Positions 1 to 64,000 of a stretch of 64,000 nucleotides of DNA are shown here, piece after piece; positions within the stretch are counted from its first letter, which is position 1; each line of letters opens with the position of its first letter. The notes below the pieces were generated by a model. It saw only the letters and a list, made by a program, of their open reading frames with translations, was not told the origin of the DNA and ran no database searches. Source of the DNA: an uncultured virus (IMG/VR IMGVR_UViG_3300044619_001509) (taxonomy: Duplodnaviria > Heunggongvirae > Uroviricota > Caudoviricetes); IMG/VR virus record IMGVR_UViG_3300044619_001509; one strand, given 5' to 3'. Both the position numbers and the translations under genes were made by a program.

Positions 1-159
1 GAGTTCTGTAACTTTGGCGTTCGCAGCGGCTAGTTCTCGCTCAAGTTCTCTGGCGAACCATGCTGGCACGGAAGGTGCGCGGGGAAGACCTCCAGCCGTG
101 TAGGGGTGTTCTGTGACTGAGTCCGTTCTTGGTGTGTTTGTCTTCGGCGTATCACTCAT
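1..159 (-). CDS. Partial hypothetical protein (MSDTPKTNTPRTD...ARELEREL), runs off the window
   Basis: ATG at 159 overlaps the stop of 156..596; shares the MSDTPRTD/ARELEREL motifs with 27289..27585. Confidence 0.65.
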   Translation of the reverse strand, partial: MSDTPKTNTPRTDSVTEHPYTAGGLPRAPSVPAWFARELERELAAANAKVTEL

Positions 160-596
160 GGCTGACCTTCTTTCTTTTGATACAACTTGTTGAATTCGTC
201 AATCAAAGATGCAATGCATCTGGCGCCAAATGGATAAACATCTCCAATACTATCCACTACATCATCTGCATCCACCAAAATCTGATGAATACGCGCCTTT
301 TCCCGCTTGCGCTCTTCCTCTTTTTCCTTCTGTTCGTACTCCTGAATTTTGATTTTCAGAGCCTGGTTTTCTGCGATCAATTGGTTGATCATCTCTCCCT
401 TTGCCCATAACTGATCCTGCGTGATCGGCTTCCCTGACAGTTCTGGCATGTAGCTTTTATTGCAACGCTGATAGTGGTTCTTCCACGCACAGCCACATGC
501 CGAACACCACTCATCCCCTGTCTGGGCAATGCAAGCAACGATTTCTTCTTCGGTGAGTTTTGGTCCAAGATAATCTTTGTAGATCTTTGTGTCCAT
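156..596 (-). CDS. Hypothetical early protein with CxxC motif and coiled coil
   Basis: ORF; TTGACT-16-TACAAT promoter ends 6 nt before the ATG. Confidence 0.8.
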   Translation of the reverse strand: MDTKIYKDYLGPKLTEEEIVACIAQTGDEWCSACGCAWKNHYQRCNKSYMPELSGKPITQDQLWAKGEMINQLIAENQALKIKIQEYEQKEKEEERKREKARIHQILVDADDVVDSIGDVYPFGARCIASLIDEFNKLYQKKEGQP

Positions 597-631
597 GGCG
601 CTATTGTACCTCTGTTGCCTGTGAAGTCAAG

Positions 632-705
632 TGCTTCGGGTGGGACTTGAACCCACGGCCAATCGGTTAAAAGCCGATTGCTCTACCAGACTGAGCTACC
701 GAAGC
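632..705 (-). tRNA. tRNA-Lys(TTT)
   Basis: Full cloverleaf: GCTTCGG/CCGAAGC acceptor stem, ATCGG-CTTTTAA-CCGAT anticodon arm, TTCAAGT T-loop. Confidence 0.95.
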
Positions 706-714
706 AAGAAATTA

Positions 715-978
715 TTAGATTTCTTCTTCGGAATCCAGTTCTGCTTCTCGACTTTCGTACGCCACAAGAATGGAGTGATCAATCACGGAATGCACGGCGT
801 CGAAGTCACCGCAACCCGTTTCGATGAGATCCATCATCTCATCATTCGTGATCTCTTCGGGAACGCCGCTGAAGTCGCGGGCGTCTTCGATTGTGCGCCA
901 GAACGCAATCAGATGCGTGGCGCCTTCTCGTTCGAGCTGGTCAAGGGTAGTGCGAAGGTTGTCAATGGTGATGAGCAT
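715..978 (-). CDS. Acidic hypothetical early protein
   Basis: ORF with its own leaderless promoter (985-1012). Confidence 0.75.
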   Translation of the reverse strand: MLITIDNLRTTLDQLEREGATHLIAFWRTIEDARDFSGVPEEITNDEMMDLIETGCGDFDAVHSVIDHSILVAYESREAELDSEEEI

Positions 979-1017
979 GGTGCTATTGTACTCCTTTGGC
1001 CTCGAGAATCAAGGGGG

Positions 1018-1200
1018 TCAGATGGTGATTTCGGTCAGATCGTCAACAATGGTGATGTTATCGCGCGCCTCGTCCCAATCTTCCGTTTCCTGAAAATGCT
1101 TTGCAACACGATCAACATTGATTGGCTTGTTGCTCTTGATTCGGTAAACGAAAGGAGAGCAATGGCGGAACTCGACAATGGCGATTGCTTCGTACTTCAT
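1018..1200 (-). CDS. Hypothetical early protein
   Basis: ORF with its own leaderless promoter (1207-1234). Confidence 0.75.
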   Translation of the reverse strand: MKYEAIAIVEFRHCSPFVYRIKSNKPINVDRVAKHFQETEDWDEARDNITIVDDLTEITI

Positions 1201-1267
1201 GGTGTCATTGTACTCCTGTTGCCACAGACATCAAGCCATTCAGAGAATTATTTCCTTTTACGAAATC

Positions 1268-1330
1268 TCGCTTGATGTGACTGGCCAATGTGGTATAATA
1301 AGGATAGGTCGTTCGCGGCGCTGTCGAAGC
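1268..1330 (+). repeat. Promoter-core repeat, copy 1 (core forward)
   Basis: TTGATG(1272)-16-TATAAT(1294)-AAGGATAGG...GCGCTGTCGAAGC(1318-1330). Confidence 0.9.
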
Positions 1331-1345
1331 CAAAAAATAAAAGAA

Positions 1346-1510
1346 CCCACCCAAGGCTTCCACAGGGAGATCCTCACCTGCGGTAACCTTGGAGTGGGCA
1401 TTTGTGTGTAGCGAAGGTCGCCGCGCCTTTTCGAGTGTGATATATCACATCTTTTCGTGAACAAAGTTCACCTTAGCCTGCTTGTCAGGTACTACACATT
1501 TTTATTGCTT
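1346..1510. ncRNA. Candidate structured RNA/DNA: long hairpin plus five-way junction
   Basis: CCCACCCAAGG/CCTTGGAGTGGG hairpin (1346-1398); TGTGTAG(1405)/CTACACA(1492) closes four short hairpins. Confidence 0.45.
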
Positions 1511-2092
1511 TTAGAACGGCGGGTTGGACTTAGGCGCACAGTTTCGATAGAACTCTTGGAAACGCCGCTCGTCTCGTTCGCGCATCTTGCGGGCTTCGCG
1601 CTTAATGAGGGCTTCGCGCTCCTCTTCTCCACAGCGTGCATATTCATTCATCTGGTCGTCGCCGTGAAGAAGATCCTCAACCACCTCCTCAAGTTCGCCC
1701 ACATCGGCGCGGAGATTCTCAATGATGCCAAGTGCCCCGTTCATGGAAGCACCAAGGTCACCACCCACCACATCGGCCATCTCAGAAAACTCTTCGCAGA
1801 AGCGGTTGATTGAATCGTTCTCACGGTCGAAGAAGTCGCAGTCTTCCTCTTCGGGATCCGCGAATGGCGGAATCGGCCGCGCGTCACGCTCTTCAAGAAG
1901 CGCCTCAGCAAGTCGGTCGTTATCGCCCGAAACATCGGAAAGGCGAGTGATCAATGCGTCAAAGAAATCCTGCTCAACCAAGCCGAGTTCACCGTTCCAA
2001 GTGGTGTTGATGTATCGCCCAATGGCGAGCAATTCCTTGGTGGTCAGGAGGGCGAAAGAATTACTGTCGAGAATGTTGTCGTAGTTGGTCAT
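1511..2092 (-). CDS. Acidic hypothetical early protein
   Basis: ORF with leaderless promoter (2099-2126). Confidence 0.8.
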   Translation of the reverse strand: MTNYDNILDSNSFALLTTKELLAIGRYINTTWNGELGLVEQDFFDALITRLSDVSGDNDRLAEALLEERDARPIPPFADPEEEDCDFFDRENDSINRFCEEFSEMADVVGGDLGASMNGALGIIENLRADVGELEEVVEDLLHGDDQMNEYARCGEEEREALIKREARKMRERDERRFQEFYRNCAPKSNPPF

Positions 2093-2131
2093 GGGGTCAT
2101 TGTACTCCTGTTGCCTGTGAAGTCAAGTGGG

Positions 2132-2848
2132 TCAGCACTTATAGGTTGAATGAAATCCGAGCTCCGCAGCCGTCCTCTGTGCTGCCTTGCAGCCAGGAAC
2201 CATCCAATCGTAGAGAGCAGAACATCGACCGCGAGGACTCGTCAGAACCGAATGCACACCGAAGTCGATGCACACATGGCGACCCTGCCAGAGCATGAAA
2301 TTGGACGCATGGAGGTCGCCGCCGAGACAGATGCCAGAACCCGAAGGCACAAGAACATCCTTTTCGGAAGCGAAAATGTCATTCAGAAGAGTGCCAGTGA
2401 GATTCACACGGCGCAGACTTCGGCGAAGGTTCTGCACGAACGGAACCTGTGACAATCGCGTATGTCTGATGCCAGTCAGAACTGACTTCGTCTTTTCGTC
2501 AAGCTGTTCCGCTCGAGCCGTCTGATATGCGCCGCGAGTGTACGCGATATTAGAACGCTTATCAACTCGCTTGACGAGAAAGAGACTGCCCACAGGCGGC
2601 GCCAGACCTTCCTGAAAGGCACGGTACTGGCGCTGATACGAAGCCAGGCACTCTTCCACCTTATCGAACATCTTCAAGGCGAACGAATCTTCTTTGTTCA
2701 CTTCCGAATTCATCGGATAGAAGATGGAACTGCAGCCAGAGCGAACACCTTCTTCCAAAGAAAAGTTAAGTTCCATGCCTTCGACATGAAACCACTTGTA
2801 GCCCATGCGTCCGTAGGTGACGCCCGTGATGTAGTCTTCGATCTTCAT
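2132..2848 (-). CDS. Protein kinase-like fold enzyme
   Basis: ALKMF (beta3 Lys), DLHASN catalytic loop, IDFG motif; leaderless promoter. Confidence 0.75.
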   Translation of the reverse strand: MKIEDYITGVTYGRMGYKWFHVEGMELNFSLEEGVRSGCSSIFYPMNSEVNKEDSFALKMFDKVEECLASYQRQYRAFQEGLAPPVGSLFLVKRVDKRSNIAYTRGAYQTARAEQLDEKTKSVLTGIRHTRLSQVPFVQNLRRSLRRVNLTGTLLNDIFASEKDVLVPSGSGICLGGDLHASNFMLWQGRHVCIDFGVHSVLTSPRGRCSALYDWMVPGCKAAQRTAAELGFHSTYKC

Positions 2849-2878
2849 GGTGAGATTGTACTCCTATGGCCAAAGGAA

Positions 2879-3103
2879 TCAAGCTCCTTCGTAAACATCG
2901 TAAGCAGGCTTCTCGCACGAAATGCCGTGGCGAACCGAAAGGTCGATCCGCATCTGAAGCAGCAGCTCGGCCAGATTCTGAAGATTCTGGTCGGTCGCGA
3001 GAGGCGTGCGCCGATCATCCCGCAGCGCGGTCAGAATCATGTACGCAATGTCGAAGATGGCCGCCTGATCTTGCGGGGTGAGGTTGGAGATGTCGTTGCT
3101 CAT
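2879..3103 (-). CDS. Hypothetical early protein (MSNDISN)
   Basis: Start reassigned to the ATG 6 nt below the -10 box TACAAT at 3110-3115. Confidence 0.7.
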   Translation of the reverse strand: MSNDISNLTPQDQAAIFDIAYMILTALRDDRRTPLATDQNLQNLAELLLQMRIDLSVRHGISCEKPAYDVYEGA

Positions 3104-3168
3104 GCTGCCATTGTACTCCAACCGCCCATCACATCAAGCACTTTCGCATTAAAATCTTTTTTAGTTTT

Positions 3169-3228
3169 CTCGCTTGATGCCAGTGGCCAATCAGGTAGAA
3201 TAAGGATAGGTCGCAGCTGCGACAGCGC
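3169..3228 (+). repeat. Promoter-core repeat, copy 2 (core inverted)
   Basis: TTGATG(3174)-16-TAGAAT-AAGGATAGG...GCTGCGACAGCGC(3216-3228). Confidence 0.9.
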
Positions 3229-3243
3229 GATAATAAAAATAAA

Positions 3244-3276
3244 ACCACCCACACGGTCGCAGGGCGTGTGGGTGGT
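3244..3276 (-). terminator. Intrinsic terminator
   Basis: ACCACCCACACG/CGTGTGGGTGGT stem followed by a T-run on the minus strand. Confidence 0.7.
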
Positions 3277-3306
3277 CGATAGGGGACGCTGCGACCGCGC
3301 CTTGTC

Positions 3307-3480
3307 CTACCAGTTGTCTTCCCGCCAGTGATCCCCGTCCCAGTCGCCGTCTTCGGGGTACTCATCCTCGTCATCCGCGTAGGCCATGGCACTGGCCTCG
3401 TCCTCCTCCTCACACCATCGGAGGAAATCTTCATGCGAACCGTACTCGGCGTCTTCCATGTTGTTGTCTTCGGGGTTCAT
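3307..3480 (-). CDS. Very acidic 57-aa protein (MNPEDNN)
   Basis: ORF with leaderless promoter; D/E-rich. Confidence 0.7.
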   Translation of the reverse strand: MNPEDNNMEDAEYGSHEDFLRWCEEEDEASAMAYADDEDEYPEDGDWDGDHWREDNW

Positions 3481-3584
3481 GCGTGCATTGTACTCCATTC
3501 GCCTGTCGAGTCAAGGGGTCTTCGTCACAGAATCTTTGGCTTCTTCGGTTTGGGTTTCTTCGCCATCATACTCCAATGTAATGT

Positions 3585-3649
3585 GCCCCGCCCCTCATAC
3601 GACGAGGGGCGGGGCGTTGGTGTGTAGTGGGGCGTAACCGTTACGCCCC
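3585..3649. repeat. Two strong inverted repeats
   Basis: GCCCCGCCCCTC-7-GAGGGGCGGGGC and GGGGCGTAAC-C-GTTACGCCCC. Confidence 0.85.
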
Positions 3650-3663
3650 TGTCTCGACTTGAA

Positions 3664-3969
3664 TCACTTCGTCGCAGGGCGCTGCTTCGTCGCACCCTTC
3701 GCAGCGACGAGGGACACACCACCCTTGCGTCCACGGGCGAACTGGACGCGAGTACCGAACTGCGTGGTCAGGAGACGGCGCATCGTCGGGACGGACACAT
3801 TCGCGATCTCCGCGAGGGCGCTCAACTTGTTCTGCTCCTTGAGAGCAGCGGTCACAAGCGTCCACACCTGAGCGTTCAGCACGACAGGCGGGCGTCCGAC
3901 AGGGTTCTTCTGCACGGGGGCGTTAGTGGCGACAGGGTTCTTACCGTTGTTGGGAGTCTTGTTGCTCAT
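3664..3969 (-). CDS. Putative winged helix-turn-helix DNA-binding protein
   Basis: LSALAEIANVSVPTMRRLL HTH pattern, RGRKGG wing, N-terminal GRPP. Confidence 0.65.
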   Translation of the reverse strand: MSNKTPNNGKNPVATNAPVQKNPVGRPPVVLNAQVWTLVTAALKEQNKLSALAEIANVSVPTMRRLLTTQFGTRVQFARGRKGGVSLVAAKGATKQRPATK

Positions 3970-4035
3970 GCGATCATTATACTATGTCCTTCGTTCACCT
4001 CAAGCCCCTTGCACGAAGATTTTTTTCGCAGATTT

Positions 4036-4094
4036 CTCGGTTGATGTGATAGGCCAATGTGGTACAATCAAGGTAGGCGGCGCGCTGTCGCAGC
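4036..4094 (+). repeat. Promoter-core repeat, copy 3 (core forward)
   Basis: TTGATG(4041)-16-TACAAT...GCGCTGTCGCAGC(4082-4094). Confidence 0.85.
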
Positions 4095-4169
4095 TGAGAG
4101 TCCGTATAACTCAAAGAGAATGTGTACGAAGATGCTTGATGTGATGGGCGGGTATGGTATACTTCTCGT

Positions 4170-4421
4170 ATGAACACCAACACCCACAACTTCTCCCCCG
4201 TCGAAATCGTTGCAAACCTCGACATGGTCGGCACTCTCCTCTGCACGATCCATAACGGTGTGCCCTGCCCGCCCGAGGTGATGGTGGCTGCGCTCATCGT
4301 CCTCCGCGAGACGCGAGATGAAATCGCGGAGAAGCACGGCATCGGTGATGAGTCGCAGTACCAGTCTGTGCAGTACACGGCTGCCATGATGCTGCGGGAT
4401 TTGGAGGGGGATGAGGGTTGA
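4170..4421 (+). CDS. Hypothetical early protein
   Basis: ORF with a TTGATG...TATACT promoter ending 6 nt upstream. Confidence 0.75.
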   Translation: MNTNTHNFSPVEIVANLDMVGTLLCTIHNGVPCPPEVMVAALIVLRETRDEIAEKHGIGDESQYQSVQYTAAMMLRDLEGDEG

Positions 4422-4451
4422 TCCCTCTGGCCTTCGGAGTACAATGAATCC

Positions 4452-4625
4452 ATGAACAACGGTTTCATCATTCGTCCCCGAACGGATCGCCCCACTCGCA
4501 ACGAAGAGATCCTTGAACGGATCAGGAAGGGAACGCGCTCCAAGACCTGGAGTCGCGGAAACCGTCCCGAAGACGCCCGAGCAGATCGAAGGGCAGCGAA
4601 GCGCGATCTTCGCAGAGAGTTCTAA
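4452..4625 (+). CDS. Arg-rich 57-aa protein (MNNGFIIRPRTDR...), not in the ORF track
   Basis: TTGATC-16-TACAAT-6-ATG; followed by a terminator. Confidence 0.7.
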   Translation: MNNGFIIRPRTDRPTRNEEILERIRKGTRSKTWSRGNRPEDARADRRAAKRDLRREF

Positions 4626-4640
4626 TGACTCTCCATTGCC

Positions 4641-4683
4641 TGGAAGACCCCCTGTGGTGTGGGGGTCTTCCCTTTTTTCTTTT
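4641..4683 (+). terminator. Intrinsic terminator
   Basis: GGAAGACCCCC/GGGGGTCTTCC stem followed by a T-run. Confidence 0.8.
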
Positions 4684-4696
4684 GAACTTTCTGAAT

Positions 4697-4765
4697 CTCG
4701 CTTGATGCCACTGGCGTATGTGGTATAATCAGGATAGGCGCGGCGCTGTCTAACGCTGTCGAAGC
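4697..4765 (+). repeat. Promoter-core repeat, copy 4 (core forward, partly doubled)
   Basis: TTGATG(4702)-16-TATAAT...GCGCTGTC-TAA-CGCTGTCGAAGC. Confidence 0.9.
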
Positions 4766-4780
4766 TGTAGAAATCAAGCC

Positions 4781-5035
4781 TCAAAGCAAGAAATTTGTAT
4801 AAAAAGATCTTGGGGCAGCTCGGTCGATGTCCCAATAAATCAGAATCTCGAGCCCTTCGCTCGTCGTTGTGATTCCCATTCGGTCACGCCAAGCCATCGG
4901 AATGCGGCCACGGGCGTATCGAAACTGTCCATTGGCCTTTCGATACTTGAATAAGACCGTGCGATTCTTTCGCAGGTCGTTTTCAAGTTGAAATGGTCGA
5001 TTTCGGTAACTAAGGTACTGAGCCTTAGGTTTCAT
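4781..5035 (-). CDS. WYL_2/DUF2693-like SH3 beta-barrel protein
   Basis: FKYRKANGQFRYARG ... IYWDID..PRSF pattern. Confidence 0.6.
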   Translation of the reverse strand: MKPKAQYLSYRNRPFQLENDLRKNRTVLFKYRKANGQFRYARGRIPMAWRDRMGITTTSEGLEILIYWDIDRAAPRSFYTNFLL

Positions 5036-5176
5036 TTTGTTTTTCTTCCTCTTCTTTCACAACCTCTTCGAGCCGTTGAATTGTTGGCGTCCAGTCCTCG
5101 AGCCCATCGGCAGTTTCTTGTTTGAGTTGCGCGATTGTGTGCTTGAGCCTTTCCTTGAAAGGAATCATCGTGTCTT

Positions 5177-5806
5177 TCACGATCCATCCTCTGAAGGAAA
5201 CCGCTGGGTTCGATAGGGGACTTCTGCGTTCTTAAGCACATAATCAAAACTCATCTTGGCCTTCTGCTTGTCCTTCGGAACCCAAATCGCAATCTCTTCC
5301 AACGGATAACCGTTAACGAAAAGCCAAGAGTTCATACCCCTATTGGGGTGGGTATCGAGAATGAAGCCGACCTCCTTCAGGATCTTCGGAAATCCGTACT
5401 TCCAACCCGAAGGTGGATCGACCATGATGGCGCCCACGCTTCCGTTCAGATGAGGATTTCTTGCGGAGACAGACGGGCACTCGTCCTCGTAGTCCTCGTC
5501 CTCGTAGTCCTCGTCCTCGTCATCGTCATCGTAGCAGTCTCCAAACTCACCCTCATCATTCACGAGGCCTGTGCTGTAGCCCTCGTGGTCTTTAGAGAGC
5601 GCATCCAACTCGTCCTTAAGATCGGAAATCTGCTGCTTCAGACCCGCGATCTCCTCGTCGCGAGTACCCATGAGGTGCATGGCATCCTCATGGACTCGCT
5701 TCCACCCCTCCAGGTCAGCACGAAGCTTGCTGTTCTCTTCGCAGAGATGGCAGATCGTCCGCAGGGCGTTGTCCATGGTCGTCTGGGTTTCGTAGTAGTT
5801 GCTCAT
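5177..5806 (-). CDS. Coiled-coil protein with an acidic DEDYE tract and DPPSGWKYGFPK motif
   Basis: ORF with leaderless promoter. Confidence 0.8.
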   Translation of the reverse strand: MSNYYETQTTMDNALRTICHLCEENSKLRADLEGWKRVHEDAMHLMGTRDEEIAGLKQQISDLKDELDALSKDHEGYSTGLVNDEGEFGDCYDDDDEDEDYEDEDYEDECPSVSARNPHLNGSVGAIMVDPPSGWKYGFPKILKEVGFILDTHPNRGMNSWLFVNGYPLEEIAIWVPKDKQKAKMSFDYVLKNAEVPYRTQRFPSEDGS

Positions 5807-5836
5807 GGTGCTATTGTACCTCTGTTGCCTGTGGAG

Positions 5837-6133
5837 TCAAGCCGTTTTGTTGAAAGAAAATGCCGCCTTGCCGCCCTGAGTCACTTCAACCTTAGACCAG
5901 TTGAGATGAGGCAGGTATTCGTTTAGGGCACGATTGAATGAAGCCTTGTCCTCAACCGTCTTGTATTGGGTTGGAGGGAACATGGTTATCCACGCCACGG
6001 TCTCCCCTGCGGGAGATGTGTCTGTGTGATGAATGTACGCACGGAAAGAAAACTCCGTATCATCATCCACATTCGAGCCCCATGTCTTCAGACGAAAGTG
6101 CTTATTGGTGGTGGTGACTTCGGAGTGTTCCAT
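5837..6133 (-). CDS. Hypothetical early protein (MEHSEVT)
   Basis: Start reassigned to the ATG 6 nt below the -10 box. Confidence 0.7.
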   Translation of the reverse strand: MEHSEVTTTNKHFRLKTWGSNVDDDTEFSFRAYIHHTDTSPAGETVAWITMFPPTQYKTVEDKASFNRALNEYLPHLNWSKVEVTQGGKAAFSFNKTA

Positions 6134-6198
6134 GCGTCTATTGTACCCATGTAGCCCCACACATCAAGTACTTTCGGAAATATTTTTTTGTGGATTGT

Positions 6199-6256
6199 TC
6201 GCTTGTGGTGACTGGCCAATGTGGTATCATAAGGATAGGTCACGGCCGCGACAGCG
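6199..6256 (+). repeat. Promoter-core repeat, copy 5 (core inverted)
   Basis: TTGTGG(6203)-16-TATCAT-AAGGATAGG...GCCGCGACAGCG. Confidence 0.9.
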
Positions 6257-6328
6257 TTTGAGTCCAAATAACTCCACCCACACTACACCAGTATGGGGGA
6301 GTCGCTTGGTTTGTGTTGTGCGCGGGCA

Positions 6329-6712
6329 CTACCACCAAGAGTAGTAGTAAACCGCGTTCCCGTTGGCGATCTCTTCCCGCGCCTTCGCCACGAATGCCAG
6401 ATCTTCCTGATCCGATTCCACATTCGGCGGATTGTTACCGAAGAAGAATCCCTGAGTCGCAGGCAGACGGCGCTCCCGAATGTCGGCCTCGAGCCGATCA
6501 AGGTCTTCGGGAAGCAGACGGACGGTCGTGCAGTTGAACTCGCTCTCGCCGCCCTTCTGAATGTAAAGATTCTCCATCCATCCGTGCAGGTCGTGATGCT
6601 TTCGCCAATACTGAATCTCTTCGGCCTCCCCATTGGGAAGGCGAACATCGACCATCTTGTCGGCGGGAACCTTCGTTGACGGAACCGAGAATGCGTTCAT
6701 GTCCAAGCCCAT
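6329..6712 (-). CDS. Conserved phage protein (MGLDM...YWRKH.DLHGWM...YYSWW family)
   Basis: Recognisable widespread phage motif; AAGGAG RBS. Confidence 0.8.
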   Translation of the reverse strand: MGLDMNAFSVPSTKVPADKMVDVRLPNGEAEEIQYWRKHHDLHGWMENLYIQKGGESEFNCTTVRLLPEDLDRLEADIRERRLPATQGFFFGNNPPNVESDQEDLAFVAKAREEIANGNAVYYYSWW

Positions 6713-6798
6713 GCGTTTGTCTCCTTGTGTTGAGTCGATTGTATCACACTAGCCACACACATCAAGTACCTTGACGAAAGAAATAAATCTTTGAATCA

Positions 6799-6861
6799 CG
6801 CTTGATGTCACTGGCGCATCTGATATAATCAGGATAGGTGGACTCGCGGCGCTGTCGAAGC
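6799..6861 (+). repeat. Promoter-core repeat, copy 6 (core forward)
   Basis: TTGATG(6802)-16-TATAAT-CAGGATAGG...GCGCTGTCGAAGC. Confidence 0.9.
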
Positions 6862-6970
6862 TGTAAAAAAACCACGCCCAGGCCAATCAAGCGGGCGTGG
6901 TCGAGGCCGATGGAAGACGGCCTTCTTATTAGTCGTTGTCGTTGAGCAGCACGCTCACCTCTTGCGCCAC

Positions 6971-7264
6971 TCATGCGCGCAACTGCTGGCGAATGGTTTC
7001 ATTGCCACTCGTCATTCGGGCGATCTCGGCGTCGTTGCGGAGGTGCGTGTGGATCCTCGCGTCTGGCACAGAGCGCCAAGCCTTCAGGTCGTCACTCATC
7101 TCGTCGACGATGGTCTTCAGGGCGTTGATGGCTGCGTTGTTTGGGTTGTAGATGTCGGCGATGGTGATCTCGGCGAACAACTTGCCGAGCAGCGAGGCAT
7201 GAACAAGTCGGTCTGGCGTCATATTCGCGTCGATGTGCTTGAAGTTGGTGGTGGTGTTGCTCAT
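6971..7264 (-). CDS. Hypothetical early protein (MSNTTTNF)
   Basis: ORF with leaderless promoter. Confidence 0.75.
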   Translation of the reverse strand: MSNTTTNFKHIDANMTPDRLVHASLLGKLFAEITIADIYNPNNAAINALKTIVDEMSDDLKAWRSVPDARIHTHLRNDAEIARMTSGNETIRQQLRA

Positions 7265-7332
7265 GTATGAAGTATACCATAGGTGCCTGTCACATCAATA
7301 CCCTTCGCAAAGGAAATAAATCTTTCTTTTCT

Positions 7333-7395
7333 CGCTTGATGTCACTGGCGCATCTGATATAATCAGGATAGATGAACTCGCGGCGCTGTCGAAGC
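7333..7395 (+). repeat. Promoter-core repeat, copy 7 (core forward)
   Basis: TTGATG(7336)-16-TATAAT...GCGCTGTCGAAGC. Confidence 0.9.
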
Positions 7396-7466
7396 CGACA
7401 AAAATGACAAGACCCCCGTACTACTCTTCGGGGGGTCTCGCCAGAGGAATCGCCACCACTAGCGAC

Positions 7467-7769
7467 TCACTCATCAGGAAGATCAGGCAATCGTCGGGCG
7501 TCTTGAACCGAGCCGCGCTCTCGCAAGGACGGTTCGAGCCAGCTGCGCCCTTGAAGGTTCGTGTATGCGTCTTCGATCAGAAGAGCAAGTTCGGGCGCAT
7601 TGCCCGTCAGCTTCTCTTCGTTGAAGAATCCATCCCAGTCGAAAAGGATCACGGATGCGTTTCCGATGCGCGTCTCAAGATCCTTCACTTCAATCTTGAG
7701 CGCGGCGTTCTCTGCCTGAAGGCGAAGAATCTGATCCTCGTAGCTGGACTTTGTTTGCTTGTCGCTCAT
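7467..7769 (-). CDS. Coiled-coil protein, paralog of 20498..20764
   Basis: ILFDWDGFF..TGN...LA..I.DAY..L.G motif shared with 20498..20764. Confidence 0.8.
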   Translation of the reverse strand: MSDKQTKSSYEDQILRLQAENAALKIEVKDLETRIGNASVILFDWDGFFNEEKLTGNAPELALLIEDAYTNLQGRSWLEPSLRERGSVQDARRLPDLPDE

Positions 7770-7799
7770 GGGATCATTGTACTCCTTCTGCCTGTGGAA

Positions 7800-8087
7800 T
7801 CAACCACAATCAGGACGAGAATCGGGATTGTACGGAATATCCAAAGACCACGCTCCGCTCTCGTTCTTTCCGAAGTTGAGAGTTTCCATCACTTGCAGAA
7901 CTTCGGGAGAATCTGAAAGATTCTTTTCCCATTCGTAGATCGGTTCGGAAGAACCAATAACACGAACCGTCTGAACAAACCACAGAATCTCGTCATCCAC
8001 CACCTGCGAACGCAGATCGACATGGTATCCGATATCGTCAACCGTGAGCGTGAGCGTGAGTGTGAGGAGTGGTGTGGTGTTGCTCAT
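7800..8087 (-). CDS. Hypothetical early protein (MSNTTPLL)
   Basis: ATG 6 nt below TATAAT. Confidence 0.7.
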   Translation of the reverse strand: MSNTTPLLTLTLTLTVDDIGYHVDLRSQVVDDEILWFVQTVRVIGSSEPIYEWEKNLSDSPEVLQVMETLNFGKNESGAWSLDIPYNPDSRPDCG

Positions 8088-8155
8088 GGGATCATTATAC
8101 CATGCTAGCTGCACACATCAAGCACTTCCACAAAAGATTTATTTCTTCAAATGTA

Positions 8156-8212
8156 CGCTTGAGGTGACTGGCCAATGTGGTATAATAAGGATATACCCCG
8201 CCGCGACAGCGC
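8156..8212 (+). repeat. Promoter-core repeat, copy 8 (core inverted)
   Basis: TTGAGG(8159)-16-TATAAT-AAGGATA...GCCGCGACAGCGC. Confidence 0.9.
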
Positions 8213-8282
8213 CTTGAGTGTAAATAACCCCACCCCGTACGAGACACGGGGTGGGGTTGAGATTTGTTTGAGTTGTTCGGGA

Positions 8283-8690
8283 TCAGTCGATGGGAGTCAC
8301 CGTAACTCCCACCACCGTTCGCTTTCCCTTGCAGGAACGCTCCTGCTGCGTCCGCATCATCGTCTTGAGCGCAGCAATCTGCGCGTCCCGTGCGGGATTC
8401 GCTTGCACCGCTGCGAGTCGCGTCCTCACAGCGTCCTCACCTTCCGACACAAGATTCGCAATCCCTTCCCGCACCGCACCGCACGATGCGTAGAGCAGGA
8501 AGAGAACCTGCTCAGGACTTCCCGCAGTCCAAATGCTCTGCGTGTAGTCCTCACCCTTGCGGATGCACCCGCGAACGCGAATCGACAGATCGAAGTTGTT
8601 ATCACCTGCGACGAGCGGGAGTTCCTTCAGCATCTCCGCTGCTGCGCTTGCGAGATCGTCCTTACCGATGTTGTGAGTGGTGTTGCTCAT
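8283..8690 (-). CDS. Hypothetical early protein (MSNTTHNIG)
   Basis: ATG 6 nt below TATACT. Confidence 0.75.
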   Translation of the reverse strand: MSNTTHNIGKDDLASAAAEMLKELPLVAGDNNFDLSIRVRGCIRKGEDYTQSIWTAGSPEQVLFLLYASCGAVREGIANLVSEGEDAVRTRLAAVQANPARDAQIAALKTMMRTQQERSCKGKRTVVGVTVTPID

Positions 8691-8758
8691 GCACACAGTA
8701 TACCACACCCTTCCCACACCTCAAGTACCTTGACGAAAGAAATAAATCTTTCTTTTCT

Positions 8759-8821
8759 CTCTTGTGGTGACTGGCCAATCGGATATAATCAGGATAGGTG
8801 GATTTGCGGCGCTGTCGAAGC
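8759..8821 (+). repeat. Promoter-core repeat, copy 9 (core forward)
   Basis: TTGTGG(8762)-16-TATAAT-CAGGATAGG...GCGCTGTCGAAGC. Confidence 0.9.
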
Positions 8822-8899
8822 CGACAAAAATGACAAGACCCCCGTACTACTCTTCGGGGGGTCTTGTCAGAGATTCGGTCGCCACCACTTGCGACCGAC

Positions 8900-9142
8900 C
8901 TACAGGAGTTCTTCAACGGTGGAGTCGAGAGCCGACCAGTCGATGTCGGCGTCAGCCAGAGACACATCATCAGGCGTGCGGCCAGTAGGAAAGATGTCCT
9001 TGGCGATGGCCTTCGCGTCCCAGCCCTTTCGGGCGAGGTATCGCGCCTGCTTGTACATGCCTTCGTCGTTCGAGATCCACAGGGCGATGTTCCAAGTGGC
9101 GTAGTTCGCCCATCCGTTGTACTGTTGAGTGGTGTCGCTCAT
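8900..9142 (-). CDS. Conserved phage protein (YNGWANYATWNIALWISNDEG family)
   Basis: Recognisable motif of aquatic phage hypothetical proteins; leaderless promoter. Confidence 0.8.
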   Translation of the reverse strand: MSDTTQQYNGWANYATWNIALWISNDEGMYKQARYLARKGWDAKAIAKDIFPTGRTPDDVSLADADIDWSALDSTVEELL

Positions 9143-9211
9143 GGAATGATTATAGCACGACCGCCCCATACATCAAGCACTTCCGCAAAAGATTTATTTC
9201 TTTGAAATGTA

Positions 9212-9269
9212 CGCTTGATGCCACTGGCCAATGTGGTATCATAAGGATAGGCCACCGCCGCGACAGCGC
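9212..9269 (+). repeat. Promoter-core repeat, copy 10 (core inverted)
   Basis: TTGATG(9215)-16-TATCAT-AAGGATAGG...GCCGCGACAGCGC. Confidence 0.9.
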
Positions 9270-9344
9270 CCTCCGATAACAAACGAGAACACCCCGCGTC
9301 CTGCGCGGGGTGGGTTTGGTGTGCGTGTTGGGTTCGGGGGTGAT

Positions 9345-9722
9345 TCAGAAACCGCTGCTCCACCCGATCATTCGGGTGAACTTCCCGCGTCCACCGAAGC
9401 GGCGCTGGAGGAACTTGCGGAGCGCGTTCCCCATCTGCGCGTCACACTTGAAGGTGACGGACGCGCTCCCCCCGTGAGCGAGGATGTCCGTACCGTCACA
9501 CCAACCCGAAGCGAAGAGCGCGTTGCTGTACTTCGCGGGGAGCGCATCCGCGAGACGCTTCAACTTATCCGCACCCGCGTTCGACGCGGTGAAGCGGTAG
9601 AAGTGCGCGGGACGGACGAAGGTGGGAGCGGTGTAGTTCGACGGGATGGGGAGCAGCATCTGCATGGTGGAATCTCCTGAGAAGAACCCAACACCCGCAA
9701 CGAGCGGGAAGGTGTTCTTCAT
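9345..9722 (-). CDS. Hypothetical early protein
   Basis: ORF with leaderless promoter. Confidence 0.75.
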   Translation of the reverse strand: MKNTFPLVAGVGFFSGDSTMQMLLPIPSNYTAPTFVRPAHFYRFTASNAGADKLKRLADALPAKYSNALFASGWCDGTDILAHGGSASVTFKCDAQMGNALRKFLQRRFGGRGKFTRMIGWSSGF

Positions 9723-9804
9723 GTACGAAGTATACCATACCCGTCTGTCACATCAATACCCTTGACGAAGAAAAGAAAATTTCTATTCTGGTCGGATTTC
9801 CTAT

Positions 9805-9851
9805 TCTCGCCAAAGGCCAGTCTGTTATAATAAAGATAGGCGGCGACAGCG
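9805..9851 (+). repeat. Promoter-core repeat, copy 11 (degenerate, core inverted)
   Basis: GGCCAGTCTGT-TATAAT-AAAGATAGG-CGGCGACAGCG; -35 box lost. Confidence 0.7.
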
Positions 9852-9959
9852 TTAATGTAAACCAATCAATATGTCAATGAAAGTTCTTTCAAAGAACTGT
9901 CAAGAATACACGCAAGTCTTAAATGTGAAAATAACAGTGCCAAATGAAAAAAATCTCTG

Positions 9960-10145
9960 GGGGCCCCACGAAACTAGACCCCACCCCCCTTTTTCTTTAA
10001 GTTTTTCTCTATGGGACTCCAAGATCATTCCAAGATCATTTTATGGGACTCCAAGTTTTCCCTCCAAGTTTTTTTCTAGAAATTTTAAGCCCCACCCCCC
10101 TTTTTCTGGCACGATTTCCTATGGGTTCCCCCCCTCCCTCTTTCT
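9960..10145. repeat. Non-coding junction with short direct repeats
   Basis: CCCCACCCCCCTTTTTCT x2, TATGGGACTCCAAG x2, CCAAGATCATT x2. Confidence 0.75.
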
Positions 10146-10186
10146 CTTGGTTGACACCCCCGAGAGATTCTGGTATACTGGCACAC

Positions 10187-10483
10187 ATGACTAACAATAA
10201 AGCCATTTACGAAGATGACATTCATGAATTAGACTCCTATAAATTCATCATTGTCAAAATTAACAAAAATAGTGAGCGGGCTTTTATACCGCTACTCTAC
10301 AATGCTTTGCCCAATAGAGTGAAAGTGTTTTCTTCCATTGAAGAAGCGAAGAAAACCATTGAAGGGGCTGCAATCGCTCTTGGTATTGACATTGAATGGA
10401 ATACTGAGTGTGATTCTTACATTTGTGAAACAACAGATTTAGTTGATGGAATTAAAATTGAGATTTGGAGGATCTGGATCTGA
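10187..10483 (+). CDS. Hypothetical protein (MTNNKAIY)
   Basis: TTGACA-17-TATACT promoter ends 7 nt before the ATG. Confidence 0.75.
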   Translation: MTNNKAIYEDDIHELDSYKFIIVKINKNSERAFIPLLYNALPNRVKVFSSIEEAKKTIEGAAIALGIDIEWNTECDSYICETTDLVDGIKIEIWRIWI

Positions 10484-10529
10484 TATGGAAACCCATAAAT
10501 CTCGTGGCTAAACAAAAAGGAAACAACCA

Positions 10530-10892
10530 ATGAGAATTAAGATTTTTTCTAGTTTTGAGGAATATAGCCGTCAATACAACTGGCATTTGTGGTATGCATG
10601 GCATCCCATTTTGATAGATGGTACTATTGTGTGGATGGAAAAAGTTTACCGCAAACGGTTAGCAACTACCACTAGACGGTGGTGTTATAAAATCGATGAA
10701 TACGACTCCAATGGAAATCTGATCCATTCCAAGGATAGTGATGGATTTGAGACTTGGCATGAATATGATGCCAATGGCAATCTGATCCATTACAAGAGCA
10801 GTGGTGGAGTTGAGTCTTGGTACGATTCATTCGGGAAGAAGATTGACAAGCTACAGTCAACTGGGGTAAAATACCACAATGACCAACACTAA
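10530..10892 (+). CDS. YD-like repeat protein with an N-terminal WxxWYAWHP domain
   Basis: EYDSNGNLIH...GFETW repeats. Confidence 0.8.
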   Translation: MRIKIFSSFEEYSRQYNWHLWYAWHPILIDGTIVWMEKVYRKRLATTTRRWCYKIDEYDSNGNLIHSKDSDGFETWHEYDANGNLIHYKSSGGVESWYDSFGKKIDKLQSTGVKYHNDQH

Positions 10893-11076
10893 CCCCATTT
10901 ACGAATACGATGCCAATGGCAATCAGATCCATTACAAGAGCATTGGTGGATTTGAGCGTTGGTGTGAATATGATGCCGATGGCAACTGTATCCATTACAA
11001 GGACAGTAAAGGAATTGAGAATTGGTTCGATTCTGAGGGAAATGTGATTGATAAGCCACAGTCAACTGGGGTATAA
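10879..11076 (+). CDS. YD-like repeat protein
   Basis: EYDANGNxIHYK repeats. Confidence 0.8.
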   Translation: MTNTNPIYEYDANGNQIHYKSIGGFERWCEYDADGNCIHYKDSKGIENWFDSEGNVIDKPQSTGV

Positions 11077-11083
11077 TAGCACA

Positions 11084-11407
11084 ATGAGCGACATCGAACC
11101 TATTAGTGAATATGACTCCAATGGCAATCTGATCTATTTAAAGCACAGTGATGGATATGAGTCATGGCGGGAATACGACTCAAATAACAATGAGATCCAT
11201 TTCAAGAATAGTGATGGATTTGAGTATTGGCAAGAATACGACTCCAATAATAATATAATCCATTACAAGCAGAGGAGTGATGAATATGAGTCTTGGCGTG
11301 AATACGACTCCAATAATAATGAAATCCATTACAAGAATAGTGATGGAGTTGAGGAATGGTACGACTCCCATGGCAATATGATTGACAATCCCACAAAGGA
11401 AGGGTAA
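11084..11407 (+). CDS. YD-like repeat protein (MSDIEPISEY)
   Basis: Four ~22-aa EYDSNNNxIHYK repeats. Confidence 0.85.
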   Translation: MSDIEPISEYDSNGNLIYLKHSDGYESWREYDSNNNEIHFKNSDGFEYWQEYDSNNNIIHYKQRSDEYESWREYDSNNNEIHYKNSDGVEEWYDSHGNMIDNPTKEG

Positions 11408-11416
11408 AATACTATA

Positions 11417-11776
11417 ATGACTGACGAAATTAAACCAAATCAAATGACCAAGAACGAATTCATGGCAAGTTATGGACACTGTGATGTTTCTTTGGAACGG
11501 ATTGAGGCTGACTCGTATAAAGTAGGTACTGTAAGAAGTGTGACGAAAACCTACATTATTATGAGTGGATATCTTGGTATGAAAAAAGAATTTCAGATTT
11601 ATGTAAAATTTTGCACGGCGTATAACATCGGGGTTCTTAAAAAGGGTATTTCTCCTTCTCATGTTTACAAGGTTCATCAATTTGACGCTGAATACATGGC
11701 GGTGAAGTCTGTGGAAACTGGAAAGATTGTGAATGAATGTTCTATTCAATTTGATATTTCAAAGTATACCCAATGA
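11417..11776 (+). CDS. Hypothetical protein
   Basis: ORF with a leaderless promoter embedded in the end of the previous gene. Confidence 0.7.
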   Translation: MTDEIKPNQMTKNEFMASYGHCDVSLERIEADSYKVGTVRSVTKTYIIMSGYLGMKKEFQIYVKFCTAYNIGVLKKGISPSHVYKVHQFDAEYMAVKSVETGKIVNECSIQFDISKYTQ

Positions 11777-12033
11777 GCAACATTGAAATGATTAGTCATT
11801 ACGATCCTAACGGTAATTTGATCTATTTAAATAATAACGGTTACGAGGCTTGGTATGAGTACGATACTGGCGGTAGATGTATTCACGCCAGATATTCAAA
11901 CGAATTTGAGACTTGGTACAAGTACGATGAAAATGGCAATTATGTTTACTACGAAGATTCCGAAGGAGTCAAAGTGTGGTACGATTCAAAGGGGAATGTA
12001 ATTGACTCCGTGGGGGCAACCGAGGTACAATAG
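11773..12033 (+). CDS. YD-like repeat protein
   Basis: YDxNGN repeats. Confidence 0.8.
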   Translation: MSNIEMISHYDPNGNLIYLNNNGYEAWYEYDTGGRCIHARYSNEFETWYKYDENGNYVYYEDSEGVKVWYDSKGNVIDSVGATEVQ

Positions 12034-12303
12034 CAACATGAGTAACAGTGAACCTATTAGTGAATACGACTCCAATGGCAATCTGATTCATTTCAGGAAT
12101 AGTACTGGATTTGAGACTTGGCGTGAATACGATGCCAATAACAATATGATCTATGCCAAGAACAGTACTGGATATGAGACTTGGCGCGAATACGATGCCA
12201 ATAACAATATGATCCATTACAAGGACAGTACTGAATATGAGGCGTGGTACGATTCAAAGGGGAATGTAATTGACTCCGTGGGGGCAACCGAGGTACAATA
12301 GCA
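11976..12303 (+). repeat. Identical 60-bp direct repeat (11976-12035 and 12244-12303)
   Basis: GTGGTACGATTCAAAGGGGAATGTAATTGACTCCGTGGGGGCAACCGAGGTACAATAGCA occurs twice. Confidence 0.9.
12038..12301 (+). CDS. YD-like repeat protein (MSNSEPISEY)
   Basis: EYDANNNMI repeats. Confidence 0.85.
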   Translation: MSNSEPISEYDSNGNLIHFRNSTGFETWREYDANNNMIYAKNSTGYETWREYDANNNMIHYKDSTEYEAWYDSKGNVIDSVGATEVQ

Positions 12304-12305
12304 CC

Positions 12306-12662
12306 ATGAGCAACACAACAACACATTACATCGTTCACTATAAATTTAGTAATACTTATTTGAGTACACCTATTGGTGTTTGTGATCGTTATAATTTGGT
12401 TTCATCCGAAGCAGAAGCAACACAATTCAATGATCTTGATCATGCAAAAAGACATATTAAGATATATTCAGAAATGCATTTACTCTGTGAAACCTACTTT
12501 GAGATTTTTGAAGTTACTGTTCAACGCACCTATAAGCAAGTCATTACAAAGCAAATGGCATTGAAATGCTTGGAAATTTTGGCTTGGGGAGGCGCGTATT
12601 CAGATCAAAAGCAAATTGATGCCAGAACTATGTTGAACACTTTCATCGAACAAAAGGGCTAA
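12306..12662 (+). CDS. Hypothetical protein (MSNTTTHY)
   Basis: ATG 6 nt below TACAAT. Confidence 0.7.
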   Translation: MSNTTTHYIVHYKFSNTYLSTPIGVCDRYNLVSSEAEATQFNDLDHAKRHIKIYSEMHLLCETYFEIFEVTVQRTYKQVITKQMALKCLEILAWGGAYSDQKQIDARTMLNTFIEQKG

Positions 12663-12670
12663 TACACAAT

Positions 12671-12859
12671 ATGAACAACAAACTCACAAACAATTTCGAT
12701 CAGGATACGGATGTTTTTGCAAAACTTTTCTCAAACTTTTTTAAGTTTGCTACTGCAATCGCTATCATTGGATCAATTTTTTTAATGACTCTGTTCGTAG
12801 CATTTTTTTGCGTAAGTTACACTCTCATACAGTATCTCAATCAGTATCTCAATAAGTAA
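12671..12859 (+). CDS. Small membrane protein
   Basis: Single hydrophobic segment. Confidence 0.65.
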   Translation: MNNKLTNNFDQDTDVFAKLFSNFFKFATAIAIIGSIFLMTLFVAFFCVSYTLIQYLNQYLNK

Positions 12860-12871
12860 AAGGAGAACAAT

Positions 12872-13237
12872 ATGACCAACACAAAATTCTATCATTTCAG
12901 GCAGAATAATAGTGGCGGATCTTTTGTTTTTGACAAAAATCTTGCTAGAGATGTGATTATTGAAGCAGAAACCGCAGATGAAGCAAATGATCTTGCCGAA
13001 GGTCTTGGCATCTATTTCGATGGGTGTGACCGAGGATGGGATTGTCGCTGTTGCGGTGATCGTTGGAATACTGTGAGTGATTCCTCTTGGTATATCATTG
13101 ATGATATCATTGATTACATGACTAATGAAAAGGCGCCATGGGTAGTTCATCGTTTGAATGGCACTGTCATGTCGGGTGGAAACCACAGGGGCAATATGCG
13201 TTACGATCATAATGATCCAAGTACATATAAGTATTAA
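12872..13237 (+). CDS. Conserved phage protein (QNNSGG...DCxCCGDRW family)
   Basis: Recognisable motif; AGGAG RBS. Confidence 0.8.
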   Translation: MTNTKFYHFRQNNSGGSFVFDKNLARDVIIEAETADEANDLAEGLGIYFDGCDRGWDCRCCGDRWNTVSDSSWYIIDDIIDYMTNEKAPWVVHRLNGTVMSGGNHRGNMRYDHNDPSTYKY

Positions 13238-13238
13238 T

Positions 13239-13535
13239 ATGCAACACAATAATATCTGGAAATTTAAGATTGACTTGAATGAAGTACGAGACGATGGTAG
13301 TGTCTATCTTACTCTTCCCGAAAATGCATCGGTCTTGACTGTACAACATCAAGAAGGATCAGGACTGTGCCTGTGGGCATTAGTGGACGATTCTACTCAA
13401 AACACAGAACGCCGTAGATTTTTTATCTACCTAACGGGTATTTCCTTTCATATGGGAAATAAGAATCTAAAGTATATCAACACTTGTCAGTTGTCTAATG
13501 GAACTCTTGTTCTTCATATCTTTGAAGAACTGTAA
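13239..13535 (+). CDS. Conserved phage protein (IWKF...LP...VLTVQ.Q...CLWA.VD family)
   Basis: Recognisable motif; start reassigned. Confidence 0.75.
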   Translation: MQHNNIWKFKIDLNEVRDDGSVYLTLPENASVLTVQHQEGSGLCLWALVDDSTQNTERRRFFIYLTGISFHMGNKNLKYINTCQLSNGTLVLHIFEEL

Positions 13536-13547
13536 AAGGAAAATAAT

Positions 13548-13772
13548 ATGAGCAATGATTCGAATAAAATAAACATCAACTTCGGTTCGTCTCTTTTTCT
13601 TGTTTTGGGAACGATTCTCCTAATTCTTAAACTGGCAGAAGTCATTCAATGGTCGTGGTGGATCGTTCTGATTCCATTCTACCCTTTGTTCTTGGTTCTT
13701 TTCGTTCTTATCATTTATTTCTTTATAGGAATGCTTATTGGACTTATGGAATTTTTCGATAGAAAGAAATAA
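13548..13772 (+). CDS. Small membrane protein (LKLxxVIxWSWW family)
   Basis: Two TM segments, conserved motif. Confidence 0.75.
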   Translation: MSNDSNKININFGSSLFLVLGTILLILKLAEVIQWSWWIVLIPFYPLFLVLFVLIIYFFIGMLIGLMEFFDRKK

Positions 13773-14138
13773 ATGTCAAAGTGGACAGAAAACGACTTTA
13801 ATGAGTTGATGAAAAAAGCTATCATTACTAATCTTGTTTTTGATTTTCATATAGCACGAAAAAGAATAATCTTAGGGCCAAATAAAGACTTAATACTAAG
13901 CGTACAAGCATCAGCTACACATTATTCTACACCAAGGAATAATAATGGCAAATTTTATGAGACATGGGAGATTGGTTTTCCTTCAAAGAAGGAAGATCTT
14001 TTGATGACATTTATTTACGATGGAGATGAAAATCCGACTCAAACGGTATATTCTAATGTGCCGACCAGTGTACTGATTGAATTAATTGAAAAGTACGATG
14101 GTATTTGTTACATAGAAAATTGTGGTCTTGATCTCTAA
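13773..14138 (+). CDS. Conserved phage protein (SVQAS..HYSTPR)
   Basis: Recognisable motif. Confidence 0.75.
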   Translation: MSKWTENDFNELMKKAIITNLVFDFHIARKRIILGPNKDLILSVQASATHYSTPRNNNGKFYETWEIGFPSKKEDLLMTFIYDGDENPTQTVYSNVPTSVLIELIEKYDGICYIENCGLDL

Positions 14139-14175
14139 TTATAAAATACTTTACTTTTTATGACTTCATTAATAA

Positions 14176-14183
14176 TATAAATA
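14176..14183 (+). promoter_or_regulatory. T4-type late promoter TATAAATA
   Basis: Exact consensus; further exact copies at 15670, 16940, 17661(-), 29289, 49413, 54215 and 61176. Confidence 0.8.
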
Positions 14184-14191
14184 ATGAGGTC

Positions 14192-14437
14192 ATGAACAAA
14201 TATACACAAATAATTCAACACTTAATAGAACAAAAGCAATCCGTCAAAAATTGGCAAGCGGGAGTTCGTTCTTCGCAACTAGCAGGAATACCCGATACCA
14301 AAAGATTGGCGGATGCTGATTTTTCGGCGGGTTACCAATTAGGTATGGAAAAAGGTGAAAAAGCACTAGATCCATCAAACCGCGCCAAAAGAGTAAAGAG
14401 ACTTCAAGATTTAATGAGAAAAAACAAAGAACAATAA
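14192..14437 (+). CDS. Late protein, candidate internal head protein
   Basis: Follows a late promoter; N-terminal ...HLIE motif. Confidence 0.7.
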   Translation: MNKYTQIIQHLIEQKQSVKNWQAGVRSSQLAGIPDTKRLADADFSAGYQLGMEKGEKALDPSNRAKRVKRLQDLMRKNKEQ

Positions 14438-14449
14438 AGGAAACTTATC

Positions 14450-14767
14450 ATGCACAATAACAGACTCTACGAACAAGCACAGTATCATATGCAAAGAGCA
14501 AACCTTCTTGAGAACGAACTCTCAGAAGAAAAAGCAGTAAACGACGAATTGATCAATATCATCGAAGCTCTCTGCAACGAACTGGGATTCACTTTCGAAG
14601 AACTCTTGGAAGGTTCATATGAAACTTCAGAAGAACAAAGAGAAAAAAGAGAAAAATCTGACGATCCCACAAGAACTCGCGCAGGCAGAAGCGAAATGAA
14701 CAAAGAAGATGCTCGTAAGGCTCGCGCTAAAGCTATGGCAGAAAAGATGAAAAAGAAGAAAAAGTGA
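14450..14767 (+). CDS. Late charged protein, candidate head core/internal protein
   Basis: RBS; LYE/LLE motifs; basic tail. Confidence 0.7.
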   Translation: MHNNRLYEQAQYHMQRANLLENELSEEKAVNDELINIIEALCNELGFTFEELLEGSYETSEEQREKREKSDDPTRTRAGRSEMNKEDARKARAKAMAEKMKKKKK

Positions 14768-14928
14768 AGACCTTTCGAAATCTCATCGAAAGTATTCGAA
14801 AAAGTGGCAGCGGCTTTGTTGTGACAAATAAGGCAGGAACAAAGGTATTAGGTAAGCACGAAAGTTACAAAAAAGCCAAAGCACAACTGGCTGCAATAGA
14901 GATCAGCAAAGCAAAACAAGGTAATTGA
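14764..14928 (+). CDS. 54-aa protein MKTFRNLIE..., T4 IP capsid-targeting-like N-terminus (not in the ORF track)
   Basis: GTG overlaps the previous stop; resembles the T4 MKTYQEFIAE signal. Confidence 0.65.
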   Translation: MKTFRNLIESIRKSGSGFVVTNKAGTKVLGKHESYKKAKAQLAAIEISKAKQGN

Positions 14929-15213
14929 CATATCTTTAACATTTGGATGACTAGATACTCATCCTATGAAAAAGATACTATCAAAATTACATAAATATTA
15001 TTACTTAACTCTTGATATTCTTCAAAGAGAATTAGTATAAAACATATCCACCGCGCCTCTTGGAAACAACGCGCATTTTGGGTGGATTTTTTATTTGGCA
15101 CAAAAACTTGACGCACCGCAACCTTGCGGTATAATGGTCGCATGAGACACAACGGTTCGATGCTCGGTTGGGGTCGAACAGCAAAAGAAAAAACTGTTTT
15201 TAAAGGAGGTTAT

Positions 15214-15612
15214 ATGTCTTTTGCAAAGAGTAATCTGTTAGGATTTGGTGATGGGCAAATGTTTGCTGATCGTGGTTTTCCGAAGTTCAATATTCTTATG
15301 CATGAGAAGGGTGATGTGACGATTGTTCAGTTTGCCCTTGCTGGTTACAAGAAAGAAGATCTAAAGATTGAACTGGAAAATGGTGTTCTTCATCTGAGTG
15401 GTCAGAATTCAAATATGAACAAGGACAAAACGGAAAATCTTAAGTTCCGCGAAATCCATAAGGGAATTGCGTCTAGAGTATTTAGCCAGTCTTGGGTTCT
15501 TCCGAAGCACGGCAAGATTTGTGATTGTGAGTTCCGAGATGGTATTCTCACGATTTGTATTGTGGTTGAGGTTCCCGATGAACTGAAGCCAAAGACGATT
15601 CCGATCAACTAA
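15214..15612 (+). CDS. hsp20: Hsp20 small heat shock protein
   Basis: FPKFNI, ALAGYKKEDLKIE, HKGIASR.F, DGILTI, PDELKPKTIPI; GGAGG RBS. Confidence 0.92.
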   Translation: MSFAKSNLLGFGDGQMFADRGFPKFNILMHEKGDVTIVQFALAGYKKEDLKIELENGVLHLSGQNSNMNKDKTENLKFREIHKGIASRVFSQSWVLPKHGKICDCEFRDGILTICIVVEVPDELKPKTIPIN

Positions 15613-15635
15613 AGATCAAATTGGTAAATTTCTCA

Positions 15636-15670
15636 AAGAGGGTTGGTGTAAAACCAACCCTTTCTTTTTT
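15636..15670 (+). terminator. Intrinsic terminator
   Basis: AGGGTTGGT/ACCAACCCT stem followed by a T-run. Confidence 0.8.
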
Positions 15671-15698
15671 ATAAATATTTTATATTAAGGAACTTTTT

Positions 15699-16847
15699 AT
15701 GCAATTATCATTTACACAGTATCTAACCGAACAGTATGCAATGGATCGTTATCTTTCTTTTCTACTTGAAGCGAATCTTTCATTGGATGTTGTAAAACCC
15801 GATACAGCAAATTGGGGAAAGATTAAAGCAGGATTTGATAAAGTAAAGGATCCCAATCAAAGAAAAGCAATTGCTAAAGAAGCGCGCAAAAAAAGAAAAA
15901 CAAAACTTCTTGGGGCAGAGGGTAGCAACCCAAAAATTGCAAAAGAAAGTGAAAGTGTTCCTGAATATGCAACAAAAGGACTTTCTCTTTCACCGTCCGA
16001 TGAATCTGGAAGAATTAATACTTGTGCTTGTGCCACAGATGAATGTCGTGCAGCCTGTTTAAATAAAGCAGGACGCGGTGCAATGACGAGTGTTCAAAAA
16101 GCAAGATTAAATAAAACCGATCATATGATTGACAATCCTGATCATTTTATGGGTGGATTACATGATGAAATTGACGCACACGAAAAATCGGCGACCAAAA
16201 AAGGTAAAAAGGCTGCTGTTCGATTGAATGTTGTTTCTGATGTTCCTTATGAAGGACTTCATCCTGAGATTTTCCATCAGCATCCAAATGTTAAATTTTA
16301 TGATTACACAAAGATAGCAGGAAGAGTATTAAAACCCGATGGTTCAAAACGAGAACTTCCTTCGAATTACCATCTTACTCTATCTTCTACTGGTATTCAT
16401 AAACAAAGCAACTGGAAACATGTAAGACAACATTTAGATAATGGTGGGGTTTCGGCAATGGTATTTGCTGTTCCTGCCAGTCGTAAAGGTAAACAAGGAG
16501 GAGATCTTCCTACTCATGTTCACGACGAAAAAACAGGAAAGAGATATCGCGTAATTGATGGTGACATTCACGATCACCGACACTTGGATCATATCTATAA
16601 CGATGCTGCGCCTGGTGAAGGATTGATTGCGGGTTTGCGTATCAAGGGTGGAAAGAAAATGTTAGAAAAGGCAGGAGACTTTGCTGTTAAAGTTCCTGCT
16701 GGCCAATCTCATGTTTCTGTGCCAGATATTCACGATGAACCAAAGGCCAATAAAGAAGAACCTCCAAAGGCCAAACTAGGTGAATCGGTTAATGTTAAGT
16801 TCAAAAAGATGCTTTCTATGCAAAAATCTTGCAAGAAAAGGGCTTGA
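15699..16847 (+). CDS. GP88-family (radical-SAM-like) protein
   Basis: CACATDECRAAC cysteine cluster, VRLNVVSD, FYDYTK, NYHLTLS, DGD..D.R..D. Confidence 0.75.
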   Translation: MQLSFTQYLTEQYAMDRYLSFLLEANLSLDVVKPDTANWGKIKAGFDKVKDPNQRKAIAKEARKKRKTKLLGAEGSNPKIAKESESVPEYATKGLSLSPSDESGRINTCACATDECRAACLNKAGRGAMTSVQKARLNKTDHMIDNPDHFMGGLHDEIDAHEKSATKKGKKAAVRLNVVSDVPYEGLHPEIFHQHPNVKFYDYTKIAGRVLKPDGSKRELPSNYHLTLSSTGIHKQSNWKHVRQHLDNGGVSAMVFAVPASRKGKQGGDLPTHVHDEKTGKRYRVIDGDIHDHRHLDHIYNDAAPGEGLIAGLRIKGGKKMLEKAGDFAVKVPAGQSHVSVPDIHDEPKANKEEPPKAKLGESVNVKFKKMLSMQKSCKKRA

Positions 16848-17046
16848 CAAAAAATCAAGTGGGCTTATAATGGCTGTGTGGGCTATTCAGATAGCTTAGC
16901 TCTAAAGCCGCATTAAAGACCCAGCCAGACCCATTTTGGTATAAATACCTGTATGGACCCCAAAAGACTATGTTCTGATGGATTAATAGGACCTTTGGAC
17001 ACGGATGTTGAATCTCTAGACACAAACGATTATGAAAGGATAACAC

Positions 17047-17160
17047 ATGGAAGACTTTTTAGGAACAGCATGGTGGAGTGTATTGATGTTCGTAGCAGGA
17101 GCTCTTATCGGAGCCCCACTTTGGAAATGGGTAAGCACTAAGCTTCCTTGGAATAAGTAA
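17047..17160 (+). CDS. 37-aa membrane peptide MEDFLGTAWWSVLMFVAGALIGAPLWKWVSTKLPWNK (not in the ORF track)
   Basis: AAAGGA RBS, one TM helix, terminator follows. Confidence 0.75.
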   Translation: MEDFLGTAWWSVLMFVAGALIGAPLWKWVSTKLPWNK

Positions 17161-17181
17161 TTCCACACAATACAGCGTAAA

Positions 17182-17221
17182 AGAGAAAGAGTTGGTTTTA
17201 GGCCAACTCTTTCTTCTATTT
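17182..17221. terminator. Bidirectional terminator
   Basis: AAGAGTTGG/CCAACTCTT stem between convergent genes. Confidence 0.7.
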
Positions 17222-17265
17222 GATGATACGAATATTGATTACTGGTTGTCTAATTATTTTTATGA

Positions 17266-17640
17266 TCATTGGTTAAATGTTTTGAATGGAACAGGATTTT
17301 GTTCATTATCGGGAACATCTTTTGGATCATTACTCAATTGAGGTTTGATACCAGTAGCAGCCATAAGAGCTAATTTTTCCTTTAAATGCTTTCCTGCTTC
17401 TTCCTTGTGCATTCTTCTTTCTTCTTCAGATTTTCCTGGCGAACTTGCAGCCAGAGAATGCATTAGATGTTGATGGTGGTGATGTGCAATTGCATCTTCC
17501 GATCTACGATTTCTCAAATCGGCCATATCTTCATCATCAGGTGGTTCTGATGAGAATTCTCTTGGATCTTGTTTTGCCAATCTTTGGTAGTCAGCTTCTA
17601 CTAATTGTTTTGCTAGTCGAAATGGATTGAAATTGTACAT
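17266..17640 (-). CDS. Late protein with His tract, candidate internal head protein
   Basis: Minus-strand TATAAATA at 17661-17668; RBS; QLVE motif. Confidence 0.75.
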   Translation of the reverse strand: MYNFNPFRLAKQLVEADYQRLAKQDPREFSSEPPDDEDMADLRNRRSEDAIAHHHHQHLMHSLAASSPGKSEEERRMHKEEAGKHLKEKLALMAATGIKPQLSNDPKDVPDNEQNPVPFKTFNQ

Positions 17641-17679
17641 AAATTTTCCTTTGTTGTAATTATTTATAATACTAAATAT

Positions 17680-17846
17680 ATGCGGTCGCGCAGTATGAGA
17701 TTTCCCGCAATTTCACTAGTCGTGTCGCGGGGACGGTGCTTATACCATAAACGGGCAGTGATTACGCTATTCGTGCGCTAAAAGGAATTTCGCTACCTTT
17801 TGACCGTATTCGGGAAGCACCAAGTTAAATCTTGGTGTTTTCTTTT
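17680..17846 (+). ncRNA. Candidate 6S-like rod-shaped ncRNA
   Basis: CTAAATA late-type promoter; closing stem ATGCGGTC/GACCGTAT; central bubble; inner TCACT/AGTGA stem; own terminator at 17816-17846. Confidence 0.6.
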
Positions 17847-17859
17847 AATATATAATAAT

Positions 17860-18168
17860 ATGAGATTCAAAGAACTAATACAACTTCTCGAAGAAAAAAA
17901 GGTTCCTGCTATTGTCAAGAGACTTCGTTCTCAATTAAAGGCAAAAGGAATGAATGCAGGACAAGCTGCCGCTGTCGCAAATAAAACCTTACAGCGTAGT
18001 GGTGTTCTTAAAGGTGGTTCTATGTCGTTGACTTCGAAGGGCAAGAAGCGTCAGAAGATGGGCGCAGCAGGACGAGCAAAGGATCGCGCTGCAAAAAGCT
18101 CTGGTAGATCAACAAGAGATTATGTCTACAGTAAAAAGACGAATCGTGCAACTCTAAAAAAGAGGTGA
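17860..18168 (+). CDS. Basic late protein MRFKELIQLLEE, candidate internal head protein
   Basis: CTS-like N-terminus; K/R-rich. Confidence 0.75.
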   Translation: MRFKELIQLLEEKKVPAIVKRLRSQLKAKGMNAGQAAAVANKTLQRSGVLKGGSMSLTSKGKKRQKMGAAGRAKDRAAKSSGRSTRDYVYSKKTNRATLKKR

Positions 18169-18171
18169 ATC

Positions 18172-18558
18172 TTGAAAAAGAAAAATAATTGGAATGATGA
18201 TATTATTGAAGAATACATTGATGCAAACATGGATTTTGGATTTTCTGCTGTTGATAAAGAAGAACTCAACGAGATCACAACACCAAAACCAAATCAAGAA
18301 ATCGACACAATTAAACAAAAATTAGATCTTATTCTTGAGATGAATTCTACTTGCGAAGGTGCAATGCAAGTAAAAGCGCAGTACGATGAACTGCTAAAGG
18401 CAAGAATGAAAGAGATTGAAAAGTTGATTGTTCCGTTGTTGGGTAATCTTAAAAAGAATACGGAAAAAGATTACATTTATTGGCCAGGTAAACAACGAGA
18501 AACCCAGTGCGATCTACAGATTCAAAAATTATTAGGTCTAACAAGAAACGATCTTTAA
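18172..18558 (+). CDS. Conserved T4-like hypothetical protein
   Basis: DFGFSAVD and PLLxNLxKNxEKDYIYWP motifs. Confidence 0.75.
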   Translation: MKKKNNWNDDIIEEYIDANMDFGFSAVDKEELNEITTPKPNQEIDTIKQKLDLILEMNSTCEGAMQVKAQYDELLKARMKEIEKLIVPLLGNLKKNTEKDYIYWPGKQRETQCDLQIQKLLGLTRNDL

Positions 18559-18743
18559 GTTTCTGGATTGCCAATCTTATTTGGTTTTAATTTTTTATGG
18601 TAAGGACTTATTTTATTTTGATGGGCTTTTTTGACCGCATCAATTCTTGCTTTATCTCTAGAAGAAGAAACATAGTCAGTATTGACTCCCATCTTTCCTA
18701 AGATAACATGTATTTGTTCGTTGAATTGTTTAAAGGATTTCAT
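18555..18743 (-). CDS. Small late protein MKSFKQFNE, candidate internal head protein
   Basis: Minus-strand CTAAATA upstream; CTS-like N-terminus. Confidence 0.7.
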   Translation of the reverse strand: MKSFKQFNEQIHVILGKMGVNTDYVSSSRDKARIDAVKKAHQNKISPYHKKLKPNKIGNPET

Positions 18744-18839
18744 AAGCCTATTTAGTTTATAAAAATTCTATACTTTGTAAGCCGCCAGTTGGTTAAATAC
18801 TTATGATGTAGTTACAATTTAATTCACTGGAGGTGGAAA

Positions 18840-19091
18840 ATGATTCGACAGGGTTCGCAATTGACGATGGATATCGTTAGCGGTAAATGCCATGTATTTT
18901 CTAACCAATACGGAAAATGGAAAAGTATATTTTCTTCCGAAAAAGCCTTCGAAGCATTGCACTACATAATTACTCAAGATAGTAAATTTGAAATATCGGA
19001 TATGGCATCTCTTTGGATTGATATGGAAGTATATGAAGATATTGCCAAAGAAATAAAAGAAAATCCAAGACTAATTAGTTTGTGTGCTTGA
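18840..19091 (+). CDS. Hypothetical protein
   Basis: GGAGG RBS. Confidence 0.7.
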   Translation: MIRQGSQLTMDIVSGKCHVFSNQYGKWKSIFSSEKAFEALHYIITQDSKFEISDMASLWIDMEVYEDIAKEIKENPRLISLCA

Positions 19092-19122
19092 CACATAGAA
19101 AAATGGAGTGTATACTATGAGC

Positions 19123-19350
19123 ATGATGAAATCGAACGAAGGATATAGTGCCGAAATCAAGCAAGATCCGTTTAACGGAATGAAGTATTTGGCTTGTTTG
19201 AACGGTTTTAATACCGATGAGATCCCGAATGGGTATTCTTTTGAAGAACTCAATGAAATGATTGATTTTTTGTATAAGGTGCAGAGCGAGATTAAGTTTC
19301 GTAATAACTGCGCCAATACCCCGTCCATCTACACCCATTCTATGGAGTGA
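19123..19350 (+). CDS. Hypothetical protein
   Basis: TTGACA-17-TATACT-6-ATG. Confidence 0.65.
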   Translation: MMKSNEGYSAEIKQDPFNGMKYLACLNGFNTDEIPNGYSFEELNEMIDFLYKVQSEIKFRNNCANTPSIYTHSME

Positions 19351-19389
19351 TGAGCTTGACTTGTTGGATAGGTGTGGTACAATCTGAGC

Positions 19390-19536
19390 ATGTTCGAAAC
19401 GATCACATCAAGTCCAGTGGCAGCACTCATAATTGGAATTATTACTGGATTTTTAGTAAATTTGTTAATTGGTTTACGAGTGATAGTACATGTTACTAAA
19501 ACAGTAAAAGATATAGAAGATAATTGTAATAAGTAA
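19390..19536 (+). CDS. 48-aa membrane protein (not in the ORF track)
   Basis: TTGACT-16-TACAAT-6-ATG; one TM segment. Confidence 0.7.
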   Translation: MFETITSSPVAALIIGIITGFLVNLLIGLRVIVHVTKTVKDIEDNCNK

Positions 19537-19643
19537 AGTATATTCTAGTAACAAAAAATTCTGCCCATTTACGGTTCGGGTAAAATTTACAATACTAAGT
19601 CCCGCTTCAGGGATCATAGGTTGATGTTCAAAAACCGTTTTAT

Positions 19644-19716
19644 GCCCTTATAGCTCAGTTGGTAGAGCAGCAGCCTTTTAAGCCGACGGTCGTAGGTTCG
19701 ATCCCTACTGGGGGCA
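19644..19716 (+). tRNA. tRNA-Lys(TTT), anticodon stem with two mismatches
   Basis: Cloverleaf; GCAGC-CTTTTAA-GCCGA. Confidence 0.85.
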
Positions 19717-19792
19717 CTTCAATTGTAGAAACAGTAATTAGATGATGAATTATTGTTTCTTGTCTTGTATACATCATCTGAGGATTTTTGCT

Positions 19793-20020
19793 ATGGCAGT
19801 AAAGTCAATGAGTAAGCGTGAGAGTGTGTTTCGTTTTATGAATTCGGGGCGCAGCCTGAATCAGGCAGATGCAGAGCGAATGTTTGGCGTTGGTAATCTT
19901 CGTGCAACCGTTAGTTCTTTGCGTCTTGATCGTTCTATGATGCGTGGTAAGCGTATCGTTCGCAGCGAGAGTGCGGATGGTACTAGCAGTTACACCATCA
20001 AGAAGAATCGTTCTCGTTAA
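19793..20020 (+). CDS. Small HTH-like DNA-binding protein
   Basis: LNQADAERMFGVGNLRATVSSLR pattern. Confidence 0.7.
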   Translation: MAVKSMSKRESVFRFMNSGRSLNQADAERMFGVGNLRATVSSLRLDRSMMRGKRIVRSESADGTSSYTIKKNRSR

Positions 20021-20035
20021 TTCGAGAACAACTGT

Positions 20036-20107
20036 TCGTCAATCGTATAATGGTTATTATCGTGGATTCCAAATCTATGGATAGAGGTTCGATTCCTCTT
20101 TGACGAG
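20036..20107 (+). tRNA. tRNA-Trp(CCA)
   Basis: TCGTCAA/TTGACGA acceptor stem; TTCCAAA loop. Confidence 0.9.
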
Positions 20108-20127
20108 TTTAAAAATAAGGGCATAAG

Positions 20128-20505
20128 ATGACAAATCTAACCGCATTACATTTTCGCAGTTTAATTGAAAAGTATAAAATTAATGAAGAAGATGCTTTTC
20201 TTATGTGTGACTATGTTACTGCGTTAGAAACAGAAAATTGTAAATTGCTTTCTATGTGTACCAATTCGCACAAAGTAATAATTGAAAAAATAGAAAAATC
20301 GTCTTCTGCGCTTACACAATCTTTTAATTTTACTGTAAATTTTGATATTGCTTTTACAGAATTTACAGACAGTAAAAACAATACATATGATGTGTTTTCT
20401 TACGATGAAAAAACAGATTCTAATAAAGTAAATGAAATTTTTATTGCAAGAAGTTTGTTTTATGCGGAAAAAGAATTAAGAAAATTGTACAATAAAAATG
20501 AATAA
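20128..20505 (+). CDS. Hypothetical protein
   Basis: ORF in operon context. Confidence 0.65.
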   Translation: MTNLTALHFRSLIEKYKINEEDAFLMCDYVTALETENCKLLSMCTNSHKVIIEKIEKSSSALTQSFNFTVNFDIAFTEFTDSKNNTYDVFSYDEKTDSNKVNEIFIARSLFYAEKELRKLYNKNE

Positions 20506-20764
20506 GTTTATTAATATTACAGATCTTATCGAACGAAACGAGTCTTTGGAAAAACGACTCGAAAACTGTAATAATAAAATTAGCGATGTTCTTGATATTT
20601 TATTTGCTTGTGACGGATATTATGATCCTGTAACCAAAACAGGAAATGTAGAAATGCTGGCAAAAATAATTGATGAAGCGTATGATACTTTAAAGGGTGT
20701 TTCTAGAAACAGCGAGAAAGAACACGAACCACTGCCAGATGATAGTGTTGATATTGAAGAATAA
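20498..20764 (+). CDS. Coiled-coil protein, paralog of 7467..7769
   Basis: ILFACDGYY..TGNVEMLAKIIDEAY. Confidence 0.75.
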   Translation: MNKFINITDLIERNESLEKRLENCNNKISDVLDILFACDGYYDPVTKTGNVEMLAKIIDEAYDTLKGVSRNSEKEHEPLPDDSVDIEE

Positions 20765-20767
20765 GTT

Positions 20768-20854
20768 GGACAGATGGCAGAGCGGTTGAATGCTGCTGTT
20801 TACTAAACAGCCATGGCCTAAAAACCATCGGGGGTTCGAATCCCTCTCTGTCCG
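20768..20854 (+). tRNA. tRNA-Ser(ACT)
   Basis: GCTGT-TTACTAA-ACAGC; long variable arm; G73. Confidence 0.9.
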
Positions 20855-20867
20855 CTACATAATAAGA

Positions 20868-20941
20868 CGGAAAGTAGCGCAGCTTGGTAGCGCATCTGCT
20901 TTGGGAGCAGAGGGTCGCAGGTTCGAATCCTGTCTTTCCGA
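20868..20941 (+). tRNA. tRNA-Pro(TGG)
   Basis: Canonical cloverleaf. Confidence 0.95.
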
Positions 20942-20945
20942 TTAT

Positions 20946-21018
20946 GCTACTTTAGCTCAATTGGCAGAGCAGAGCTTTTGTAAAGCTCAGGTTGCAGGTT
21001 CGATTCCTGTAAGTAGCT
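20946..21018 (+). tRNA. tRNA-Thr(TGT)
   Basis: Canonical cloverleaf. Confidence 0.95.
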
Positions 21019-21033
21019 TTGATAGGAGATTTT

Positions 21034-21219
21034 ATGGAAGGTATACACGGTGCAGGAAAAGGTGATACATACCGTAAAGTGGACTATAATGAATGGTCTA
21101 AAAATTATGATGCCATATTTGGCAAGAAAGTGAAGAAAAATGTCAAAGAGTCAAGTGCTTCTAATCGTTCTGAAGTCGGGAGAACAAATACTCGCAAACG
21201 CAGAAGCAGGAACAAATGA
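21034..21219 (+). CDS. Small conserved phage protein (GKGD.YR...NYDAIF)
   Basis: AGGAG RBS; recognisable motif. Confidence 0.7.
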   Translation: MEGIHGAGKGDTYRKVDYNEWSKNYDAIFGKKVKKNVKESSASNRSEVGRTNTRKRRSRNK

Positions 21220-21481
21220 ATTTGGTTTAACGGGTTTCCATGTAAAGAAACCAGCAATTCTTGTTCCTTCTGATCCAAATCAAGAAGGACAACGGGGAAT
21301 TGGTTTGCTTCCGTGGATGCCGTATACACTAATGGCAGAAGAGGGATTTATTCCTCATGATAGTATCAACTATCAGTCTGCTCCAATCGCGCAATTGTCA
21401 AGTCATTACATGAATTTTGCTACTGGTCTTGTGGTTCCAACAAAGGAAGTCGCTGCGCCAAAATTGCAACTCGTTGAGTGA
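21140..21481 (+). CDS. Sm-like domain protein typical of T4-like phages
   Basis: LIVLKSGEQILA ... IGLLPWMPY pattern. Confidence 0.7.
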   Translation: MSKSQVLLIVLKSGEQILANAEAGTNEFGLTGFHVKKPAILVPSDPNQEGQRGIGLLPWMPYTLMAEEGFIPHDSINYQSAPIAQLSSHYMNFATGLVVPTKEVAAPKLQLVE

Positions 21482-21528
21482 TAGGGGCTTGATTTAGCGG
21501 GCAGGGGTGGTATACTGCCCGATGTAAT

Positions 21529-21602
21529 ATTCCCGTAGCTCAACTGGATAGAGTATCTGCCTTCTAAGCAGATTGTTACAGGTTCAAGTCCTGTCGGGAA
21601 TG
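21529..21602 (+). tRNA. tRNA-Arg(TCT)
   Basis: Canonical cloverleaf. Confidence 0.95.
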
Positions 21603-21608
21603 CTTATT

Positions 21609-21857
21609 ATGTTTAGACTTTTTATCGACATTCCTCTTTCGATGACAGAAAAAGAAGCCGTAAAGGTTTCTCAAAAAATTATGTCATTGGTAAATGTTCA
21701 ACACATTCTTAATGAATGTGGTGTTGAGCAAATTAACTATCGTCTTGGACATGATGAGGATCGACAGAAGAGTAATTATCTTGAGAAGACTGAAAGTGGC
21801 CATGTCACCAACAAGAAATCCAAAATTGACTTGACAGCATCGAAGAGTGTGGTATAA
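21609..21857 (+). CDS. Hypothetical protein (MFRLFIDIPL)
   Basis: ORF directly after a tRNA. Confidence 0.7.
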   Translation: MFRLFIDIPLSMTEKEAVKVSQKIMSLVNVQHILNECGVEQINYRLGHDEDRQKSNYLEKTESGHVTNKKSKIDLTASKSVV

Positions 21858-21866
21858 TGACTACAT

Positions 21867-21939
21867 GCACTCGGGGGGTCGAGGAGGCCCAGGTTCGCTT
21901 ATAACGAACTGGTTGTAGGTTCGAATCCTATCGGGTGTA
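21867..21939 (+). tRNA. tRNA-Ile(TAT), atypical D-arm
   Basis: GCACTCG/CGGGTGT acceptor stem; GTTCG-CTTATAA-CGAAC; TTCGAAT T-loop; own sigma70 promoter at 21831-21858. Confidence 0.8.
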
Positions 21940-21943
21940 CTTT

Positions 21944-22126
21944 ATGAAGACCGCAGAAATCGAAATTATGGTAAATGGTAGCAATCAACTCACTTATGTC
22001 TTAAAAATGTTTGAGTCAAAGAGTGTGATTGATTGTAGAACTTTTTCATCGTATGCCAACGCCGAGAATGCATACTTTGAATGGACAAATTCTCGGGAAA
22101 TTGAAACTCTTAAAGGAGATATATAA
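21944..22126 (+). CDS. Hypothetical protein
   Basis: ORF in operon context. Confidence 0.6.
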   Translation: MKTAEIEIMVNGSNQLTYVLKMFESKSVIDCRTFSSYANAENAYFEWTNSREIETLKGDI

Positions 22127-22467
22127 TGTTTAGTATTTGTAACGGACTGTTTAGTAGAAACAACATTTTTGGTTTTGGAATTTTGACCGCGGCCGCTGGT
22201 TTGTTTTCTTGGTTTGTAGTTAAGAACACAGATGCTACTGTTTTCTTTGCCGTGACTTCTTTTGTTTTGTTTGTTGTTTCGCATCTTAGAATTGCGGCAG
22301 ATCAAAACGAAACTTCTGTTTTTGACAGAATTAATGATGCTGAAAGAATGAATGCGGATCGTTTGGATTCTGTAGAAGATCGTGTTGATCGAAGAATTGA
22401 TAGTATTTACGATAATATTACTCGGGTTGAAGATCAGGTTAATGATCTTGCTCCCAAGCGTAAGTAA
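22126..22467 (+). CDS. Membrane protein with coiled-coil tail
   Basis: Two TM segments; AAGGAG RBS. Confidence 0.75.
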   Translation: MFSICNGLFSRNNIFGFGILTAAAGLFSWFVVKNTDATVFFAVTSFVLFVVSHLRIAADQNETSVFDRINDAERMNADRLDSVEDRVDRRIDSIYDNITRVEDQVNDLAPKRK

Positions 22468-22508
22468 ACTTTCCACCCGTTGTACCGTGGGATAAAACGG
22501 TACATTAC

Positions 22509-22582
22509 GCCCTAATAGATTAACTGGCTAAATCCCTGCCCTTTCAAGGCAGTGAGTCGGGGTTCGAGTCCCCGTTAGGGTA
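22509..22582 (+). tRNA. tRNA-Glu(TTC)
   Basis: Canonical cloverleaf. Confidence 0.95.
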
Positions 22583-22584
22583 TT

Positions 22585-22779
22585 ATGCCAAAACGCGTAC
22601 TTGATAAGTTTGATATTGAAGCGGAGCGTGAAGGTTTCTTTGTTGCAAAACACAATGCAACTATATGCAAACCATTCGGACAAGGTAAAATAATCTTGCG
22701 ACAGCGAAAGATGCACAAAGACGGCGACAAGCGTATTGAGTGTAAAACGATCAAGCAATCCTATACAAGAGCATTCTAA
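22585..22779 (+). CDS. Small basic hypothetical protein
   Basis: ORF coupled to the next gene. Confidence 0.65.
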   Translation: MPKRVLDKFDIEAEREGFFVAKHNATICKPFGQGKIILRQRKMHKDGDKRIECKTIKQSYTRAF

Positions 22780-22994
22780 TGAAACGCATTTGTGATACTT
22801 GCTCGGAAGAAATTCCGCAAGCAAGGCTAGAGGCTATTCCCGAAACTACAACTTGTGTAAAGTGTTCAAGAGAAGAAAAGCGTGTCGGTTTTATGGATTG
22901 GTATCATAAGACTGCACCCGAACTTGTTATGGTTTCTACCGATAACAAGGAAAATCTTCGTCGCGCACAACGAGTAAATGCGAGATCACGATGA
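22779..22994 (+). CDS. TraR/DksA C4-type zinc finger protein
   Basis: CDTC-EEIP-ARLEAIP----CVKC. Confidence 0.85.
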   Translation: MKRICDTCSEEIPQARLEAIPETTTCVKCSREEKRVGFMDWYHKTAPELVMVSTDNKENLRRAQRVNARSR

Positions 22995-23530
22995 GCAGAA
23001 ATGTCATTGATCCCTTCAAGTATTGGACAACCGAAGCAATCAAAGCCAACTTGGACACCAAGCGGCATAATTACACGGTGATTGCAAGTAATCTTGAGAA
23101 CGATTTTAACATTGCAACCCTGATTCGCAACTCAAATGCCTTTCTTGCAAAGGAAGTTTGGATCTATGGGAACAAGCAATATGATCGTCGTGGCACGGTC
23201 GGAACTCATCACTACACAAATTTCAAGCATGTCAAGACGATTGATAATGTTATTGAAGAACTGAAGAATCTTCGCAATGAATATATTGATTTGAAGATTG
23301 TAGGAATGGACAATGTTCCAGGCTCAATCAACATCAATCATTATTCGTGGCCTAAGTTTGCTCATACTGTTATGATTTTTGGTCAGGAGCAGAATGGCAT
23401 TCCACAGGAACTTCTTGACTTGTGTGACGATGTCGTGTATATTGAGCAGTACGGAAGCGTTCGTAGTCTCAATGTAGGAACTGCGAGTGGAATCGCAATG
23501 TATGATTATTGTAATAAGGTGTTGAACTAA
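22991..23530 (+). CDS. trmH: SpoU/TrmH-family RNA 2'-O-methyltransferase
   Basis: NIATLIRN, IFGQEQNGI, SLNVGTASGIAMY SPOUT motifs. Confidence 0.85.
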   Translation: MSRNVIDPFKYWTTEAIKANLDTKRHNYTVIASNLENDFNIATLIRNSNAFLAKEVWIYGNKQYDRRGTVGTHHYTNFKHVKTIDNVIEELKNLRNEYIDLKIVGMDNVPGSININHYSWPKFAHTVMIFGQEQNGIPQELLDLCDDVVYIEQYGSVRSLNVGTASGIAMYDYCNKVLN

Positions 23531-23817
23531 TGAAAACTAAAGTACGAATCGTGAAGCGAACTTACGCCTACCCCTATGGTTCCTATGGTAGATTTGAATA
23601 TGTGATACAGCGGAGATCTTTCTTTTTCTTTGGGGATTGGGAAGATGCTGGTCCGTTCGTCGAGAATCGTCCGTATAGGTTTTACACTCTAGAGGAAGCA
23701 CAGAGACATCTGCATTTGCATGACGGATCTCCGAGGTACAAGGATGAGGAGGTGTTGGCCATGACAACGGAAACCAAGTGGTACGCAAAATTGATGAATT
23801 TTGTAATAAGGTGTTGA
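23530..23817 (+). CDS. Hypothetical protein, tandem paralog A
   Basis: MKTKVRIVKRTY. Confidence 0.75.
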   Translation: MKTKVRIVKRTYAYPYGSYGRFEYVIQRRSFFFFGDWEDAGPFVENRPYRFYTLEEAQRHLHLHDGSPRYKDEEVLAMTTETKWYAKLMNFVIRC

Positions 23818-23821
23818 ACTA

Positions 23822-24040
23822 ATGAAAACTAAAGCAAGAATCGTGAAGCGAACCTATAGGAATGACAAAATCTTATATGTCATTCAGAGGAAAACTATGT
23901 TCTTTCCTTGGAAAGATGTCCTTAAGTCCCGCGGCCATCGCCTCGGATCACCGCTCTGTTTCGGAACCTTAGAGGAAGCGCAGGAGATCCTGCGTCAGTT
24001 AGATAAACCTTATTGCAAGGACGAGGTGGTGTGGCCATGA
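23822..24040 (+). CDS. Hypothetical protein, tandem paralog B
   Basis: MKTKARIVKRTY. Confidence 0.75.
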   Translation: MKTKARIVKRTYRNDKILYVIQRKTMFFPWKDVLKSRGHRLGSPLCFGTLEEAQEILRQLDKPYCKDEVVWP

Positions 24041-24303
24041 GCAATGAAGATATTCAAAACAAAGTTGATGTGGCTATGGTAAAAGCCACATATGAACAAA
24101 AAATCAAGCAGTTGAAAGCAGATCACAAGAAACAGATTAAAGATCTACAACAACTGCATCGAACTGAAATAATGGTCGAAAAAAATAATACAGAATACTA
24201 CAAAAGAAAAGTAGAAGACATTATGGAAAGTTTTCGTCCTTTCTTTAGAATAGCAAGCGAACTTGGCAAGATAGATTCTTCCAATGATAGCAGGGATGAT
24301 TAA
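24037..24303 (+). CDS. Coiled-coil hypothetical protein
   Basis: ATGA overlap with the previous gene. Confidence 0.7.
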   Translation: MSNEDIQNKVDVAMVKATYEQKIKQLKADHKKQIKDLQQLHRTEIMVEKNNTEYYKRKVEDIMESFRPFFRIASELGKIDSSNDSRDD

Positions 24304-24305
24304 AT

Positions 24306-25043
24306 ATGGATGTAACATATTCTTATAAAAACAAAATGAGTGATGCGGCAAATAAACTCATTAATAATATTATTTTCAGTGTTTCACCAACGCCAAAGTG
24401 GGCATATTGTGCGGGTGGTGCTTTAGACACGAAAGTTTTTCCTATTAATGATTCAGATTTGACTAAAAAGATCATGGTTCCGCTTTCTTTGGCTTACGAT
24501 GAACCTGATTATTATCTTTCTGATAATAAAGATACTCTAATGAAAGTAGAGTATTATGAGTGTTATTTACAACAGATTTGTAGGCTTGTACATCATACAA
24601 TCAGAGATAGCATTTATCTTTATGATGTCACCTTTATAGATAGTAGTTTTTTGTTATATTCTGATATTCAACGAATTCCATCTAAAAATCCACAGATCTA
24701 CGAGATGTGTTGGTATGGTCGTGAGATCTATAAGATAGTTCAAAGAGTTAATACAAACGATAACTTTGCAGAGAACATACCACAAGAAAGCATCAAGACT
24801 GTGGAACCAAAACCAAGTAAAACAGAATCAAATAATGTGTGTGGGTATTCTTACTTTGTGGATCATCTTTCTGCTTTGAGTATTCAAAAGGACTACAACA
24901 AAGAGAAAAATAGAATGGTTCGTTTGAATGTTAGGGAAAATACGGATCATAATTCTATACAGAGCGTTACCATTTCCGACAAAGAAACCTTGAAGGATAT
25001 TATCATGAGACTAATAGAAATGGAAAGTTGGATGGGGGAATGA
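24306..25043 (+). CDS. Hypothetical protein
   Basis: Long ORF in operon. Confidence 0.7.
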   Translation: MDVTYSYKNKMSDAANKLINNIIFSVSPTPKWAYCAGGALDTKVFPINDSDLTKKIMVPLSLAYDEPDYYLSDNKDTLMKVEYYECYLQQICRLVHHTIRDSIYLYDVTFIDSSFLLYSDIQRIPSKNPQIYEMCWYGREIYKIVQRVNTNDNFAENIPQESIKTVEPKPSKTESNNVCGYSYFVDHLSALSIQKDYNKEKNRMVRLNVRENTDHNSIQSVTISDKETLKDIIMRLIEMESWMGE

Positions 25044-25402
25044 AAGTATTATTTGTTGATGATGATTGCAACAGGTGGAATAGATTCAAACAAAACAATC
25101 CAACCATAGATGCAGAACGAGTAAAATTTGTAGAAGATGCTACAAATATTTTAAGCAAACAAAAGTTTGATATTCTATGCTTGGATCACGATATGGACGA
25201 TCCTCCGTTTCGTTTATGGTTGCCCAACGGAACCGACCTTGCAAAATACATTGTTGAGAATAAAATAGAATGTAAGATGATATTTCTTCATAGTATGAAC
25301 GACGAGGGAAGAGCAAGAATGCTTGACATCCTCACCAAGGCAGGATATAATGTCGTAGATAATCCCCTATTGTGGGAGAAAGACATTAAACAATGGATGT
25401 AA
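25040..25402 (+). CDS. Cyclic-phosphate-processing receiver (cREC) domain protein
   Basis: LFVDDD..R, CLDHDM, GxD, IFLHSMN..G motifs. Confidence 0.8.
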   Translation: MKVLFVDDDCNRWNRFKQNNPTIDAERVKFVEDATNILSKQKFDILCLDHDMDDPPFRLWLPNGTDLAKYIVENKIECKMIFLHSMNDEGRARMLDILTKAGYNVVDNPLLWEKDIKQWM

Positions 25403-25644
25403 AAACAGGAAAACAATTTGGGACATTGCTAATTATACTGGGATGTGGTCTATCCGTTTTTCTAGTAATTTTTGCAATTTATGATGACACTCGACCAAAA
25501 AACACTATAACCACAGGAAACATTCTTGGTGGCATTGACATGGGTACATTGACCATCAAGAAATACGACATCAACCGCACTGTTTATATTGATGAAAATG
25601 GCAAAGAAGTAATGGTAATTGACGAAACTTTGGAGATTAAATAA
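25393..25644 (+). CDS. Membrane-anchored hypothetical protein
   Basis: N-terminal TM segment. Confidence 0.65.
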   Translation: MDVKTGKQFGTLLIILGCGLSVFLVIFAIYDDTRPKNTITTGNILGGIDMGTLTIKKYDINRTVYIDENGKEVMVIDETLEIK

Positions 25645-25669
25645 TGGATATGAAAGATAAGGTTTAAGT

Positions 25670-26074
25670 ATGTCACATAGCAAAGAAGATTTGGTTGGAT
25701 TGGCAGTTTTAATTGGTGCAGGATTTCTTGTATTGTCTGGTTGTATAGGTGGTTGTGCCTATGTCCTTCCTAAGTACAGGGTTTGGGAGAGAGAGCAACA
25801 GGGTCTAGCAGAACTTGCACAAGCAGATGGCAACCGCAAGATCACCATCCTTGAAGCAAAGGCAAAGTTGGAATCGGCAGAGGCTCTAGCATCGGCTGAG
25901 ATCGCCCGTGCAAAGGGCGTAGCAGAGGCTAACCGAATCATTGGTGAGTCCCTTAAGAACAACGAGTCATATCTCCGCTACCTTTGGATTCAAAACCTTG
26001 AGAATGGAAACAACGCCGTAATCTATGTTCCCACGGAAACCAATCTTCCTATCTTGGAGGCTGGTAAGCGATGA
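25670..26074 (+). CDS. Membrane protein, SPFH/prohibitin coiled-coil-like
   Basis: PxYRVW..G.AELA, ARAKGVAEANRIIG, IYVPTE.NLPILEAG. Confidence 0.75.
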   Translation: MSHSKEDLVGLAVLIGAGFLVLSGCIGGCAYVLPKYRVWEREQQGLAELAQADGNRKITILEAKAKLESAEALASAEIARAKGVAEANRIIGESLKNNESYLRYLWIQNLENGNNAVIYVPTETNLPILEAGKR

Positions 26075-26811
26075 CAGAAAAACAGATTGATGATCTGATT
26101 AAAGATTATACAAGGTGGGGGTATGATACTTTTGTTGAAGTAATTAACCAACTCCGTAATCAAAGAGACGATGCTCGTCGTGAAGTCTGTGTCTATGAAG
26201 CAATCGAACACAATCGTGGAAAGATGGTTCAGACTGATGATATTGCAGAGGAGAGGGGATGGCAATATCTTTACGACAAAGATGTTATTCCTTCTACCCA
26301 AGGATGTAATAGTGATGATGTGTGTCCATTCTGTACAAAGATGACAAATTCGTTTGCTGCGAATCCTTCGGACTGGGCAGTGACCCTGCCGATTGACGGA
26401 AACGGCAGGACCAACAAATGTCATGTCGGATGCGTGATGCAGAAGATTAACGCGGCGAACTCAGTGGCTTTGGCTAGGTTGGATGCTTTGAAGACGGTGC
26501 AAGACATCGGTCAGGAGATTGATCCTGCCCACGACAACCTTGCGCTCACTCCGCAGCCGATCTCCACAGCCCCGAAGGACGAAACCCCGATCCTCGTATG
26601 GGACAGGGAGTGGAACGCATGGGTGGCGGCGAGGTGGCTTGACGGCAGTTGGTACGGCGACCATGAGCGTTTGTGGAAAGGCAACTGTCTAGACAAAGGA
26701 AACCCACAATGGTGGCTTCCGATGCCACCTGAGCCTACCAAGATGCTCAATGGCATCGTCGTGAACAAGGGCAAGGCAGTCCCGCCGAAGTATGAATTGG
26801 ATGACGAATGA
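26071..26811 (+). CDS. Mosaic protein: RDEARR module plus DUF551-like domain
   Basis: PISTAPKD.TPILVW ... WWLPMPPEP. Confidence 0.75.
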   Translation: MTEKQIDDLIKDYTRWGYDTFVEVINQLRNQRDDARREVCVYEAIEHNRGKMVQTDDIAEERGWQYLYDKDVIPSTQGCNSDDVCPFCTKMTNSFAANPSDWAVTLPIDGNGRTNKCHVGCVMQKINAANSVALARLDALKTVQDIGQEIDPAHDNLALTPQPISTAPKDETPILVWDREWNAWVAARWLDGSWYGDHERLWKGNCLDKGNPQWWLPMPPEPTKMLNGIVVNKGKAVPPKYELDDE

Positions 26812-27068
26812 GTCGCATAAATGAAACGGTATGTCGGTATGATTCCAACGGAAACATCGTGTACATCAAGGAAACCGATGAATCGGGCGACATTCACGAA
26901 AGGTGGTATATTGTCATTATGCCAATCATGGGATCCTTGCTTGGCATGATGATTGGGCGGTACACTTATTCGGATGGCAGGGTTCTTTACTTCAACAAAA
27001 ACGGAACGCAAACCACGAAAGAGGAGTGGGAAAAAGAGTTAAAGGAATGGGAGGACCACCAGCAATGA
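26808..27068 (+). CDS. YD-like repeat protein (outlying family member)
   Basis: RYDSNGNIVYIK. Confidence 0.65.
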   Translation: MSRINETVCRYDSNGNIVYIKETDESGDIHERWYIVIMPIMGSLLGMMIGRYTYSDGRVLYFNKNGTQTTKEEWEKELKEWEDHQQ

Positions 27069-27292
27069 ATGAAACTATAAAGAAAATTGACGCTTATCTT
27101 GAGCAATTTGTAGGTTCCACGATGGAACAGATTATTATGCAGGAAGCGAAGAGGGAGATTGAGAAATTGATCAAGGAGCGCGACGAGGCGCGGCGGGAGT
27201 TGTGCCAAGCAACTGCGTTTGGTAGGCACGACAGCGCAAAGGACGCAGCCGCATATCGCGGCTGGGACTGCTTCAAGGAGGAAGACGAGTGA
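27065..27292 (+). CDS. RDEARR-module protein
   Basis: ERDEARRELC...RGWDCFKE. Confidence 0.75.
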   Translation: MNETIKKIDAYLEQFVGSTMEQIIMQEAKREIEKLIKERDEARRELCQATAFGRHDSAKDAAAYRGWDCFKEEDE

Positions 27293-27585
27293 GCGACACA
27301 CCGAGGACGGATGAAGAGATGAAGCGCATCATTTCCGAGTTTGATGGGGTCGAGGATGATGTCTACTACGCCATGGATCAGATGGGTAAGCACGCCCGCG
27401 AACTGGAGCGTGAACTAGCGCAACGCACCGCCGAGCGCGACGAGGCGCGGCGCAGAATTTGCAACGACTCCCTTAGAATGGGTCGTGTGTTCCGTAGAAT
27501 CGAAGGGCAGAATGTTGAGTGCAGCACACCACAGGATGTGGCTGAAATGATGGGATGGGATTGCTTCAAGGAGAATAACAAATGA
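27289..27585 (+). CDS. MSDTPRTD/RDEARR-module protein
   Basis: ARELEREL; ERDEARRRIC...GWDCFKE. Confidence 0.75.
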   Translation: MSDTPRTDEEMKRIISEFDGVEDDVYYAMDQMGKHARELERELAQRTAERDEARRRICNDSLRMGRVFRRIEGQNVECSTPQDVAEMMGWDCFKENNK

Positions 27586-28016
27586 ATGAGAATCAACGGA
27601 CGCTACTTGAGGAATGTTGCACACAACTGGAGTCAGGCTACCATGTGATATGGAAGCCAGAGGCCCGCGAGGATATCGCAGCCACGATCCGTGCGCTGCT
27701 CAAAGAGTGTGACGAAGCCAACAATAAATACAATGAACTCGTAAAGAGTCCTGTTCTTGCATTTGTCAAGAACAAGTGGTTATCTAATGCCACAAGCATT
27801 GAACTGGTTTTTACGCATGAGTTTATGCAAGAATGTCCTGATGTTCTTGTAAAGCAGATCGCAGCAGATATCAAACACGCAATGATGACTGAAATGAATA
27901 AGAGTTCAACGACAGCAGAATGGACTCCTGTTCGCTTTGGTTCTTCTGTGAAGAAGACAATGGACAAGTATGAACCCATTATGAAAAAGATTGCGGAATT
28001 GGATGGTGAAAAATGA
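27582..28016 (+). CDS. Hypothetical protein
   Basis: ATGA overlap; RBS. Confidence 0.7.
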   Translation: MNENQRTLLEECCTQLESGYHVIWKPEAREDIAATIRALLKECDEANNKYNELVKSPVLAFVKNKWLSNATSIELVFTHEFMQECPDVLVKQIAADIKHAMMTEMNKSSTTAEWTPVRFGSSVKKTMDKYEPIMKKIAELDGEK

Positions 28017-28537
28017 CAGACAAACTAACAATACAAGAATATGAATTTGTTCCTCCTAGCAGGACATACATGTATTATCATAGATTATATGATTTTGAAA
28101 AATATCCATCGGAATATTGGAGTGCGCCTGGTGGTGTTTGTAAGGATCTTGTTGATCAAACAATAAAGTATTATTGGGGACTTTATGGTGATAGTAATAA
28201 AAAAATTATACCAAAAGAATTTTTAGAATATGATCCATCGTCTGAGTTTGCACGGTCATTTGGAGCGGCAGCAAATGCAGTCATAAGAAATCCTGTTGAT
28301 CTTTTGCGCTTTGATACTGAACGATATAGAGATCAGAGAGATGATTTGCTTGGGGAGATTCAAAGACTTAGAGGAGAAGTCTATTATATGAAACTTCAGA
28401 GAGATGAAGCACGGCAAGAAGCGTGTAAAAGCGAAGCGGCATATCAACAAAAGGCAGATGGTATACCGTATGATCCCCTTCGAATTGCCAAATCTCGTAA
28501 ATGGAATTGTTTTGAAACTACAAAGGATCAAAAATGA
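28013..28537 (+). CDS. RDEARR-module protein
   Basis: QRDEARQEAC...KWNCFE. Confidence 0.75.
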   Translation: MTDKLTIQEYEFVPPSRTYMYYHRLYDFEKYPSEYWSAPGGVCKDLVDQTIKYYWGLYGDSNKKIIPKEFLEYDPSSEFARSFGAAANAVIRNPVDLLRFDTERYRDQRDDLLGEIQRLRGEVYYMKLQRDEARQEACKSEAAYQQKADGIPYDPLRIAKSRKWNCFETTKDQK

Positions 28538-28725
28538 CAGACAAAGATAAAATTGAAATGTTGGAAAAAACAGTGGCGGAATTAAAGATTCTGTTGGATC
28601 ATTATCGGACTATTACTGCTCAGTATGAGAAGTTGTCGAAACCGACATATATTCCTTATACTGAACCATCTCCTTTAAGTGGACCATATAACCCACCTTA
28701 TTCTAATTTTAGTATACCCTGCTAA
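28534..28725 (+). CDS. Small hypothetical protein
   Basis: ATGA overlap. Confidence 0.65.
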   Translation: MTDKDKIEMLEKTVAELKILLDHYRTITAQYEKLSKPTYIPYTEPSPLSGPYNPPYSNFSIPC

Positions 28726-28739
28726 AATACTAGTAGGGC

Positions 28740-28767
28740 TTGACTTCACGGCAGAAAGTGGTATACT
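28740..28767 (+). promoter_or_regulatory. sigma70-type promoter of the main tRNA array
   Basis: TTGACT-16-TATACT. Confidence 0.8.
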
Positions 28768-28792
28768 GGTCTGAGTCAGAGGAGATACATAT

Positions 28793-28882
28793 ATGAGTAG
28801 AAAGACTGCACATCGAAAGTTTAAGCGAAGGCGTAAGATGGGTTCTAAGAAAAGAGCCGCGCGAAAACTAAATCACAAGTAA
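28793..28882 (+). CDS. 29-aa basic peptide MSRKTAHRKFKRRRKMGSKKRAARKLNHK, bS22/mS38-like (not in the ORF track)
   Basis: AGGAGA RBS; first cistron after the promoter; KRRRKMxxKKR pattern. Confidence 0.65.
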   Translation: MSRKTAHRKFKRRRKMGSKKRAARKLNHK

Positions 28883-28889
28883 AGTTGAA

Positions 28890-28960
28890 TACCCCGTGGT
28901 GAAACGGTATCACAGGAGACTTTGGATCTCTTTTTCCTAGTTCGAATCTAGGCGGGGTAG
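28890..28960 (+). tRNA. tRNA-Gln(TTG)
   Basis: Cloverleaf. Confidence 0.95.
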
Positions 28961-28968
28961 TTAGATAT

Positions 28969-29041
28969 GGCACGGTAGACCAAAGGCAGAGTCGATAGAC
29001 TTAAAATCTGTGTAGTGTGGGTTCGAATCCCACCCGTGCTA
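28969..29041 (+). tRNA. tRNA-Leu(TAA), short variable loop
   Basis: Cloverleaf; CTTAAAA loop. Confidence 0.9.
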
Positions 29042-29045
29042 CTAT

Positions 29046-29119
29046 GGCGAAGTAGCCCAATGGCAGGAGGCGATTGATTCAAAATCAATACAGTGTGGGT
29101 TCGACCCCCACCTTCGCTA
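29046..29119 (+). tRNA. tRNA-Leu(CAA), short variable loop
   Basis: Cloverleaf; TTCAAAA loop. Confidence 0.9.
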
Positions 29120-29124
29120 CTTAT

Positions 29125-29211
29125 GGATAGGTGTCCGAGCGGTTTAAGGATCTAGTCTTGAAAACTAGCGTGGCCTCAAAACCACCGTGAGTTCGAATCT
29201 CACCCTATCCT
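29125..29211 (+). tRNA. tRNA-Ser(TGA)
   Basis: Cloverleaf with long variable arm. Confidence 0.95.
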
Positions 29212-29213
29212 CT

Positions 29214-29286
29214 GTGACTGTAGCACAACTGGAAGTGCAGGAGATTGTGAGTCTCCCCGTTGCGGGTTCGAATCCCGTCAGTCACC
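29214..29286 (+). tRNA. tRNA-His(GTG)
   Basis: Cloverleaf; C73; T rather than G at position -1. Confidence 0.92.
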
Positions 29287-29300
29287 CTTATAAATAAAGA

Positions 29301-29412
29301 GCTTGTAATGACACCCATTACACGGAGGGGCGCGTTAATCCGTAGAAGAACGCGAAGGGGAGTAGACGGACGCTTGCGGTTCAGCAAGAAGGTCAGACGA
29401 AACCCGACATTT
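29301..29412 (+). ncRNA. Candidate pseudoknotted ncRNA within the tRNA array
   Basis: Follows TATAAATA; hairpins TGTAATG/CATTACA, CGCGTT/AACGCG and CTTGC/GCAAG; loop TCCGT is complementary to ACGGA. Confidence 0.5.
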
Positions 29413-29413
29413 C

Positions 29414-29486
29414 ACTCCCTTAACTCAGCGGCTAGAGTGTCTGCTTTACACGCAGAAAGTCGTAGGTTCGAATCCTATAGGGAGTA
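29414..29486 (+). tRNA. tRNA-Val(TAC)
   Basis: Cloverleaf. Confidence 0.95.
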
Positions 29487-29489
29487 TTT

Positions 29490-29560
29490 GCAGGTATGAT
29501 GTAGTGGTAACATAAGAGTTTTCCAAACTTTTCTCATGGGTTCGAATCCCTTTACCTGCA
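29490..29560 (+). tRNA. tRNA-Gly(TCC)
   Basis: Cloverleaf. Confidence 0.9.
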
Positions 29561-29564
29561 CTAT

Positions 29565-29638
29565 GGTCGGATGCCAGAGTGGCCTAATGGGGTGGATTGC
29601 AAATCCACTATTCAAAGGTTCAAATCCTTTTCCGATCT
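29565..29638 (+). tRNA. tRNA-Cys(GCA)
   Basis: Cloverleaf. Confidence 0.93.
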
Positions 29639-29645
29639 TTATTTT

Positions 29646-29716
29646 GTGGATTGAGTAGGTTGGTAATACATGACGCTCATAATGTCAAAGGCTTGGTTCG
29701 ATTCCAAGAGTCCACA
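29646..29716 (+). tRNA. tRNA with CAT anticodon (Met or Ile2)
   Basis: GTGGATT/AGTCCAC acceptor stem; TGACG-CTCATAA-TGTCA. Confidence 0.85.
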
Positions 29717-29721
29717 TTTTT

Positions 29722-29887
29722 GCTCAGTAAAGGCAGGAGCCGACTTAAACTTCGTATATCCAGGCCTTATAGGATCGTCGGTTGCAAACGGCGATTGAAT
29801 TGGTAGTTTCTCTCTAATTAAAAGACGGGCAACTCCGTAGGAGTTGGGAGAAACAAGTCCTTATGGGTGCAAGTCCCAGACTGTGCT
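29722..29887 (+). ncRNA. Enlarged tRNA-like RNA (acceptor stem and T-arm around a ~130-nt structured domain)
   Basis: GCTCAGT/ACTGTGC acceptor-like stem; TGGG-TGCAAGT-CCCA T-arm; internal stems GCCGAC/GTCGGT, GTTTCTCTC/GGGAGAAAC and AACTCC/GGAGTT. Confidence 0.7.
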
Positions 29888-29894
29888 TTATTAT

Positions 29895-29966
29895 GTGGCA
29901 ATAGCTCAGTAGGTAGAGCAGTAGACTGAAGATCTACCCGCAAAGGTTCAATTCCTTTTTGTCACA
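29895..29966 (+). tRNA. tRNA-Phe(GAA)
   Basis: Cloverleaf. Confidence 0.93.
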
Positions 29967-29969
29967 CTT

Positions 29970-30043
29970 GACCTCGTAGCACAATTGGATAATGCATCTG
30001 TCTACGAAGCAGAATATTATAGGTTCGAATCCTATCGGGGTCG
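29970..30043 (+). tRNA. tRNA-Arg(ACG)
   Basis: Cloverleaf. Confidence 0.93.
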
Positions 30044-30048
30044 TTAGT

Positions 30049-30124
30049 GGTTCTGTGGCGCAACTGGATTTAGCGCAATAGCTTGTCACGCTATAGGTTA
30101 CGGGTTCGAGCCCCGTCAGAATCG
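30049..30124 (+). tRNA. tRNA-Asp(GTC)
   Basis: Cloverleaf. Confidence 0.95.
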
Positions 30125-30125
30125 T

Positions 30126-30199
30126 TGGATTGTAGCTCAGTTGGTCAGAGCATTCCGTTGATAATGGAAAGGTCGTCGGTTCGATTCCGACCAGTCCTA
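30126..30199 (+). tRNA. tRNA-Ile(GAT)
   Basis: Cloverleaf; 1:72 mismatch. Confidence 0.92.
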
Positions 30200-30219
30200 T
30201 TTTTAGAGGAGTTTAAATT

Positions 30220-30513
30220 ATGCAAACAGCAGTAGTTATTTTAAGTGTTATTACTTTTGTGCTTGTAGTGATATGTGCGATTTTTTTGGATATAAACAGT
30301 AATTATAGAAAAGAAAAGAAACGAAAAAATGAGCAGGACGAAGAACTGCGAATTCTTCGATTGCAAGACGATATTCGTCATCTTAAAAAAGAAATCGAAT
30401 CTATTCGTATGGCAGATATGATAGATTATAATAAACTTCTTGGGGAAATTCAAAGCGTTGTTAATTTTACCAAAGACAATTTTGTAGAGAAGAAGAAAAA
30501 GACAACTAAATGA
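30220..30513 (+). CDS. Membrane-anchored coiled-coil protein
   Basis: N-terminal TM segment; GAGGAG RBS. Confidence 0.75.
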   Translation: MQTAVVILSVITFVLVVICAIFLDINSNYRKEKKRKNEQDEELRILRLQDDIRHLKKEIESIRMADMIDYNKLLGEIQSVVNFTKDNFVEKKKKTTK

Positions 30514-30533
30514 TGCCTTTAAAGGAACATAAC

Positions 30534-30878
30534 ATGAATACTAAAGATGTTTTTAATATGGAAAGTAAAAGACGCACAGGTCGTACCACAAGAATGCTTA
30601 TTCAAGCCTTGAAATATGCAAGTGAAGGTAAGAAAGTTTTGGTTATTGGGGCAAATATGGTAATGACCAAAAATCTTGAGAATCAAGTTCAGCAACTGAA
30701 TTATTTCCCTAATAAGATTAAATTCATGTCACTGCATGAAGCATTAAATTTTAGGGTTTTTGAATTTAATTTTCCTACCCTAGATTATGACGAAGTTCTG
30801 ATTGATCATTATGCTATTGAGTCGTCTACTACCTTTAAGAAAATGCTATGGGAGATGAATAGGTTCGATGCACCGTAA
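30534..30878 (+). CDS. Small P-loop-like protein
   Basis: RRTGRTT Walker-A-like and VLIDH Walker-B-like motifs. Confidence 0.65.
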   Translation: MNTKDVFNMESKRRTGRTTRMLIQALKYASEGKKVLVIGANMVMTKNLENQVQQLNYFPNKIKFMSLHEALNFRVFEFNFPTLDYDEVLIDHYAIESSTTFKKMLWEMNRFDAP

Positions 30879-30939
30879 TGTTTACATAACCAGTGATTCA
30901 CATTTTGTTCGTGTAAAAACAACTAAATAATTTACTATT

Positions 30940-31013
30940 GAAAGTGTAGCCCAACTGGCAGAGGCCCTAGATTTAGGATCTAGTTGTTGGTGGTTCGACT
31001 CCACTCACTTTCA
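30940..31013 (+). tRNA. tRNA-Leu(TAG), short variable loop
   Basis: Cloverleaf. Confidence 0.9.
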
Positions 31014-31021
31014 CTTTATAT

Positions 31022-31105
31022 GTGCGGATATGCCTAGCAGCGAAGGCAGGAGTCTGTAAAACTCCCACATCAGAAACACCGTAGGTGCGAGTCCTACTTC
31101 GCACA
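31022..31105 (+). tRNA. tRNA-Tyr(GTA)
   Basis: Cloverleaf; long variable region; TGCGAGT T-loop. Confidence 0.9.
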
Positions 31106-31140
31106 CTTGACTTGTTAGGCCGACATGGTATAATGGTTCT

Positions 31141-31758
31141 ATGACTGCACCAGGCACAAAACCCCCACCGAACAGAAATGTTTTCATCGTGAGTGATACT
31201 CACTTTGGGCATCCTAATATTGTAAAGTTTACTGCCAACGGAGAAAAACTTCGTCCGTTTGAAAACTTTCAAGATCATGATGAGGCATTGGTTGCAAACT
31301 GGAATTCTGTGGTAAAACCTTACGATAAAGTTTATCATCTTGGTGATGTGTGTATGGGCAAAAAGTCTTTGTCTATTCTTGAAAGATTGAATGGTAAGAA
31401 AGTTCTTATTCGTGGTAATCACGATATTTTTGATCTGAAGGAATACTCTAAATACTTTTACGATATTCGTTCTTGTCATGTTTTGAATGGTTGTTTGTTT
31501 ACACATATTCCTGTTCATGCGTCTTGTCTCGAAAAGTTTGGATGCAATGTTCATGGACATACTCATGCAAATCATGTAAAGAAAATTTCTGATATCGGTG
31601 GATTGGAAAAGGATCCATCATATCTAAATGTGTGTGTTGAACATACAAATTATACTCCAATACTTCTTGATGAAGTTTTTGATCGAATCACAAAGCAAGG
31701 TGGAACGGTCGGATTTACTAAACGAAGATTGGAAGATGATTTGTGGATGGGTCTATAG
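31141..31758 (+). CDS. Calcineurin-like metallophosphoesterase
   Basis: SDTHFGH, HLGD, RGNHD, NVHGHTH. Confidence 0.92.
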   Translation: MTAPGTKPPPNRNVFIVSDTHFGHPNIVKFTANGEKLRPFENFQDHDEALVANWNSVVKPYDKVYHLGDVCMGKKSLSILERLNGKKVLIRGNHDIFDLKEYSKYFYDIRSCHVLNGCLFTHIPVHASCLEKFGCNVHGHTHANHVKKISDIGGLEKDPSYLNVCVEHTNYTPILLDEVFDRITKQGGTVGFTKRRLEDDLWMGL

Positions 31759-31821
31759 CTCAATTGGGAGAGCATTGCCTTTGCAAGGCAAGGGTTAGGG
31801 GTTCAAATCCCCTTGGATCCA
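31749..31821 (+). tRNA. tRNA-Ala(TGC)
   Basis: Cloverleaf; G3:U70; overlaps the upstream stop codon. Confidence 0.95.
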
Positions 31822-31828
31822 CTTTTAT

Positions 31829-31901
31829 TTTCCGATAGCTCAGTTGGTAGAGCGCGAAGCTGTTAACTTCGATGTCACTGGTTCGAACCCAGTTCGGAAA
31901 G
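31829..31901 (+). tRNA. tRNA-Asn(GTT)
   Basis: Cloverleaf. Confidence 0.95.
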
Positions 31902-31903
31902 TT

Positions 31904-32218
31904 ATGCCGATTGAGTATGAAATGAAACATCTTTTTGATGTCACCAAGAATGCAATTTTAAAATATTCTGAAAACCATTATGCTGCTGAATGGTATATTG
32001 GTATTGAGTATATTGTACTTCGTGATGTTCTAAATAATAATGAAACATTACTCAATGAAATTTTTAAACCATATGAATTGATTGTGATGCGAGAATTGAT
32101 TCATAGAGGATTGTGGTTGAAATGGTGTGACAAGACAAATCAAGTTGTTTTATCTAGAGATCCAATTCACAAAAATCTTTCTGATGATACAAAACCAATT
32201 CCGCAGGGAGCAGATTAA
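31904..32218 (+). CDS. Hypothetical protein (YSE..YAAEW..GIEY)
   Basis: ORF after a tRNA; start reassigned. Confidence 0.7.
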   Translation: MPIEYEMKHLFDVTKNAILKYSENHYAAEWYIGIEYIVLRDVLNNNETLLNEIFKPYELIVMRELIHRGLWLKWCDKTNQVVLSRDPIHKNLSDDTKPIPQGAD

Positions 32219-32652
32219 TGAATAAAATTGTTTTGGTTACGGGTGGGTTTGATCCGATCCATAGCGGCCACATTGCTTATCTAAAAGAAGCAAAAAAACT
32301 AGGAGATATGCTTGTAGTTGGAGTTAACTCTGATGAATGGTTAATTCGTAAGAAAGGAAAGTTTTTCTTACCCTATCACGAAAGACGCACCATCATTCAA
32401 AACATTAAGGGTGTGGATGCTGTTATTGGTTTTAATGATGATGATGAAACGGCAAAGGATGCTATAGTCAAGGTTCGTGAATTTAATCCCTATAGCGAAA
32501 TTATTTTTGCCAATGGTGGAGATCGCACCAAAGAAAATATTCCTGAAATGGATATCGTGGATGATAATCTTTCTTTTGTTTTTGGTGTTGGTGGTGAACA
32601 TAAAATGAATTCTTCAAGTTGGATTTTGAGTAATTGGGAAAATACTAAATAA
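32218..32652 (+). CDS. Cytidylyltransferase (TagD/RfaE-like HxGH nucleotidyltransferase)
   Basis: TGGFDPIHSGH, VGVNSD, FANGGDR. Confidence 0.92.
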   Translation: MNKIVLVTGGFDPIHSGHIAYLKEAKKLGDMLVVGVNSDEWLIRKKGKFFLPYHERRTIIQNIKGVDAVIGFNDDDETAKDAIVKVREFNPYSEIIFANGGDRTKENIPEMDIVDDNLSFVFGVGGEHKMNSSSWILSNWENTK

Positions 32653-32654
32653 TA

Positions 32655-32920
32655 ATTGATATCGTTGATCTTTGCATACTACCTAGTTACACGGGGGTTC
32701 GATACCCCCCGACTCCATTCAAAACTTTTGGGGTCGAAATGGAGTCGATAATTAGATGTTCGCAATAGGGAGATATCCGAGAGGTCGTTAACAACCCTCG
32801 TTAAATCCCAATGTTGACGCCTATAAATGCCAACACAATGGCAATGGCTGCTTAAAGCAGTGGGGATTGGTCATCCCGCATCTGAATTGACCCAAACCCC
32901 CATTTGGGGGTTTGTTTTTT
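32655..32920 (+). ncRNA. ssrA: Circularly permuted (two-piece) tmRNA, tag (A)ANTMAMAA
   Basis: T-arm and CGACTCC-A 3' end (32693-32717) precede the GGGGTCG 5' end (32730); 7-bp acceptor stem with G3:U70; pseudoknot; ATAAAT-GCC resume motif; tag ORF 32829-32855; terminator 32894-32920. Confidence 0.9.
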
Positions 32921-32952
32921 GATAAATACTTAATGTTTAAAAAGGAGCATTT

Positions 32953-33390
32953 ATGTTTTCTATTGAATTACTAAGCATGTTGGGTGGTGGATTAGTTGGA
33001 TTTTTGTTCCGCTATTTAGCCCAAAGAAGTGCAGATCAGAAAGAGTTATTTACTCGCTTGATCGAATCGAACAAATTAACAACAGAAAATCAAGACAGAG
33101 CTGTACAAAGAGTTCCTATTGACACAGGAAGAACAGTTCGTCAGATTATTGTTCTTACTGTTTTATTTGGTGCATTTGCTGCTCCTTTTATTCTTCCATT
33201 TTTTGGTGTTCCTACCTTCATAGAAGTTGATATCAAAGATCCCGAAGGATTATTTGGTTTGCTTCCCGAAACCACAAAGAAAGCATTCGTCCAATTAAAT
33301 GGATTTTTTTGGGCTTCAGAGAATAGACAAATATTGTTAAGTATTGTTGGATTTTATTTTGGATCAGCAGCGGCAACAAACAAATCATAA
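32953..33390 (+). CDS. Multi-TM late membrane protein (holin-like candidate)
   Basis: GATAAATA promoter; 2-3 TM segments; C-terminal IVGFYFGS as in 3TM holins. Confidence 0.6.
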   Translation: MFSIELLSMLGGGLVGFLFRYLAQRSADQKELFTRLIESNKLTTENQDRAVQRVPIDTGRTVRQIIVLTVLFGAFAAPFILPFFGVPTFIEVDIKDPEGLFGLLPETTKKAFVQLNGFFWASENRQILLSIVGFYFGSAAATNKS

Positions 33391-33398
33391 GGACTCAT

Positions 33399-33731
33399 AT
33401 GAAAAAAATATTACTTTTAGTTGCACTCTTTGGTATTTTTGGTGTATTGGCGTCTTGCAGAACAACTCCGTTTCCTGTTATTATTCCCGATACCACAACC
33501 GATAATGTTGTAATACAGGGATATAAAGATCAAATTGCAGAACCAGGTCCTGCACAACAATCCTACAGTTGGTTGTTTTGGTATGCTCCGATATGCATTA
33601 TATCGATCATGTGGGCATGGAGAGAATTGATTCGTAAACCAGTACCAAAACAATGTATTGATTCGTCGGGACAGATTGTCAAAGAACAAACCGAACCAAT
33701 CAAAAAACAACCAAAAAAGAAAAAGGGATAA
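33399..33731 (+). CDS. Lipoprotein with a second TM segment (u-spanin-like topology)
   Basis: LASC lipobox; WLFWYAPICIISIMWAW TM; basic tail. Confidence 0.6.
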   Translation: MKKILLLVALFGIFGVLASCRTTPFPVIIPDTTTDNVVIQGYKDQIAEPGPAQQSYSWLFWYAPICIISIMWAWRELIRKPVPKQCIDSSGQIVKEQTEPIKKQPKKKKG

Positions 33732-33734
33732 GTA

Positions 33735-33974
33735 ATGGCAAAGTACAAAGCTTTTTATAGTCTCCTTATAAAAAGTCCAAAGTACGCTATTTACTGTTGT
33801 CATTTCGATAATTTACCATTCGCTGTCGATATCACAAAAGAAAAAGAGTCCGATGATGTTATGTTATTTCATATGAGTTCGAACGATATAGACTCAATCA
33901 ACGAAGCTATGGTGTGGTTGGAAGAAAATGTTGGATTGGAAACATATAAGGTTGAATGGATAGAAGATAAATAA
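33735..33974 (+). CDS. Hypothetical protein
   Basis: ORF in operon. Confidence 0.65.
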   Translation: MAKYKAFYSLLIKSPKYAIYCCHFDNLPFAVDITKEKESDDVMLFHMSSNDIDSINEAMVWLEENVGLETYKVEWIEDK

Positions 33975-33981
33975 GGTTAGC

Positions 33982-34398
33982 ATGAAAAAAGATTACAGAC
34001 TCATCAAAGAACAAACAGAACAGGATTATGTAAAGAATTTTGAAGATCCTGATGCTTCTCGTCAAGAAAAGATTATTCGACACTCTTTACGCAAAAAGAG
34101 AGCAGATATTCGTCGTGCAATTGAATATCCAAGACCAGAGTTTATTCGCCATGTATTGGTTCGAATGGATACTTTGGCCCCAATGATTAACAAAAAATTA
34201 TATGAAGTTACGGTAGGGGATTTGACTGCTTTATTTGATCGCGGAATTGATTATATTCGTCAACACACTGGCGATGACGACTTTTTGAGAGAATACAATC
34301 ATTATGGACACAAGTTCATTTCTTACTTTTATGCAATTAAAAGAGGAAAAGTCATTCCCGATTCGGAAAACCCCTTTATACCAAAGACTCAAAAATAA
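33982..34398 (+). CDS. Late hypothetical protein
   Basis: ATAAATA upstream; LIKE motif. Confidence 0.7.
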   Translation: MKKDYRLIKEQTEQDYVKNFEDPDASRQEKIIRHSLRKKRADIRRAIEYPRPEFIRHVLVRMDTLAPMINKKLYEVTVGDLTALFDRGIDYIRQHTGDDDFLREYNHYGHKFISYFYAIKRGKVIPDSENPFIPKTQK

Positions 34399-34419
34399 TA
34401 AATATTAAAAAGGATTAAA

Positions 34420-35523
34420 ATGGAAAATAACAATAAAGTACAAGAATTCGTAGATGTCTTGGTTGAAGCCCTTGATGAGAAATTTGATTTTACATCACCA
34501 GAAGACAAACAATTTTTCTATGAAAATATAGTCGAAATTATTCTTTCTAGTGAAGAAGTTAATGTGGAAGATAATATTAACGCATTTTTAAATGAAAATT
34601 ATGATAATCCAGAAGAAATGCAAACTCTTCTATCTGAAGGTATTGGATCTGCGATTGGTGGAATCTTTAAAGGTATAGGTAAGGGAATTGGTGGAGTTCT
34701 GAGTGGACTTGGTTCTGGTGTTGGTGCGATTCTTCACGGTCCTGCACCAGTTCGTTATTATGACGGTTATGATAAAAATAAAAAGAAAAAACCAAAGGAC
34801 GAAAAAACCACAACTACTCCTCCCACTACTCCTCCTACAGCACCAAAGCCTCCAAAACCAAGTAATATGAAATCTGGTGAATTTTCTGGATATACTCCAA
34901 AACCAGAAGATTATGAAGGTGATGCTTCGCCTAAAAAGGATGAATTTAAATCTGATGCTGTTCCTTATGGTAAGGACGGCAAACCCGACTTGGCAAAAAC
35001 AGGATACACAAGAACTCCAGAAGCAAAGGGTGGTTCATTGAGTCCTTCACAAGCGGAAAGATTCCGTCAAGAAAGACAAAGAAGAAAAGAAACACGCAAC
35101 GCAGACGAATCTATGCCAAGTGGAACAGGACAATCTGATTTGCCTGCAATTCCAGATAGAGAAAAACCACAAACAACATTTGGTAGACCTATTGGTCAAT
35201 TGGGAAGAGGAAAAGTAGCACCACAACAATCAAGTGATGTAACTTCTTCAAGAGGTCAACAACCAGGTCGTCGTACCGCAAAGACAGGCGCACAAACATA
35301 TACTGGTCCAAAGAATCCTGACTTAAGTTTTTCTGTTGCAAAAACAAGAACTGCAAATGCAATTCGTCGTCGCGCCGATGCAGCAAACCCACAAGCAGTT
35401 TATAGTGGACTTCAAGTTGGTTCAAAACTTCGCAGAGAATCGGTAGAAGATTTGAATCCAAATTCGATGATTACAGAATCTTTGAAGTTTATCTCTAAGA
35501 AAGCACCATACGAAAAGCAATGA
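34420..35523 (+). CDS. Late low-complexity protein, candidate internal/ejection protein
   Basis: Acidic N-terminus with LxE sites, then a Gly-rich amphipathic segment (LSE-GIGSAIGG) and a disordered tail. Confidence 0.75.
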   Translation: MENNNKVQEFVDVLVEALDEKFDFTSPEDKQFFYENIVEIILSSEEVNVEDNINAFLNENYDNPEEMQTLLSEGIGSAIGGIFKGIGKGIGGVLSGLGSGVGAILHGPAPVRYYDGYDKNKKKKPKDEKTTTTPPTTPPTAPKPPKPSNMKSGEFSGYTPKPEDYEGDASPKKDEFKSDAVPYGKDGKPDLAKTGYTRTPEAKGGSLSPSQAERFRQERQRRKETRNADESMPSGTGQSDLPAIPDREKPQTTFGRPIGQLGRGKVAPQQSSDVTSSRGQQPGRRTAKTGAQTYTGPKNPDLSFSVAKTRTANAIRRRADAANPQAVYSGLQVGSKLRRESVEDLNPNSMITESLKFISKKAPYEKQ

Positions 35524-35828
35524 GATATCGTGATTTAATACAAATTCTTGAAGCAAAAATGGAAAAAGACGATCCTTCGAAAAAAAAGGAACCCCGTCGA
35601 AAAATTATTGTAATAGATCGTGATCGTAAAAAACCAGATTATATCGAACACCGTCCTGTTGGTGGTTTTATAACAGGATTTGCTGCTTCTGCTGCCAGAG
35701 ATTTTGGTCAAACAATGGCAAAACATGGTTTCCAACCAATTGTGCCTGTACTAAAACAAGCAGCAGATGCGAAGAAAAAAGCAGATCGCGAGGACGAGAG
35801 ACGACAAGAATTTAGAAGATTCCGATAA
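35520..35828 (+). CDS. Late protein MRYRDLIQILEA, candidate internal head protein
   Basis: CTS-like N-terminus. Confidence 0.7.
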   Translation: MRYRDLIQILEAKMEKDDPSKKKEPRRKIIVIDRDRKKPDYIEHRPVGGFITGFAASAARDFGQTMAKHGFQPIVPVLKQAADAKKKADREDERRQEFRRFR

Positions 35829-35829
35829 A

Positions 35830-35861
35830 AAGAACACCCGAGAAATCGGGTGTTTTTCTTT
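35830..35861 (+). terminator. Intrinsic terminator
   Basis: AACACCCGA/TCGGGTGTT stem followed by a T-run. Confidence 0.8.
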
Positions 35862-35886
35862 CATAAATAGTTGAAAAGGATATTAC

Positions 35887-36111
35887 ATGTTCAACTATAG
35901 CGATCCCATTATCAAATCAATTGCCGAAAGATATCATCGTATTCTTCAAGAAAGTCACCCAAGAGAACGACTTGTGAAGTTATCCAAAGAAGAATTGGAA
36001 AAACTAAAAGCAGAATATAAACAAAAAGTAGAGCAAACTGATGATAAAGATAAAGCAGCAGAGCATAAAAAAGAATATGACATGATAATTGACATATTGA
36101 AGACAAAGTGA
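35887..36111 (+). CDS. Late charged protein
   Basis: CATAAATA promoter; RBS; ILQE motif. Confidence 0.7.
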   Translation: MFNYSDPIIKSIAERYHRILQESHPRERLVKLSKEELEKLKAEYKQKVEQTDDKDKAAEHKKEYDMIIDILKTK

Positions 36112-36129
36112 TATAATACGGATTAAATT

Positions 36130-36777
36130 ATGAAGTTATTTGAAAAAAACAATTTAAAAATTGATCTACCAGAACTTTCTGTAATAGAAGGTAACGGTAA
36201 AAGAATGTATGTCACTCCAGATGGTAAACACTATCCTTCTGTAACCACGGTAACGGGTTGGGCAAAAAAAGAATTTTTTGCGGAATGGCGAAAGAAAAAT
36301 CCAGAACAATCTGCATATGCCTTGAGTCGAGGAAATAATTTTCACAAGATGATTGAAGATTATTTGAATAATAAAGATGTAGAAAAAAGTTTGGACAATA
36401 AAACACAAAATCTATTTGAACAATTAAAGCCAGAATTGGGTAGAATAGATAATATACTTGCTCAAGAAATTCCATTATGGTCTGATAATCTTAAACTCGC
36501 AGGACGAGTTGACTGTATTGCAGAATTTGATGGCAAATTATCAATTATTGACTTCAAAACATCGAAAAAAACAAAAGATGAGTTTGAAATTGAAGAATAT
36601 TTTCTTCAAGCAACCTGTTATGCAATTATGTTGGAAGAACGAACGGGTATTGCCATATCAAATATTGTCATAATGATGTCTTGTGATGATGGAAACACGG
36701 TCATCTTTCAAGAAAGACCAAAAAAATACATTAAAAAGTTGATGGGTGTCATCGACAACTACTATAAACAACAATGA
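36130..36777 (+). CDS. PD-(D/E)XK (Cas4/MGME1-like) exonuclease conserved in T4-like phages
   Basis: YPSVTT, RG..FH, AGRVDCIAE, IIDFKTS, YFLQ..CY. Confidence 0.92.
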   Translation: MKLFEKNNLKIDLPELSVIEGNGKRMYVTPDGKHYPSVTTVTGWAKKEFFAEWRKKNPEQSAYALSRGNNFHKMIEDYLNNKDVEKSLDNKTQNLFEQLKPELGRIDNILAQEIPLWSDNLKLAGRVDCIAEFDGKLSIIDFKTSKKTKDEFEIEEYFLQATCYAIMLEERTGIAISNIVIMMSCDDGNTVIFQERPKKYIKKLMGVIDNYYKQQ

Positions 36778-37745
36778 GCGAATCAAAATCTTTTCCTAGT
36801 GATACTTGTGTTCTTGCTTGTTCGGGGCCTTCTCTGAATTTGGTTGATGTTTTTTCTTTAGGGCTTCCTGTTGTTGCAGTAAGTACAGCAATTCGTGTTC
36901 TTAAAAATCCACATTACTGGATTTTAGCAGATAATTTGAACGAGATGCACGGCGATGAAGGAAATATTGCGTATCAAAATGAAAATATTGTAAAAATTCT
37001 ACCAAAAGGTAAAATTATTGGTAGTAATGGTGATTTTATTCGAAATTATCAAGAATTTGATTATGTGGAAGCAGATCGTTACATTCCTGATCTCAATTCT
37101 CATGTATTTTCTGGCAAATTACCATTCGTAAAGGGGCCACATAAGAGCGTTACTTTTGCAATTCAATATTTACACCATGTTGGTGTTAAAAATGTTATAT
37201 GGGTTGGTAATAATTTACAAGCTAACTCTGCCACAGAAAAATATGCTTATGAATCTAACTCTATTGATCTAAGAAAAGCATACAATTACAATGTTACCTT
37301 GGATCAAGTTCATAAACAACTCAGAGAATGGTATCCTTTAATCAAAGCAAAAGGATTTGAGTGGTATTCTTGGAAGTGTGGAGATGTTTTTGAGCAATTT
37401 GTTCCAAAGTTTGATGAATCTACTTATATCAAACCAACGGATTCCCCTTTTTTTCTAGGAACTGATGCTTCTGAGCATCAACTCAATCGGATTCCAACAA
37501 AGAGAGCAATTCCTTATAAGGTTTCGAAGGAAGAGCGACATAAACTTAATGAATTCCGAAAAGAAAATGTTACAAAACGAAAAAAAGTTGAAGTTATACA
37601 AGTAGAGGAAAAACAAGAAATTATAAAACCTCCCGCTCAGCTTTTGATACCCAAAATTAATAAACCACCAGAACCTAGATACTCAAAGATTAAGTCTGGT
37701 GATGTTGGAACTCTAAACCAAAGAATAAGAGATTCATTGAGATGA
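36774..37745 (+). CDS. MptE/Maf-like domain protein (putative glycan-related enzyme)
   Basis: VLACSGPSL, VVAVS, SVTFAIQYL..G...V..VG pattern. Confidence 0.55.
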   Translation: MSESKSFPSDTCVLACSGPSLNLVDVFSLGLPVVAVSTAIRVLKNPHYWILADNLNEMHGDEGNIAYQNENIVKILPKGKIIGSNGDFIRNYQEFDYVEADRYIPDLNSHVFSGKLPFVKGPHKSVTFAIQYLHHVGVKNVIWVGNNLQANSATEKYAYESNSIDLRKAYNYNVTLDQVHKQLREWYPLIKAKGFEWYSWKCGDVFEQFVPKFDESTYIKPTDSPFFLGTDASEHQLNRIPTKRAIPYKVSKEERHKLNEFRKENVTKRKKVEVIQVEEKQEIIKPPAQLLIPKINKPPEPRYSKIKSGDVGTLNQRIRDSLR

Positions 37746-38356
37746 TTTTTACAGCAGTGACATTCTATACAAACGATTACTACAGAGAACAAATTAAAAT
37801 TTTAAGTAATTCTTGTAAAAAATTTGAAATACCTTTAATTATTACAGAAGTAGAAGATAAGGGTTCTTGGGTGAAGAATTGTGCATTTAAAGCATACTAC
37901 TTGTATGAAATGCTACACACAACAAACACAAATATTGTGTGGTTGGATGCGGATTCTTGCATAATGAAGTATCCAGAATTATTTGGTAGCATTAAAGAAG
38001 ATTTTGCTATTCGTGCTGAGCCTGGTCTTCGAACAAAGAAACCTGTAGGAAGAGAAATTATTTCTTTACCAGAAAATTGGCCAAAGGATATTGATCCTTG
38101 TTGGTTTAACTCTGGTACAATCTTTTTAAAGAACAACGACAAAACAAAAGAATTGTGTAGAAGATGGTTACAATTGTCTACGACAAATACAACTGATTGG
38201 GATCAATGGACTTTACAGCAAGCATGGTGTGATGTTCAACCTTCTACTTATTGGTTGCCCAAAGAATATTGTCAAATTAAGAAACTACACGGAGAGCAGG
38301 GTTCTGTAATTCTGCACGAATTAGCATCTGTTTCTCAGAAAGTGGATAGATCGTGA
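37742..38356 (+). CDS. Nucleotide-diphospho-sugar transferase (GT-A)
   Basis: SW..NC..K, VWLDAD, NSGTIF, DQ..LQ. Confidence 0.8.
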   Translation: MIFTAVTFYTNDYYREQIKILSNSCKKFEIPLIITEVEDKGSWVKNCAFKAYYLYEMLHTTNTNIVWLDADSCIMKYPELFGSIKEDFAIRAEPGLRTKKPVGREIISLPENWPKDIDPCWFNSGTIFLKNNDKTKELCRRWLQLSTTNTTDWDQWTLQQAWCDVQPSTYWLPKEYCQIKKLHGEQGSVILHELASVSQKVDRS

Positions 38357-38961
38357 TAACTGTTGTTACTTTCTACACACCAGAATACGAAGAAGAAGCA
38401 AGACAGTTAGTAGAAACTTGCAATAATTTTAATGTTTTATGTAAAGCATATCCTAAACCAAGTAAAGGTTCTTGGGTTCATAATTGTACAATGAAAGCAG
38501 AAGTAATAGAACAAGCACTATCAGAATTTAATCATGGTGTTGTATGGATAGATGCGGATGGAAGAATAAAAAATTTACCATCTATTTTTGATCAATTAAA
38601 TAATTATGATTTTGGTTGTTATTGGATTCCCAATGTTTGGAATCAACCAAGAAATCAACATTTAAAACCTTGGGGTCTTGGAAATGAAGCATTAGCTGGT
38701 GGTACTTTATACTTTAATAATACACCAATTACCTTAGAACTTTTAAAAGCATGGAAGAAAGAAAGTTTAGAAAATCCAAATAGATGGGAACAACAAAGTT
38801 TACAAAAAGTCTGGGAACAATTTAATACAAAAGGATTAAAAACATTCAATTTTACTCAAGGTTATTGTAAAGTATTTGATTGTAATTGGTTTGAAAAAGA
38901 AGAAACTGTGATAATTGAACACACACAAGCAAGTAGAAGATTAAAAGGAAAAATACGATGA
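38353..38961 (+). CDS. Nucleotide-diphospho-sugar transferase (GT-A)
   Basis: VWIDAD, GGTLYF, EHTQASRR; paralog of the previous gene. Confidence 0.8.
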   Translation: MITVVTFYTPEYEEEARQLVETCNNFNVLCKAYPKPSKGSWVHNCTMKAEVIEQALSEFNHGVVWIDADGRIKNLPSIFDQLNNYDFGCYWIPNVWNQPRNQHLKPWGLGNEALAGGTLYFNNTPITLELLKAWKKESLENPNRWEQQSLQKVWEQFNTKGLKTFNFTQGYCKVFDCNWFEKEETVIIEHTQASRRLKGKIR

Positions 38962-39956
38962 AGAAAATATTAGTTTTGGGTGGTGGTGGGTTTATTGGTT
39001 CTCATCTTGTTAAAAAATTAAAACAAGAAGGTAATTATGTTAGAGTTGTCGATTTAAAATATCCAGAATTTTCAAAATCTTCAGCAGATGATTTTATTAT
39101 TGGTGATTTAAGACTACAAACCGTCTGCGATAAAGCATTTGATATTCAATTTGATGAAGTTTATCAATTAGCCGCAGATATGGGTGGTGCTGGATATATT
39201 TTTACAGGAGAGCATGATGCGGATATCATGCATAATTCTGCATTGATCAATTTAAATGTAGTAGAAAGATGTCAAAAAACAAAAGTTGGTAGAGTGTTTT
39301 ATTCGTCTTCGGCATGTATGTATCCAGCATATAACCAAGAAGATCCCGATGATCCTAAGTGTTCAGAAAATAGTGCCTATCCCGCCGCACCAGATAGCGA
39401 ATATGGATGGGAAAAATTGTTCAGTGAAAGACTATATCTTTCATATGGACGAAATTACGGGATGAATATTCGCATAGCCCGTTATCATAATATATTTGGA
39501 CCAGAAGGAACTTGGAGAGGGGGTAAAGAGAAAGCCCCTGCCGCTATGTGCAGAAAGGTTGCCGAAACAAAAGACAATTCTAGCATAGAAGTATGGGGTG
39601 ATGGTCAGCAGACTAGATCATTTTTGTACATAGATGAGTGTGTTGAAGCAACTATAAGACTTATGCGTTCAGATTTTACTGGTCCTGTAAATATCGGATC
39701 AGAAGAAATGATTAAAATAAATGATCTTGCGTACATGGTTATAGATATTTCTGGTAAGAATTTAAAAATAAATAATATATCAGGCCCTGTTGGGGTCAGA
39801 GGAAGAAATTCTGATAATAAGTTACTTAGAGAAAAATTAGGCTGGGAACCATCTCAACCATTGAAAACTGGAATTGAAATTACATATAATTGGATACAAA
39901 ATCAATTAAAATCGTCTTCTGCGGATTTAGACATGAGAGATAGATTTCTATCATAA
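38958..39956 (+). CDS. NAD-dependent epimerase, GDP-mannose 3,5-epimerase-like
   Basis: GGGGFIG, LAADMGGAGYI, YSSSACMYP, YGWEKL, GGKEKAPAA, GVRGRNSDN. Confidence 0.9.
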   Translation: MKKILVLGGGGFIGSHLVKKLKQEGNYVRVVDLKYPEFSKSSADDFIIGDLRLQTVCDKAFDIQFDEVYQLAADMGGAGYIFTGEHDADIMHNSALINLNVVERCQKTKVGRVFYSSSACMYPAYNQEDPDDPKCSENSAYPAAPDSEYGWEKLFSERLYLSYGRNYGMNIRIARYHNIFGPEGTWRGGKEKAPAAMCRKVAETKDNSSIEVWGDGQQTRSFLYIDECVEATIRLMRSDFTGPVNIGSEEMIKINDLAYMVIDISGKNLKINNISGPVGVRGRNSDNKLLREKLGWEPSQPLKTGIEITYNWIQNQLKSSSADLDMRDRFLS

Positions 39957-39959
39957 TTT

Positions 39960-40547
39960 ATGAAAACTTTATTTATAACCTATCATAGTGATATTCCCCC
40001 GAGTGACTTTTATAAAAATTGTGCAAAGCAATTAGAATTAAAAATAAAAGAATTAGGGGGGAATTTGCATGTAGAAGAATTACCAAACCTTGGTTCCTAT
40101 GCATCAAATTGTCTCCGAAAACCAAAATTTATATTAGAATGCTTGGAAAAATTTAATCAGCCAATAATATGGATTGATGTGGATTCAAAAGTAAATGAAT
40201 TGCCAATAGAATTTGATACGGTTTCGGAGGATATTGCTTGTGTAGAGAAAGCAAATGGTTGTCCCGAAAGTGCATTAATTTATTTTGCAAATACAGATAA
40301 AGCAAAAAATTTTATTAAAACATGGATTGAACTTTGCAATACCGAAGAACCCGAATTAGATCATCCTGTTTTAAAAGAATTGTGGTATGGAAAATCTTTA
40401 GGAGAAACCAGAAAATCTTTCAATGATCATATATGTTCGGTCAGAGAAGATTCAAAGGTTACTATTATTTTATCTAAAACTATTGGTAAATCTGAACATA
40501 CGAGAAATGTTATGAATAGACGAGAAAAACAAGGAAAAATATTATGA
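39960..40547 (+). CDS. Nucleotide-diphospho-sugar transferase (GT-A)
   Basis: NCLRKP.FI, IWIDVD. Confidence 0.75.
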   Translation: MKTLFITYHSDIPPSDFYKNCAKQLELKIKELGGNLHVEELPNLGSYASNCLRKPKFILECLEKFNQPIIWIDVDSKVNELPIEFDTVSEDIACVEKANGCPESALIYFANTDKAKNFIKTWIELCNTEEPELDHPVLKELWYGKSLGETRKSFNDHICSVREDSKVTIILSKTIGKSEHTRNVMNRREKQGKIL

Positions 40548-41182
40548 ATCTTTATGTTGAATATTTTTATTTTAAAGAAGATATAAGAAATCAAGAAGTA
40601 TTTCAATCATTTGATGCAAACAATAAATTAAATTGTATTGATACAATTTTTGCGGTTGGAGATGAAAAAAATATAATATATTTAAAAAATTTCCTAGAAG
40701 TAAAACAACATAAAGTAAAATTTATAATTCATCCAGAAAGATGTACATTTCAGTACATGTTTGATTTATCCCAAAATCATGAATCGGTAGATGGTATATC
40801 TTGTGTTTCAAATAATGATATAATTTTTACTGAAGATTTTGGTCAAATGTATAATAAAATAGCAGATAATGATTTTTATTGTATATCAAGACATGAAAAA
40901 AATAGAGGGTTTTCTCATGGGACGGCAAAATGGTCGCAGGATGCTTGGTGTTGGAAAAACAAGTGCAAGATAAAAAATTGTAATTTTTTCTTTGGTGTGC
41001 CTGGAAACGATAATACAATACCATACCATGCGGAAGCAGCGGGTTATACTGTTAAAAATCCCTGTTTAACATTTACTCTTTATCATAATCATGCATCAAA
41101 TATTCGTCCTACACAAGAATTTTTAGAATCAATTAGACTTGATAGATCATTTTACAAAGAAGTATTACCCTGTAGAGTATAA
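40544..41182 (+). CDS. Putative glycosyltransferase
   Basis: SNNDIIF, SQDAW, G.PG.DN, H.H.S motifs. Confidence 0.65.
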   Translation: MNLYVEYFYFKEDIRNQEVFQSFDANNKLNCIDTIFAVGDEKNIIYLKNFLEVKQHKVKFIIHPERCTFQYMFDLSQNHESVDGISCVSNNDIIFTEDFGQMYNKIADNDFYCISRHEKNRGFSHGTAKWSQDAWCWKNKCKIKNCNFFFGVPGNDNTIPYHAEAAGYTVKNPCLTFTLYHNHASNIRPTQEFLESIRLDRSFYKEVLPCRV

Positions 41183-41183
41183 T

Positions 41184-42029
41184 ATGAAAATACAAGCAAT
41201 AAATGCGCCATTTAGAATAGAATGGTCTTCAAACAGTTATAGATTACCTGAAACCTTTTATTGGTCGAACCAAGAAGAAGAAATAAAAGTTTTTATTGAT
41301 ATGGGTTTGATGCGTGGTGCCAATTGTGTAAAAAATAATAAAAAATTTGGATGGTTTTGTGAATCAAGAATAGTACGAGAAAATGTATATCTTGATATTA
41401 AAAACAATCTGCATAAATATAAAAATTCATACAATAAAATATTTACATGCGATCAGGATTTACTTAATATAGATTCTGATTTATTTGTTTTTGCTTTTGC
41501 TGGTAGTAATTTACCTTGGACTCCACTAGAAGAATATGGTGTACATTCCAAAACAAAACTGGTTTCGCTTCTTGCTTCTCCAAATACAAGCACAGAGGGA
41601 CATAAAAATAGAATAAGAATGGCCGAAAAATTTAAAAATTCTGTTGATCTATACGGCGGAATATTTAACAGTCAAAAAATTGGCGTATTGGGACAAGAAC
41701 ATTATCATCATAAAAAGAAAACAGAAGCACTGAAGGATTATATGTTCAGTATAACAATAGAAAATTGTAAATATGACACATATTTTACAGAAAAAATAAC
41801 AGATTGTTTTGCAAATGGTGTTGTTCCAATTTATTATGGAACGGACAAAATATTTGATTATTTTGATAAAGATGGTATAATAATTCTTGATGATAAATTT
41901 AATATAAAAGATTTAACTCAAGAGTTGTATGAATCCAAGAAACAAGCAATTTATAATAATTATTTAAAAATTAAATCTTTGGTAGGATCGGATGATTATC
42001 TTGTTCAAAAAATTAAGGAATTTGTATGA
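41184..42029 (+). CDS. GT10-like (fucosyltransferase-type) glycosyltransferase
   Basis: YMFSITIEN..YFTEKITDCF..G.VPIYYG. Confidence 0.8.
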   Translation: MKIQAINAPFRIEWSSNSYRLPETFYWSNQEEEIKVFIDMGLMRGANCVKNNKKFGWFCESRIVRENVYLDIKNNLHKYKNSYNKIFTCDQDLLNIDSDLFVFAFAGSNLPWTPLEEYGVHSKTKLVSLLASPNTSTEGHKNRIRMAEKFKNSVDLYGGIFNSQKIGVLGQEHYHHKKKTEALKDYMFSITIENCKYDTYFTEKITDCFANGVVPIYYGTDKIFDYFDKDGIIILDDKFNIKDLTQELYESKKQAIYNNYLKIKSLVGSDDYLVQKIKEFV

Positions 42030-42703
42030 AAATTGTTTCTTATTCACTATTTGGAAATAGTCCAAGATACACAATAAATGGACTAATAAATGCAGATTTA
42101 TGTGCAGAATTCTATCCAGAATGGACTTGCAGAATATACCATGATGGTACAGTACCAAATAATGTATTAAGTGCTTTGGGTCAAAAAAAGCATGTAGAAT
42201 TAGTTTTGTGTAATAGATTTACTGGTCATTCTAGGAGAATGATGCGATTTCTTGCCTACGATAATTGTTCTGTTTTTATTTCTAGGGATATTGACAGTTA
42301 CATTAATAAACGAGAAGCATCGGCTGTACACGAATGGTTAGAATCTGATAAAAATTTACATATTATGAGAGATCATCCGCACCATAAAAATAAAATACAA
42401 GCGGGAATGTTTGGTTTAAAAAAATCATCTAAATTAAATAGCATGTCTTCATTAATAGATGGTTTTTTGAATTCTTCAAATAACTATTTGAGTATGGATG
42501 AAAAATTTTTAACTGATAAAGTATATGATAATTTTTTAAATGATATGATAGTACATGATGATTACAATTTTTATTCGGATCAAACAAATAAATGGAAAGA
42601 ACCCATAATAAATAATGACGAGTATGGGCAATTTATTGGAAGAGCGCAATATCCTCCTTCAATACATCAAGAAAAATTTAAATATTATGAAAGTAAAATA
42701 TGA
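42026..42703 (+). CDS. Putative glycosyltransferase
   Basis: SYSLFG..Y..G, SRDIDS, HIMRDHP.H, AGMFG. Confidence 0.7.
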   Translation: MKIVSYSLFGNSPRYTINGLINADLCAEFYPEWTCRIYHDGTVPNNVLSALGQKKHVELVLCNRFTGHSRRMMRFLAYDNCSVFISRDIDSYINKREASAVHEWLESDKNLHIMRDHPHHKNKIQAGMFGLKKSSKLNSMSSLIDGFLNSSNNYLSMDEKFLTDKVYDNFLNDMIVHDDYNFYSDQTNKWKEPIINNDEYGQFIGRAQYPPSIHQEKFKYYESKI

Positions 42704-43479
42704 AAGTAGATAATGTAATTGTAAGTTCAACATGCGATTCTTACTATTTGGATTTTTGGCCTATAGTCTCTAGAATATGGAAAGTAAAATTTAATTACAA
42801 TCCTGTATTATTTTTGGTTCATAGTGATAAGTCGGTAAAAGTTTCTGAAGAATATGGTAAGGTTATTTACTTTGAACCAATAACGGATATTCCTTTGCAT
42901 ATACAGGCACAATGTTCTAGATATTGGCTTCCTGTTACAGACTTAAATGCAACTTGGATGACCTCTGACATTGATATGTTACCCATTTCTAAACAATATT
43001 TTATTGATAATTTACGACATATTCCAGACGATAAATTTGTTAATATGAATGCAAGAGGAGTGGGTATATTTCCTTGTTGTTATAATGTTGCAAAAGGAAG
43101 TACATTTAAAGAGATATTAGATTTACCCGATTCTTATGAAGAATATTTAAAACAAACAAGATGGTGGGAATTTAAAAAAGATCATACTCACAGTCCTCAA
43201 AATAGCGGATTTGAATTATATCATTGGGGAATTGATGAATATTATCCAAATAGAAAAATGGAACAATACCCATACAAAGAAAGATTTGTATTAACTGGAA
43301 GAAATGGTTCTCCCGCAAGAGATACATGTCCACTAAGAGTAGATCGACAAAGATACGATGCATGGGATGAAAATGGAGTCAGGACTGAACGATATTTGGA
43401 TGCTCATAGTCTAAGGCCTTATCATATCCATAAAGAAAAAATAGATAGATTAGTTTCTCTTATAATGAAAGAAGCATAA
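42700..43479 (+). CDS. Putative glycosyltransferase
   Basis: YLDFWP, TSDIDMLP, DAHSLRP. Confidence 0.65.
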   Translation: MKVDNVIVSSTCDSYYLDFWPIVSRIWKVKFNYNPVLFLVHSDKSVKVSEEYGKVIYFEPITDIPLHIQAQCSRYWLPVTDLNATWMTSDIDMLPISKQYFIDNLRHIPDDKFVNMNARGVGIFPCCYNVAKGSTFKEILDLPDSYEEYLKQTRWWEFKKDHTHSPQNSGFELYHWGIDEYYPNRKMEQYPYKERFVLTGRNGSPARDTCPLRVDRQRYDAWDENGVRTERYLDAHSLRPYHIHKEKIDRLVSLIMKEA

Positions 43480-43480
43480 A

Positions 43481-44281
43481 ATGATATCAATAAATCATTT
43501 CGGAAGAGCAGGAAGATTAGGAAATCAAATATTTCAATTTGCACTTTTATTCTTTTTAAATAAGAAAAAGGGTTATCAAATAAATTTACCAATTGTAGAT
43601 TGTCAATTTTGGAAATGCTTTGATTTGCAAAATATAAACATTTCTCATCATTTAAATAATCCAAATAGGATATTTCATGAAAGATTTGGTTCTTGTAATT
43701 TCGATGAATTAGTCTTACAACAAGATGACAACACTACATTTGATGGTTATTATCAGTCATATATGTATTTTGACTCTGTAAAAAATGATTTAATAGATTG
43801 TTTAAAGTTTAAGCAGCACATAATAGATGAAGGAAATTTGGAGTATAAAAAATACTCAAATAAAAAAACAGTCAGTATGCACATAAGAAGAACAGATTAT
43901 TTGGATCATGTTAATGTATGGGGTGATTTGTTTGCCGATAAATTTTACGACGAAGCATTAAAAACCGTAAATGATGATACTGAAAATGTTTTAATATTTA
44001 CTGATGATAATGATTTTGCAAGAAAACATTTTAATAAACCAAATTATTTTATCATAGATAAAGATGAATATGTTTCTTTGTATATGATGACATTATGTGA
44101 TAGGCATATCATGTCCAATAGTTCATTTGCGTGGTGGGGGGCATATTTGAGTGGTAAAGAAAATATTATTTGCCCAAAACCTTGGTGGCCAATAACACAC
44201 CCAGGCCAAAATAGTGTACAAAAAAATATTACAAAACCAGAATGGGCGCATATAAAATGCTTCGATCAGAAAGGAAAATAA
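43481..44281 (+). CDS. GT11 alpha-1,2-fucosyltransferase-like
   Basis: GRLGNQIFQ, HIRRTDY, SNSSFAWWGAYL. Confidence 0.9.
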   Translation: MISINHFGRAGRLGNQIFQFALLFFLNKKKGYQINLPIVDCQFWKCFDLQNINISHHLNNPNRIFHERFGSCNFDELVLQQDDNTTFDGYYQSYMYFDSVKNDLIDCLKFKQHIIDEGNLEYKKYSNKKTVSMHIRRTDYLDHVNVWGDLFADKFYDEALKTVNDDTENVLIFTDDNDFARKHFNKPNYFIIDKDEYVSLYMMTLCDRHIMSNSSFAWWGAYLSGKENIICPKPWWPITHPGQNSVQKNITKPEWAHIKCFDQKGK

Positions 44282-44911
44282 ATGTTAATTAACTTAAATT
44301 TTTTGTCACAGAAGTATAAATTTATTCCAAAAGGGGTTATACACTGTGGAGCGCATATGTGTGAAGAAAAACGAGATTATGATTCTCTTGGAATTAAAAA
44401 TGTAATATGGATAGAAGGTAATCCAGAAATTTTTGAAAGTATAAAACTATTAAACGAAGTAAAAAATGATATTGTTCTCAATGAATTATTGTGGGAAAAT
44501 TCAGATCAAGAATTACAATTTCATATAACAAACAATGGTCAATCTTCTTCGATTTTACAATTAGAAAAACATCTTCAGTATCACCCAGAAGTTCATAATA
44601 TAAAAACAATAACAAGAAAAACAAAAACATTAAATAGTATTTTTAAAGAAAACAATTTTGATATAAACAAATATGATTTTATAAATTTAGATTTACAGGG
44701 AGTTGAGTTAAATGTATTAAAAGGATTTGATCAATATCTTTCTCATATTAAATACATTTATACAGAAGTAAATACAGGAGAAGTTTATAAAAATTGTTCA
44801 AAAATGAATGAAATAGATTCTTATCTTAAAAATTATGGATTTGAAAGAGTAGAGACAAATGTGACTAGGGCAGAATGGGGAGATGCATTTTACATTAAGG
44901 AAAACATATGA
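44282..44911 (+). CDS. FkbM-family methyltransferase
   Basis: IHCGAH, NLDLQGVEL.VLKG, IYTEV. Confidence 0.88.
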   Translation: MLINLNFLSQKYKFIPKGVIHCGAHMCEEKRDYDSLGIKNVIWIEGNPEIFESIKLLNEVKNDIVLNELLWENSDQELQFHITNNGQSSSILQLEKHLQYHPEVHNIKTITRKTKTLNSIFKENNFDINKYDFINLDLQGVELNVLKGFDQYLSHIKYIYTEVNTGEVYKNCSKMNEIDSYLKNYGFERVETNVTRAEWGDAFYIKENI

Positions 44912-45597
44912 AAAAATTAGCATTTGATATTGGAGCAAACATTGGAGAATTTACAAAATCTATTTTAGATAAATTTGAAAAAATAGTTTGTTTTGATCCA
45001 ATTGAAGAATGTTTGTTAAAATTAAAATCTTCTGATTTTTATGATAAAAATAAAATAATTTTAGAAAATATAGCTATATCAGATAGGGATGAAGAACAAT
45101 TATTCTATATTTGTGAAGATAGTATCAAAACACCATGTTATGCCATATCTTCTTTAAATTATGATTGGACTATTAAATCTAGATTTGTTGATATGACGCA
45201 CTACAACGAATCTTTAAAATTAATCGAAAAATGTCATGTTTTCAATAAAACAATAAATGTAAAATGTAATACACTAGAGACAATTATTAAAAAATATGGT
45301 GTGCCAGATTTTATTAAAATAGATGTAGAAGGACATGAATTTATTATTTTAAATAATTTTAATTTATTATTAGAAAATACGGTTTTTTGCTTTGAATGGA
45401 CGGAAGAATTTAAAAATGAATTATTAAATACGATAGAACATCTAGATGCTTTAGGTTATAAAAAATTTTATTGTTTATATGAAGATAAATTTTTAGAAAC
45501 GATACCCGAATGGAAAGATAAAAATTCATTCCTAGATTTTAATTCTTTTATTCCACAAAGAAAACAATTATGGGGCATGATATATTTTAGGAAATAA
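44908..45597 (+). CDS. FkbM-family methyltransferase
   Basis: FDIGANIG, FIKIDVEGHE. Confidence 0.88.
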   Translation: MKKLAFDIGANIGEFTKSILDKFEKIVCFDPIEECLLKLKSSDFYDKNKIILENIAISDRDEEQLFYICEDSIKTPCYAISSLNYDWTIKSRFVDMTHYNESLKLIEKCHVFNKTINVKCNTLETIIKKYGVPDFIKIDVEGHEFIILNNFNLLLENTVFCFEWTEEFKNELLNTIEHLDALGYKKFYCLYEDKFLETIPEWKDKNSFLDFNSFIPQRKQLWGMIYFRK

Positions 45598-45601
45598 AAA
45601 T

Positions 45602-46132
45602 ATGAAAAGTAGATTAGAATTAGTATCATTATTAAAAGAATTGAAACTACCATTAATAGTTGCAGAAGTTGGGGTTGCTGAAGGCAGATTCAGTTTAGAT
45701 TTTTTAAAAGCTGGTGTGGAAAAGCTCTATTTAATAGATGCATGGGAAGCACTGAATCAAAAAGGTGATGGTGGTTTTGGTAAAGAATGGCATGATGATA
45801 ATTATAATGGTATGCTTTCTAGAATAGATACTTTTAAAGATAAAGTTTATATTTTAAGGGGATTATCGTGCGAGATGGCAAAACAAATAAAAAACGATGA
45901 ATTATCAATGGTATACATTGATGCAGATCATTCGTATAATGGGGTTAAAAGAGATTTAAATGCTTTTTATCCAAAAGTAAAAAGTGGTGGTATAATTGCG
46001 GGGCATGATTATACTAATTTGGATTATGGCGTATTTCAAGCAGTTGATGAATTTTGTAAAGAAAATAATTACATACCAATATTAATTCCAGAAAATGGGC
46101 ACGATTCTAGTTTTTATTTTATAAAAAGGTGA
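45602..46132 (+). CDS. Class I SAM methyltransferase (Methyltransf_24-like)
   Basis: AEVGV..G, YIDADHSY..V..D, GG.IAGHDY. Confidence 0.88.
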   Translation: MKSRLELVSLLKELKLPLIVAEVGVAEGRFSLDFLKAGVEKLYLIDAWEALNQKGDGGFGKEWHDDNYNGMLSRIDTFKDKVYILRGLSCEMAKQIKNDELSMVYIDADHSYNGVKRDLNAFYPKVKSGGIIAGHDYTNLDYGVFQAVDEFCKENNYIPILIPENGHDSSFYFIKR

Positions 46133-46138
46133 TTACAA

Positions 46139-46834
46139 ATGAAATATACATTAGCAATAACAACAAGAAATAGAATATCTTTTTTAAAAGATAGTCTTCC
46201 ATATCACTCTTCGTTTGATGAAATAGATGAAATCATAGTAAATGATGATGTTAGTGATGACTACGAACAAATTAAAAAATTAAATATACCAAAAGTAAAA
46301 TGTTTTAAAAATGATATAAACTTGGGTGTTTTTAGAAATAAATTAAAAACAGCATCCTTATCTAATAATGATTGGATAATATTATTTGATAGTGATAATA
46401 GATTAGACAAAAAATATTTGGATTCTATAAAAAATATATCTTTAGATGAAAATACTGTATATTGTCCAACATTTGCGATGCCAGAATTGGATTATACAAG
46501 ATTAAATAATAAATTTATTTTAAAAAATAATTTTGTATCTTTTGTTTCTCAATCGTTTTACGATGCCGCATTGAATACTTGTAATTTTTTAATATCAAAA
46601 AAAGTAGTAAATGTGTTGTTGGAAGAATCTGAAAAATATATTACAAAATGGAATTATATTCCAAATGCACATGACAGTATTGTAATTAATTATTTAATAT
46701 TAAAAAATAATTTTAATTTATATTTTTTAGAAAATATGCATTATCATCATAATTGTAGTATAAATGCAAATTATAATCAAACAGTAAAAATCTCTAAACC
46801 CCTACATGAAGTAATAAACACATTTGAGTTTTAA
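46139..46834 (+). CDS. GT2-family glycosyltransferase
   Basis: AITTRNR, IIVNDDVSD, LFDSD. Confidence 0.8.
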   Translation: MKYTLAITTRNRISFLKDSLPYHSSFDEIDEIIVNDDVSDDYEQIKKLNIPKVKCFKNDINLGVFRNKLKTASLSNNDWIILFDSDNRLDKKYLDSIKNISLDENTVYCPTFAMPELDYTRLNNKFILKNNFVSFVSQSFYDAALNTCNFLISKKVVNVLLEESEKYITKWNYIPNAHDSIVINYLILKNNFNLYFLENMHYHHNCSINANYNQTVKISKPLHEVINTFEF

Positions 46835-46836
46835 TT

Positions 46837-47580
46837 ATGAACATATTTAACACAAATAATTTGTATGCATCTTATATCAATTTAGATCATAGAATTGATA
46901 GAAATCAGCACATGCAGCAAGAATTAAGTAAAGCAGGAATTTTAGCTTCAAGAACCAGAGGAATTTTACCACATGAATTTGTGGGTTCGGAATATAAAGT
47001 TTCTGTGATGAGAAAAAGAACGCCTGGTGCTATTGGTTGTCATTATTCCCAAGTAAAGGTCATGGAGGACGCATTAAAACAAAATAAACATGCTTTAGTA
47101 ATGGAAGATGATTTAATTTTTTGTAGTGATATTCAAGATAGATTTTTTCATATAAATTCTTTTTTGGAAAATAAAGAATGGGATATATTTTGGTTAGGTG
47201 GAACATATCATTTACAACCAACTTGGCATAGTATTCCTCATTATAGAGAATTACCACAGTGTAATTGTAATTTAAATAGAGATTGGGAACCGACAGAAGA
47301 TTGTAAAATAGTAAAAACATATGGTTGTTGGTCAACATATGCTTATATTGTTAATATTAAATCTATACCTAAAATATTAAACTTATTGGATCAAAATGTT
47401 CATATGAGTATGGGAATAGATTGGTTATTTATTTTATTGCAACCTAACTTAAATACATTTGCATTTAATCCTGGCTGTGTAAAGCAATTAGATAATAAAA
47501 GCGATATAGGAAACGGAGATACCATCTTTAGTGCCTTTTCTTGTCTTGGTAAACATTGGTGGTCGGATAAGATGAATTAA
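46837..47580 (+). CDS. GT25-family glycosyltransferase
   Basis: YINLDHR.DR, GC..S, LVMEDD. Confidence 0.85.
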   Translation: MNIFNTNNLYASYINLDHRIDRNQHMQQELSKAGILASRTRGILPHEFVGSEYKVSVMRKRTPGAIGCHYSQVKVMEDALKQNKHALVMEDDLIFCSDIQDRFFHINSFLENKEWDIFWLGGTYHLQPTWHSIPHYRELPQCNCNLNRDWEPTEDCKIVKTYGCWSTYAYIVNIKSIPKILNLLDQNVHMSMGIDWLFILLQPNLNTFAFNPGCVKQLDNKSDIGNGDTIFSAFSCLGKHWWSDKMN

Positions 47581-47581
47581 A

Positions 47582-48442
47582 ATGTGTATAATACTTTATC
47601 ATAGAAAAACAAAAATTCCAAATCATTTGAATGATTGTGTAGCAAAGATAAGACAATATTCAAAAATACCAATATATTTAATTACAGATTCTGATTATAA
47701 TAATGAAAATGTAATAACAATTAATTCCAAAAAATACGATAATTTAAATTGGTTGGACGATTTTTATACTGGTGTTTATTACAGAAATGATCAAGAATAT
47801 CATATGTGGAGAGAGTCTTCGTATAGATTTTTTTATATAGAAAAATTAATAGAAGAGAAAAATTTAGTTAATGTTTTAACTTTTGATAATGATGTTTTAT
47901 TATATGAAAATCCAGATAAAATCATAGAAAAAATAAATTTAAAATATACAAAAGTAACCATAACACCACAAAATATAAATGAAGTTGTTATGGGTATGTG
48001 TTATATTCCATCTCCCGAATCAATAAAAAATATTGTAAATTATTTTAAAAATGAATATAGTTTGACTCAGGAAAAATTAAAACAAAAATATGATGGTTAT
48101 CCCACAGAAATGCGACTATTGGCAAAATATAATGATTTAAATTTTTTTCCAATATTACCAGATGGTTTAGTATCGGATAGATATTCAAATAATTTTAATT
48201 ATTTTAATTCTGTTTTTGATCCTGCTGGTTATGGGATGTATATTGGCGGACTCTCTCCTATGAATGAAACAATACCAAAACCAGGCTGGTTTCATTCATA
48301 TCAAGAAATAGGAAAACAAATAGGTTTGGGGAATATTAAAATTATTTTTGAGAATAGAAATCCTTATTTGATTTACAATAATACAAGAATTAAAATAAAT
48401 AATTTACATATTCATTCAAAAGAAACACATAAGTACATGTAG
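47582..48442 (+). CDS. Putative glycosyltransferase
   Basis: RFFYI, DNDVLLY, FDPA.YGMY.GG, NLHIHSK. Confidence 0.65.
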   Translation: MCIILYHRKTKIPNHLNDCVAKIRQYSKIPIYLITDSDYNNENVITINSKKYDNLNWLDDFYTGVYYRNDQEYHMWRESSYRFFYIEKLIEEKNLVNVLTFDNDVLLYENPDKIIEKINLKYTKVTITPQNINEVVMGMCYIPSPESIKNIVNYFKNEYSLTQEKLKQKYDGYPTEMRLLAKYNDLNFFPILPDGLVSDRYSNNFNYFNSVFDPAGYGMYIGGLSPMNETIPKPGWFHSYQEIGKQIGLGNIKIIFENRNPYLIYNNTRIKINNLHIHSKETHKYM

Positions 48443-48450
48443 GAATTATT

Positions 48451-49215
48451 ATGATACCGTATGACGAATATATCTGGGGTGATAAATTTAAAGTTTGTTT
48501 TTCTAATATAGAAAATATAAGTTTTTCTAATTTTCCAGATGGAAATTATATAAGAAAAACATTATCAAAAGATGCAAAAATTATTATTTCTCACAATGGA
48601 GACGAACCAGTTACATGTGATTTGATAAACGAGTATCCTAATTGTAAGTATTGGTTTGGTCAAAATATTATGTGTGAAAATAATAAAGCAATACCTCTTC
48701 CTATTGGATTGGAAAATGATTATATTACTGGTCAACCAGAAAGAAAGTACATTTTACAACAAAAATCTAATTTGAATATTGTTCCTACTAGATTAGCATA
48801 TCTTAATTGTAGCGTAAGTACACATAGACAAGATAGACAGCCTGCATTTGATTATTTTTCTAGACAAAATTGGTGTGATGTGAGAGTTCCTTATGGAAAT
48901 TATTATGGATTTTGTGATGATATTTTGAATCATCATTTTTCCATATCACCAAGAGGAAATGGATTAGATTGTCATAGGAGTTGGGAAATTTTATATTTAG
49001 GTCGATATCCTGTAATGAAAAAATATTATGGATTACAAAAATTATTCGAAGATTTGCCAGTAGTTTTTGTTGATGATTGGACACAGGTTAGTGAAGAATT
49101 TTTAAACAAAGAACTTGAAAAGATACAAAGAACTTCCTATAATTATGATAAACTCAAATTTAGTTATTGGAAAAATTTAATAGAAAACACATATAATGAT
49201 AATAGAAACAAATGA
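48451..49215 (+). CDS. Exostosin/GT47-like glycosyltransferase
   Basis: PLPIGLEN, FSISPRGNGLDCHRSWE.LYLG. Confidence 0.75.
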   Translation: MIPYDEYIWGDKFKVCFSNIENISFSNFPDGNYIRKTLSKDAKIIISHNGDEPVTCDLINEYPNCKYWFGQNIMCENNKAIPLPIGLENDYITGQPERKYILQQKSNLNIVPTRLAYLNCSVSTHRQDRQPAFDYFSRQNWCDVRVPYGNYYGFCDDILNHHFSISPRGNGLDCHRSWEILYLGRYPVMKKYYGLQKLFEDLPVVFVDDWTQVSEEFLNKELEKIQRTSYNYDKLKFSYWKNLIENTYNDNRNK

Positions 49216-49417
49216 AGTGAACATAAATCAAGAAATAGAAAAAATAGTATCACAAAACAAGGACGGATATATTCAAGCAATTCTCACTTTCTGTGAAGAA
49301 AAAAATATAGATCCATCCTATATTGCAAAATTTATATCTAAACCAATAATAGAAAAAATACGAGCAGAGGGAGAATCAATAAATCTTCTTCAAAAATCTG
49401 CTCGTCTTCCGTTATAA
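49196..49417 (+). CDS. gp33: Late promoter transcription coactivator gp33
   Basis: YIQAIL.FCEE.NID...AKFISKPI.EKI..E...N; adjacent to gp32. Confidence 0.85.
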   Translation: MIIETNEVNINQEIEKIVSQNKDGYIQAILTFCEEKNIDPSYIAKFISKPIIEKIRAEGESINLLQKSARLPL

Positions 49418-49423
49418 ATACAC

Positions 49424-49451
49424 TTGACAAACGAACATACATCGTTATAAT
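49424..49451 (+). promoter_or_regulatory. sigma70-type promoter of gp32 (late promoter at 49413)
   Basis: TTGACA-16-TATAAT. Confidence 0.8.
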
Positions 49452-49487
49452 TACACAAACAGTACAATTCGTACAAGGAGAACAAAT

Positions 49488-50402
49488 ATGTCGTTTAAGG
49501 ATATGAAGAAAAATTCGTTGTCTAGCATTGATCGTCTTACTCAAGAAGCTAGCAAGTTGACCAAGAAAAGCGAATCTTACAAGGATGATCGTTTTTGGAA
49601 ACTTGAAGTAGATCAAGCAGGAAATGGTATTGCTACCATTCGTTTCCTTCCCGCAGCAGAAGGTGAAGATGTTCCTTGGGTTCGTCTTTTCACTCACGGA
49701 TTTAAGGGGCCTGGTGGTTGGTACATTGAGAATTCGTTAACCACGATTGGCCAAAAGGATCCCGTATCTGAAATGAATACGGTTCTTTGGAACTCAGGAA
49801 ATGACAGAGACAAGGAAATTGCTAGGGCTCGCAAGCGTAAGTTAAATTACATTGCAAATATTCTTGTTGTTTCTGATCCAAAGCATCCAGAGAATGAAGG
49901 AAAGGTCTTCCTTTTCAAGTTCGGTAAGCAAATCTTTGACAAGATTATGGAGAAGTTGAAGCCTGAATTCCAAGATGAAGATATTACAAATGTTTTTGAT
50001 TATTGGACAGGAGCAAACTTTAAAATCAAGCAGCGCAAGGTAGATGGTTATCCAAACTTCCTAAAGAGTGATTTTGAGGAATCTTCTGCATTGTTTGGTG
50101 GAGATGACAAGAAACTTGAGGAAATGTGGAAGAAGCAGTACAAGTTGAATGAATTTGTCAGTGCTTCCAACTTCAAATCTTATCAGGAACTTAAGTCTAG
50201 ATTGGATCGGGTTCTTGGTGGTACATCCGATGCTACCGCGACAGCGGAAGCGTTTGATGAGGATGATGAACTTCCTAGATCAAAACCCGCTCCTGCTATG
50301 AAGCAAAAAGCACCTCCAAAGGTTTCTTCGCAAGATGAAGATGTGGATGATGAAGAGGAAAGCACTCTTGATTACTTCAAGAAGTTAGCAGAACAAGACT
50401 AA
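49488..50402 (+). CDS. gp32: ssDNA-binding protein gp32
   Basis: DDRFWK, GNG.A.IRFLP, WYIENSLTT, FKFGK.IFDKI, acidic tail. Confidence 0.97.
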   Translation: MSFKDMKKNSLSSIDRLTQEASKLTKKSESYKDDRFWKLEVDQAGNGIATIRFLPAAEGEDVPWVRLFTHGFKGPGGWYIENSLTTIGQKDPVSEMNTVLWNSGNDRDKEIARARKRKLNYIANILVVSDPKHPENEGKVFLFKFGKQIFDKIMEKLKPEFQDEDITNVFDYWTGANFKIKQRKVDGYPNFLKSDFEESSALFGGDDKKLEEMWKKQYKLNEFVSASNFKSYQELKSRLDRVLGGTSDATATAEAFDEDDELPRSKPAPAMKQKAPPKVSSQDEDVDDEEESTLDYFKKLAEQD

Positions 50403-50439
50403 ATACAATGCCCCACTTGAGATGAGGATCTCAGGTCCG

Positions 50440-50468
50440 ACAACCCCCGTGAGGGGGTTGTTTCTTTA
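50440..50468. terminator. Bidirectional terminator
   Basis: ACAACCCCC-GTGA-GGGGGTTGT. Confidence 0.8.
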
Positions 50469-52295
50469 TGTGATAGCAATCTTCATGTTCTTTTCTAGAA
50501 TCATTTCAAACACAGAATCGAATGTTTTTGTCAAATCTGTTTGATACTGGAAGTTTACTCCCTGATCTCCACCCCCACCACCAGAATTGTTATTTGAAAC
50601 ATTATTAATCACGATTGGTTGATTTGATTCTCTTGATGCATCTTTTTCGTCAAAGTATGTGTCTCTAATGATGTTTGTAATATCCTCAGAATTATCAACT
50701 GGTTGAATGATATTGTCTTGCTTTTTCATAATATCATACTCATCAAGAGGAACAACCGCTTCTGGTTTCATGTCTTCTGAGATATTTGTTAATACACCCT
50801 TAGAAGTTTTTGGATAAACAACAGCACCAGTTGCTGCCATCGGAGGAGTTTCCATTGATTGTATTTGAGATTGTATTATACCATCAACTTCCGATTGTTC
50901 TTGTTTTTCTAATGCTTGCTTTGCACTATATTTTTTCTTTAGTGCATCTGCTCGTCCTGATGGTCTACCAAATTCTGTATCTATTATTTTTCTATTTTCT
51001 TCGTATAATGGTTTTGAATTTCCCCAATCAAAAGTCAATCCTTGTCCACTTGGTAAATCATATCCCAAACCAAATAAAGTATCCACATCTGGATCTTCTT
51101 TTAAAGATTCTTTGAATAGCGGACTCATTTCAGTTAATTGTTCTTTTGTTTGATCTGACAATCTATTATCAGATCTCAATCGTTTAATAATCGAAAGGTG
51201 TTCTCCGTGTAAATTTTCCAATACAGATTTGAACGCTTCTCTTCCACCAAGAACAGCATTGGATGCCGACCAACCACCTTGGTTTTCCCATTGAGTCATG
51301 GTCATAGCCAAACGATCTCTGAACGATTCATCGAAATTTGTTATTTCTTTGGCAAAATCTCTTGATGCTTTTTGTTCTTCTGAGAGGTTTTTATCTTCTT
51401 CATATACTGCTTTTGCTGCTTCATTTATTTCTTCAATTGTTTTACCACTTGGAAGTACCGTTCTTCCTGCGTACATACCAGAATGAATGTCAATTACATT
51501 TGTTGCGGGTTGATATGACACTCCTTCTTCTGGTGTTGCTGTTTTCATTTCAGATTCTGTCACATATGAAACATTACCAGTTTCGTCTGTTTTTTCGAAT
51601 ACCTTTTCACCAGTATTCGTAGTAACTTGTTCTTGAGTTGTTGCGGTATTTACTTTTTCTAATGATTTATTTGCATCTTCTAATATTTTTTCTTGATATG
51701 GTTTTAAAAATTTATCATACAACTGATCACCAATTAAATAACCAATCGCACCCGCTGCTAAAAGTAAAAAAGGCGCACTAGTTATAATTCCACCGATCAA
51801 GGAAATCAAGGCACCACCCAATGCCGAAAGTGCGGCAATACCCAATCCGAGCAATTTTCCTAATAATGGACTCTTAAATAAATCCATTACATAATCAAAT
51901 ATTCCCTTACCATCATCAGAATCGCCAGAGATTTCCAGATTTTTCATTGTGTCATTTAGCGTTGATAATTTAGAAATAATTTCTGCATTTTGTTTTTCTG
52001 TTATTTCTGCTTGTTTTTCTTCCTTCAATGACTTTTCTTTAGCATCTTCTGCTAATTTTTCTGATGCCAACTTATTACTTTCATCTCTTTGATCGTTTGC
52101 ATCCTTTAATGTTTCCAAGATGGAATTCAATGCTTTATCTGATGATTTAAGTTGAATCGAAAATATAGATTTGAGCATTGGAATAGATTCTTCCAATAAC
52201 TCTAAAATTTCCTTTGAACGATCTGTTTGTGGTTTTTTCACAGAATTCATAGGAATTGATGGTGTGTTTTGTGGTATTGAACCTATATTTTGCAT
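50466..52295 (-). CDS. Baseplate hub / tail length determinator (gp29-like)
   Basis: Synteny after gp51; coiled coil, hydrophobic stretch and N-rich C-terminus. Confidence 0.6.
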   Translation of the reverse strand: MQNIGSIPQNTPSIPMNSVKKPQTDRSKEILELLEESIPMLKSIFSIQLKSSDKALNSILETLKDANDQRDESNKLASEKLAEDAKEKSLKEEKQAEITEKQNAEIISKLSTLNDTMKNLEISGDSDDGKGIFDYVMDLFKSPLLGKLLGLGIAALSALGGALISLIGGIITSAPFLLLAAGAIGYLIGDQLYDKFLKPYQEKILEDANKSLEKVNTATTQEQVTTNTGEKVFEKTDETGNVSYVTESEMKTATPEEGVSYQPATNVIDIHSGMYAGRTVLPSGKTIEEINEAAKAVYEEDKNLSEEQKASRDFAKEITNFDESFRDRLAMTMTQWENQGGWSASNAVLGGREAFKSVLENLHGEHLSIIKRLRSDNRLSDQTKEQLTEMSPLFKESLKEDPDVDTLFGLGYDLPSGQGLTFDWGNSKPLYEENRKIIDTEFGRPSGRADALKKKYSAKQALEKQEQSEVDGIIQSQIQSMETPPMAATGAVVYPKTSKGVLTNISEDMKPEAVVPLDEYDIMKKQDNIIQPVDNSEDITNIIRDTYFDEKDASRESNQPIVINNVSNNNSGGGGGDQGVNFQYQTDLTKTFDSVFEMILEKNMKIAIT

Positions 52296-52301
52296 TGAAT
52301 A

Positions 52302-52487
52302 TTACCTTAACATTTGTTGGCGTCTTGCTCGTTCTGCTTTCTCTTTCATACTTTTAATGTAAAGATTAATGTAAATATATCTTTCCCACGGAATCATATT
52401 TTCTAAATCGTGTAAGTTATAAATTTCACTTTCCATTAAACAATAATTATTTTTATACATGGATTCCAATGATTCCATGCTCATCAT
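52302..52487 (-). CDS. gp51: Baseplate hub assembly catalyst gp51
   Basis: Y..NY.LM...Y.L.DLENMIPWER.IY..L. Confidence 0.85.
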   Translation of the reverse strand: MMSMESLESMYKNNYCLMESEIYNLHDLENMIPWERYIYINLYIKSMKEKAERARRQQMLR

Positions 52488-53215
52488 AAGGTAAAAAAAG
52501 TCGTGAAATCACTTACCTCCACAGGAAATTCTTTTCCTGTTACTGGATTCTTGAATGTTGATTTATATACCATTTTTGGCATACTCTTAAAGAAAGAACA
52601 CAAATTTTCAAATTCTGCTTTTGGTAATTGGTTAATAAATTCAATAATGTCTTCTTGTTTTTCGTTTGCACAGTTAATTGTATTTTTTTCTGTGTAGACT
52701 TTATCAATTGTCATTGCTACGACATTGAACAAAATATCAATTTTATCCACATCACTTTTTACTTGTTTTGGACCTTTAACTTTTAGGAAATCCATAAATG
52801 ATGGATAACGAAATTGTACTGCCAAATTTTCGTTTAATTTTAGTTTTTGTGGTTTTCCTGTAAAGTTTTCAAGTATAATTTTTTCCAGATCCATTTCTGT
52901 TTGAAATGCCTGTTTGGTTTCTGGATCGGTTACTTGAATTTGAACTGCTTCACCAAGAGACTTACAACGAAGCAACACAAAAAGATGTTGAACATCATAA
53001 TATAACATCTTATCCAAATCTAAATTTTTTGGTTCGATCACACAATTTTTAATAATTGTTTTGATGCAATTATAGATTTGTTCTTCATCTTTTGATTCTT
53101 TTGCTAATAATAGCAACTTTTCTTCTTTCACGACGAAGGGGCGATATTTAACTTGTTTACCAGAATAAAGAGTTGCTGTATATTCTGGTAATGCGACGAT
53201 ATCTTTCAACGACAT
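52484..53215 (-). CDS. gp26: Baseplate hub subunit gp26
   Basis: VKYRPFVVKEEK.LL.A.ES, LR.KS.GE, FF..MP. Confidence 0.92.
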   Translation of the reverse strand: MSLKDIVALPEYTATLYSGKQVKYRPFVVKEEKLLLLAKESKDEEQIYNCIKTIIKNCVIEPKNLDLDKMLYYDVQHLFVLLRCKSLGEAVQIQVTDPETKQAFQTEMDLEKIILENFTGKPQKLKLNENLAVQFRYPSFMDFLKVKGPKQVKSDVDKIDILFNVVAMTIDKVYTEKNTINCANEKQEDIIEFINQLPKAEFENLCSFFKSMPKMVYKSTFKNPVTGKEFPVEVSDFTTFFTL

Positions 53216-53229
53216 AATAACTCCATAAT

Positions 53230-53775
53230 TTAATTTCTAACTGTTCTTGTTTCTGCCGAAAAGAACGAAAATCCGACTGTTTGTTTTATATTTTCGTTAT
53301 TTGATGCCCAATTGTATTGAATATCATTAATCACCGATGGAAAGCAATTTCTGAATACAAATTCTTGTACGGGATTGCCTTGCAGATCAAGAGGACGAAC
53401 GAGAATGGTTCCGACATATTCGTTGTAGTACGAAAACCCTCTTCCTGGTCTATGCACCAAACTTTGCCAGACTAACATTGCATTTCTTTCTCTATAATCT
53501 GAAGACAATTTAAAGGTTAAAGTTACAGTATTTCCGTAATTTAACTGATATGGCATAGGAATGACGGGTAAACCATTAATTTTTGCTTCAAATGTTAAAA
53601 GACTTTGACTTGGAATATCAACAGACTCACAGGTCAAAGAAAACTGTCGAAGAAGAGCGGCACTACTTAAAGAAACAGGACTACCTGGCGGTGGAATAAC
53701 CAAAACTTCAAACCTGTTTGGTTTGGCAATACCTGTTCCAAATAAATTTGAGTAAAATTGATTTAAGTTTGCCAT
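53230..53775 (-). CDS. Tail tube initiator (gp54/gp19-like)
   Basis: G.AKPNRF.V, CESV..P, FP..I..I.Y. Confidence 0.75.
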   Translation of the reverse strand: MANLNQFYSNLFGTGIAKPNRFEVLVIPPPGSPVSLSSAALLRQFSLTCESVDIPSQSLLTFEAKINGLPVIPMPYQLNYGNTVTLTFKLSSDYRERNAMLVWQSLVHRPGRGFSYYNEYVGTILVRPLDLQGNPVQEFVFRNCFPSVINDIQYNWASNNENIKQTVGFSFFSAETRTVRN

Positions 53776-54215
53776 TAGAGTTTGAGTGTCTTTTCTGTTA
53801 GGATTTTAAATTCCCAGTTTTGCTGTGCTGCAAATTTTTTTGCCGCTTCCCATTTTTTATTATTTATGTCCCATTGTTTCATTTCGGTGAGATATGTTTT
53901 GTTGCTTTTCTTACCTCTTTTGGGTTCCTTGCATTGTTTTTCTGGTTTGACTTCGATTAGATAAGTTTTGATGTTATTGTTCTTATCTCGTACTTTAATG
54001 ATAAAATCGGGATAGTAACGATGATAATCATTATCAACTGGTGAAATGTAGGGAATTGAAATTTCTTCGCTTGCCCACCGAATCACACTTGGATTGGTAT
54101 CGCAGAAAACCATGAATTTTCGTTCCCACAATGACCTATAAATAATGTTAGACACATCTCCTGCGTACTTGCTCGGATTCTCGGGATTGAATTTGCCTTT
54201 ATAGGATGCACCCAT
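53775..54215 (-). CDS. gp4: Head completion nuclease gp4
   Basis: YKGKF.P.NP.KY.GD, YRSLWE, W.SEE..IPY.SP, HRYYPDF, IEVKP. Confidence 0.95.
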   Translation of the reverse strand: MGASYKGKFNPENPSKYAGDVSNIIYRSLWERKFMVFCDTNPSVIRWASEEISIPYISPVDNDYHRYYPDFIIKVRDKNNNIKTYLIEVKPEKQCKEPKRGKKSNKTYLTEMKQWDINNKKWEAAKKFAAQQNWEFKILTEKTLKL

Positions 54216-54246
54216 ATAAATAAAAATACCTAACCTATTTATTCAC

Positions 54247-55863
54247 ATGCCAATACCTTTACCAGCTTTATCATCAAATACAACAAATCCTGTTGGTAGT
54301 TCTACTCCGTTTAAATGGGGCAGTACTCCACCCACCACTATTCCTATTCCTAGTGAGGAATTACTCGAATATTCCAATCTTTTAAATTCTTCTATACAAA
54401 ACGAAGAAGCAATTTCATCGACTATAAACATAAATGGTGAAGCGGATAAGATTATTCAAAAAAATAGCAAAGCATTGGGACTTACGGGTGGTGTAAATGG
54501 ATTTTATGATATTGATCTTGTCCAAACGGGTGCCTTTAAAGGTGATAATGTAGGATTTGATTCTTCTCGTTCAGATTTGAGCGTCAAGGAAAGAGACAGA
54601 GAACAAGAACCAGATGGATTTAGATTATATCTTATTGCTCCACCAAAACCCGCAGTAAGTGTTGCAACTGCTGCTTTGGGTAATGCTGCTGTTACTCTTG
54701 GTGATTATGCAGGAAATGCAGCAAATACGGCTGGTAATATTTTACAAAATGAATACGCAATGACGGCAGCGGCAGTTCCAGGCGCAACATTAGATGTTAT
54801 TGGTGTTACGCAAAATGCAGCTTTAAATAGCGCACAAGCAACACAAGAAGCTGGAAAATATATTCAAGAAGGTGGAGAAAAAGTAAAACAAATTGCAGCT
54901 TCTATTAAGAAATATATGGACGAAGCGGGAGCAAACTTTGATACAGATTTTAAGAATTATGTGTCAAAGGCTTATGATGAATATCCAGATGGAAGTGCAT
55001 TTTATTCTATTGTTTTACCAATGCCAAATGAATTGTTTGATCAGCACGCCCATGAAGTAGATCAATTGGTAATGGGATTGGCACCAAGATTGTTGTCGGG
55101 ATTGGGAACTGGTATTGATGTTGGTGGAAGATACGGCAAAGAAGCAAAATCAAGAAGAGCAACAGGATTAACTGTTACCGCATTTCAAAAACTAGCAGCA
55201 GCAACAGGAGGTATTGTTGCCGAAGCAGGAGCATATGCAAAGGACACGGCAAGAATCGGGCTTGGTGTTGGTTTAAATCCAAATGTCGAACAAGTATATT
55301 CAAATCCTTTGCCAAGAAAATTTCAATTTACATTTAATCTTCCGATTAAGTCGAGAAAAGAAGGAGACTTGGTTCGTGATTTTATTAATAGATTAAAACA
55401 ACATTCATATCCGTTTTCTGTGCTAGGAATTGGTGGGCAAAACAATGTTTACCTATATCCTGGCGAAGTATACTTTGAATTTTCTGGAAGATTCCGAAAT
55501 AACTTATATCGAAGTCTTCGTCCTTGTATTATTACTTCTATCAATATTGCATATAAAAATTCATCAGATCAATATCAACATTTTGAAGATGGTAGTACAA
55601 TCGAATATGTAATTTCTTTAGAATTAACAGAAACTCGTCTATTGGATAGAAATATTCTTGTTGATGATGCTGATAAGTATGCAAATGAAAGACTCACGAA
55701 TAGTCAATACCGAAACGATGTACGAGACAGAGATACATTGTTCAGACGAGAAATTCGTGAATTTGGAACAACAGGAAATCTTCCTACTGGTAATGCTTTA
55801 TTAGAAGCATTGAATCCAACTCTAGGAACCGCCCGTGGCGCAGGACAACAGAACGGACAATAA
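54247..55863 (+). CDS. gp48: Baseplate tail tube cap gp48
   Basis: I.LPMP, NP..E..Y..P..R.F.F.F, C.IT.I...Y, L.LTE; divergent from gp4. Confidence 0.75.
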   Translation: MPIPLPALSSNTTNPVGSSTPFKWGSTPPTTIPIPSEELLEYSNLLNSSIQNEEAISSTININGEADKIIQKNSKALGLTGGVNGFYDIDLVQTGAFKGDNVGFDSSRSDLSVKERDREQEPDGFRLYLIAPPKPAVSVATAALGNAAVTLGDYAGNAANTAGNILQNEYAMTAAAVPGATLDVIGVTQNAALNSAQATQEAGKYIQEGGEKVKQIAASIKKYMDEAGANFDTDFKNYVSKAYDEYPDGSAFYSIVLPMPNELFDQHAHEVDQLVMGLAPRLLSGLGTGIDVGGRYGKEAKSRRATGLTVTAFQKLAAATGGIVAEAGAYAKDTARIGLGVGLNPNVEQVYSNPLPRKFQFTFNLPIKSRKEGDLVRDFINRLKQHSYPFSVLGIGGQNNVYLYPGEVYFEFSGRFRNNLYRSLRPCIITSINIAYKNSSDQYQHFEDGSTIEYVISLELTETRLLDRNILVDDADKYANERLTNSQYRNDVRDRDTLFRREIREFGTTGNLPTGNALLEALNPTLGTARGAGQQNGQ

Positions 55864-56621
55864 TGTTAACATCATATCTACCAATTAATGTTACAATTTC
55901 GGATGGAACAATCATTCCATTTCGTGATATATTTGTTCAGCGAAACATTTTGAAAAATGTCTTCGTGGATCGGGACTATATTGTATCTTATGTTATTAAA
56001 TCTGGAGATACTCCAAGAAGTTTGGCATATTATCTCTACGGATCTGAAAGATATGAGTGGATAATTTACTGTTTGAACTCAATCGTAAATCCATACTACG
56101 ATTGGCCTCTTTCCGAAAATGATTTTTACAATTTTATAGATTCCAAGTATTTAAATAAAAAATGTTTGTTTTTAAATCTGAATAGTTTTCAAGCAAACTT
56201 TAAGGTCGGAGAAACAATAACGAGCGGTCAATCGTCTGCAATAGTAAATGAATGGAATCGTACTCTGTGTAAGTTAACTATTCAAAATGTAATTGGAACA
56301 TTCCAAACAGGAAACACAATAACAAGCAATAGTTCCACAGGAGTAATTGGTAGAATTGTAGACAGAGCAGAGGAAGCATTGCATCATTTTGAAACTCCAA
56401 ATGGATTTATTTTAGATCCTCTTGTTGGTTATTTACAATCGTATATTTCTTCAACAAATGAAGAGTATGCGATTACAAGCGCACAGTATGAAGAAAAAAT
56501 AAACGATCAGAAGCGTCAAATATATGTCTTGAAACCAGAGTACGCAAGAACAGCAGAAAATTTAATGGTAAGAACCATAAACAAGTTGGTTCAATTTGAT
56601 AATGAGAATATAGCTCTATGA
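55863..56621 (+). CDS. gp53: Baseplate wedge gp53
   Basis: Y.I..GDTP..LA..LYG....WII...N.I.NPYYDWP; N..KR.I..LKP.Y. Confidence 0.92.
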   Translation: MLTSYLPINVTISDGTIIPFRDIFVQRNILKNVFVDRDYIVSYVIKSGDTPRSLAYYLYGSERYEWIIYCLNSIVNPYYDWPLSENDFYNFIDSKYLNKKCLFLNLNSFQANFKVGETITSGQSSAIVNEWNRTLCKLTIQNVIGTFQTGNTITSNSSTGVIGRIVDRAEEALHHFETPNGFILDPLVGYLQSYISSTNEEYAITSAQYEEKINDQKRQIYVLKPEYARTAENLMVRTINKLVQFDNENIAL

Positions 56622-57988
56622 ATACACTTGATTGGATTGGTAGTATATTTTTAAGAACAGCGAACGGAGAATTGGATATCTCCGATAATGTTATTAAAAT
56701 AGAAATTACGGAAGATTTATTTTCTCCATATCCGTTGGGTTATCTTATCTTACAAGATACACCATCAAGCAATATTGTTTCTAGAATTAGTCAAGATGGT
56801 TTGATCGGTAAGGGTGAAGAAATTGCTTTGGCTTTTACCGCAAAGATCGGTGAATATTTTCAAGAATTGCAAGGATTTTTTATCTACAAAGTAGAACCCT
56901 TTGCACCAGATGAACCACAAGCAAGTCGTCAAAAGATCATATACAAACTTTATTTCTCTTCGCAGATTTTTTTTACAAATGAATTGATTCGTATCAATCG
57001 TTATTATGAAGATAAGTTATCAAATATTGTAAAAAGAATCGCTGAAAACCAATTACAAATAAAATTAGAAACTATTGAAGAAACTGCCTTAAAGCAATCG
57101 ATATTTTTTCCTGTATTGACACCACTTGAATGTATCAACATGTGCGCTTCTCGTAGCACATCTAAAGAAAATAATCATGATGCTAATTATGTCTTTTATG
57201 GTGATATTGATCACAAATATCATTATGTAACTCTTGGTAGATTAATGAAAACCAAACCAGTCATAGGAACATATGATTTTGATGGTATTACTGTTGCAAC
57301 TCCATTTGGTATGAATTACATGGGAAGTGGAAATATCGATAAAGGTCCAACAAAATATAATGCATTAAGATATCAGATAAAACCAATTTCTCCAATTCGA
57401 AACATGGTAAATGGTATGTTTTCTTCATCCTTATTGGAATTTGATGTAGTAAAAAGAAAATATAGAAGTTATCACTACGATTATTCTGCCGAATTTCCAA
57501 ATCAACGCCATCTTGTTGATAGTCCAATTGTAAGCAAAGGTGCAGATTTTATTAATTTATCTTATTTAAATCCTCATGCTTTTCCTTTATATTATTCGAC
57601 TTCTCAATGGCAGCATGATGAAAATGAACTTTCAGAATTATCAAATAACTCAGTAAACTCAGGAAGAGATTATATCCAAAAAAGAAGATCTCAAATGCTT
57701 CAAGTAAATCAAATGGGACTTGAAATAGAATTACCTGGCAATCCAATTCTCAAGATCGGACAGACTGTTTATTTTGGTAGATCTCAATTGGATTTTTCTG
57801 GTCAAAACTCAGAAACATGGCTAAGAAATCCTTATGTAACTGGAAAGTTTTTAATAACAAGAAAAACCACAATACTAGAAAACAGCAAATCAAACAATAC
57901 TCTTGGTTTCAATTTAAAAACAACATTCTCATTAAGAAAAGATTCTGATGTAGGAACACTAAGTATTGGGTCGGAGGATTCTGAATAA
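56618..57988 (+). CDS. Baseplate hub protein (gp27-like)
   Basis: I.I.EDLFSP...G, I.LPGN, GKFLIT; synteny between gp53 and gp5. Confidence 0.7.
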   Translation: MNTLDWIGSIFLRTANGELDISDNVIKIEITEDLFSPYPLGYLILQDTPSSNIVSRISQDGLIGKGEEIALAFTAKIGEYFQELQGFFIYKVEPFAPDEPQASRQKIIYKLYFSSQIFFTNELIRINRYYEDKLSNIVKRIAENQLQIKLETIEETALKQSIFFPVLTPLECINMCASRSTSKENNHDANYVFYGDIDHKYHYVTLGRLMKTKPVIGTYDFDGITVATPFGMNYMGSGNIDKGPTKYNALRYQIKPISPIRNMVNGMFSSSLLEFDVVKRKYRSYHYDYSAEFPNQRHLVDSPIVSKGADFINLSYLNPHAFPLYYSTSQWQHDENELSELSNNSVNSGRDYIQKRRSQMLQVNQMGLEIELPGNPILKIGQTVYFGRSQLDFSGQNSETWLRNPYVTGKFLITRKTTILENSKSNNTLGFNLKTTFSLRKDSDVGTLSIGSEDSE

Positions 57989-58884
57989 TGTATACTGGAA
58001 AAGACTCATTAGTATTTTGGTTTGGTGTGATAGAAGATCGCTTAGATCCGTTAGAAATTGGCAGATGTCGAGTTCGTATTCTTGGTTTTCATCCTCAATT
58101 AAAAAAAGATTTTCCAACCAATAAATTACCTTGGGCACAAATAATACAACCAAGTCATTCTGCCTCTTTGAGTGGTAAAGGTATCAGTCCAACAGGATTA
58201 GTAGAAGGATCGTGGGTTGTTGGATTTTTTGTCGATAATGGTTCTGCTCAAATTCCTATTATTATGGGAAGTATCTGTGGAATGAACGAAGAAACAAAAG
58301 AGGGAGATAATCCTGGCGATTGTTTTAGAGATCTAAGAGAAGAAAATGATCTTGCAATTTTTCCTGTAGATGAATTCGAGAAAAAAGAATATCCAAATGG
58401 TAAAGAATCTGACGGAGATGCTCATGGCGCTCAAATTAAGAATGTATCAAAATCTAAGAATTATCCAAGAGAATTGTATTCTCCCGAATCATCGGGACGC
58501 GAACGAGGAACGCCCGATCTAAATATTCTAGCAATTGGCGATCTGCAAAGAATAGATAAAACAATTGTAAAAACAAAACGCGATCCTGTTGGTTCTGGAC
58601 TTCGTGATATTGGTATTGATGTGGCAGATTGTGATACTCCAAGATTTAATTGTGGTGTGACAAATGAAAGTGGAGTGAATATTGGAACGATCAAAGGATT
58701 GGGAATTGGTGTCAATTCTCAAGAATCATCATCTGTTCCTTCACGAAAAACAAAATACAAGCAATTTAAAGATAAACCAACAAATAATAACGCAATTCAA
58801 ATCGATTCGTCAAAAACAATGAATCTGAAACCAACAATGGTTGATACCGCTGCAACTGTTGATACATCTATAGGATTAGCATAA
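57988..58884 (+). CDS. gp5: gp5 N-terminal OB-fold part
   Basis: WFGVIEDR.DP..IGRCRVR..G.H, LPWA, G.WVVGFF.D...Q.PIIMG. Confidence 0.92.
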   Translation: MYTGKDSLVFWFGVIEDRLDPLEIGRCRVRILGFHPQLKKDFPTNKLPWAQIIQPSHSASLSGKGISPTGLVEGSWVVGFFVDNGSAQIPIIMGSICGMNEETKEGDNPGDCFRDLREENDLAIFPVDEFEKKEYPNGKESDGDAHGAQIKNVSKSKNYPRELYSPESSGRERGTPDLNILAIGDLQRIDKTIVKTKRDPVGSGLRDIGIDVADCDTPRFNCGVTNESGVNIGTIKGLGIGVNSQESSSVPSRKTKYKQFKDKPTNNNAIQIDSSKTMNLKPTMVDTAATVDTSIGLA

Positions 58885-60899
58885 TGGCAGGAACACAAGC
58901 AAATACAGGACAATGGTTTGAACCAGAAACCCCTTATGCGACAATTAAGGGTGAACCAATCAAACCAAGAGACAATGCTTCAAAAAGCACGGTTTATCCT
59001 TTTAATAAAGTAACAGAAACAGAATCTGGGCACATTGTAGAATTTGATGATACTCCAGGCGCAGAAAGAATTCACATCTATCACCGATCTGGTTCATTTT
59101 TTGAGTTTCATCCAAACGGAGATAAAGTAGATAAAATTGTAAGAGATTATTATCTCTCTATTCTTCGTGATGCAAATGTTCACATTGATGGATTTACGAA
59201 TGTTACTATAGACAAGGGATTAAAAGTTTATATCAATCGTGACAATTTACCAAACTCTGAAAATTCTTCTGTTAATTTTGATATTCATGTTGGACAAAAT
59301 GCAAATGTCAATTTATTTTTAGAAAAGGGAAATTGCAATCTTAAGTTAAAGGATGGAGATGCAAATCTTCAGATTGATAAAGGTGATGTGAATATTCGTC
59401 AAGATGATGGTAATTATAATCATTTTGTAAATGGTGATTATAATGTCGAATGCACAGGTCATATGCATACTGTTGTTGGTGGTCATAAAGTAGATGAGAT
59501 TGGTGGTTCCAGAGATGTAAGAGTCGATGGTGAATTTGATAATCTTCAAGTTACAAATGGATACAAAGAAACTCAGGTTGCGGGGGATCATCGTCTTGAA
59601 GTGAAGGGTGGAGTTTATGATTTGTTTCATAAAACACATGAAACTAAAATATTGCTTGATCGAATTGTACAAATTGTAGGTGGTAGACAGCAAGCAATTA
59701 CAGGAGAAGATGTTTTATCTGTTGGTGGATCACAAGATAATACAATTACTGGTTCTCGTTCTATGACTATTGGAGGAGATCAAAATACATTAATTGGTGG
59801 TTCTACAAAACAAACTACAGGTGGTTCTCTTGATGTTTTGGTTGGTGGTTCTTCTCGTCATACCGCATCTAGTTACGATGTAAGCGGTGGAGCAGAAATT
59901 AAAATGAGTGCGGGAAGAATTCATTGGAACGGGCCGCAAGCAGCAAATGCATCGACATCTGGTACTGCTGCATTAGTTTCTAAAAATCCAATTTATGTTC
60001 CAGGCCCAGGCGCACAATGGGTTCCTTCACAACCAACACACCCAAGAAGTCCATTAGGACAACTTCAATTGGCGTCTGCTCAGTTGACACAACAACTCGG
60101 AACTGTATCTGCACTACAGCAAATCAATAACGAGAATGCAAACCAAATAGCACAATTGAATGCAAATAATTCGGAACTTTCTGGATTATTGGAAGAAGAT
60201 ACGGGATTTGGGCCAGCAGTAAAACAAAATGTAAGCGGATCCTTAACATTAGCACAAAATGCAACTTCGTCTTTAAGCAATGTAACCAATCAAGCAAGTG
60301 GAGTTGTTTCTTCTGCGGGAGGAATCACAAGCGGAGCAATTTCTTCAACTCAAGCAGCAACGACAGGATTAAATGGAAACATTCCAGGCTCAAATAGTGG
60401 TTCTGTGGGTGGTGGATTGTTTGGTGGTGCGACTTCAACTCTTCAATCTGGAAATCAAGATTTGGGTGCATTGGGTGATATTTTTACGGGTGTTGGTTCT
60501 GTTTTGGGGGATGTAATTGACGCCATTGTGGAAGTTGGGTGTGCAATTGGTGAACTAATTAATGGATTGATTGATGCAGTCGTCAAACCCGTACTTGAAA
60601 CAATAAACTCTGTTTTTGCTAAAATTTCAGAAATTCTTGGTGAAATCACGAATGCAATCGGACAAGTATTATCGAAAATTGGCGAAGTAATCAACGGAGT
60701 TCTTGGTGCAATAAATGAAATTATTGGCAAAATAATTGACGCCGCTGGACAATTTATTGGTGGAATTGCATCTGCAATCAATGGTTTATTATCAAACTTA
60801 TTCGAAGGTTTCAGCGATATTGGTTGCGGTGATGGTATTCTTTCTGGACAAGAACCACCATTGGGAACAGAGGCGATTGCGCCAGGAGTCATAACATGA
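58884..60899 (+). CDS. gp5: gp5 C-terminal beta-helix spike with long extension
   Basis: YPFNKV.ETESGH..EFDDTPG.ERI..YHRSG; V.G repeats. Confidence 0.88.
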   Translation: MAGTQANTGQWFEPETPYATIKGEPIKPRDNASKSTVYPFNKVTETESGHIVEFDDTPGAERIHIYHRSGSFFEFHPNGDKVDKIVRDYYLSILRDANVHIDGFTNVTIDKGLKVYINRDNLPNSENSSVNFDIHVGQNANVNLFLEKGNCNLKLKDGDANLQIDKGDVNIRQDDGNYNHFVNGDYNVECTGHMHTVVGGHKVDEIGGSRDVRVDGEFDNLQVTNGYKETQVAGDHRLEVKGGVYDLFHKTHETKILLDRIVQIVGGRQQAITGEDVLSVGGSQDNTITGSRSMTIGGDQNTLIGGSTKQTTGGSLDVLVGGSSRHTASSYDVSGGAEIKMSAGRIHWNGPQAANASTSGTAALVSKNPIYVPGPGAQWVPSQPTHPRSPLGQLQLASAQLTQQLGTVSALQQINNENANQIAQLNANNSELSGLLEEDTGFGPAVKQNVSGSLTLAQNATSSLSNVTNQASGVVSSAGGITSGAISSTQAATTGLNGNIPGSNSGSVGGGLFGGATSTLQSGNQDLGALGDIFTGVGSVLGDVIDAIVEVGCAIGELINGLIDAVVKPVLETINSVFAKISEILGEITNAIGQVLSKIGEVINGVLGAINEIIGKIIDAAGQFIGGIASAINGLLSNLFEGFSDIGCGDGILSGQEPPLGTEAIAPGVIT

Positions 60900-61174
60900 G
60901 AGTAATACGAAAAGGTATAGATTATTCATTAGGACATTGTTTTAATCCTCGTCCTGCTGTGGAAGGAAGTCCTGATGTATTTTGCAATAACATTTCGGTT
61001 GTTCGTGCGGGTGATTATTATCCTGTTCATAGTTGTGGAAGTAAATCACATGATGGGAGAGCGACAAGTGGTTCTAATGTTTTTGTAAACAACAAACCTG
61101 TACATCGTTCTGGAGATCAAATTACTTGTGGTGACACGGCTTTCAACGGTTCTTCTGATGTTTTTGTAAATTAA
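60896..61174 (+). CDS. PAAR spike tip protein (gp5.4-like)
   Basis: GH..GSPDVF.N...R.GD..H.C...H...CG....GS.DVFVN. Confidence 0.92.
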   Translation: MRVIRKGIDYSLGHCFNPRPAVEGSPDVFCNNISVVRAGDYYPVHSCGSKSHDGRATSGSNVFVNNKPVHRSGDQITCGDTAFNGSSDVFVN

Positions 61175-61189
61175 GTATAAATAACAAAT

Positions 61190-61582
61190 ATGGCAAAAGA
61201 AAAAATTTACAAGGATATAGACTTAAATTTTGAACCAAATCCTTTAAGTGGGGATGTGGATAGTCTTATTGGCGTAAATGCCATTAAACAATCCTTAAAG
61301 AATATTGTTCTTTATAATATTTTTGAAAAACCATATTCATCGGAATTTGATGTAGGATTGCGTAATTTGCTATTTGAAAATAAAGGACACGGTTTTCAAA
61401 ACTTCCTGAGAAAACGAGTAAGAATTCTCATTGAAGCATATGAACCTAGAGTAATTTTAAATGATGTTTTGGTGAAGTTTATATCAGAACGAAATAGTAT
61501 GCAGATATCTGTGTTTTATACAGTCAAAGAAACCCAAACCCCAGAATCATTAGAATTCTTTTTAGGTAAGTACAATGGATAA
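61190..61582 (+). CDS. gp25: Baseplate wedge gp25
   Basis: YKDIDL.F..NP...D, AIKQSL.NIV, LLFE, YEPRV. Confidence 0.92.
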   Translation: MAKEKIYKDIDLNFEPNPLSGDVDSLIGVNAIKQSLKNIVLYNIFEKPYSSEFDVGLRNLLFENKGHGFQNFLRKRVRILIEAYEPRVILNDVLVKFISERNSMQISVFYTVKETQTPESLEFFLGKYNG

Positions 61583-63476
61583 TAATAATTTCTTGAACAA
61601 CGCTGGTTTGAATTTTTATGATATTAAGTATAATTTTATTAATTATTTAAAATCAAAACCAGAATTTACCGACTACGATTTTCAAGGCTCAAATCTGAGC
61701 GTCTTGTTGGATATCTTATCATATAACACCTCTCAACAAGGTTTTTATAATGCAATGGTTGCAAATGAAATGTTTATCGAAAGAGCAACCAAGAGATCCT
61801 CAATTGTATCTTTGGCAAAAACAATGGGATATACGCCAAATACAAAGAAAGCATCAAGAGCAAAGATTTTTCTTACCGTTGGTGCAGCAGATGTTCCTGC
61901 ATCACGAATATTAGAAAAAGGTTCTTTATTTACAGGAACAATAGAAAATCAAGAGTATACATTTACAAATATAGAATCTTTTGCATTTTATCCTTATACC
62001 TTTGATGCCAATACAGATCCTGCTAATTCTGAAAATGGACAAATTTTGAGTTATGCTTGTGGGCCATTTGAAATAAAACAAGGTGTTCTAAACACGATTA
62101 GTTATAATGTTCAAGAATCAAATCAGGAATTTTTGGTTACAGACAAGAATACGGATAAAGATTCCATTCGTGTCTTTGTATTAAATTCCATCACCGATAC
62201 AACAGGATTGAATATTCCTTGGACAGTTTCTACAGATATCACTTTATTGGATGAAAATACCAGAGCATTTTTTCTAGAAGAAAATAGTTATGGACAATTG
62301 GTTTTGACATTTGGTGATGGAGTTCTTGGTAAAAAATTAGAAATTGGAAATGTTGTTATTATTGAATATTTAAGTACATTTGGTTCTGTTGCAAACGGTA
62401 TAGGAAGAAGTGATACCGCAACAAAAAGATCTTTTACATTTGATTCAGATAATATCTTTACCGTGTTTACAATCGAACCATCCAATTCGGGTGCGGATCG
62501 TGAAACATCTGGTTCCATTAAGAGAAATGCTGTTAGAAATTTGACATCAAAGGGAAGAGCAGTAACGATAAAGGACTACGAAGGATTGGTGATTGGTTCT
62601 TTCAATGATGGTGCTGCTGTTCGTTGTTGGGGCGGAGAAGAAAACGATCCGCCATATTATGGTAAGGTATTCATGTCTGTTCGTCCTGTTGGACAGACCA
62701 TTTTGACATCAGAAGATAAAACAAATCTTGTCAACAATATTTTAAAGGAAAAAAATATTGTCGGAATGGATGTGGTAATTGTTGATCCAGAGGTATTGTA
62801 TATTAATCCTGTGGTTGAGATTTTCTACGAAAAAGCATTGACAAAAGATTCCGAATCAACTTTGATGAACAGAATTAAAAATTCATTGGTTGTTTATTTT
62901 AGACGCAACTTAGTGGAATTTGGCGACTCCATATTTTCCACGGATGTCGAGAATGATATTATGGGTATTACACCAGCATTCAAGAGTGTTGATGTTAATA
63001 TGACTATCGAAAGAAGAATTGTTCCGACACTGGGAGTTTCGGAAAGAACAACAATAGATTTTCAAAATGAATTGTACCACCCCTATGATGGTTATCAATC
63101 AATTATCAAGACAAACAAGTTTCAAATTTCTCAAAACTCAGATTACCATTACATCGAAGACGATGGAAATGGAAAATTGCTATTAAAAAAAATCAAGAAC
63201 GGTGTGGTTTCTACTGTAAATAGTAATTATGGAACAATTGATTATACCACAGGCAAATTAATTATAACCGCATTAAAAGTATATACAATTGAAAACAACT
63301 CAAGTTATGTTTATATTAGAGCAGAACCAAAGACAAATAATATATTTACAAAAAGAAATTCTGTTTTGAGTTATGATTTCTTAACAGACTCGGCTCTACA
63401 AATCAACTTAAATCAAGTAAAAACTCAACAAGTAATCGGTGGTTCTGGAACAGTAATTACAAGGCCTAACTTCTAA
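61575..63476 (+). CDS. gp6: Baseplate wedge gp6
   Basis: F.DYDF.GSNLS.LLDIL.YNT, FGDG.LG, RAVT..DY, WGGEEN.PP.YGKV. Confidence 0.95.
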   Translation: MDNNNFLNNAGLNFYDIKYNFINYLKSKPEFTDYDFQGSNLSVLLDILSYNTSQQGFYNAMVANEMFIERATKRSSIVSLAKTMGYTPNTKKASRAKIFLTVGAADVPASRILEKGSLFTGTIENQEYTFTNIESFAFYPYTFDANTDPANSENGQILSYACGPFEIKQGVLNTISYNVQESNQEFLVTDKNTDKDSIRVFVLNSITDTTGLNIPWTVSTDITLLDENTRAFFLEENSYGQLVLTFGDGVLGKKLEIGNVVIIEYLSTFGSVANGIGRSDTATKRSFTFDSDNIFTVFTIEPSNSGADRETSGSIKRNAVRNLTSKGRAVTIKDYEGLVIGSFNDGAAVRCWGGEENDPPYYGKVFMSVRPVGQTILTSEDKTNLVNNILKEKNIVGMDVVIVDPEVLYINPVVEIFYEKALTKDSESTLMNRIKNSLVVYFRRNLVEFGDSIFSTDVENDIMGITPAFKSVDVNMTIERRIVPTLGVSERTTIDFQNELYHPYDGYQSIIKTNKFQISQNSDYHYIEDDGNGKLLLKKIKNGVVSTVNSNYGTIDYTTGKLIITALKVYTIENNSSYVYIRAEPKTNNIFTKRNSVLSYDFLTDSALQINLNQVKTQQVIGGSGTVITRPNF

Positions 63477-64000
63477 TGCCAACTAATTTATTATTACAAT
63501 ATCCTGTTCAAGATACCGTATTGTTTTCTGACACGCTTCGTGTCAATTACAAACTATCGTCATATAGTGATCCAAATGTAAAATCTGTGTACTTTGAGTT
63601 GGATGGATCAACACAAACTGTTTTGGTTTCAACAGAATCTGTAACATTTACTGGACTTACAGAAGGTAGTCATACTCTCAATGGTTATCTTATTGACAGA
63701 CGAAATAATTCGATTCCCAATACTAATTTTTCGGTTTCGTTTCAAACATTTGATTCGGAATTGAGCGTTGAAAACAAGTTAACTCTTGTTCTGGAATCTA
63801 CTATTCCAGGCTTTGTCAGAGAAGATTATCCAAACTTTGTGATGTTCCTAAAGGCATATTACGAATGGTTGTACTCTTCCAACAATCCTTTCTATGCACC
63901 ATTAATATCTGAAGATTTCAAGGACATTGATAAGACACCAGAATATTTTGTAAAATATTTTAAAGAACAATATCTAAAAGATTTTCCTGAGTATTTAACT
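63476..64000 (+). CDS. gp7: Baseplate wedge gp7-like, partial, with an extra N-terminal beta domain
   Basis: IPGFVREDYPNFVMFLKAYYEW...DID.T...F; follows gp6. Confidence 0.8.
   Translation, partial: MPTNLLLQYPVQDTVLFSDTLRVNYKLSSYSDPNVKSVYFELDGSTQTVLVSTESVTFTGLTEGSHTLNGYLIDRRNNSIPNTNFSVSFQTFDSELSVENKLTLVLESTIPGFVREDYPNFVMFLKAYYEWLYSSNNPFYAPLISEDFKDIDKTPEYFVKYFKEQYLKDFPEYLT

Follow-up and report, generated by a model that had tools for sequence, protein, structure and literature searches.

The closest described counterparts of the repeats analysed here are the promoter-early stem-loop (PeSL) cassettes found in T4-type phages (Arbiol et al. 2010, PMC2839356; Comeau et al. 2014, PMC4122927). As set out in parts 1 and 2 of the 2014 paper, a PeSL consists of a stem-loop, an AT-rich region, a sigma70 promoter, a Shine-Dalgarno sequence and a start codon, and PeSLs occur in hyperplastic regions (PMC4122927). 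No divergent or bidirectional PeSL is described in those two parts, and the words 'antisense' and 'bidirectional' are absent from the main text of the 2010 paper (PMC2839356). Like the PeSLs of these texts, the repeats of the present phage are conserved composites of a terminator and a sigma70 promoter with an AT-rich region, they separate small ORFan genes within a variable part of a T4-type genome, and their copies are alike enough to recombine, being visibly mosaic in this phage. The shared stem-loop, AT-rich and promoter layout bears out the comparison with PeSLs made in an earlier, sequence-only reading. What sets them apart is a group of parts inserted between the stem-loop and the AT-rich region: a second, divergent promoter with no ORF, an early-transcribed region conserved among the copies, and a core of 15 bp. 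The genes of this phage also differ from that description in being leaderless (ATG 6 nt past the -10 box), with no Shine-Dalgarno sequence.

Other phages offer partial parallels. The oop RNA of lambda, a short antisense RNA, starts at promoter Po, which faces the 3' end of cII head-on; the likeness lies in a gene-less promoter opposing the 3' end of an early gene, with an expected short RNA overlapping the terminator or 3' end of its neighbour. Lambda has one copy with a defined terminator, whereas the present phage has eleven, mostly with no clear plus-strand terminator and with the core added. In coliphage 186, interference between the convergent promoters pR and pL follows the 'sitting duck' model, and here too opposed promoters would have mutually interfering polymerases; both 186 promoters, however, drive genes and set the lysis-lysogeny switch, while in this phage one side is gene-less and a terminator lies between the promoters. 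T7 A0, a leftward promoter for the host polymerase, resembles the present elements in its place in a phage early region and in having neither a downstream gene nor a known function; it is, however, a single copy at the genome end, and has neither a core nor a repeated module around it.

Genomic setting and gene promoters

The window (the whole 64-kb stretch of DNA analysed) encodes proteins named by PHROGs as gp32 (E 5e-113), a gp6-type baseplate wedge (E 8e-133) and gp5-type hub proteins. The best phage match of the wedge protein, to Melnitz and HTVC008M, has 32.6% identity. The source, a phage of lake metagenomes, is on these matches a distant T4-type myophage. From base 1 to 9.9 kb the DNA is a GC-rich island whose genes are small, minus-strand and mostly ORFan and leaderless; it is an early-gene region built of small cassettes. 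T4-type late promoters (TATAAATA) are absent from the island; those at 54215 and 61176 lie upstream of baseplate genes. The island had been read as an array of cassettes of one to three genes; the array stands, with units of one to four genes. None of the eight long plus-strand frames overlapping the island matched a Pfam family, and Rfam recognised only the tRNA.

Gene promoters on both strands take the form TTGAYN-N16-18-TAYAMT, with the ATG 5-8 nt further on. After removal of rows of other types from the list, TTGA-type promoters ahead of ORFs numbered 16 on the island minus strand and about 12 on the plus strand, the latter located at 4.1-4.4 kb, 10.1-19.4 kb and 31.1 kb. Every promoter class has a GGC in its spacer. 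All seven island gene promoters away from the repeated module use TTGACT or TTGATT, as had been proposed. Internal gene promoters of the island have neither terminators nor orphan promoters, so that insulation is not a general requirement.

The orphan promoters

A degenerate 37-nt pattern running from the -35 box to +3 matched ten times in the window, on the plus strand only, and never in 100 shuffles used as a chance control; MAFFT alignment and a repeat finder returned the same element family. The ten matches (c1 to c10, Table 1) fall where the sequence-only reading had placed them. The degenerate eleventh copy that it reported near 9826 (c11) has no -35 box but retains TGT-TATAAT at 9826-9831, AAAGATAGG and the core. 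Each element is the gene-less half of a back-to-back sigma70-type promoter pair at a transcription-unit boundary, an arrangement recognised earlier and found in nine of the ten full copies and in c11, c4 being the exception. Almost all boundaries between the small cassettes carry such an element. Read on the minus strand, a boundary opens with the terminator hairpin and T-tract of the unit that ends there; next come the core (13-16 bp, in one orientation or the other), the orphan promoter, directed back at that unit, an AT-rich spacer (36-38 bp), a second promoter of like class that serves the gene and, six nt past its -10 box, the ATG. The distance from partner ATG to orphan -35 box is 70-73 bp in eight copies, despite several types of spacer sequence. 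The elements are promoter-shaped and ORF-less, as claimed: a start codon stands at +1 in none of the eleven.

Table 1. Orphan promoters, partner gene promoters and facing hairpins, with positions in the window.
Feature	Position	Strand	Details
c1	1272-1333	+	orphan TTGATG-N16-TATAAT, -10 at 1294-1299, then AAGGATAGG; predicted start ~1306; forward core 1316-1333
c2	3174-3230	+	orphan, -10 TAGAAT 3196-3201; reversed core 3213-3230
c3	4041-4097	+	orphan, -10 TACAAT 4063-4068; forward core 4080-4097
c4	4702-4768	+	orphan, no divergent partner; near-core 4742-4751; forward core 4751-4768
c5	6203-6259	+	orphan TTGTGG / TATCAT; reversed core 6242-6259
c6	6802-6864	+	orphan; forward core 6847-6864
c7	7336-7398	+	orphan; forward core 7381-7398
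c8	8159-8214	+	orphan; reversed core 8197-8214
c9	8762-8824	+	orphan; forward core 8807-8824
c10	9215-9271	+	orphan, -10 TATCAT; reversed core 9254-9271
c11, degenerate	9804-9854	+	-35 lost; -10 9826-9831; reversed core 9837-9854
c1 partner promoter	1207-1234	-	TTGATG-N16-TACAAT; ATG of leaderless gene 1018-1200 six nt after
c2 partner promoter	3110-3137	-	leaderless gene 2879-3103
c3 partner promoter	3976-4003	-	leaderless gene 3664-3969, winged-helix protein (model)
c5 partner promoter	6140-6167	-	leaderless gene 5837-6133
c6 partner promoter	6738-6765	-	gene 6329-6712
c7 partner promoter	7271-7298	-	leaderless gene 6971-7264
c8 partner promoter	8094-8121	-	leaderless gene 7800-8087
c9 partner promoter	8697-8724	-	leaderless gene 8283-8690
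c10 partner promoter	9149-9176	-	leaderless gene 8900-9142, DUF7249
c11 partner promoter	9729-9756	-	leaderless gene 9345-9722
Hairpin facing c1	1346-1398	-	terminator-type; A-rich run on + strand 5' side = minus-strand T-tract
Hairpin facing c2	3245-3275	-	terminator of gene 3307-3480
Hairpin facing c5	6271-6302	-	after gene 6329-6712; then GT-rich tail on + strand
Hairpin facing c6	6872-6900	-	terminator; T7 tract on minus strand
Hairpin facing c7	7411-7437	-	after gene 7467-7769
Hairpin facing c8	8225-8259	-	after gene 8283-8690; flagged terminator-like on + strand too
Hairpin facing c9	8831-8869	-	after gene 8900-9142
Hairpin facing c10	9290-9312	-	after gene 9345-9722; flagged terminator-like, both strands

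The orphan promoters have a 16-nt spacer and, in eight of the eleven copies, an extended -10 TG. Variation affects 18 of the 37 columns and misses all six that are critical for sigma70 (-35 TTG; -10 T1, A2, T6), for which p = 0.012 under random placement, a value that comes from only ten related copies. Mean pairwise identity over the 37 nt is highest among the orphans (0.81), followed by the module-less class (0.76) and the partner gene promoters (0.63); the high identity between orphan copies could reflect gene conversion between repeats and not selection. The plus-strand gene promoter at 4136 has 79% identity to c1 over 28 nt (repeat family D6). On such likeness, the orphans are promoters of the early type that this phage uses, and the gene promoters are their paralogues. 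Among the partner genes, only that of c6 has a leader and a Shine-Dalgarno sequence (AAGGAG).

The orphans had been said to fire into the terminator of the next minus-strand gene with no ORF between. This holds for eight of the eleven (c1, c2 and c5-c10) and fails for the rest: downstream of c3 the next feature is the plus-strand leaderless gene promoter at 4136, with no terminator; c4 and the 3' end of the convergent gene 4781-5035 are 45 nt apart, and no hairpin intervenes; and c11 faces a repeat-rich non-coding switch region (9860-10150). In a terminator scan, only three of the ten full copies (c6, c8 and c10) face a structure that is terminator-like in the plus direction, and at c6 there is a second hairpin (6903-6924).

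The core motif and exchange among copies

The core, (G)GCGCTGTCG[AC][AG]GC[CT]G, follows all eleven copies. It was described as 13 bp long, but the oriented core covers 15-16 nt; the reported split between six forward and five reversed copies is confirmed. The 8-mer CGCTGTCG is found 16 times in the window, where 0.48 occurrences were expected. Eleven occurrences follow an element, forward at 1319, 4083, 4754, 6850, 7384 and 8810 and reversed at 3220, 6249, 8204, 9261 and 9844, and the remaining five fall within coding sequence in the AT-rich part, away from any module. Counted from the predicted start, the 8-mer begins at +12 to +15 in eight of the eleven copies, the outliers being c3 (+9), c4 (+19, with the extra near-core) and c11 (+7). 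The block CGCGCTGTCGCAGCTG is identical in c3, where it is forward, and c2, where it is reversed. At c2, a weaker second core-like site is found past the hairpin, at 3285-3302.

Core orientation tracks module subtype: copies with A after the -10 box have a reversed core (5/6) and those with C a forward one (5/5). The two orientations require no more than a few ancestral events and recombination between copies; the 'flipping' core of the sequence-only reading is real as to orientation, if less dynamic than the word implies. The core is present in c3, c4 and c11, none of which faces a terminator, and absent at the module-less terminators at ~3590-3620 and 4642-4671; it is therefore part of the module and not of the terminator.

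All four combinations of two module characters are present, and c9 has c7-like flanks around a c1/c8-like centre. A block of 156 nt that includes c7 (7291-7446) is 87% identical to 8717-8872, and the flanking genes are unrelated. Searches for the element gave no match in IMG/VR, three in JGI metagenome contigs (all within one unrelated coding sequence) and one, by chance, in GTDB genome contigs.

Interpretation of the orphan promoters

The earlier interpretation is, as a whole, partly supported. The boundaries look like a variant of known promoter-terminator cassettes, in which a divergent orphan promoter, a conserved early-transcribed region and the core have been added to a PeSL architecture. 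In the reading we favour, with a probability of about 0.5, the orphans are real early promoters making short non-coding or 3'-antisense RNAs head-on to the neighbouring unit, and the repeats also serve as homology for shuffling. As paralogues of working gene promoters with every sigma70-critical base retained, they would direct host RNA polymerase to start ~7 nt past the -10 box, at the A of AGG. Gene promoters have ATG at this point, and the orphan RNA would therefore be untranslatable as a leaderless message. The transcript would traverse the core (+12 to +26) and meet the terminator or 3' end of the neighbour head-on, yielding a short non-coding RNA or, as with lambda oop on cII, a 3'-antisense RNA; alternatively, the effect may be head-on interference that separates units. 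The mosaic copies suggest that the repeated blocks of ~150 bp provide homology for cassette exchange, as PeSLs do.

It is unlikely that the orphans are functionless relics, that is, inverted duplicates of a gene promoter that hitch-hike in a PeSL-like repeat and are kept uniform by gene conversion. Such an origin would suit their clear paralogy to gene promoters, the mosaic copies expected with frequent exchange, the duplication of 150-nt blocks as wholes (repeat family D10) and the prediction of core orientation by two module subtypes. It accords poorly with the lack of variation at the six critical positions, a conservation exceeding that of gene-driving promoters, a constant partner spacing across divergent spacer sequences, and the retention of the early-transcribed AGGATAGG and core even in the -35-less c11. 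Mosaic copies would also result if the core were the site of a site-specific recombinase or homing-type endonuclease, with integron-like cassette exchange and an incidental promoter, and an asymmetric motif of 15-16 bp does stand at every cassette boundary in both orientations. We consider this distinctly improbable, as searches of Pfam, PHROGs and NCBIfam linked none of the 21 island proteins to a recombinase, integrase or nuclease family, the core is not an attC-like imperfect palindrome, and the duplicated block has its breakpoints within the gene promoter and past the hairpin, away from the core.

More remote is a genome-wide role at the DNA level. R-loops prime replication at ori(uvsY) and ori(34) of T4, and early promoters of T7 help to pull DNA into the cell. 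Replication priming, DNA entry or a sink for host RNA polymerase would fit the direction of all eleven copies toward the rest of the genome (that of c4 too, which is without a partner gene), the A-rich stretch past the core in eight copies, and the position of c11, directed into a repeat-rich, iteron-like strand-switch region. The shared direction is trivial, however, where the genes are all minus-strand, eleven origins within 9 kb are implausible, we know of no need for transcription in the DNA entry of T4-type phages, and the A-rich runs are explained as T-tracts of minus-strand terminators. Of similar remoteness, if anything slightly greater, is the idea of trans-acting small RNAs in which the core is the seed and its two orientations give mutually complementary classes. 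Every predicted transcript would have the core close to its 5' end (+12 to +26), and a forward core is complementary to a reversed one over 10-16 nt, but no further core or complement was found at a plausible target (the five extra 8-mers being scattered through coding sequence), nor was there a conserved fold or an Rfam match. Leaderless micro-peptides are hardly credible: GTG or ATG at +3 in c6, c7 and c9 opens frames of 11 to 35 codons with similar peptides, but these three of the eleven copies are near-duplicates of each other, the start is 8 nt past the -10 box as against 6 in genes, c1 reads the core in a different frame and the other copies have no start at all.

The core is kept in both orientations while no shared RNA fold or reading frame is kept around it, and for this reason it is more likely to be a site in duplex DNA than an RNA or coding signal. 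Tentatively, a sequence-specific protein might use it as an operator or roadblock. Only three of the eleven cores (c2, c7 and c9) are accompanied by an inverted partner half-site, contiguous and 4-5 bp long, a pattern that would be weak for a dimeric winged-helix operator. The protein of nt 3664-3969, earlier put forward as a winged helix-turn-helix, was indeed modelled with a winged helix (pLDDT 79-87 across residues 31-80), and its top Foldseek rows were ArsR/SmtB/MarR-type repressors at E 0.045 or weaker.

Boundary modules of the early-gene island

The ten copies of a promoter element that the sequence-only reading had described in the GC-rich island at the left end of the window were recovered exactly. 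A degenerate 37-nt pattern matched these ten, all on the plus strand, and gave no match in 100 shuffles; a MAFFT alignment and a repeat finder recovered the same module family. The degenerate eleventh copy (c11 of c1–c11) was likewise confirmed, having lost its -35 box and kept TGT-TATAAT, AAAGATAGG and the core, the short motif that follows each promoter. The module, an element of ~150 bp, is real and far beyond chance.

Read along the genes, a boundary starts with the hairpin and T-tract that close the preceding unit; then come the core, an orphan promoter (one without an ORF) pointing back, an AT-rich spacer of 36–38 bp, a gene promoter (the partner) that likewise belongs to the TTGATG / TGnTATAMT class, and the ATG. 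The plus-strand 'A-rich run' past the core is the T-tract of the minus-strand hairpin. In eight copies the partner ATG lies 70–73 bp from the orphan -35, which sets the two predicted starts ~106 bp apart and leaves space for two polymerases back to back. In most copies the element had been said to fire into a terminator with no ORF, and this holds except for c3, c4 and c11: downstream of c3 come a plus-strand gene promoter and two plus-strand genes; c4 lacks a partner and after 45 nt, without a hairpin, enters the 3' end of a minus-strand operon; and c11 faces the non-coding switch region between the leftward and rightward early genes. Nine of the 11 orphans (c1, c2, c4–c10) point at the 3' end of a convergent protein gene and start 45–205 nt from its stop codon.

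The island genes (57–238 codons, 1 to ~9.86 kb) lie on the minus strand, with two plus-strand exceptions. Nearly all of these genes have a promoter to themselves, TTGAYN-N16-TAYAMT, and the ATG comes six bases past the -10; the mRNAs must therefore be leaderless. An ATG 5–8 nt past a TAYAMT -10 was found at 16 TTGA-type ORF sites on the minus strand of the island and at ~12 plus-strand sites (600–19400 and 31107). In nine of the ten partners the -10 is followed 6 nt later by the ATG; the sole AAGGAG leader belongs to the remaining one. Many unrelated early genes also open with the same codons, ATGAGCAAC(ACC), encoding M-S-N-(T), so that the conserved block spans the promoter and the first 9–15 coding bases. 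A full-text literature search for leaderless early promoters in T4-like phages returned nothing comparable, and the publication on Melnitz, the closest relative in culture, has the word 'leaderless' solely in a reference title.

Island gene promoters without a module form a second class, TTGACT/TTGATT ... GGAGTACAAT (7/7), in agreement with the earlier description. They sit within units, right after the preceding stop codon and without a terminator; since all of them are unit-internal, the modules mark unit boundaries. The proposed array of cassettes is upheld in this respect, with one to four genes per unit in place of one to three. Searches of Pfam, PHROGs and NCBIfam left 19 of the 21 island proteins without a significant family, some with sub-threshold rows; the families above threshold were WYL_2 and DUF7249/phrog_871. 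Metagenome homologues of the 238-aa island protein (96%, 90% and ~50% identity) argue that the island genes are real. Two metatranscriptome studies yielded RNA contigs, identical to the window in run X22 and ~90% alike in X23, that lie within island gene bodies and across unit-internal junctions and give no strand, 5' ends or level. They span no module, an absence that is not evidence about orphan transcription.

Coordinates of the features discussed in the text
Feature	Position	Strand	Remark
tRNA-Lys(UUU) gene	631-705	minus	inside island; 3' end abuts -35 of next gene promoter
tRNA-Lys(UUU) gene	19644-19717	plus	
Predicted winged-helix protein	3664-3969		
Plus-strand gene promoter	4136	plus	same repeat family (D6) as module promoters
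Plus-strand island genes	4170-4625	plus	two genes
WYL_2 gene	4781-5035		
Acidic low-complexity repeat	5476-5530		GTCCTCGTC…; in 209-aa protein
Near-identical promoters	5840; 12270	minus; plus	
Partner with AAGGAG leader	6738-6765		gene 6329-6712
TCGACA-N16-TATCCT sites	6831-6858; 7365-7392; 8791-8818	minus	face to face with orphan promoter
Recurring block	7291-7446; 8717-8872		gene -35 to hairpin end
DUF7249/phrog_871 gene	8900-9142		
TATAAT of c11	9826-9831		-10 at 9826
Starts with shared opening codons	3969; 7264; 8087; 8690; 9142; 5806; 12270		
Switch region	9860-10150		
Hairpin of switch region	9878-9902		12 nt
Paralogous small genes	10800-12300	plus	
Main tRNA array and tmRNA	19.6-32.9 kb		tmRNA tag ANTMAMAA
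ORF block of low G+C	36000-49300	plus	fifteen consecutive ORFs
Nucleotide-sugar epimerase ORF	38958-39956		E 1.5e-84
Baseplate genes	49-64 kb		
T4-type late promoters	54215; 61176		immediately upstream of baseplate genes

Orphan promoters and the core

The orphans share with the gene promoters the -35, the 16-nt spacing, the extended -10 and the spacer GGC, the last common to all promoter classes of the phage, and they are paralogues of promoters that clearly stand before leaderless genes. One plus-strand gene promoter falls within their repeat family. A sigma70 pattern (TTGnnn, 16–18-nt spacer, TAnnnT, often with the extended -10 TG) is present in all copies except c11. At the position of the gene-promoter ATG the orphans have AGG (ATA in c8, AGA in c7); none of the 11 copies has a start codon at +1. 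Micro-ORFs were dropped as an explanation. Real genes beneath the long plus-strand frames were dropped as well, since the frames match no family; they are antisense shadows of GC-rich genes. T4 late promoters are excluded in that none of the 10 TATAAATA sites in the window lies in 1–9900 and the orphans read TATAAT(A/C)AGG. An Rfam search of 1–12000 (E <= 1) gave only tRNA and one sub-threshold overlap of a tRNA. Plus-strand terminator-like sites were flagged for c6, c8 and c10 only, and in c1, c5, c8 and c10 the hairpin has a GT-rich tail behind it. In c6, c7 and c9 the forward core and the reverse complement of AGGATA form a promoter-like sequence on the minus strand, TCGACA-N16-TATCCT.

The core follows every copy, forward in 6 and reversed in 5 as first described, and when oriented reads (G)GCGCTGTCG[AC][AG]GC[CT]G. 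The 8-mer CGCTGTCG within it occurs 16 times in the window versus 0.48 expected; 11 of these follow the element, and the remaining five fall within coding sequence elsewhere. Copies c3 (forward) and c2 (reversed) share an identical 16-nt block. Counted along the predicted transcript, the 8-mer starts at +12 to +15 in eight of the 11 copies.

Several roles for the core were rejected. It is present in the terminator-free copies c3, c4 and c11 and absent from two module-less terminators, so it is not a terminator part; no common RNA fold was found around it and no common reading frame across copies. A palindromic operator is disfavoured by the short inverted partner being present in c2, c7 and c9 only (3/11), and an integron attC-type site by the single asymmetric core per module, the inverted partner of 4–5 bp being confined to 3 of 11 copies. 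No recombinase family was found among the 21 island proteins in Pfam, PHROGs or NCBIfam. Because the sequence is kept both ways and in the same place, without RNA or coding constraints, the core would most simply be a site in duplex DNA. It occupies +12 to +26, within the footprint of a polymerase sitting at the orphan promoter and just behind the terminator of the neighbouring unit, where a bound protein would block polymerase traffic from both sides. One island protein (3664–3969) is modelled as three helices and a wing (pLDDT 79–87 across residues 31–80), and Foldseek ranks ArsR/SmtB/MarR-type repressors highest for it, but at E 0.045 or weaker. The island encodes at least this one small winged-helix protein, a candidate core binder, with no link to the core found.

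The core had been described as flipping. Both orientations do occur, but orientation tracks two module subtypes: copies with A after the -10 have a reversed core in five of six cases, those with C a forward core in all five, and c1, with A and a forward core, is recombinant. Copies c3 and c5 have a common downstream flank and opposite core orientation, two other module characters are present in all four combinations, and c9 has a c1/c8-type centre between c7-type flanks. One block, from gene -35 to hairpin end, recurs at 87% identity in a setting of unrelated genes. Such mosaic copies bear the mark of exchange among repeats, a process also put forward for the promoter-early stem-loop (PeSL) cassettes of T4-type phages, and are not evidence of an active inversion switch.

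Comparison with PeSL cassettes and searches for relatives

To our knowledge, PeSLs are the only proposed mechanism by which T4-type phages shuffle their many small early genes. In the accessible text of the sources a PeSL comprises a stem-loop, an AT-rich region, a sigma70-type promoter, a Shine-Dalgarno sequence and a start codon (PMC4122927), and PeSLs are repeated between ORFan genes of hyperplastic regions and implicated in indels, replacements and mini-circles (PMC4122927; PMC2839356). They appear there as one-way units, and 'antisense' and 'bidirectional' are absent from the main text of the 2010 paper (PMC2839356). The modules resemble PeSLs in being repeated and in lying among small variable or ORFan genes of a phage with T4-type core genes, and stem-loop, AT-rich region and sigma70-like -35/-10 occur together at 8 boundaries. 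The Shine-Dalgarno sequence is missing from nine of ten partners because the genes are leaderless. Between stem-loop and AT-rich region ~100 bp are inserted, adding a divergent orphan promoter and the core to the PeSL plan. A full-text literature search on early regions of phages gave nothing comparable in the way of divergent or antisense promoters. Functionally, lambda oop comes closest as a model, with a gene-less promoter that points at the 3' end of a convergent early gene.

The favoured reading, to which we give a probability of about one half, takes the module for a boundary cassette of PeSL type in which the added half works as an early promoter and makes non-coding head-on transcripts, the core being a DNA site. 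In its main rival, which seems unlikely, the repeat has no function and gene conversion keeps its copies uniform. Mean pairwise identity is 0.81 among orphans, 0.63 among partners and 0.76 in the module-less class, and the copies are mosaic; 18 of the 37 orphan columns are variable, and the six sigma70-critical positions are invariant (p = 0.012). Somewhat more doubtful still is that orphan and core form a polymerase-loaded, orientation-free operator, bound by an island protein (e.g. the winged-helix protein), that insulates the leaderless cassettes and marks exchange points. If such a protein-recognised boundary element were real, the cassettes would form a system with a cis-element of their own that goes further than simple PeSL homology. 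Under the favoured reading, if the orphans fire, a non-coding transcript meets every early unit of the island head-on, which would be a simple design for early-gene insulation or shut-off timing. What is new is a freshwater lineage with a strictly conserved gene-less divergent promoter and an inversion-tolerant 15-bp motif, among genes that almost all have leaderless mRNAs and a promoter each.

Searches of IMG/VR with an exact 20-mer and degenerate patterns of the module gave 0 matches, as did the gene-promoter pattern. The module pattern matched 3 loci in JGI metagenome contigs, all one unrelated coding sequence without a core, and gave 1 chance match in GTDB genome contigs (a rumen Lachnospiraceae MAG); with megablast, the island had no match among INPHARED phages. 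In IMG/VR, gp32 relatives have <=72% identity and are on short contigs, relatives of the 238-aa protein are at 31–37% (loci L084–L088), and the winged-helix protein has none. L084–L086 carry tRNAs and 3–6 leaderless-type promoters apiece; L084–L088 have no repeated 11-mers except a tRNA arm, and no module was seen in 7.2 kb of L084. A different intergenic repeat is found in L084 at 1840–1920, 3640–3710 and 5990–6070 (AGCTACTATC… and …TGATAGTAG as a pair enclosing short palindromes), where it separates genes in a GC-rich segment with CobS/CobT-like genes. Closer relatives are known as proteins only: P0001 (96%), P0002 (90%), P0006 (50%, on a 156,673-nt contig), P0013 (77%) and P0014 (68%). DNA contigs of runs X16 and X21 (188–1458 nt) are too short for cassette differences. 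Apparent joints from 4239 to 5492/5507 were discounted, with sides of only 21–25 nt that abut the acidic low-complexity repeat; contig depth there is 90–143 versus 1–5 elsewhere, and the repeat, which attracts many unrelated metagenome contigs, produced the only joints seen.

Genome context of the island

The window encodes a gp32-type single-strand DNA-binding protein (PHROGs E 5e-113), a gp6-type baseplate wedge (PHROGs 8e-133), gp5-type hub/lysozyme pieces and further baseplate proteins, with TATAAATA late promoters. Among 50,697 phage records the wedge protein matches Methylophilales phage Melnitz and Pelagibacter phage HTVC008M best, at 32.6% identity. The island DNA is recovered almost complete from many runs of lake-water metagenomes, half or more of its sampled words being present in 21 of the 24 runs listed. 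In lake DNA runs X10–X21 the share of its words present is 52–82%. The baseplate and gp32 genes, late promoters and lake occurrence identify a distant, uncultured freshwater T4-type myophage. It has 26 tRNA genes and one tmRNA in the window; tRNA-Lys(UUU) occurs both inside the island and in the main array.

G+C is 50–55% over 1–10,000, 36–41% across most of the following 24 kb and lowest (25%) near 46–48 kb. The step near 9,860–9,900 is not a chimeric assembly: the leaderless promoter type is common to both flanks, with two nearly identical promoters on opposite sides, which indicates one genome of very uneven composition. The switch region has iteron-like direct repeats (CCCCACCCCCCTTTTTCT twice exactly with a third copy at 83%, TATGGGACTCCAAG twice and TCCAAGATCAT twice in tandem) and a hairpin, and is a candidate origin or control region. 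To its right, a series of paralogous small genes has conserved 3' ends (…TGGTACGATTC…) that lead straight into the -35 of the next gene's promoter, overlapping the stop codon. Farther on, the block of ORFs of 176–332 codons (G+C 25–33%) may be a sugar or surface-modification cluster, because it includes a nucleotide-sugar epimerase.

Follow-up and report, generated by a model that had tools for sequence, protein, structure and literature searches.

What kind of RNA is encoded in the middle of the DNA of an uncultured virus (IMG/VR record IMGVR_UViG_3300044619_001509), does it look fit for work, and what does it say about the origin of the gene and the host of the phage? A preliminary description of the window (by which we mean the whole stretch of DNA that was analysed, 64,000 nucleotides long) had proposed a phage-encoded, circularly permuted tmRNA with an eight-codon tag. 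ARAGORN, which that description had suggested as a check, predicts a permuted tmRNA at 32628-32946 on the plus strand with the tag ANTMAMAA, and its verbose output, labelled 'Permuted', assigns 32682-32717 to the 3' tRNA domain, 32730-32756 to the 5' tRNA domain and 32829-32855 to the tag; the acceptor (3') half thus precedes the 5' half and the coding part, which is the permuted gene order. The Rfam model tmRNA_permuted (RF04321) likewise recognises the RNA: its score of 74.3 bits exceeds the gathering score of 47 (E = 2e-12 over the entire window), and the alignment runs from end to end (model positions 1-213 of 213), beginning at 32658. The T-arm/acceptor pattern is found a single time in the window and in none of 100 shuffles, and the fold has a z-score of -4.12, with none of 200 shuffles folding equally well.

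All the elements named in the preliminary description lie where it had placed them, and the domain boundaries drawn by ARAGORN coincide with its proposed ends of the two pieces, 32717 and 32730. The order of acceptor piece, spacer and coding piece, all helices, the conserved tag frame, the terminator and the phage context can be observed directly, and the parts of the locus are as follows:

32645..32651, plus strand: CTAAATA, a T4-type late-promoter-like motif, its end 6 nt upstream of the first base that pairs, 32658
32658..32717, plus strand: acceptor piece (ARAGORN 3' domain, start of the RF04321 match, pair counts)
32658-62, 32672-75 and 32683-89, plus strand: P2 strands of the acceptor piece
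32693-32709, plus strand: T-arm GGGGG/UUCGAUA/CCCCC, with 100% of cells paired in 17 relatives
32710-16, plus strand: acceptor 3' strand CGACUCC, followed by the discriminator A at 32717; CCA is not encoded
32718..32729, plus strand: 12-nt spacer between the pieces (ARAGORN domain boundaries), presumably excised during maturation
32730..32777, plus strand: 5' part of the coding piece (ARAGORN 5' domain, invariant columns in 17 sequences, pair counts)
32730-36, plus strand: acceptor 5' strand GGGGUCG, which holds G3
32737-48, plus strand: conserved single-stranded stretch, counterpart of the D-loop region
32749-55, 32762-65 and 32773-77, plus strand: P2 return strands
32778..32819, plus strand: pseudoknot 1, with two-sided pair changes in relatives
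32829..32855, plus strand: tag frame GCC AAC ACA ATG GCA ATG GCT GCT TAA, that is ANTMAMAA-stop (ARAGORN, 17 relatives)
32862..32892, plus strand: second pseudoknot, 3' of the tag (pairing and two-sided changes)
32893..32920, plus strand: intrinsic terminator, which marks the 3' end of the precursor (terminator scan, MFE fold)

The helices were evaluated for covariation by aligning 17 relatives found on viral or metagenome contigs, seven of them with a short spacer between the two pieces and ten with a long one. Across these relatives 85.2% of pair cells are paired, compared with 37-47% when the partners are slid, and 32 pairs change on both sides, compared with 6-12 in the slid controls. The covariation score was reached by none of 500 shuffles, and covariation exceeds all 500 shuffles on four of five measures and every slid control. 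The acceptor stem (GGGGUCG/CGACUCC) comprises 7 bp with G3:U70 as its third pair, and is paired in 100% of cells. Within P2, where CUAGUUA (32683-89) pairs with UAAUUAG (32749-55), the outer helix is paired in 100% of cells and the inner one in 81%; support is weak for the middle segment (32672-75 with 32762-65), where 65% of cells pair. Both pseudoknots, the one before the tag and the one after it, show two-sided pair changes. In pseudoknot 1, stem 1 (32778-85 with 32794-800, A32782 being bulged) has 90% of its cells paired and changes both sides in three of seven pairs, and stem 2 (32786-93 with 32812-19) does so in six of eight; its overall pairing is only 57%, because the ten long-spacer relatives use another register. 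As drawn, this pseudoknot leaves zero linker nucleotides between its stems, and the terminal pairs may therefore not form. Taken as an observation, the phage-borne, rearranged two-piece ribosome-rescue RNA gene with its conserved eight-codon tag is real and confirmed.

The reading frame of the tag is equally well preserved. Its resume codon, GCC at 32829, is preceded by the context UAUAAAU and its stop codon TAA occupies 32853-55; in all 17 aligned relatives the frame consists of exactly eight codons and a stop, with synonymous codon variation at positions 1, 2, 3, 4, 5 and 8 and either TAA or TGA at the end. The encoded residues vary at position 5 (Ala/Arg) and position 6 (Met/Leu/Ile/Arg), and the C-terminal Ala-Ala is invariant (17/17). 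A 4-bp hairpin (32848-51 with 32857-60) carries the stop codon in its loop; this hairpin is unchanged in 17 of 17 relatives and therefore gives no covariation evidence. Eight codons had been described as minimal; tags of only two residues are, however, on record in a 2025 tmRNA database paper (PMC11915505). A full-text literature search for 'MAMAA' together with 'tmRNA' found nothing.

Downstream of the tag, pseudoknots 2-4 had been thought largely absent, but a second pseudoknot occupies 32862-32892. Its stem 1 (GGG 32862-64 with CCC 32875-77) is 98% paired and nearly invariant, and its stem 2 (GGUCA 32869-73 with UGACC 32888-92) has 91% of cells paired, with three of the five pairs changing on both sides in the seven short-spacer relatives; the cyano_tmRNA model also aligns the GGUCA loop and the UGACC stretch. 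The terminator noted earlier is borne out by the terminator scan: a stem at 32893-32914 of 9 bp (six of them G-C pairs) with a 4-nt loop is followed by a TTTTTT tail, and in the short-spacer relatives this hairpin has 70% of its cells paired and five of eight pairs changing on both sides. The spacer is 11-13 nt long in close relatives and about 70-100 nt long, and structured, in the ten more distant ones.

The motif upstream, which had been recognised as late-type, holds up when the family and the rest of the window are considered. Of 19 family loci, 11 have a [C/A]TAAATA that ends 5-6 nt before the start of P2; at least ten gene starts in the window are preceded by ATAAATA at a distance of 13-31 nt, and positions 49196-49417 encode a gp33-type late coactivator. 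A weak site of sigma-70 type (TTGAGT, 16 nt, AATAAT; 32626-32653), no better than chance (one found against 2.6 expected), overlaps the late motif, so that expression need not be late. The phage genes in the window include gp32, gp5, gp6, gp25, gp53, baseplate proteins and gp33, and 25 tRNA genes predicted by ARAGORN lie directly upstream of the tmRNA; the Rfam matches in the window are tRNAs and RF04321 only, with no glutamine riboswitch. Among 101 window ORFs there was no match to SmpB (PF01668) and no Pfam match to integrase families, and SmpB was found in none of four related viral contigs searched, which are 33-76% complete.

The gene neighbourhood is shared with some relatives. The related locus L124 keeps the gene order, with a SpoU methylase (62% identical), a phosphoesterase (70% identical), tRNAs and then the tmRNA, and the ORFs downstream at locus L123 share 57% and 29% identity with those of the window. 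A tmRNA lies near the conserved downstream gene in five of 77 related loci according to ARAGORN and in six of 80 according to the profile; the gene is thus accessory in this phage group and, being missing from most related phages, dispensable. The family was found here only on phage DNA: its strict pattern occurs in one of 185,579 species genomes, where the match lies on a phage-like scaffold. Against 50,697 phage records, blastn of the window RNA, of the 12 kb around it or of a relative's RNA returned only 27-36 nt of the T-arm. The DNA is real: at least half of the window's sampled words are present in 12 runs labelled as lake-water metagenome or metagenome, and nine of these runs, from eight studies, are not flagged as a possible source of the window. 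Among the runs listed with this DNA, none is registered as RNA. Elsewhere in the window, at positions 4000-16000, contigs span a GC break at 9.65 kb, and none of those listed joins 10092 to 10287.

Taken together, these features make it likely that the gene is a two-piece (circularly permuted) ssrA of the working type, carried by an uncultured lake-water T4-like myovirus. For the window RNA we infer transcription, two cuts, alanine charging and tagging along the following route. A precursor of about 263 nt (32658-32920) would be transcribed, most likely from the T4-type late motif at 32645-51. Host RNase P would cleave before G32730 and the acceptor piece would be trimmed to A32717, where, because CCA is not encoded, the host CCA-adding enzyme would supply it. 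Two RNAs would result, one of about 63 nt and the other of about 165-190 nt, which would be held together by the acceptor stem and P2, and could be charged with alanine by host AlaRS through G3:U70. With SmpB, presumably from the host (none is encoded in the window), the RNA would enter stalled ribosomes, translation would resume at GCC 32829 and A-ANTMAMAA would be appended. Ribosomes would thereby be freed during infection, and the truncated peptides would probably be marked for host proteases.

This last step is where another reading departs: the RNA would rescue ribosomes, but its tag would not target the products for degradation, and these would escape host tmRNA-tag proteolysis or meet some other fate. 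Such a role would suit a tag that is shorter than those of the comparators (19 codons in S-CRM01, nine in Mosig, nine in the Bacteroidota group discussed below), differs from them at its N-terminus and tolerates substitutions at positions 5 and 6; yet the Ala-Ala end never changes, and the ending AMAA is that of 25 of 29 cellular tags from one Bacteroidota group, as expected of a host-matched degron, which leaves us regarding a non-degradative tag as improbable. We attach even less weight to the idea of a decoy, whose tRNA-like domain would titrate host SmpB, EF-Tu or AlaRS and block host trans-translation, as there is a precedent for in the tag-less tmRNA-like RNA described for mycobacteriophage DS6A (PMC11915505). 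The tRNA-like domain is indeed the most conserved part, judged by invariant columns, and the lack of an SmpB match among the 101 window ORFs and the four related viral contigs is compatible with this idea. A pure decoy, however, needs no tag frame, resume context, stop-codon hairpin or pseudoknots, and the conservation of all of these, with synonymous and compensatory changes, therefore counts against it.

The reading that we consider the least credible of all treats the gene as a decaying passenger, a functionless copy of host ssrA or an attachment-site remnant acquired by chance. Fragments of ssrA can occur in phages that use this gene as their integration site (PMC9004378), and the absence of the gene from most related phages is what a passenger might show. 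But the gene is complete, most relatives have neither a frameshifted tag nor broken helices, and the family persists, with compensatory changes and about 72% identity, in phages whose G+C ranges from 37% to 57%; the Pfam scan of the 101 window ORFs gave no integrase family, and the single species genome with the strict pattern carries it on a phage-like scaffold. A working two-piece ssrA remains our preferred reading.

How new is such a gene? It had been presented as unusual on the grounds that phage tmRNAs are mostly one-piece, but 53 unique two-piece forms have been published from isolate phages, including T4-like cyanophages and pelagimyophages (Buchholz 2022, PMC9004378). The aquatic T4-like carriers reported there include Methylophilales phage Melnitz, Pelagibacter phages Mosig and HTVC008M, and Synechococcus phages S-CRM01, S-CAM1, S-CAM3 and S-SSM7. 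The window RNA is a further member of this kind and not a new invention. Like the window, these phages are aquatic, carry a permuted ssrA near tRNA genes (in S-CRM01 the tmRNA directly follows the tRNAs, as it does here) and have no phage SmpB that was found; in both groups the gene is accessory, being present in 17 of 47 Melnitz-like contigs (PMC9004378) and five of 77 loci of the window's group. The differences lie in the RNA itself, since the published RNAs satisfy a host-lineage model. S-CRM01 reaches 74.3 bits on the cyano model (cut-off 70) and has a 19-codon tag, and Mosig reaches 67.6 on the alpha model (cut-off 50) and has the tag GEDNFALAA, whereas the window RNA, with its eight codons, passes the cut-off of no lineage model. 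The tags of S-CRM01 and Mosig are host-like, in contrast to the fixed eight codons of the family, and the alpha-type Mosig RNA reads CUCCACCA, whereas the window RNA lacks an encoded CCA. The cellular two-piece tmRNAs of Alphaproteobacteria, a betaproteobacterial lineage and some cyanobacteria (RF01849, RF01850 and RF01851) share with the window the gene order, the tRNA-like domain, the long P2, the succession of pseudoknot 1, tag and pseudoknot 2 (the two pseudoknots around the tag being the typical two-piece layout described in PMC3985003) and a stop codon in a hairpin loop, but the window RNA falls below every one of their lineage-specific cut-offs. The novelty is modest and consists in a family found here in phages only, whose tag is fixed at eight codons and which stays below all three lineage-specific Rfam cut-offs.

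These models had been suggested as a check, and none of them reaches its cut-off for the window RNA. The cyano model (RF01851) gives 52.8 bits against a cut-off of 70, viral cyano-type tmRNAs scoring 74-174 bits; the beta model (RF01850) gives no window match at its gathering score of 84, the relatives scoring 34-58 bits and viral beta-type tmRNAs 90-107; and the alpha model (RF01849) gives none at its gathering score of 50, nor did nhmmer match the window RNA to the alpha-type Mosig RNA. With sequence profiles, a beta-type two-piece viral profile, built from only three sequences, reaches 49 bits over about 180 nt of the window RNA, compared with 10 bits for the cyano-type and about 5 bits for the Bacteroidota one-piece profile. 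By this measure the family is closest to beta-type two-piece tmRNAs. A cyanobacterial origin was considered and rejected, since it is the beta model that gives the relatives their highest scores and the cyano-type profile reaches only about 10 bits. Also rejected, as an ancestor, was the one-piece tmRNA L030 (tag ATPMAMAA), whose phage shows no similarity to the window at the protein level across 14.5 kb.

Descent from a cellular two-piece lineage competes with the preliminary suggestion of an independent permutation, which would have started within a phage lineage from a one-piece tmRNA such as one from a Bacteroidota phage or host. The shortfall on the alpha, beta and cyano models would fit such an event, as would the restriction of the family to phages but for the one phage-like scaffold among cellular genomes, the one-piece tmRNAs of the candidate host group, and a T-arm and acceptor sequence identical to that of the one-piece tmRNA of Cellulophaga phage phi14:2. 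That shared stretch of the tRNA-like domain is short, however, and could be convergent; no one-piece form occupies the syntenic site in 77 loci, and the three-sequence beta-type profile scores well above the other two. We therefore hold a separate permutation to be unlikely.

As to the host, the permuted form had been offered as a clue, but by itself it indicates none, because the three lineage models disagree, none of them at cut-off, and the last four residues of the tag point elsewhere. The ending AMAA may direct attention to a Bacteroidota group with one-piece tmRNAs as a candidate host, although this is a lead only. In this group (relatives of the MAG that contains L124), 25 of 29 tags end in AMAA; the window RNA and eight of the 12 members of its family in the IMG/VR sample have this ending too, with 38 other viral tmRNAs as the only controls. 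The closest genomes of the group share the T-arm ACGGGGGUUCGAnnCCCCCC with the window RNA, and G+C is similar (29-50% in the group, 37-38% on the window side of the comparison). Their RNAs differ in being one-piece, with nine-codon tags of the form G[ED]xN[FY]AMAA as opposed to a two-piece RNA with eight codons, and in having more pseudoknots and another acceptor stem. A more ambitious interpretation, which we offer tentatively and think doubtful, would combine these elements into a fourth, virus-restricted two-piece lineage, accessory in abundant freshwater T4-like phages of Bacteroidota (whose own tmRNA is one-piece), with an eight-codon tag that has converged on the host AMAA degron: a streamlined rescue RNA not derived from the host, and possibly the product of a separate permutation event.

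With the window RNA, the phage-borne two-piece tmRNAs known so far gain a divergent and well-supported family, one that RF04321, the merged two-piece model (PMC11915505), and ARAGORN detect during annotation and the three older lineage models miss. Should the Bacteroidota lead prove true, this would be a clear example of a phage that has borrowed a rescue RNA and adapted nothing but its degron end to the host. With its fixed eight-codon tag and its constant distance from the late motif to the first base, the gene offers a compact, testable model for why lytic phages invest in late ribosome rescue.

Inspection of the sequence found every element named in the preliminary description in its place. 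ARAGORN called one permuted tmRNA at 32628-32946 (+) with the tag ANTMAMAA, and RF04321 (merged permuted tmRNA), the only Rfam family reported for the locus at gathering score, matched 32658-32855 end to end (74.3 bits; gathering score 47). The window has a single T-arm/acceptor pattern and 100 shuffles have none; the 263-nt precursor folds with a z of -4.12. The tmRNA is real and its anatomy had been described accurately; the locus is laid out as follows.

CTAAATA ending 6 nt before the first paired base (32658), + strand: upstream motif (sequence)
32682-32717, + strand: 3' tRNA domain (ARAGORN verbose output, 'Permuted')
32730-32756, + strand: 5' tRNA domain (ARAGORN verbose output)
32829-32855, + strand: tag (ARAGORN verbose output)
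32893-32914, + strand: 9-bp stem of the terminator, followed by six T (terminator scan)
32953-33390: conserved gene that follows the tmRNA (145 aa, phrog_38283, of unknown function)

A pattern scan of IMG/VR for relatives returned at least 120 loci, and ARAGORN called a tmRNA in 50 of those listed, 33 permuted (at least one of these calls, at locus L085, is doubtful) and 17 standard. Twelve of the 33 permuted tmRNAs among the IMG/VR matches listed form a family with the window RNA; tags in this set include ANELAMAA, ANEMAMAA, ANQLAMAA, AAPMAMAA, AANMRMAA and AEELAIAA, and two members for which ARAGORN gave ANIKAAPMRMAA read AAPMRMAA from the aligned resume codon. Later scans contributed closer relatives, namely three IMG/VR loci from phages with 57% G+C (L121-L123, L121 lying on the same contig as L035), nine metagenome loci and one scaffold from a genome collection. 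The closest relative among the matches listed is 72% identical to the window RNA. Read from the aligned resume codon, all 17 aligned sequences hold exactly eight codons and a stop (TAA or TGA), with synonymous variation at six positions and the consensus x-x-x-[M/L]-[A/R]-[M/L/I/R]-A-A; judged from the alignment, a pattern of this kind marks a translated frame that is under selection.

The helices of the window RNA were transferred onto the same alignment and their pairs counted, with partners slid by 1-3 columns as controls. Across the 17 sequences 85.2% of the cells are paired (37-47% in the slid controls), both sides change in 32 of 63 pairs (6-12 in the controls), and none of 500 shuffles reached the observed covariation score. 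Support is good for outer and inner P2 (the long helix), for stem 1 of PK1 (the pseudoknot 5' of the tag) and for stem 2 of the second pseudoknot, PK2, 3' of the tag; within P2, the middle segment is weak (65% paired), and PK1 stem 2, 57% paired overall, is kept in short-spacer relatives and takes another register in long-spacer ones. The preliminary description had also portrayed a reduced RNA with pk2-4 largely absent, a view that did not hold: PK2 is present, and since the order PK1, tag, PK2 is given in a review as typical of two-piece tmRNAs (PMC3985003), the window RNA is not unusually reduced.

The family takes two forms: a short-spacer form, which includes the window RNA, with 11-13 nt between the pieces, and a second with a conserved, structured spacer of ~70-100 nt. 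The long spacer (12 nt in the window) was seen in ten relatives (L022, L028, L034, L054, L073, L080, L091, L096, L110 and L111) and contains a hairpin whose stem covaries and whose CUGC loop is able to pair with a downstream GCAG. Because both partners are altered in L111 (CUGU and ACAG), this paired change points to a putative spacer pseudoknot in the long-spacer relatives. The spacers of the four loci searched against Rfam (L022, L028, L034 and L111) matched no family.

At relaxed thresholds, the best-scoring model was the cyanobacterial one for the window RNA (52.8 bits, cut-off 70) and the betaproteobacterial one for its relatives (34-58 bits, cut-off 84), whereas viral tmRNAs of plain cyano and plain beta type reach 74-174 and 90-107 bits on their respective models; the tmRNAs of S-CRM01 (74.3 on cyano) and Mosig (67.6 on alpha, cut-off 50) behaved as expected. 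Compared with sequence profiles, the window RNA scored 49 bits on the beta-type viral profile (built from 3 sequences only), 10 on the cyano-type profile (14 sequences) and ~5 on a Bacteroidota one-piece profile (29 sequences). Aligned directly, the window RNA resembles the beta type mostly within the tRNA-like domain. On these model and profile scores we file the window RNA as a two-piece tmRNA that belongs to none of the three lineages; its nearest type is beta.

The window encodes the T4-type proteins gp32, gp5, gp6, gp25, gp53 and other baseplate proteins, together with Hsp20 and a gp33-type late-transcription coactivator. Its gp32 shares 51-53% identity with the gp32 of Pelagibacter phage Mosig and of Synechococcus phages, and no close DNA-level relative was found among deposited phage genomes. 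ARAGORN called 26 tRNA genes, of which 25 form an array (19.6-31.9 kb) with other genes interspersed; the tmRNA comes at its end.

631-705, - strand: tRNA-Lys(UUU), alone, in the high-GC part (ARAGORN)
19644-19717, + strand: tRNA-Lys(UUU), second copy (ARAGORN)
20768-20855: tRNA-Ser, anticodon ACT (ARAGORN)
21867-21940: tRNA-Ile, anticodon TAT (ARAGORN)
22779-22994: DksA/TraR zinc finger, among tRNA genes
22991-23530: SpoU-type RNA methylase, among tRNA genes
25028-25402: cyclic-phosphate-processing receiver domain, among tRNA genes
31141-31758: metallophosphoesterase, among tRNA genes
10530-12301, + strand: short ORFs that match RHS repeats, immediately right of the composition break
53775-54215, - strand: protein with a TnsA-like endonuclease N-terminal domain, between baseplate genes

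The four protein genes within 22779-31758 suggest RNA upkeep, and with the 25 tRNAs and the tmRNA they look like a translation-maintenance island. At 36774-48442, where G+C is very low (26-33%), glycosyltransferase, FkbM-type methyltransferase and sugar epimerase genes form a run that resembles a sugar-modification island. Of 101 window ORFs (54 + 47) none matched the SmpB family, nor was SmpB found on 4 related viral contigs (33-76% complete), and the window tmRNA does not encode CCA; by established tmRNA biology the host would therefore have to supply SmpB, RNase P, 3' trimming, CCA addition and AlaRS.

[C/A]TAAATA ends 5-6 nt before the first paired base at 11 of 19 family loci (some near-identical, so not all independent), and at three others a called tRNA ends 10-11 nt upstream. 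ATAAATA also stands 13-31 nt before at least 10 gene starts in the window, including those of baseplate genes, and CTAAATA 17 nt before the tRNA-Leu at 30940. A weak sigma-70-like site overlaps the late motif and is no better than chance. Given the placement of the motif and the gp33 homologue, a predicted T4-type late promoter is the best reading. One ATAAATA (32922-32928) directly follows the tmRNA terminator, 31 nt before the next gene.

The window has a sharp break in G+C, from 52-62% up to ~9.6 kb to 33-42% beyond. In three runs contig depth left of the break is about double that on the right; contigs span 9.65 kb, none of those listed joins 10092 to 10287, and rearranged forms of the left part (1-10300) were seen. 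Of 21 ORFs in this part compared with Pfam, 2 gave a match (WYL_2 and a sub-threshold TMF_TATA_bd), none of the 6 also compared with PHROGs did, and no TAAATA motif lies within 1-10300. Either a mis-join or a variable island may account for this part.

Each of 12 runs with the label lake-water metagenome or metagenome contains at least half of the words sampled from 32200-33700; three of these runs may be the source of the window itself, and none of the 12 is recorded as RNA. The gene downstream of the tmRNA has 312 relatives in IMG/VR; it and the next ORF (32953-33731) are syntenic in L123. Among the best 80 of the 312, 77 had at least 400 nt upstream, and in 5 of these ARAGORN called a tmRNA in the flank examined; every one is permuted with an 8-codon tag, with no one-piece form among them. 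The family profile found the RNA in 6 of the 80. With so few loci carrying it, the tmRNA gene is accessory, as likewise described by Buchholz et al. for Melnitz-like phages (PMC9004378).

The strict family pattern matched 1 of 185,579 species genomes, a MAG with the label Bacteroidota, on a scaffold of 9.5 kb. This scaffold is almost certainly a piece of phage DNA that was binned with the MAG, to judge from its gene order, which is that of the window: SpoU methylase (62% identical), tRNAs, phosphoesterase (70% identical) and a tmRNA with the tag AAPMAMAA. Sharing a bin is weak evidence for a phage-host pair. The tmRNA of the MAG itself is one-piece (tag GESNYAMAA). In its group, 35 of 41 genomes have a tmRNA match, 25 of the 29 tags called by ARAGORN (from 30 loci examined) end in AMAA, and a permuted tmRNA occurs in one genome, on the phage-like scaffold only. 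Among the IMG/VR matches listed, AMAA ends the tags of 8 of 12 family members, 0 of 21 other permuted and 1 of 17 one-piece tmRNAs. That sole one-piece case, on a 50,849-base IMG/VR contig (L030/L138) of a phage with ~50% G+C, is a standard tmRNA (RF00023, 132.9 bits) whose tag, ATPMAMAA, is almost that of the window family. Because this phage shows no protein similarity to the window over 14.5 kb, the common ending suggests convergence on a host degron rather than common descent. Cellulophaga phage phi14:2 (Bacteroidota host) has a one-piece tmRNA whose acceptor stem and T-arm are shared with the window's subfamily. A Bacteroidota host for the window phage is a suggestive lead only, tag endings having been compared in one Bacteroidota group and the IMG/VR sample.

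RNAs of this class have been described before, and the architecture of the window RNA is canonical. A two-piece ssrA is reported in the OM43 phage Melnitz (Buchholz et al. 2022, PMC9004378), where 402 of 18,146 phage genomes carried a tmRNA; of 133 unique forms 53 were two-piece, 50 of these from marine or aquatic phages, and the 'Permuted' rows of its Table S1 include S-CRM01, S-CAM1, S-CAM3, S-SSM7, HTVC008M and Mosig as well as Caulobacter and crAss-like phages. In the 2025 tmRNA database paper (PMC11915505), 79 unique phage tmRNAs are counted and tags down to two residues are reported. A full-text literature search for 'MAMAA' together with 'tmRNA' gave no match. What is new, as far as these comparisons reach, is a family found here only on phage DNA, with a fixed 8-codon tag and outside the three lineage models; a further new point is that the phage, with its two-piece RNA, may infect a host whose own tmRNA is one-piece.
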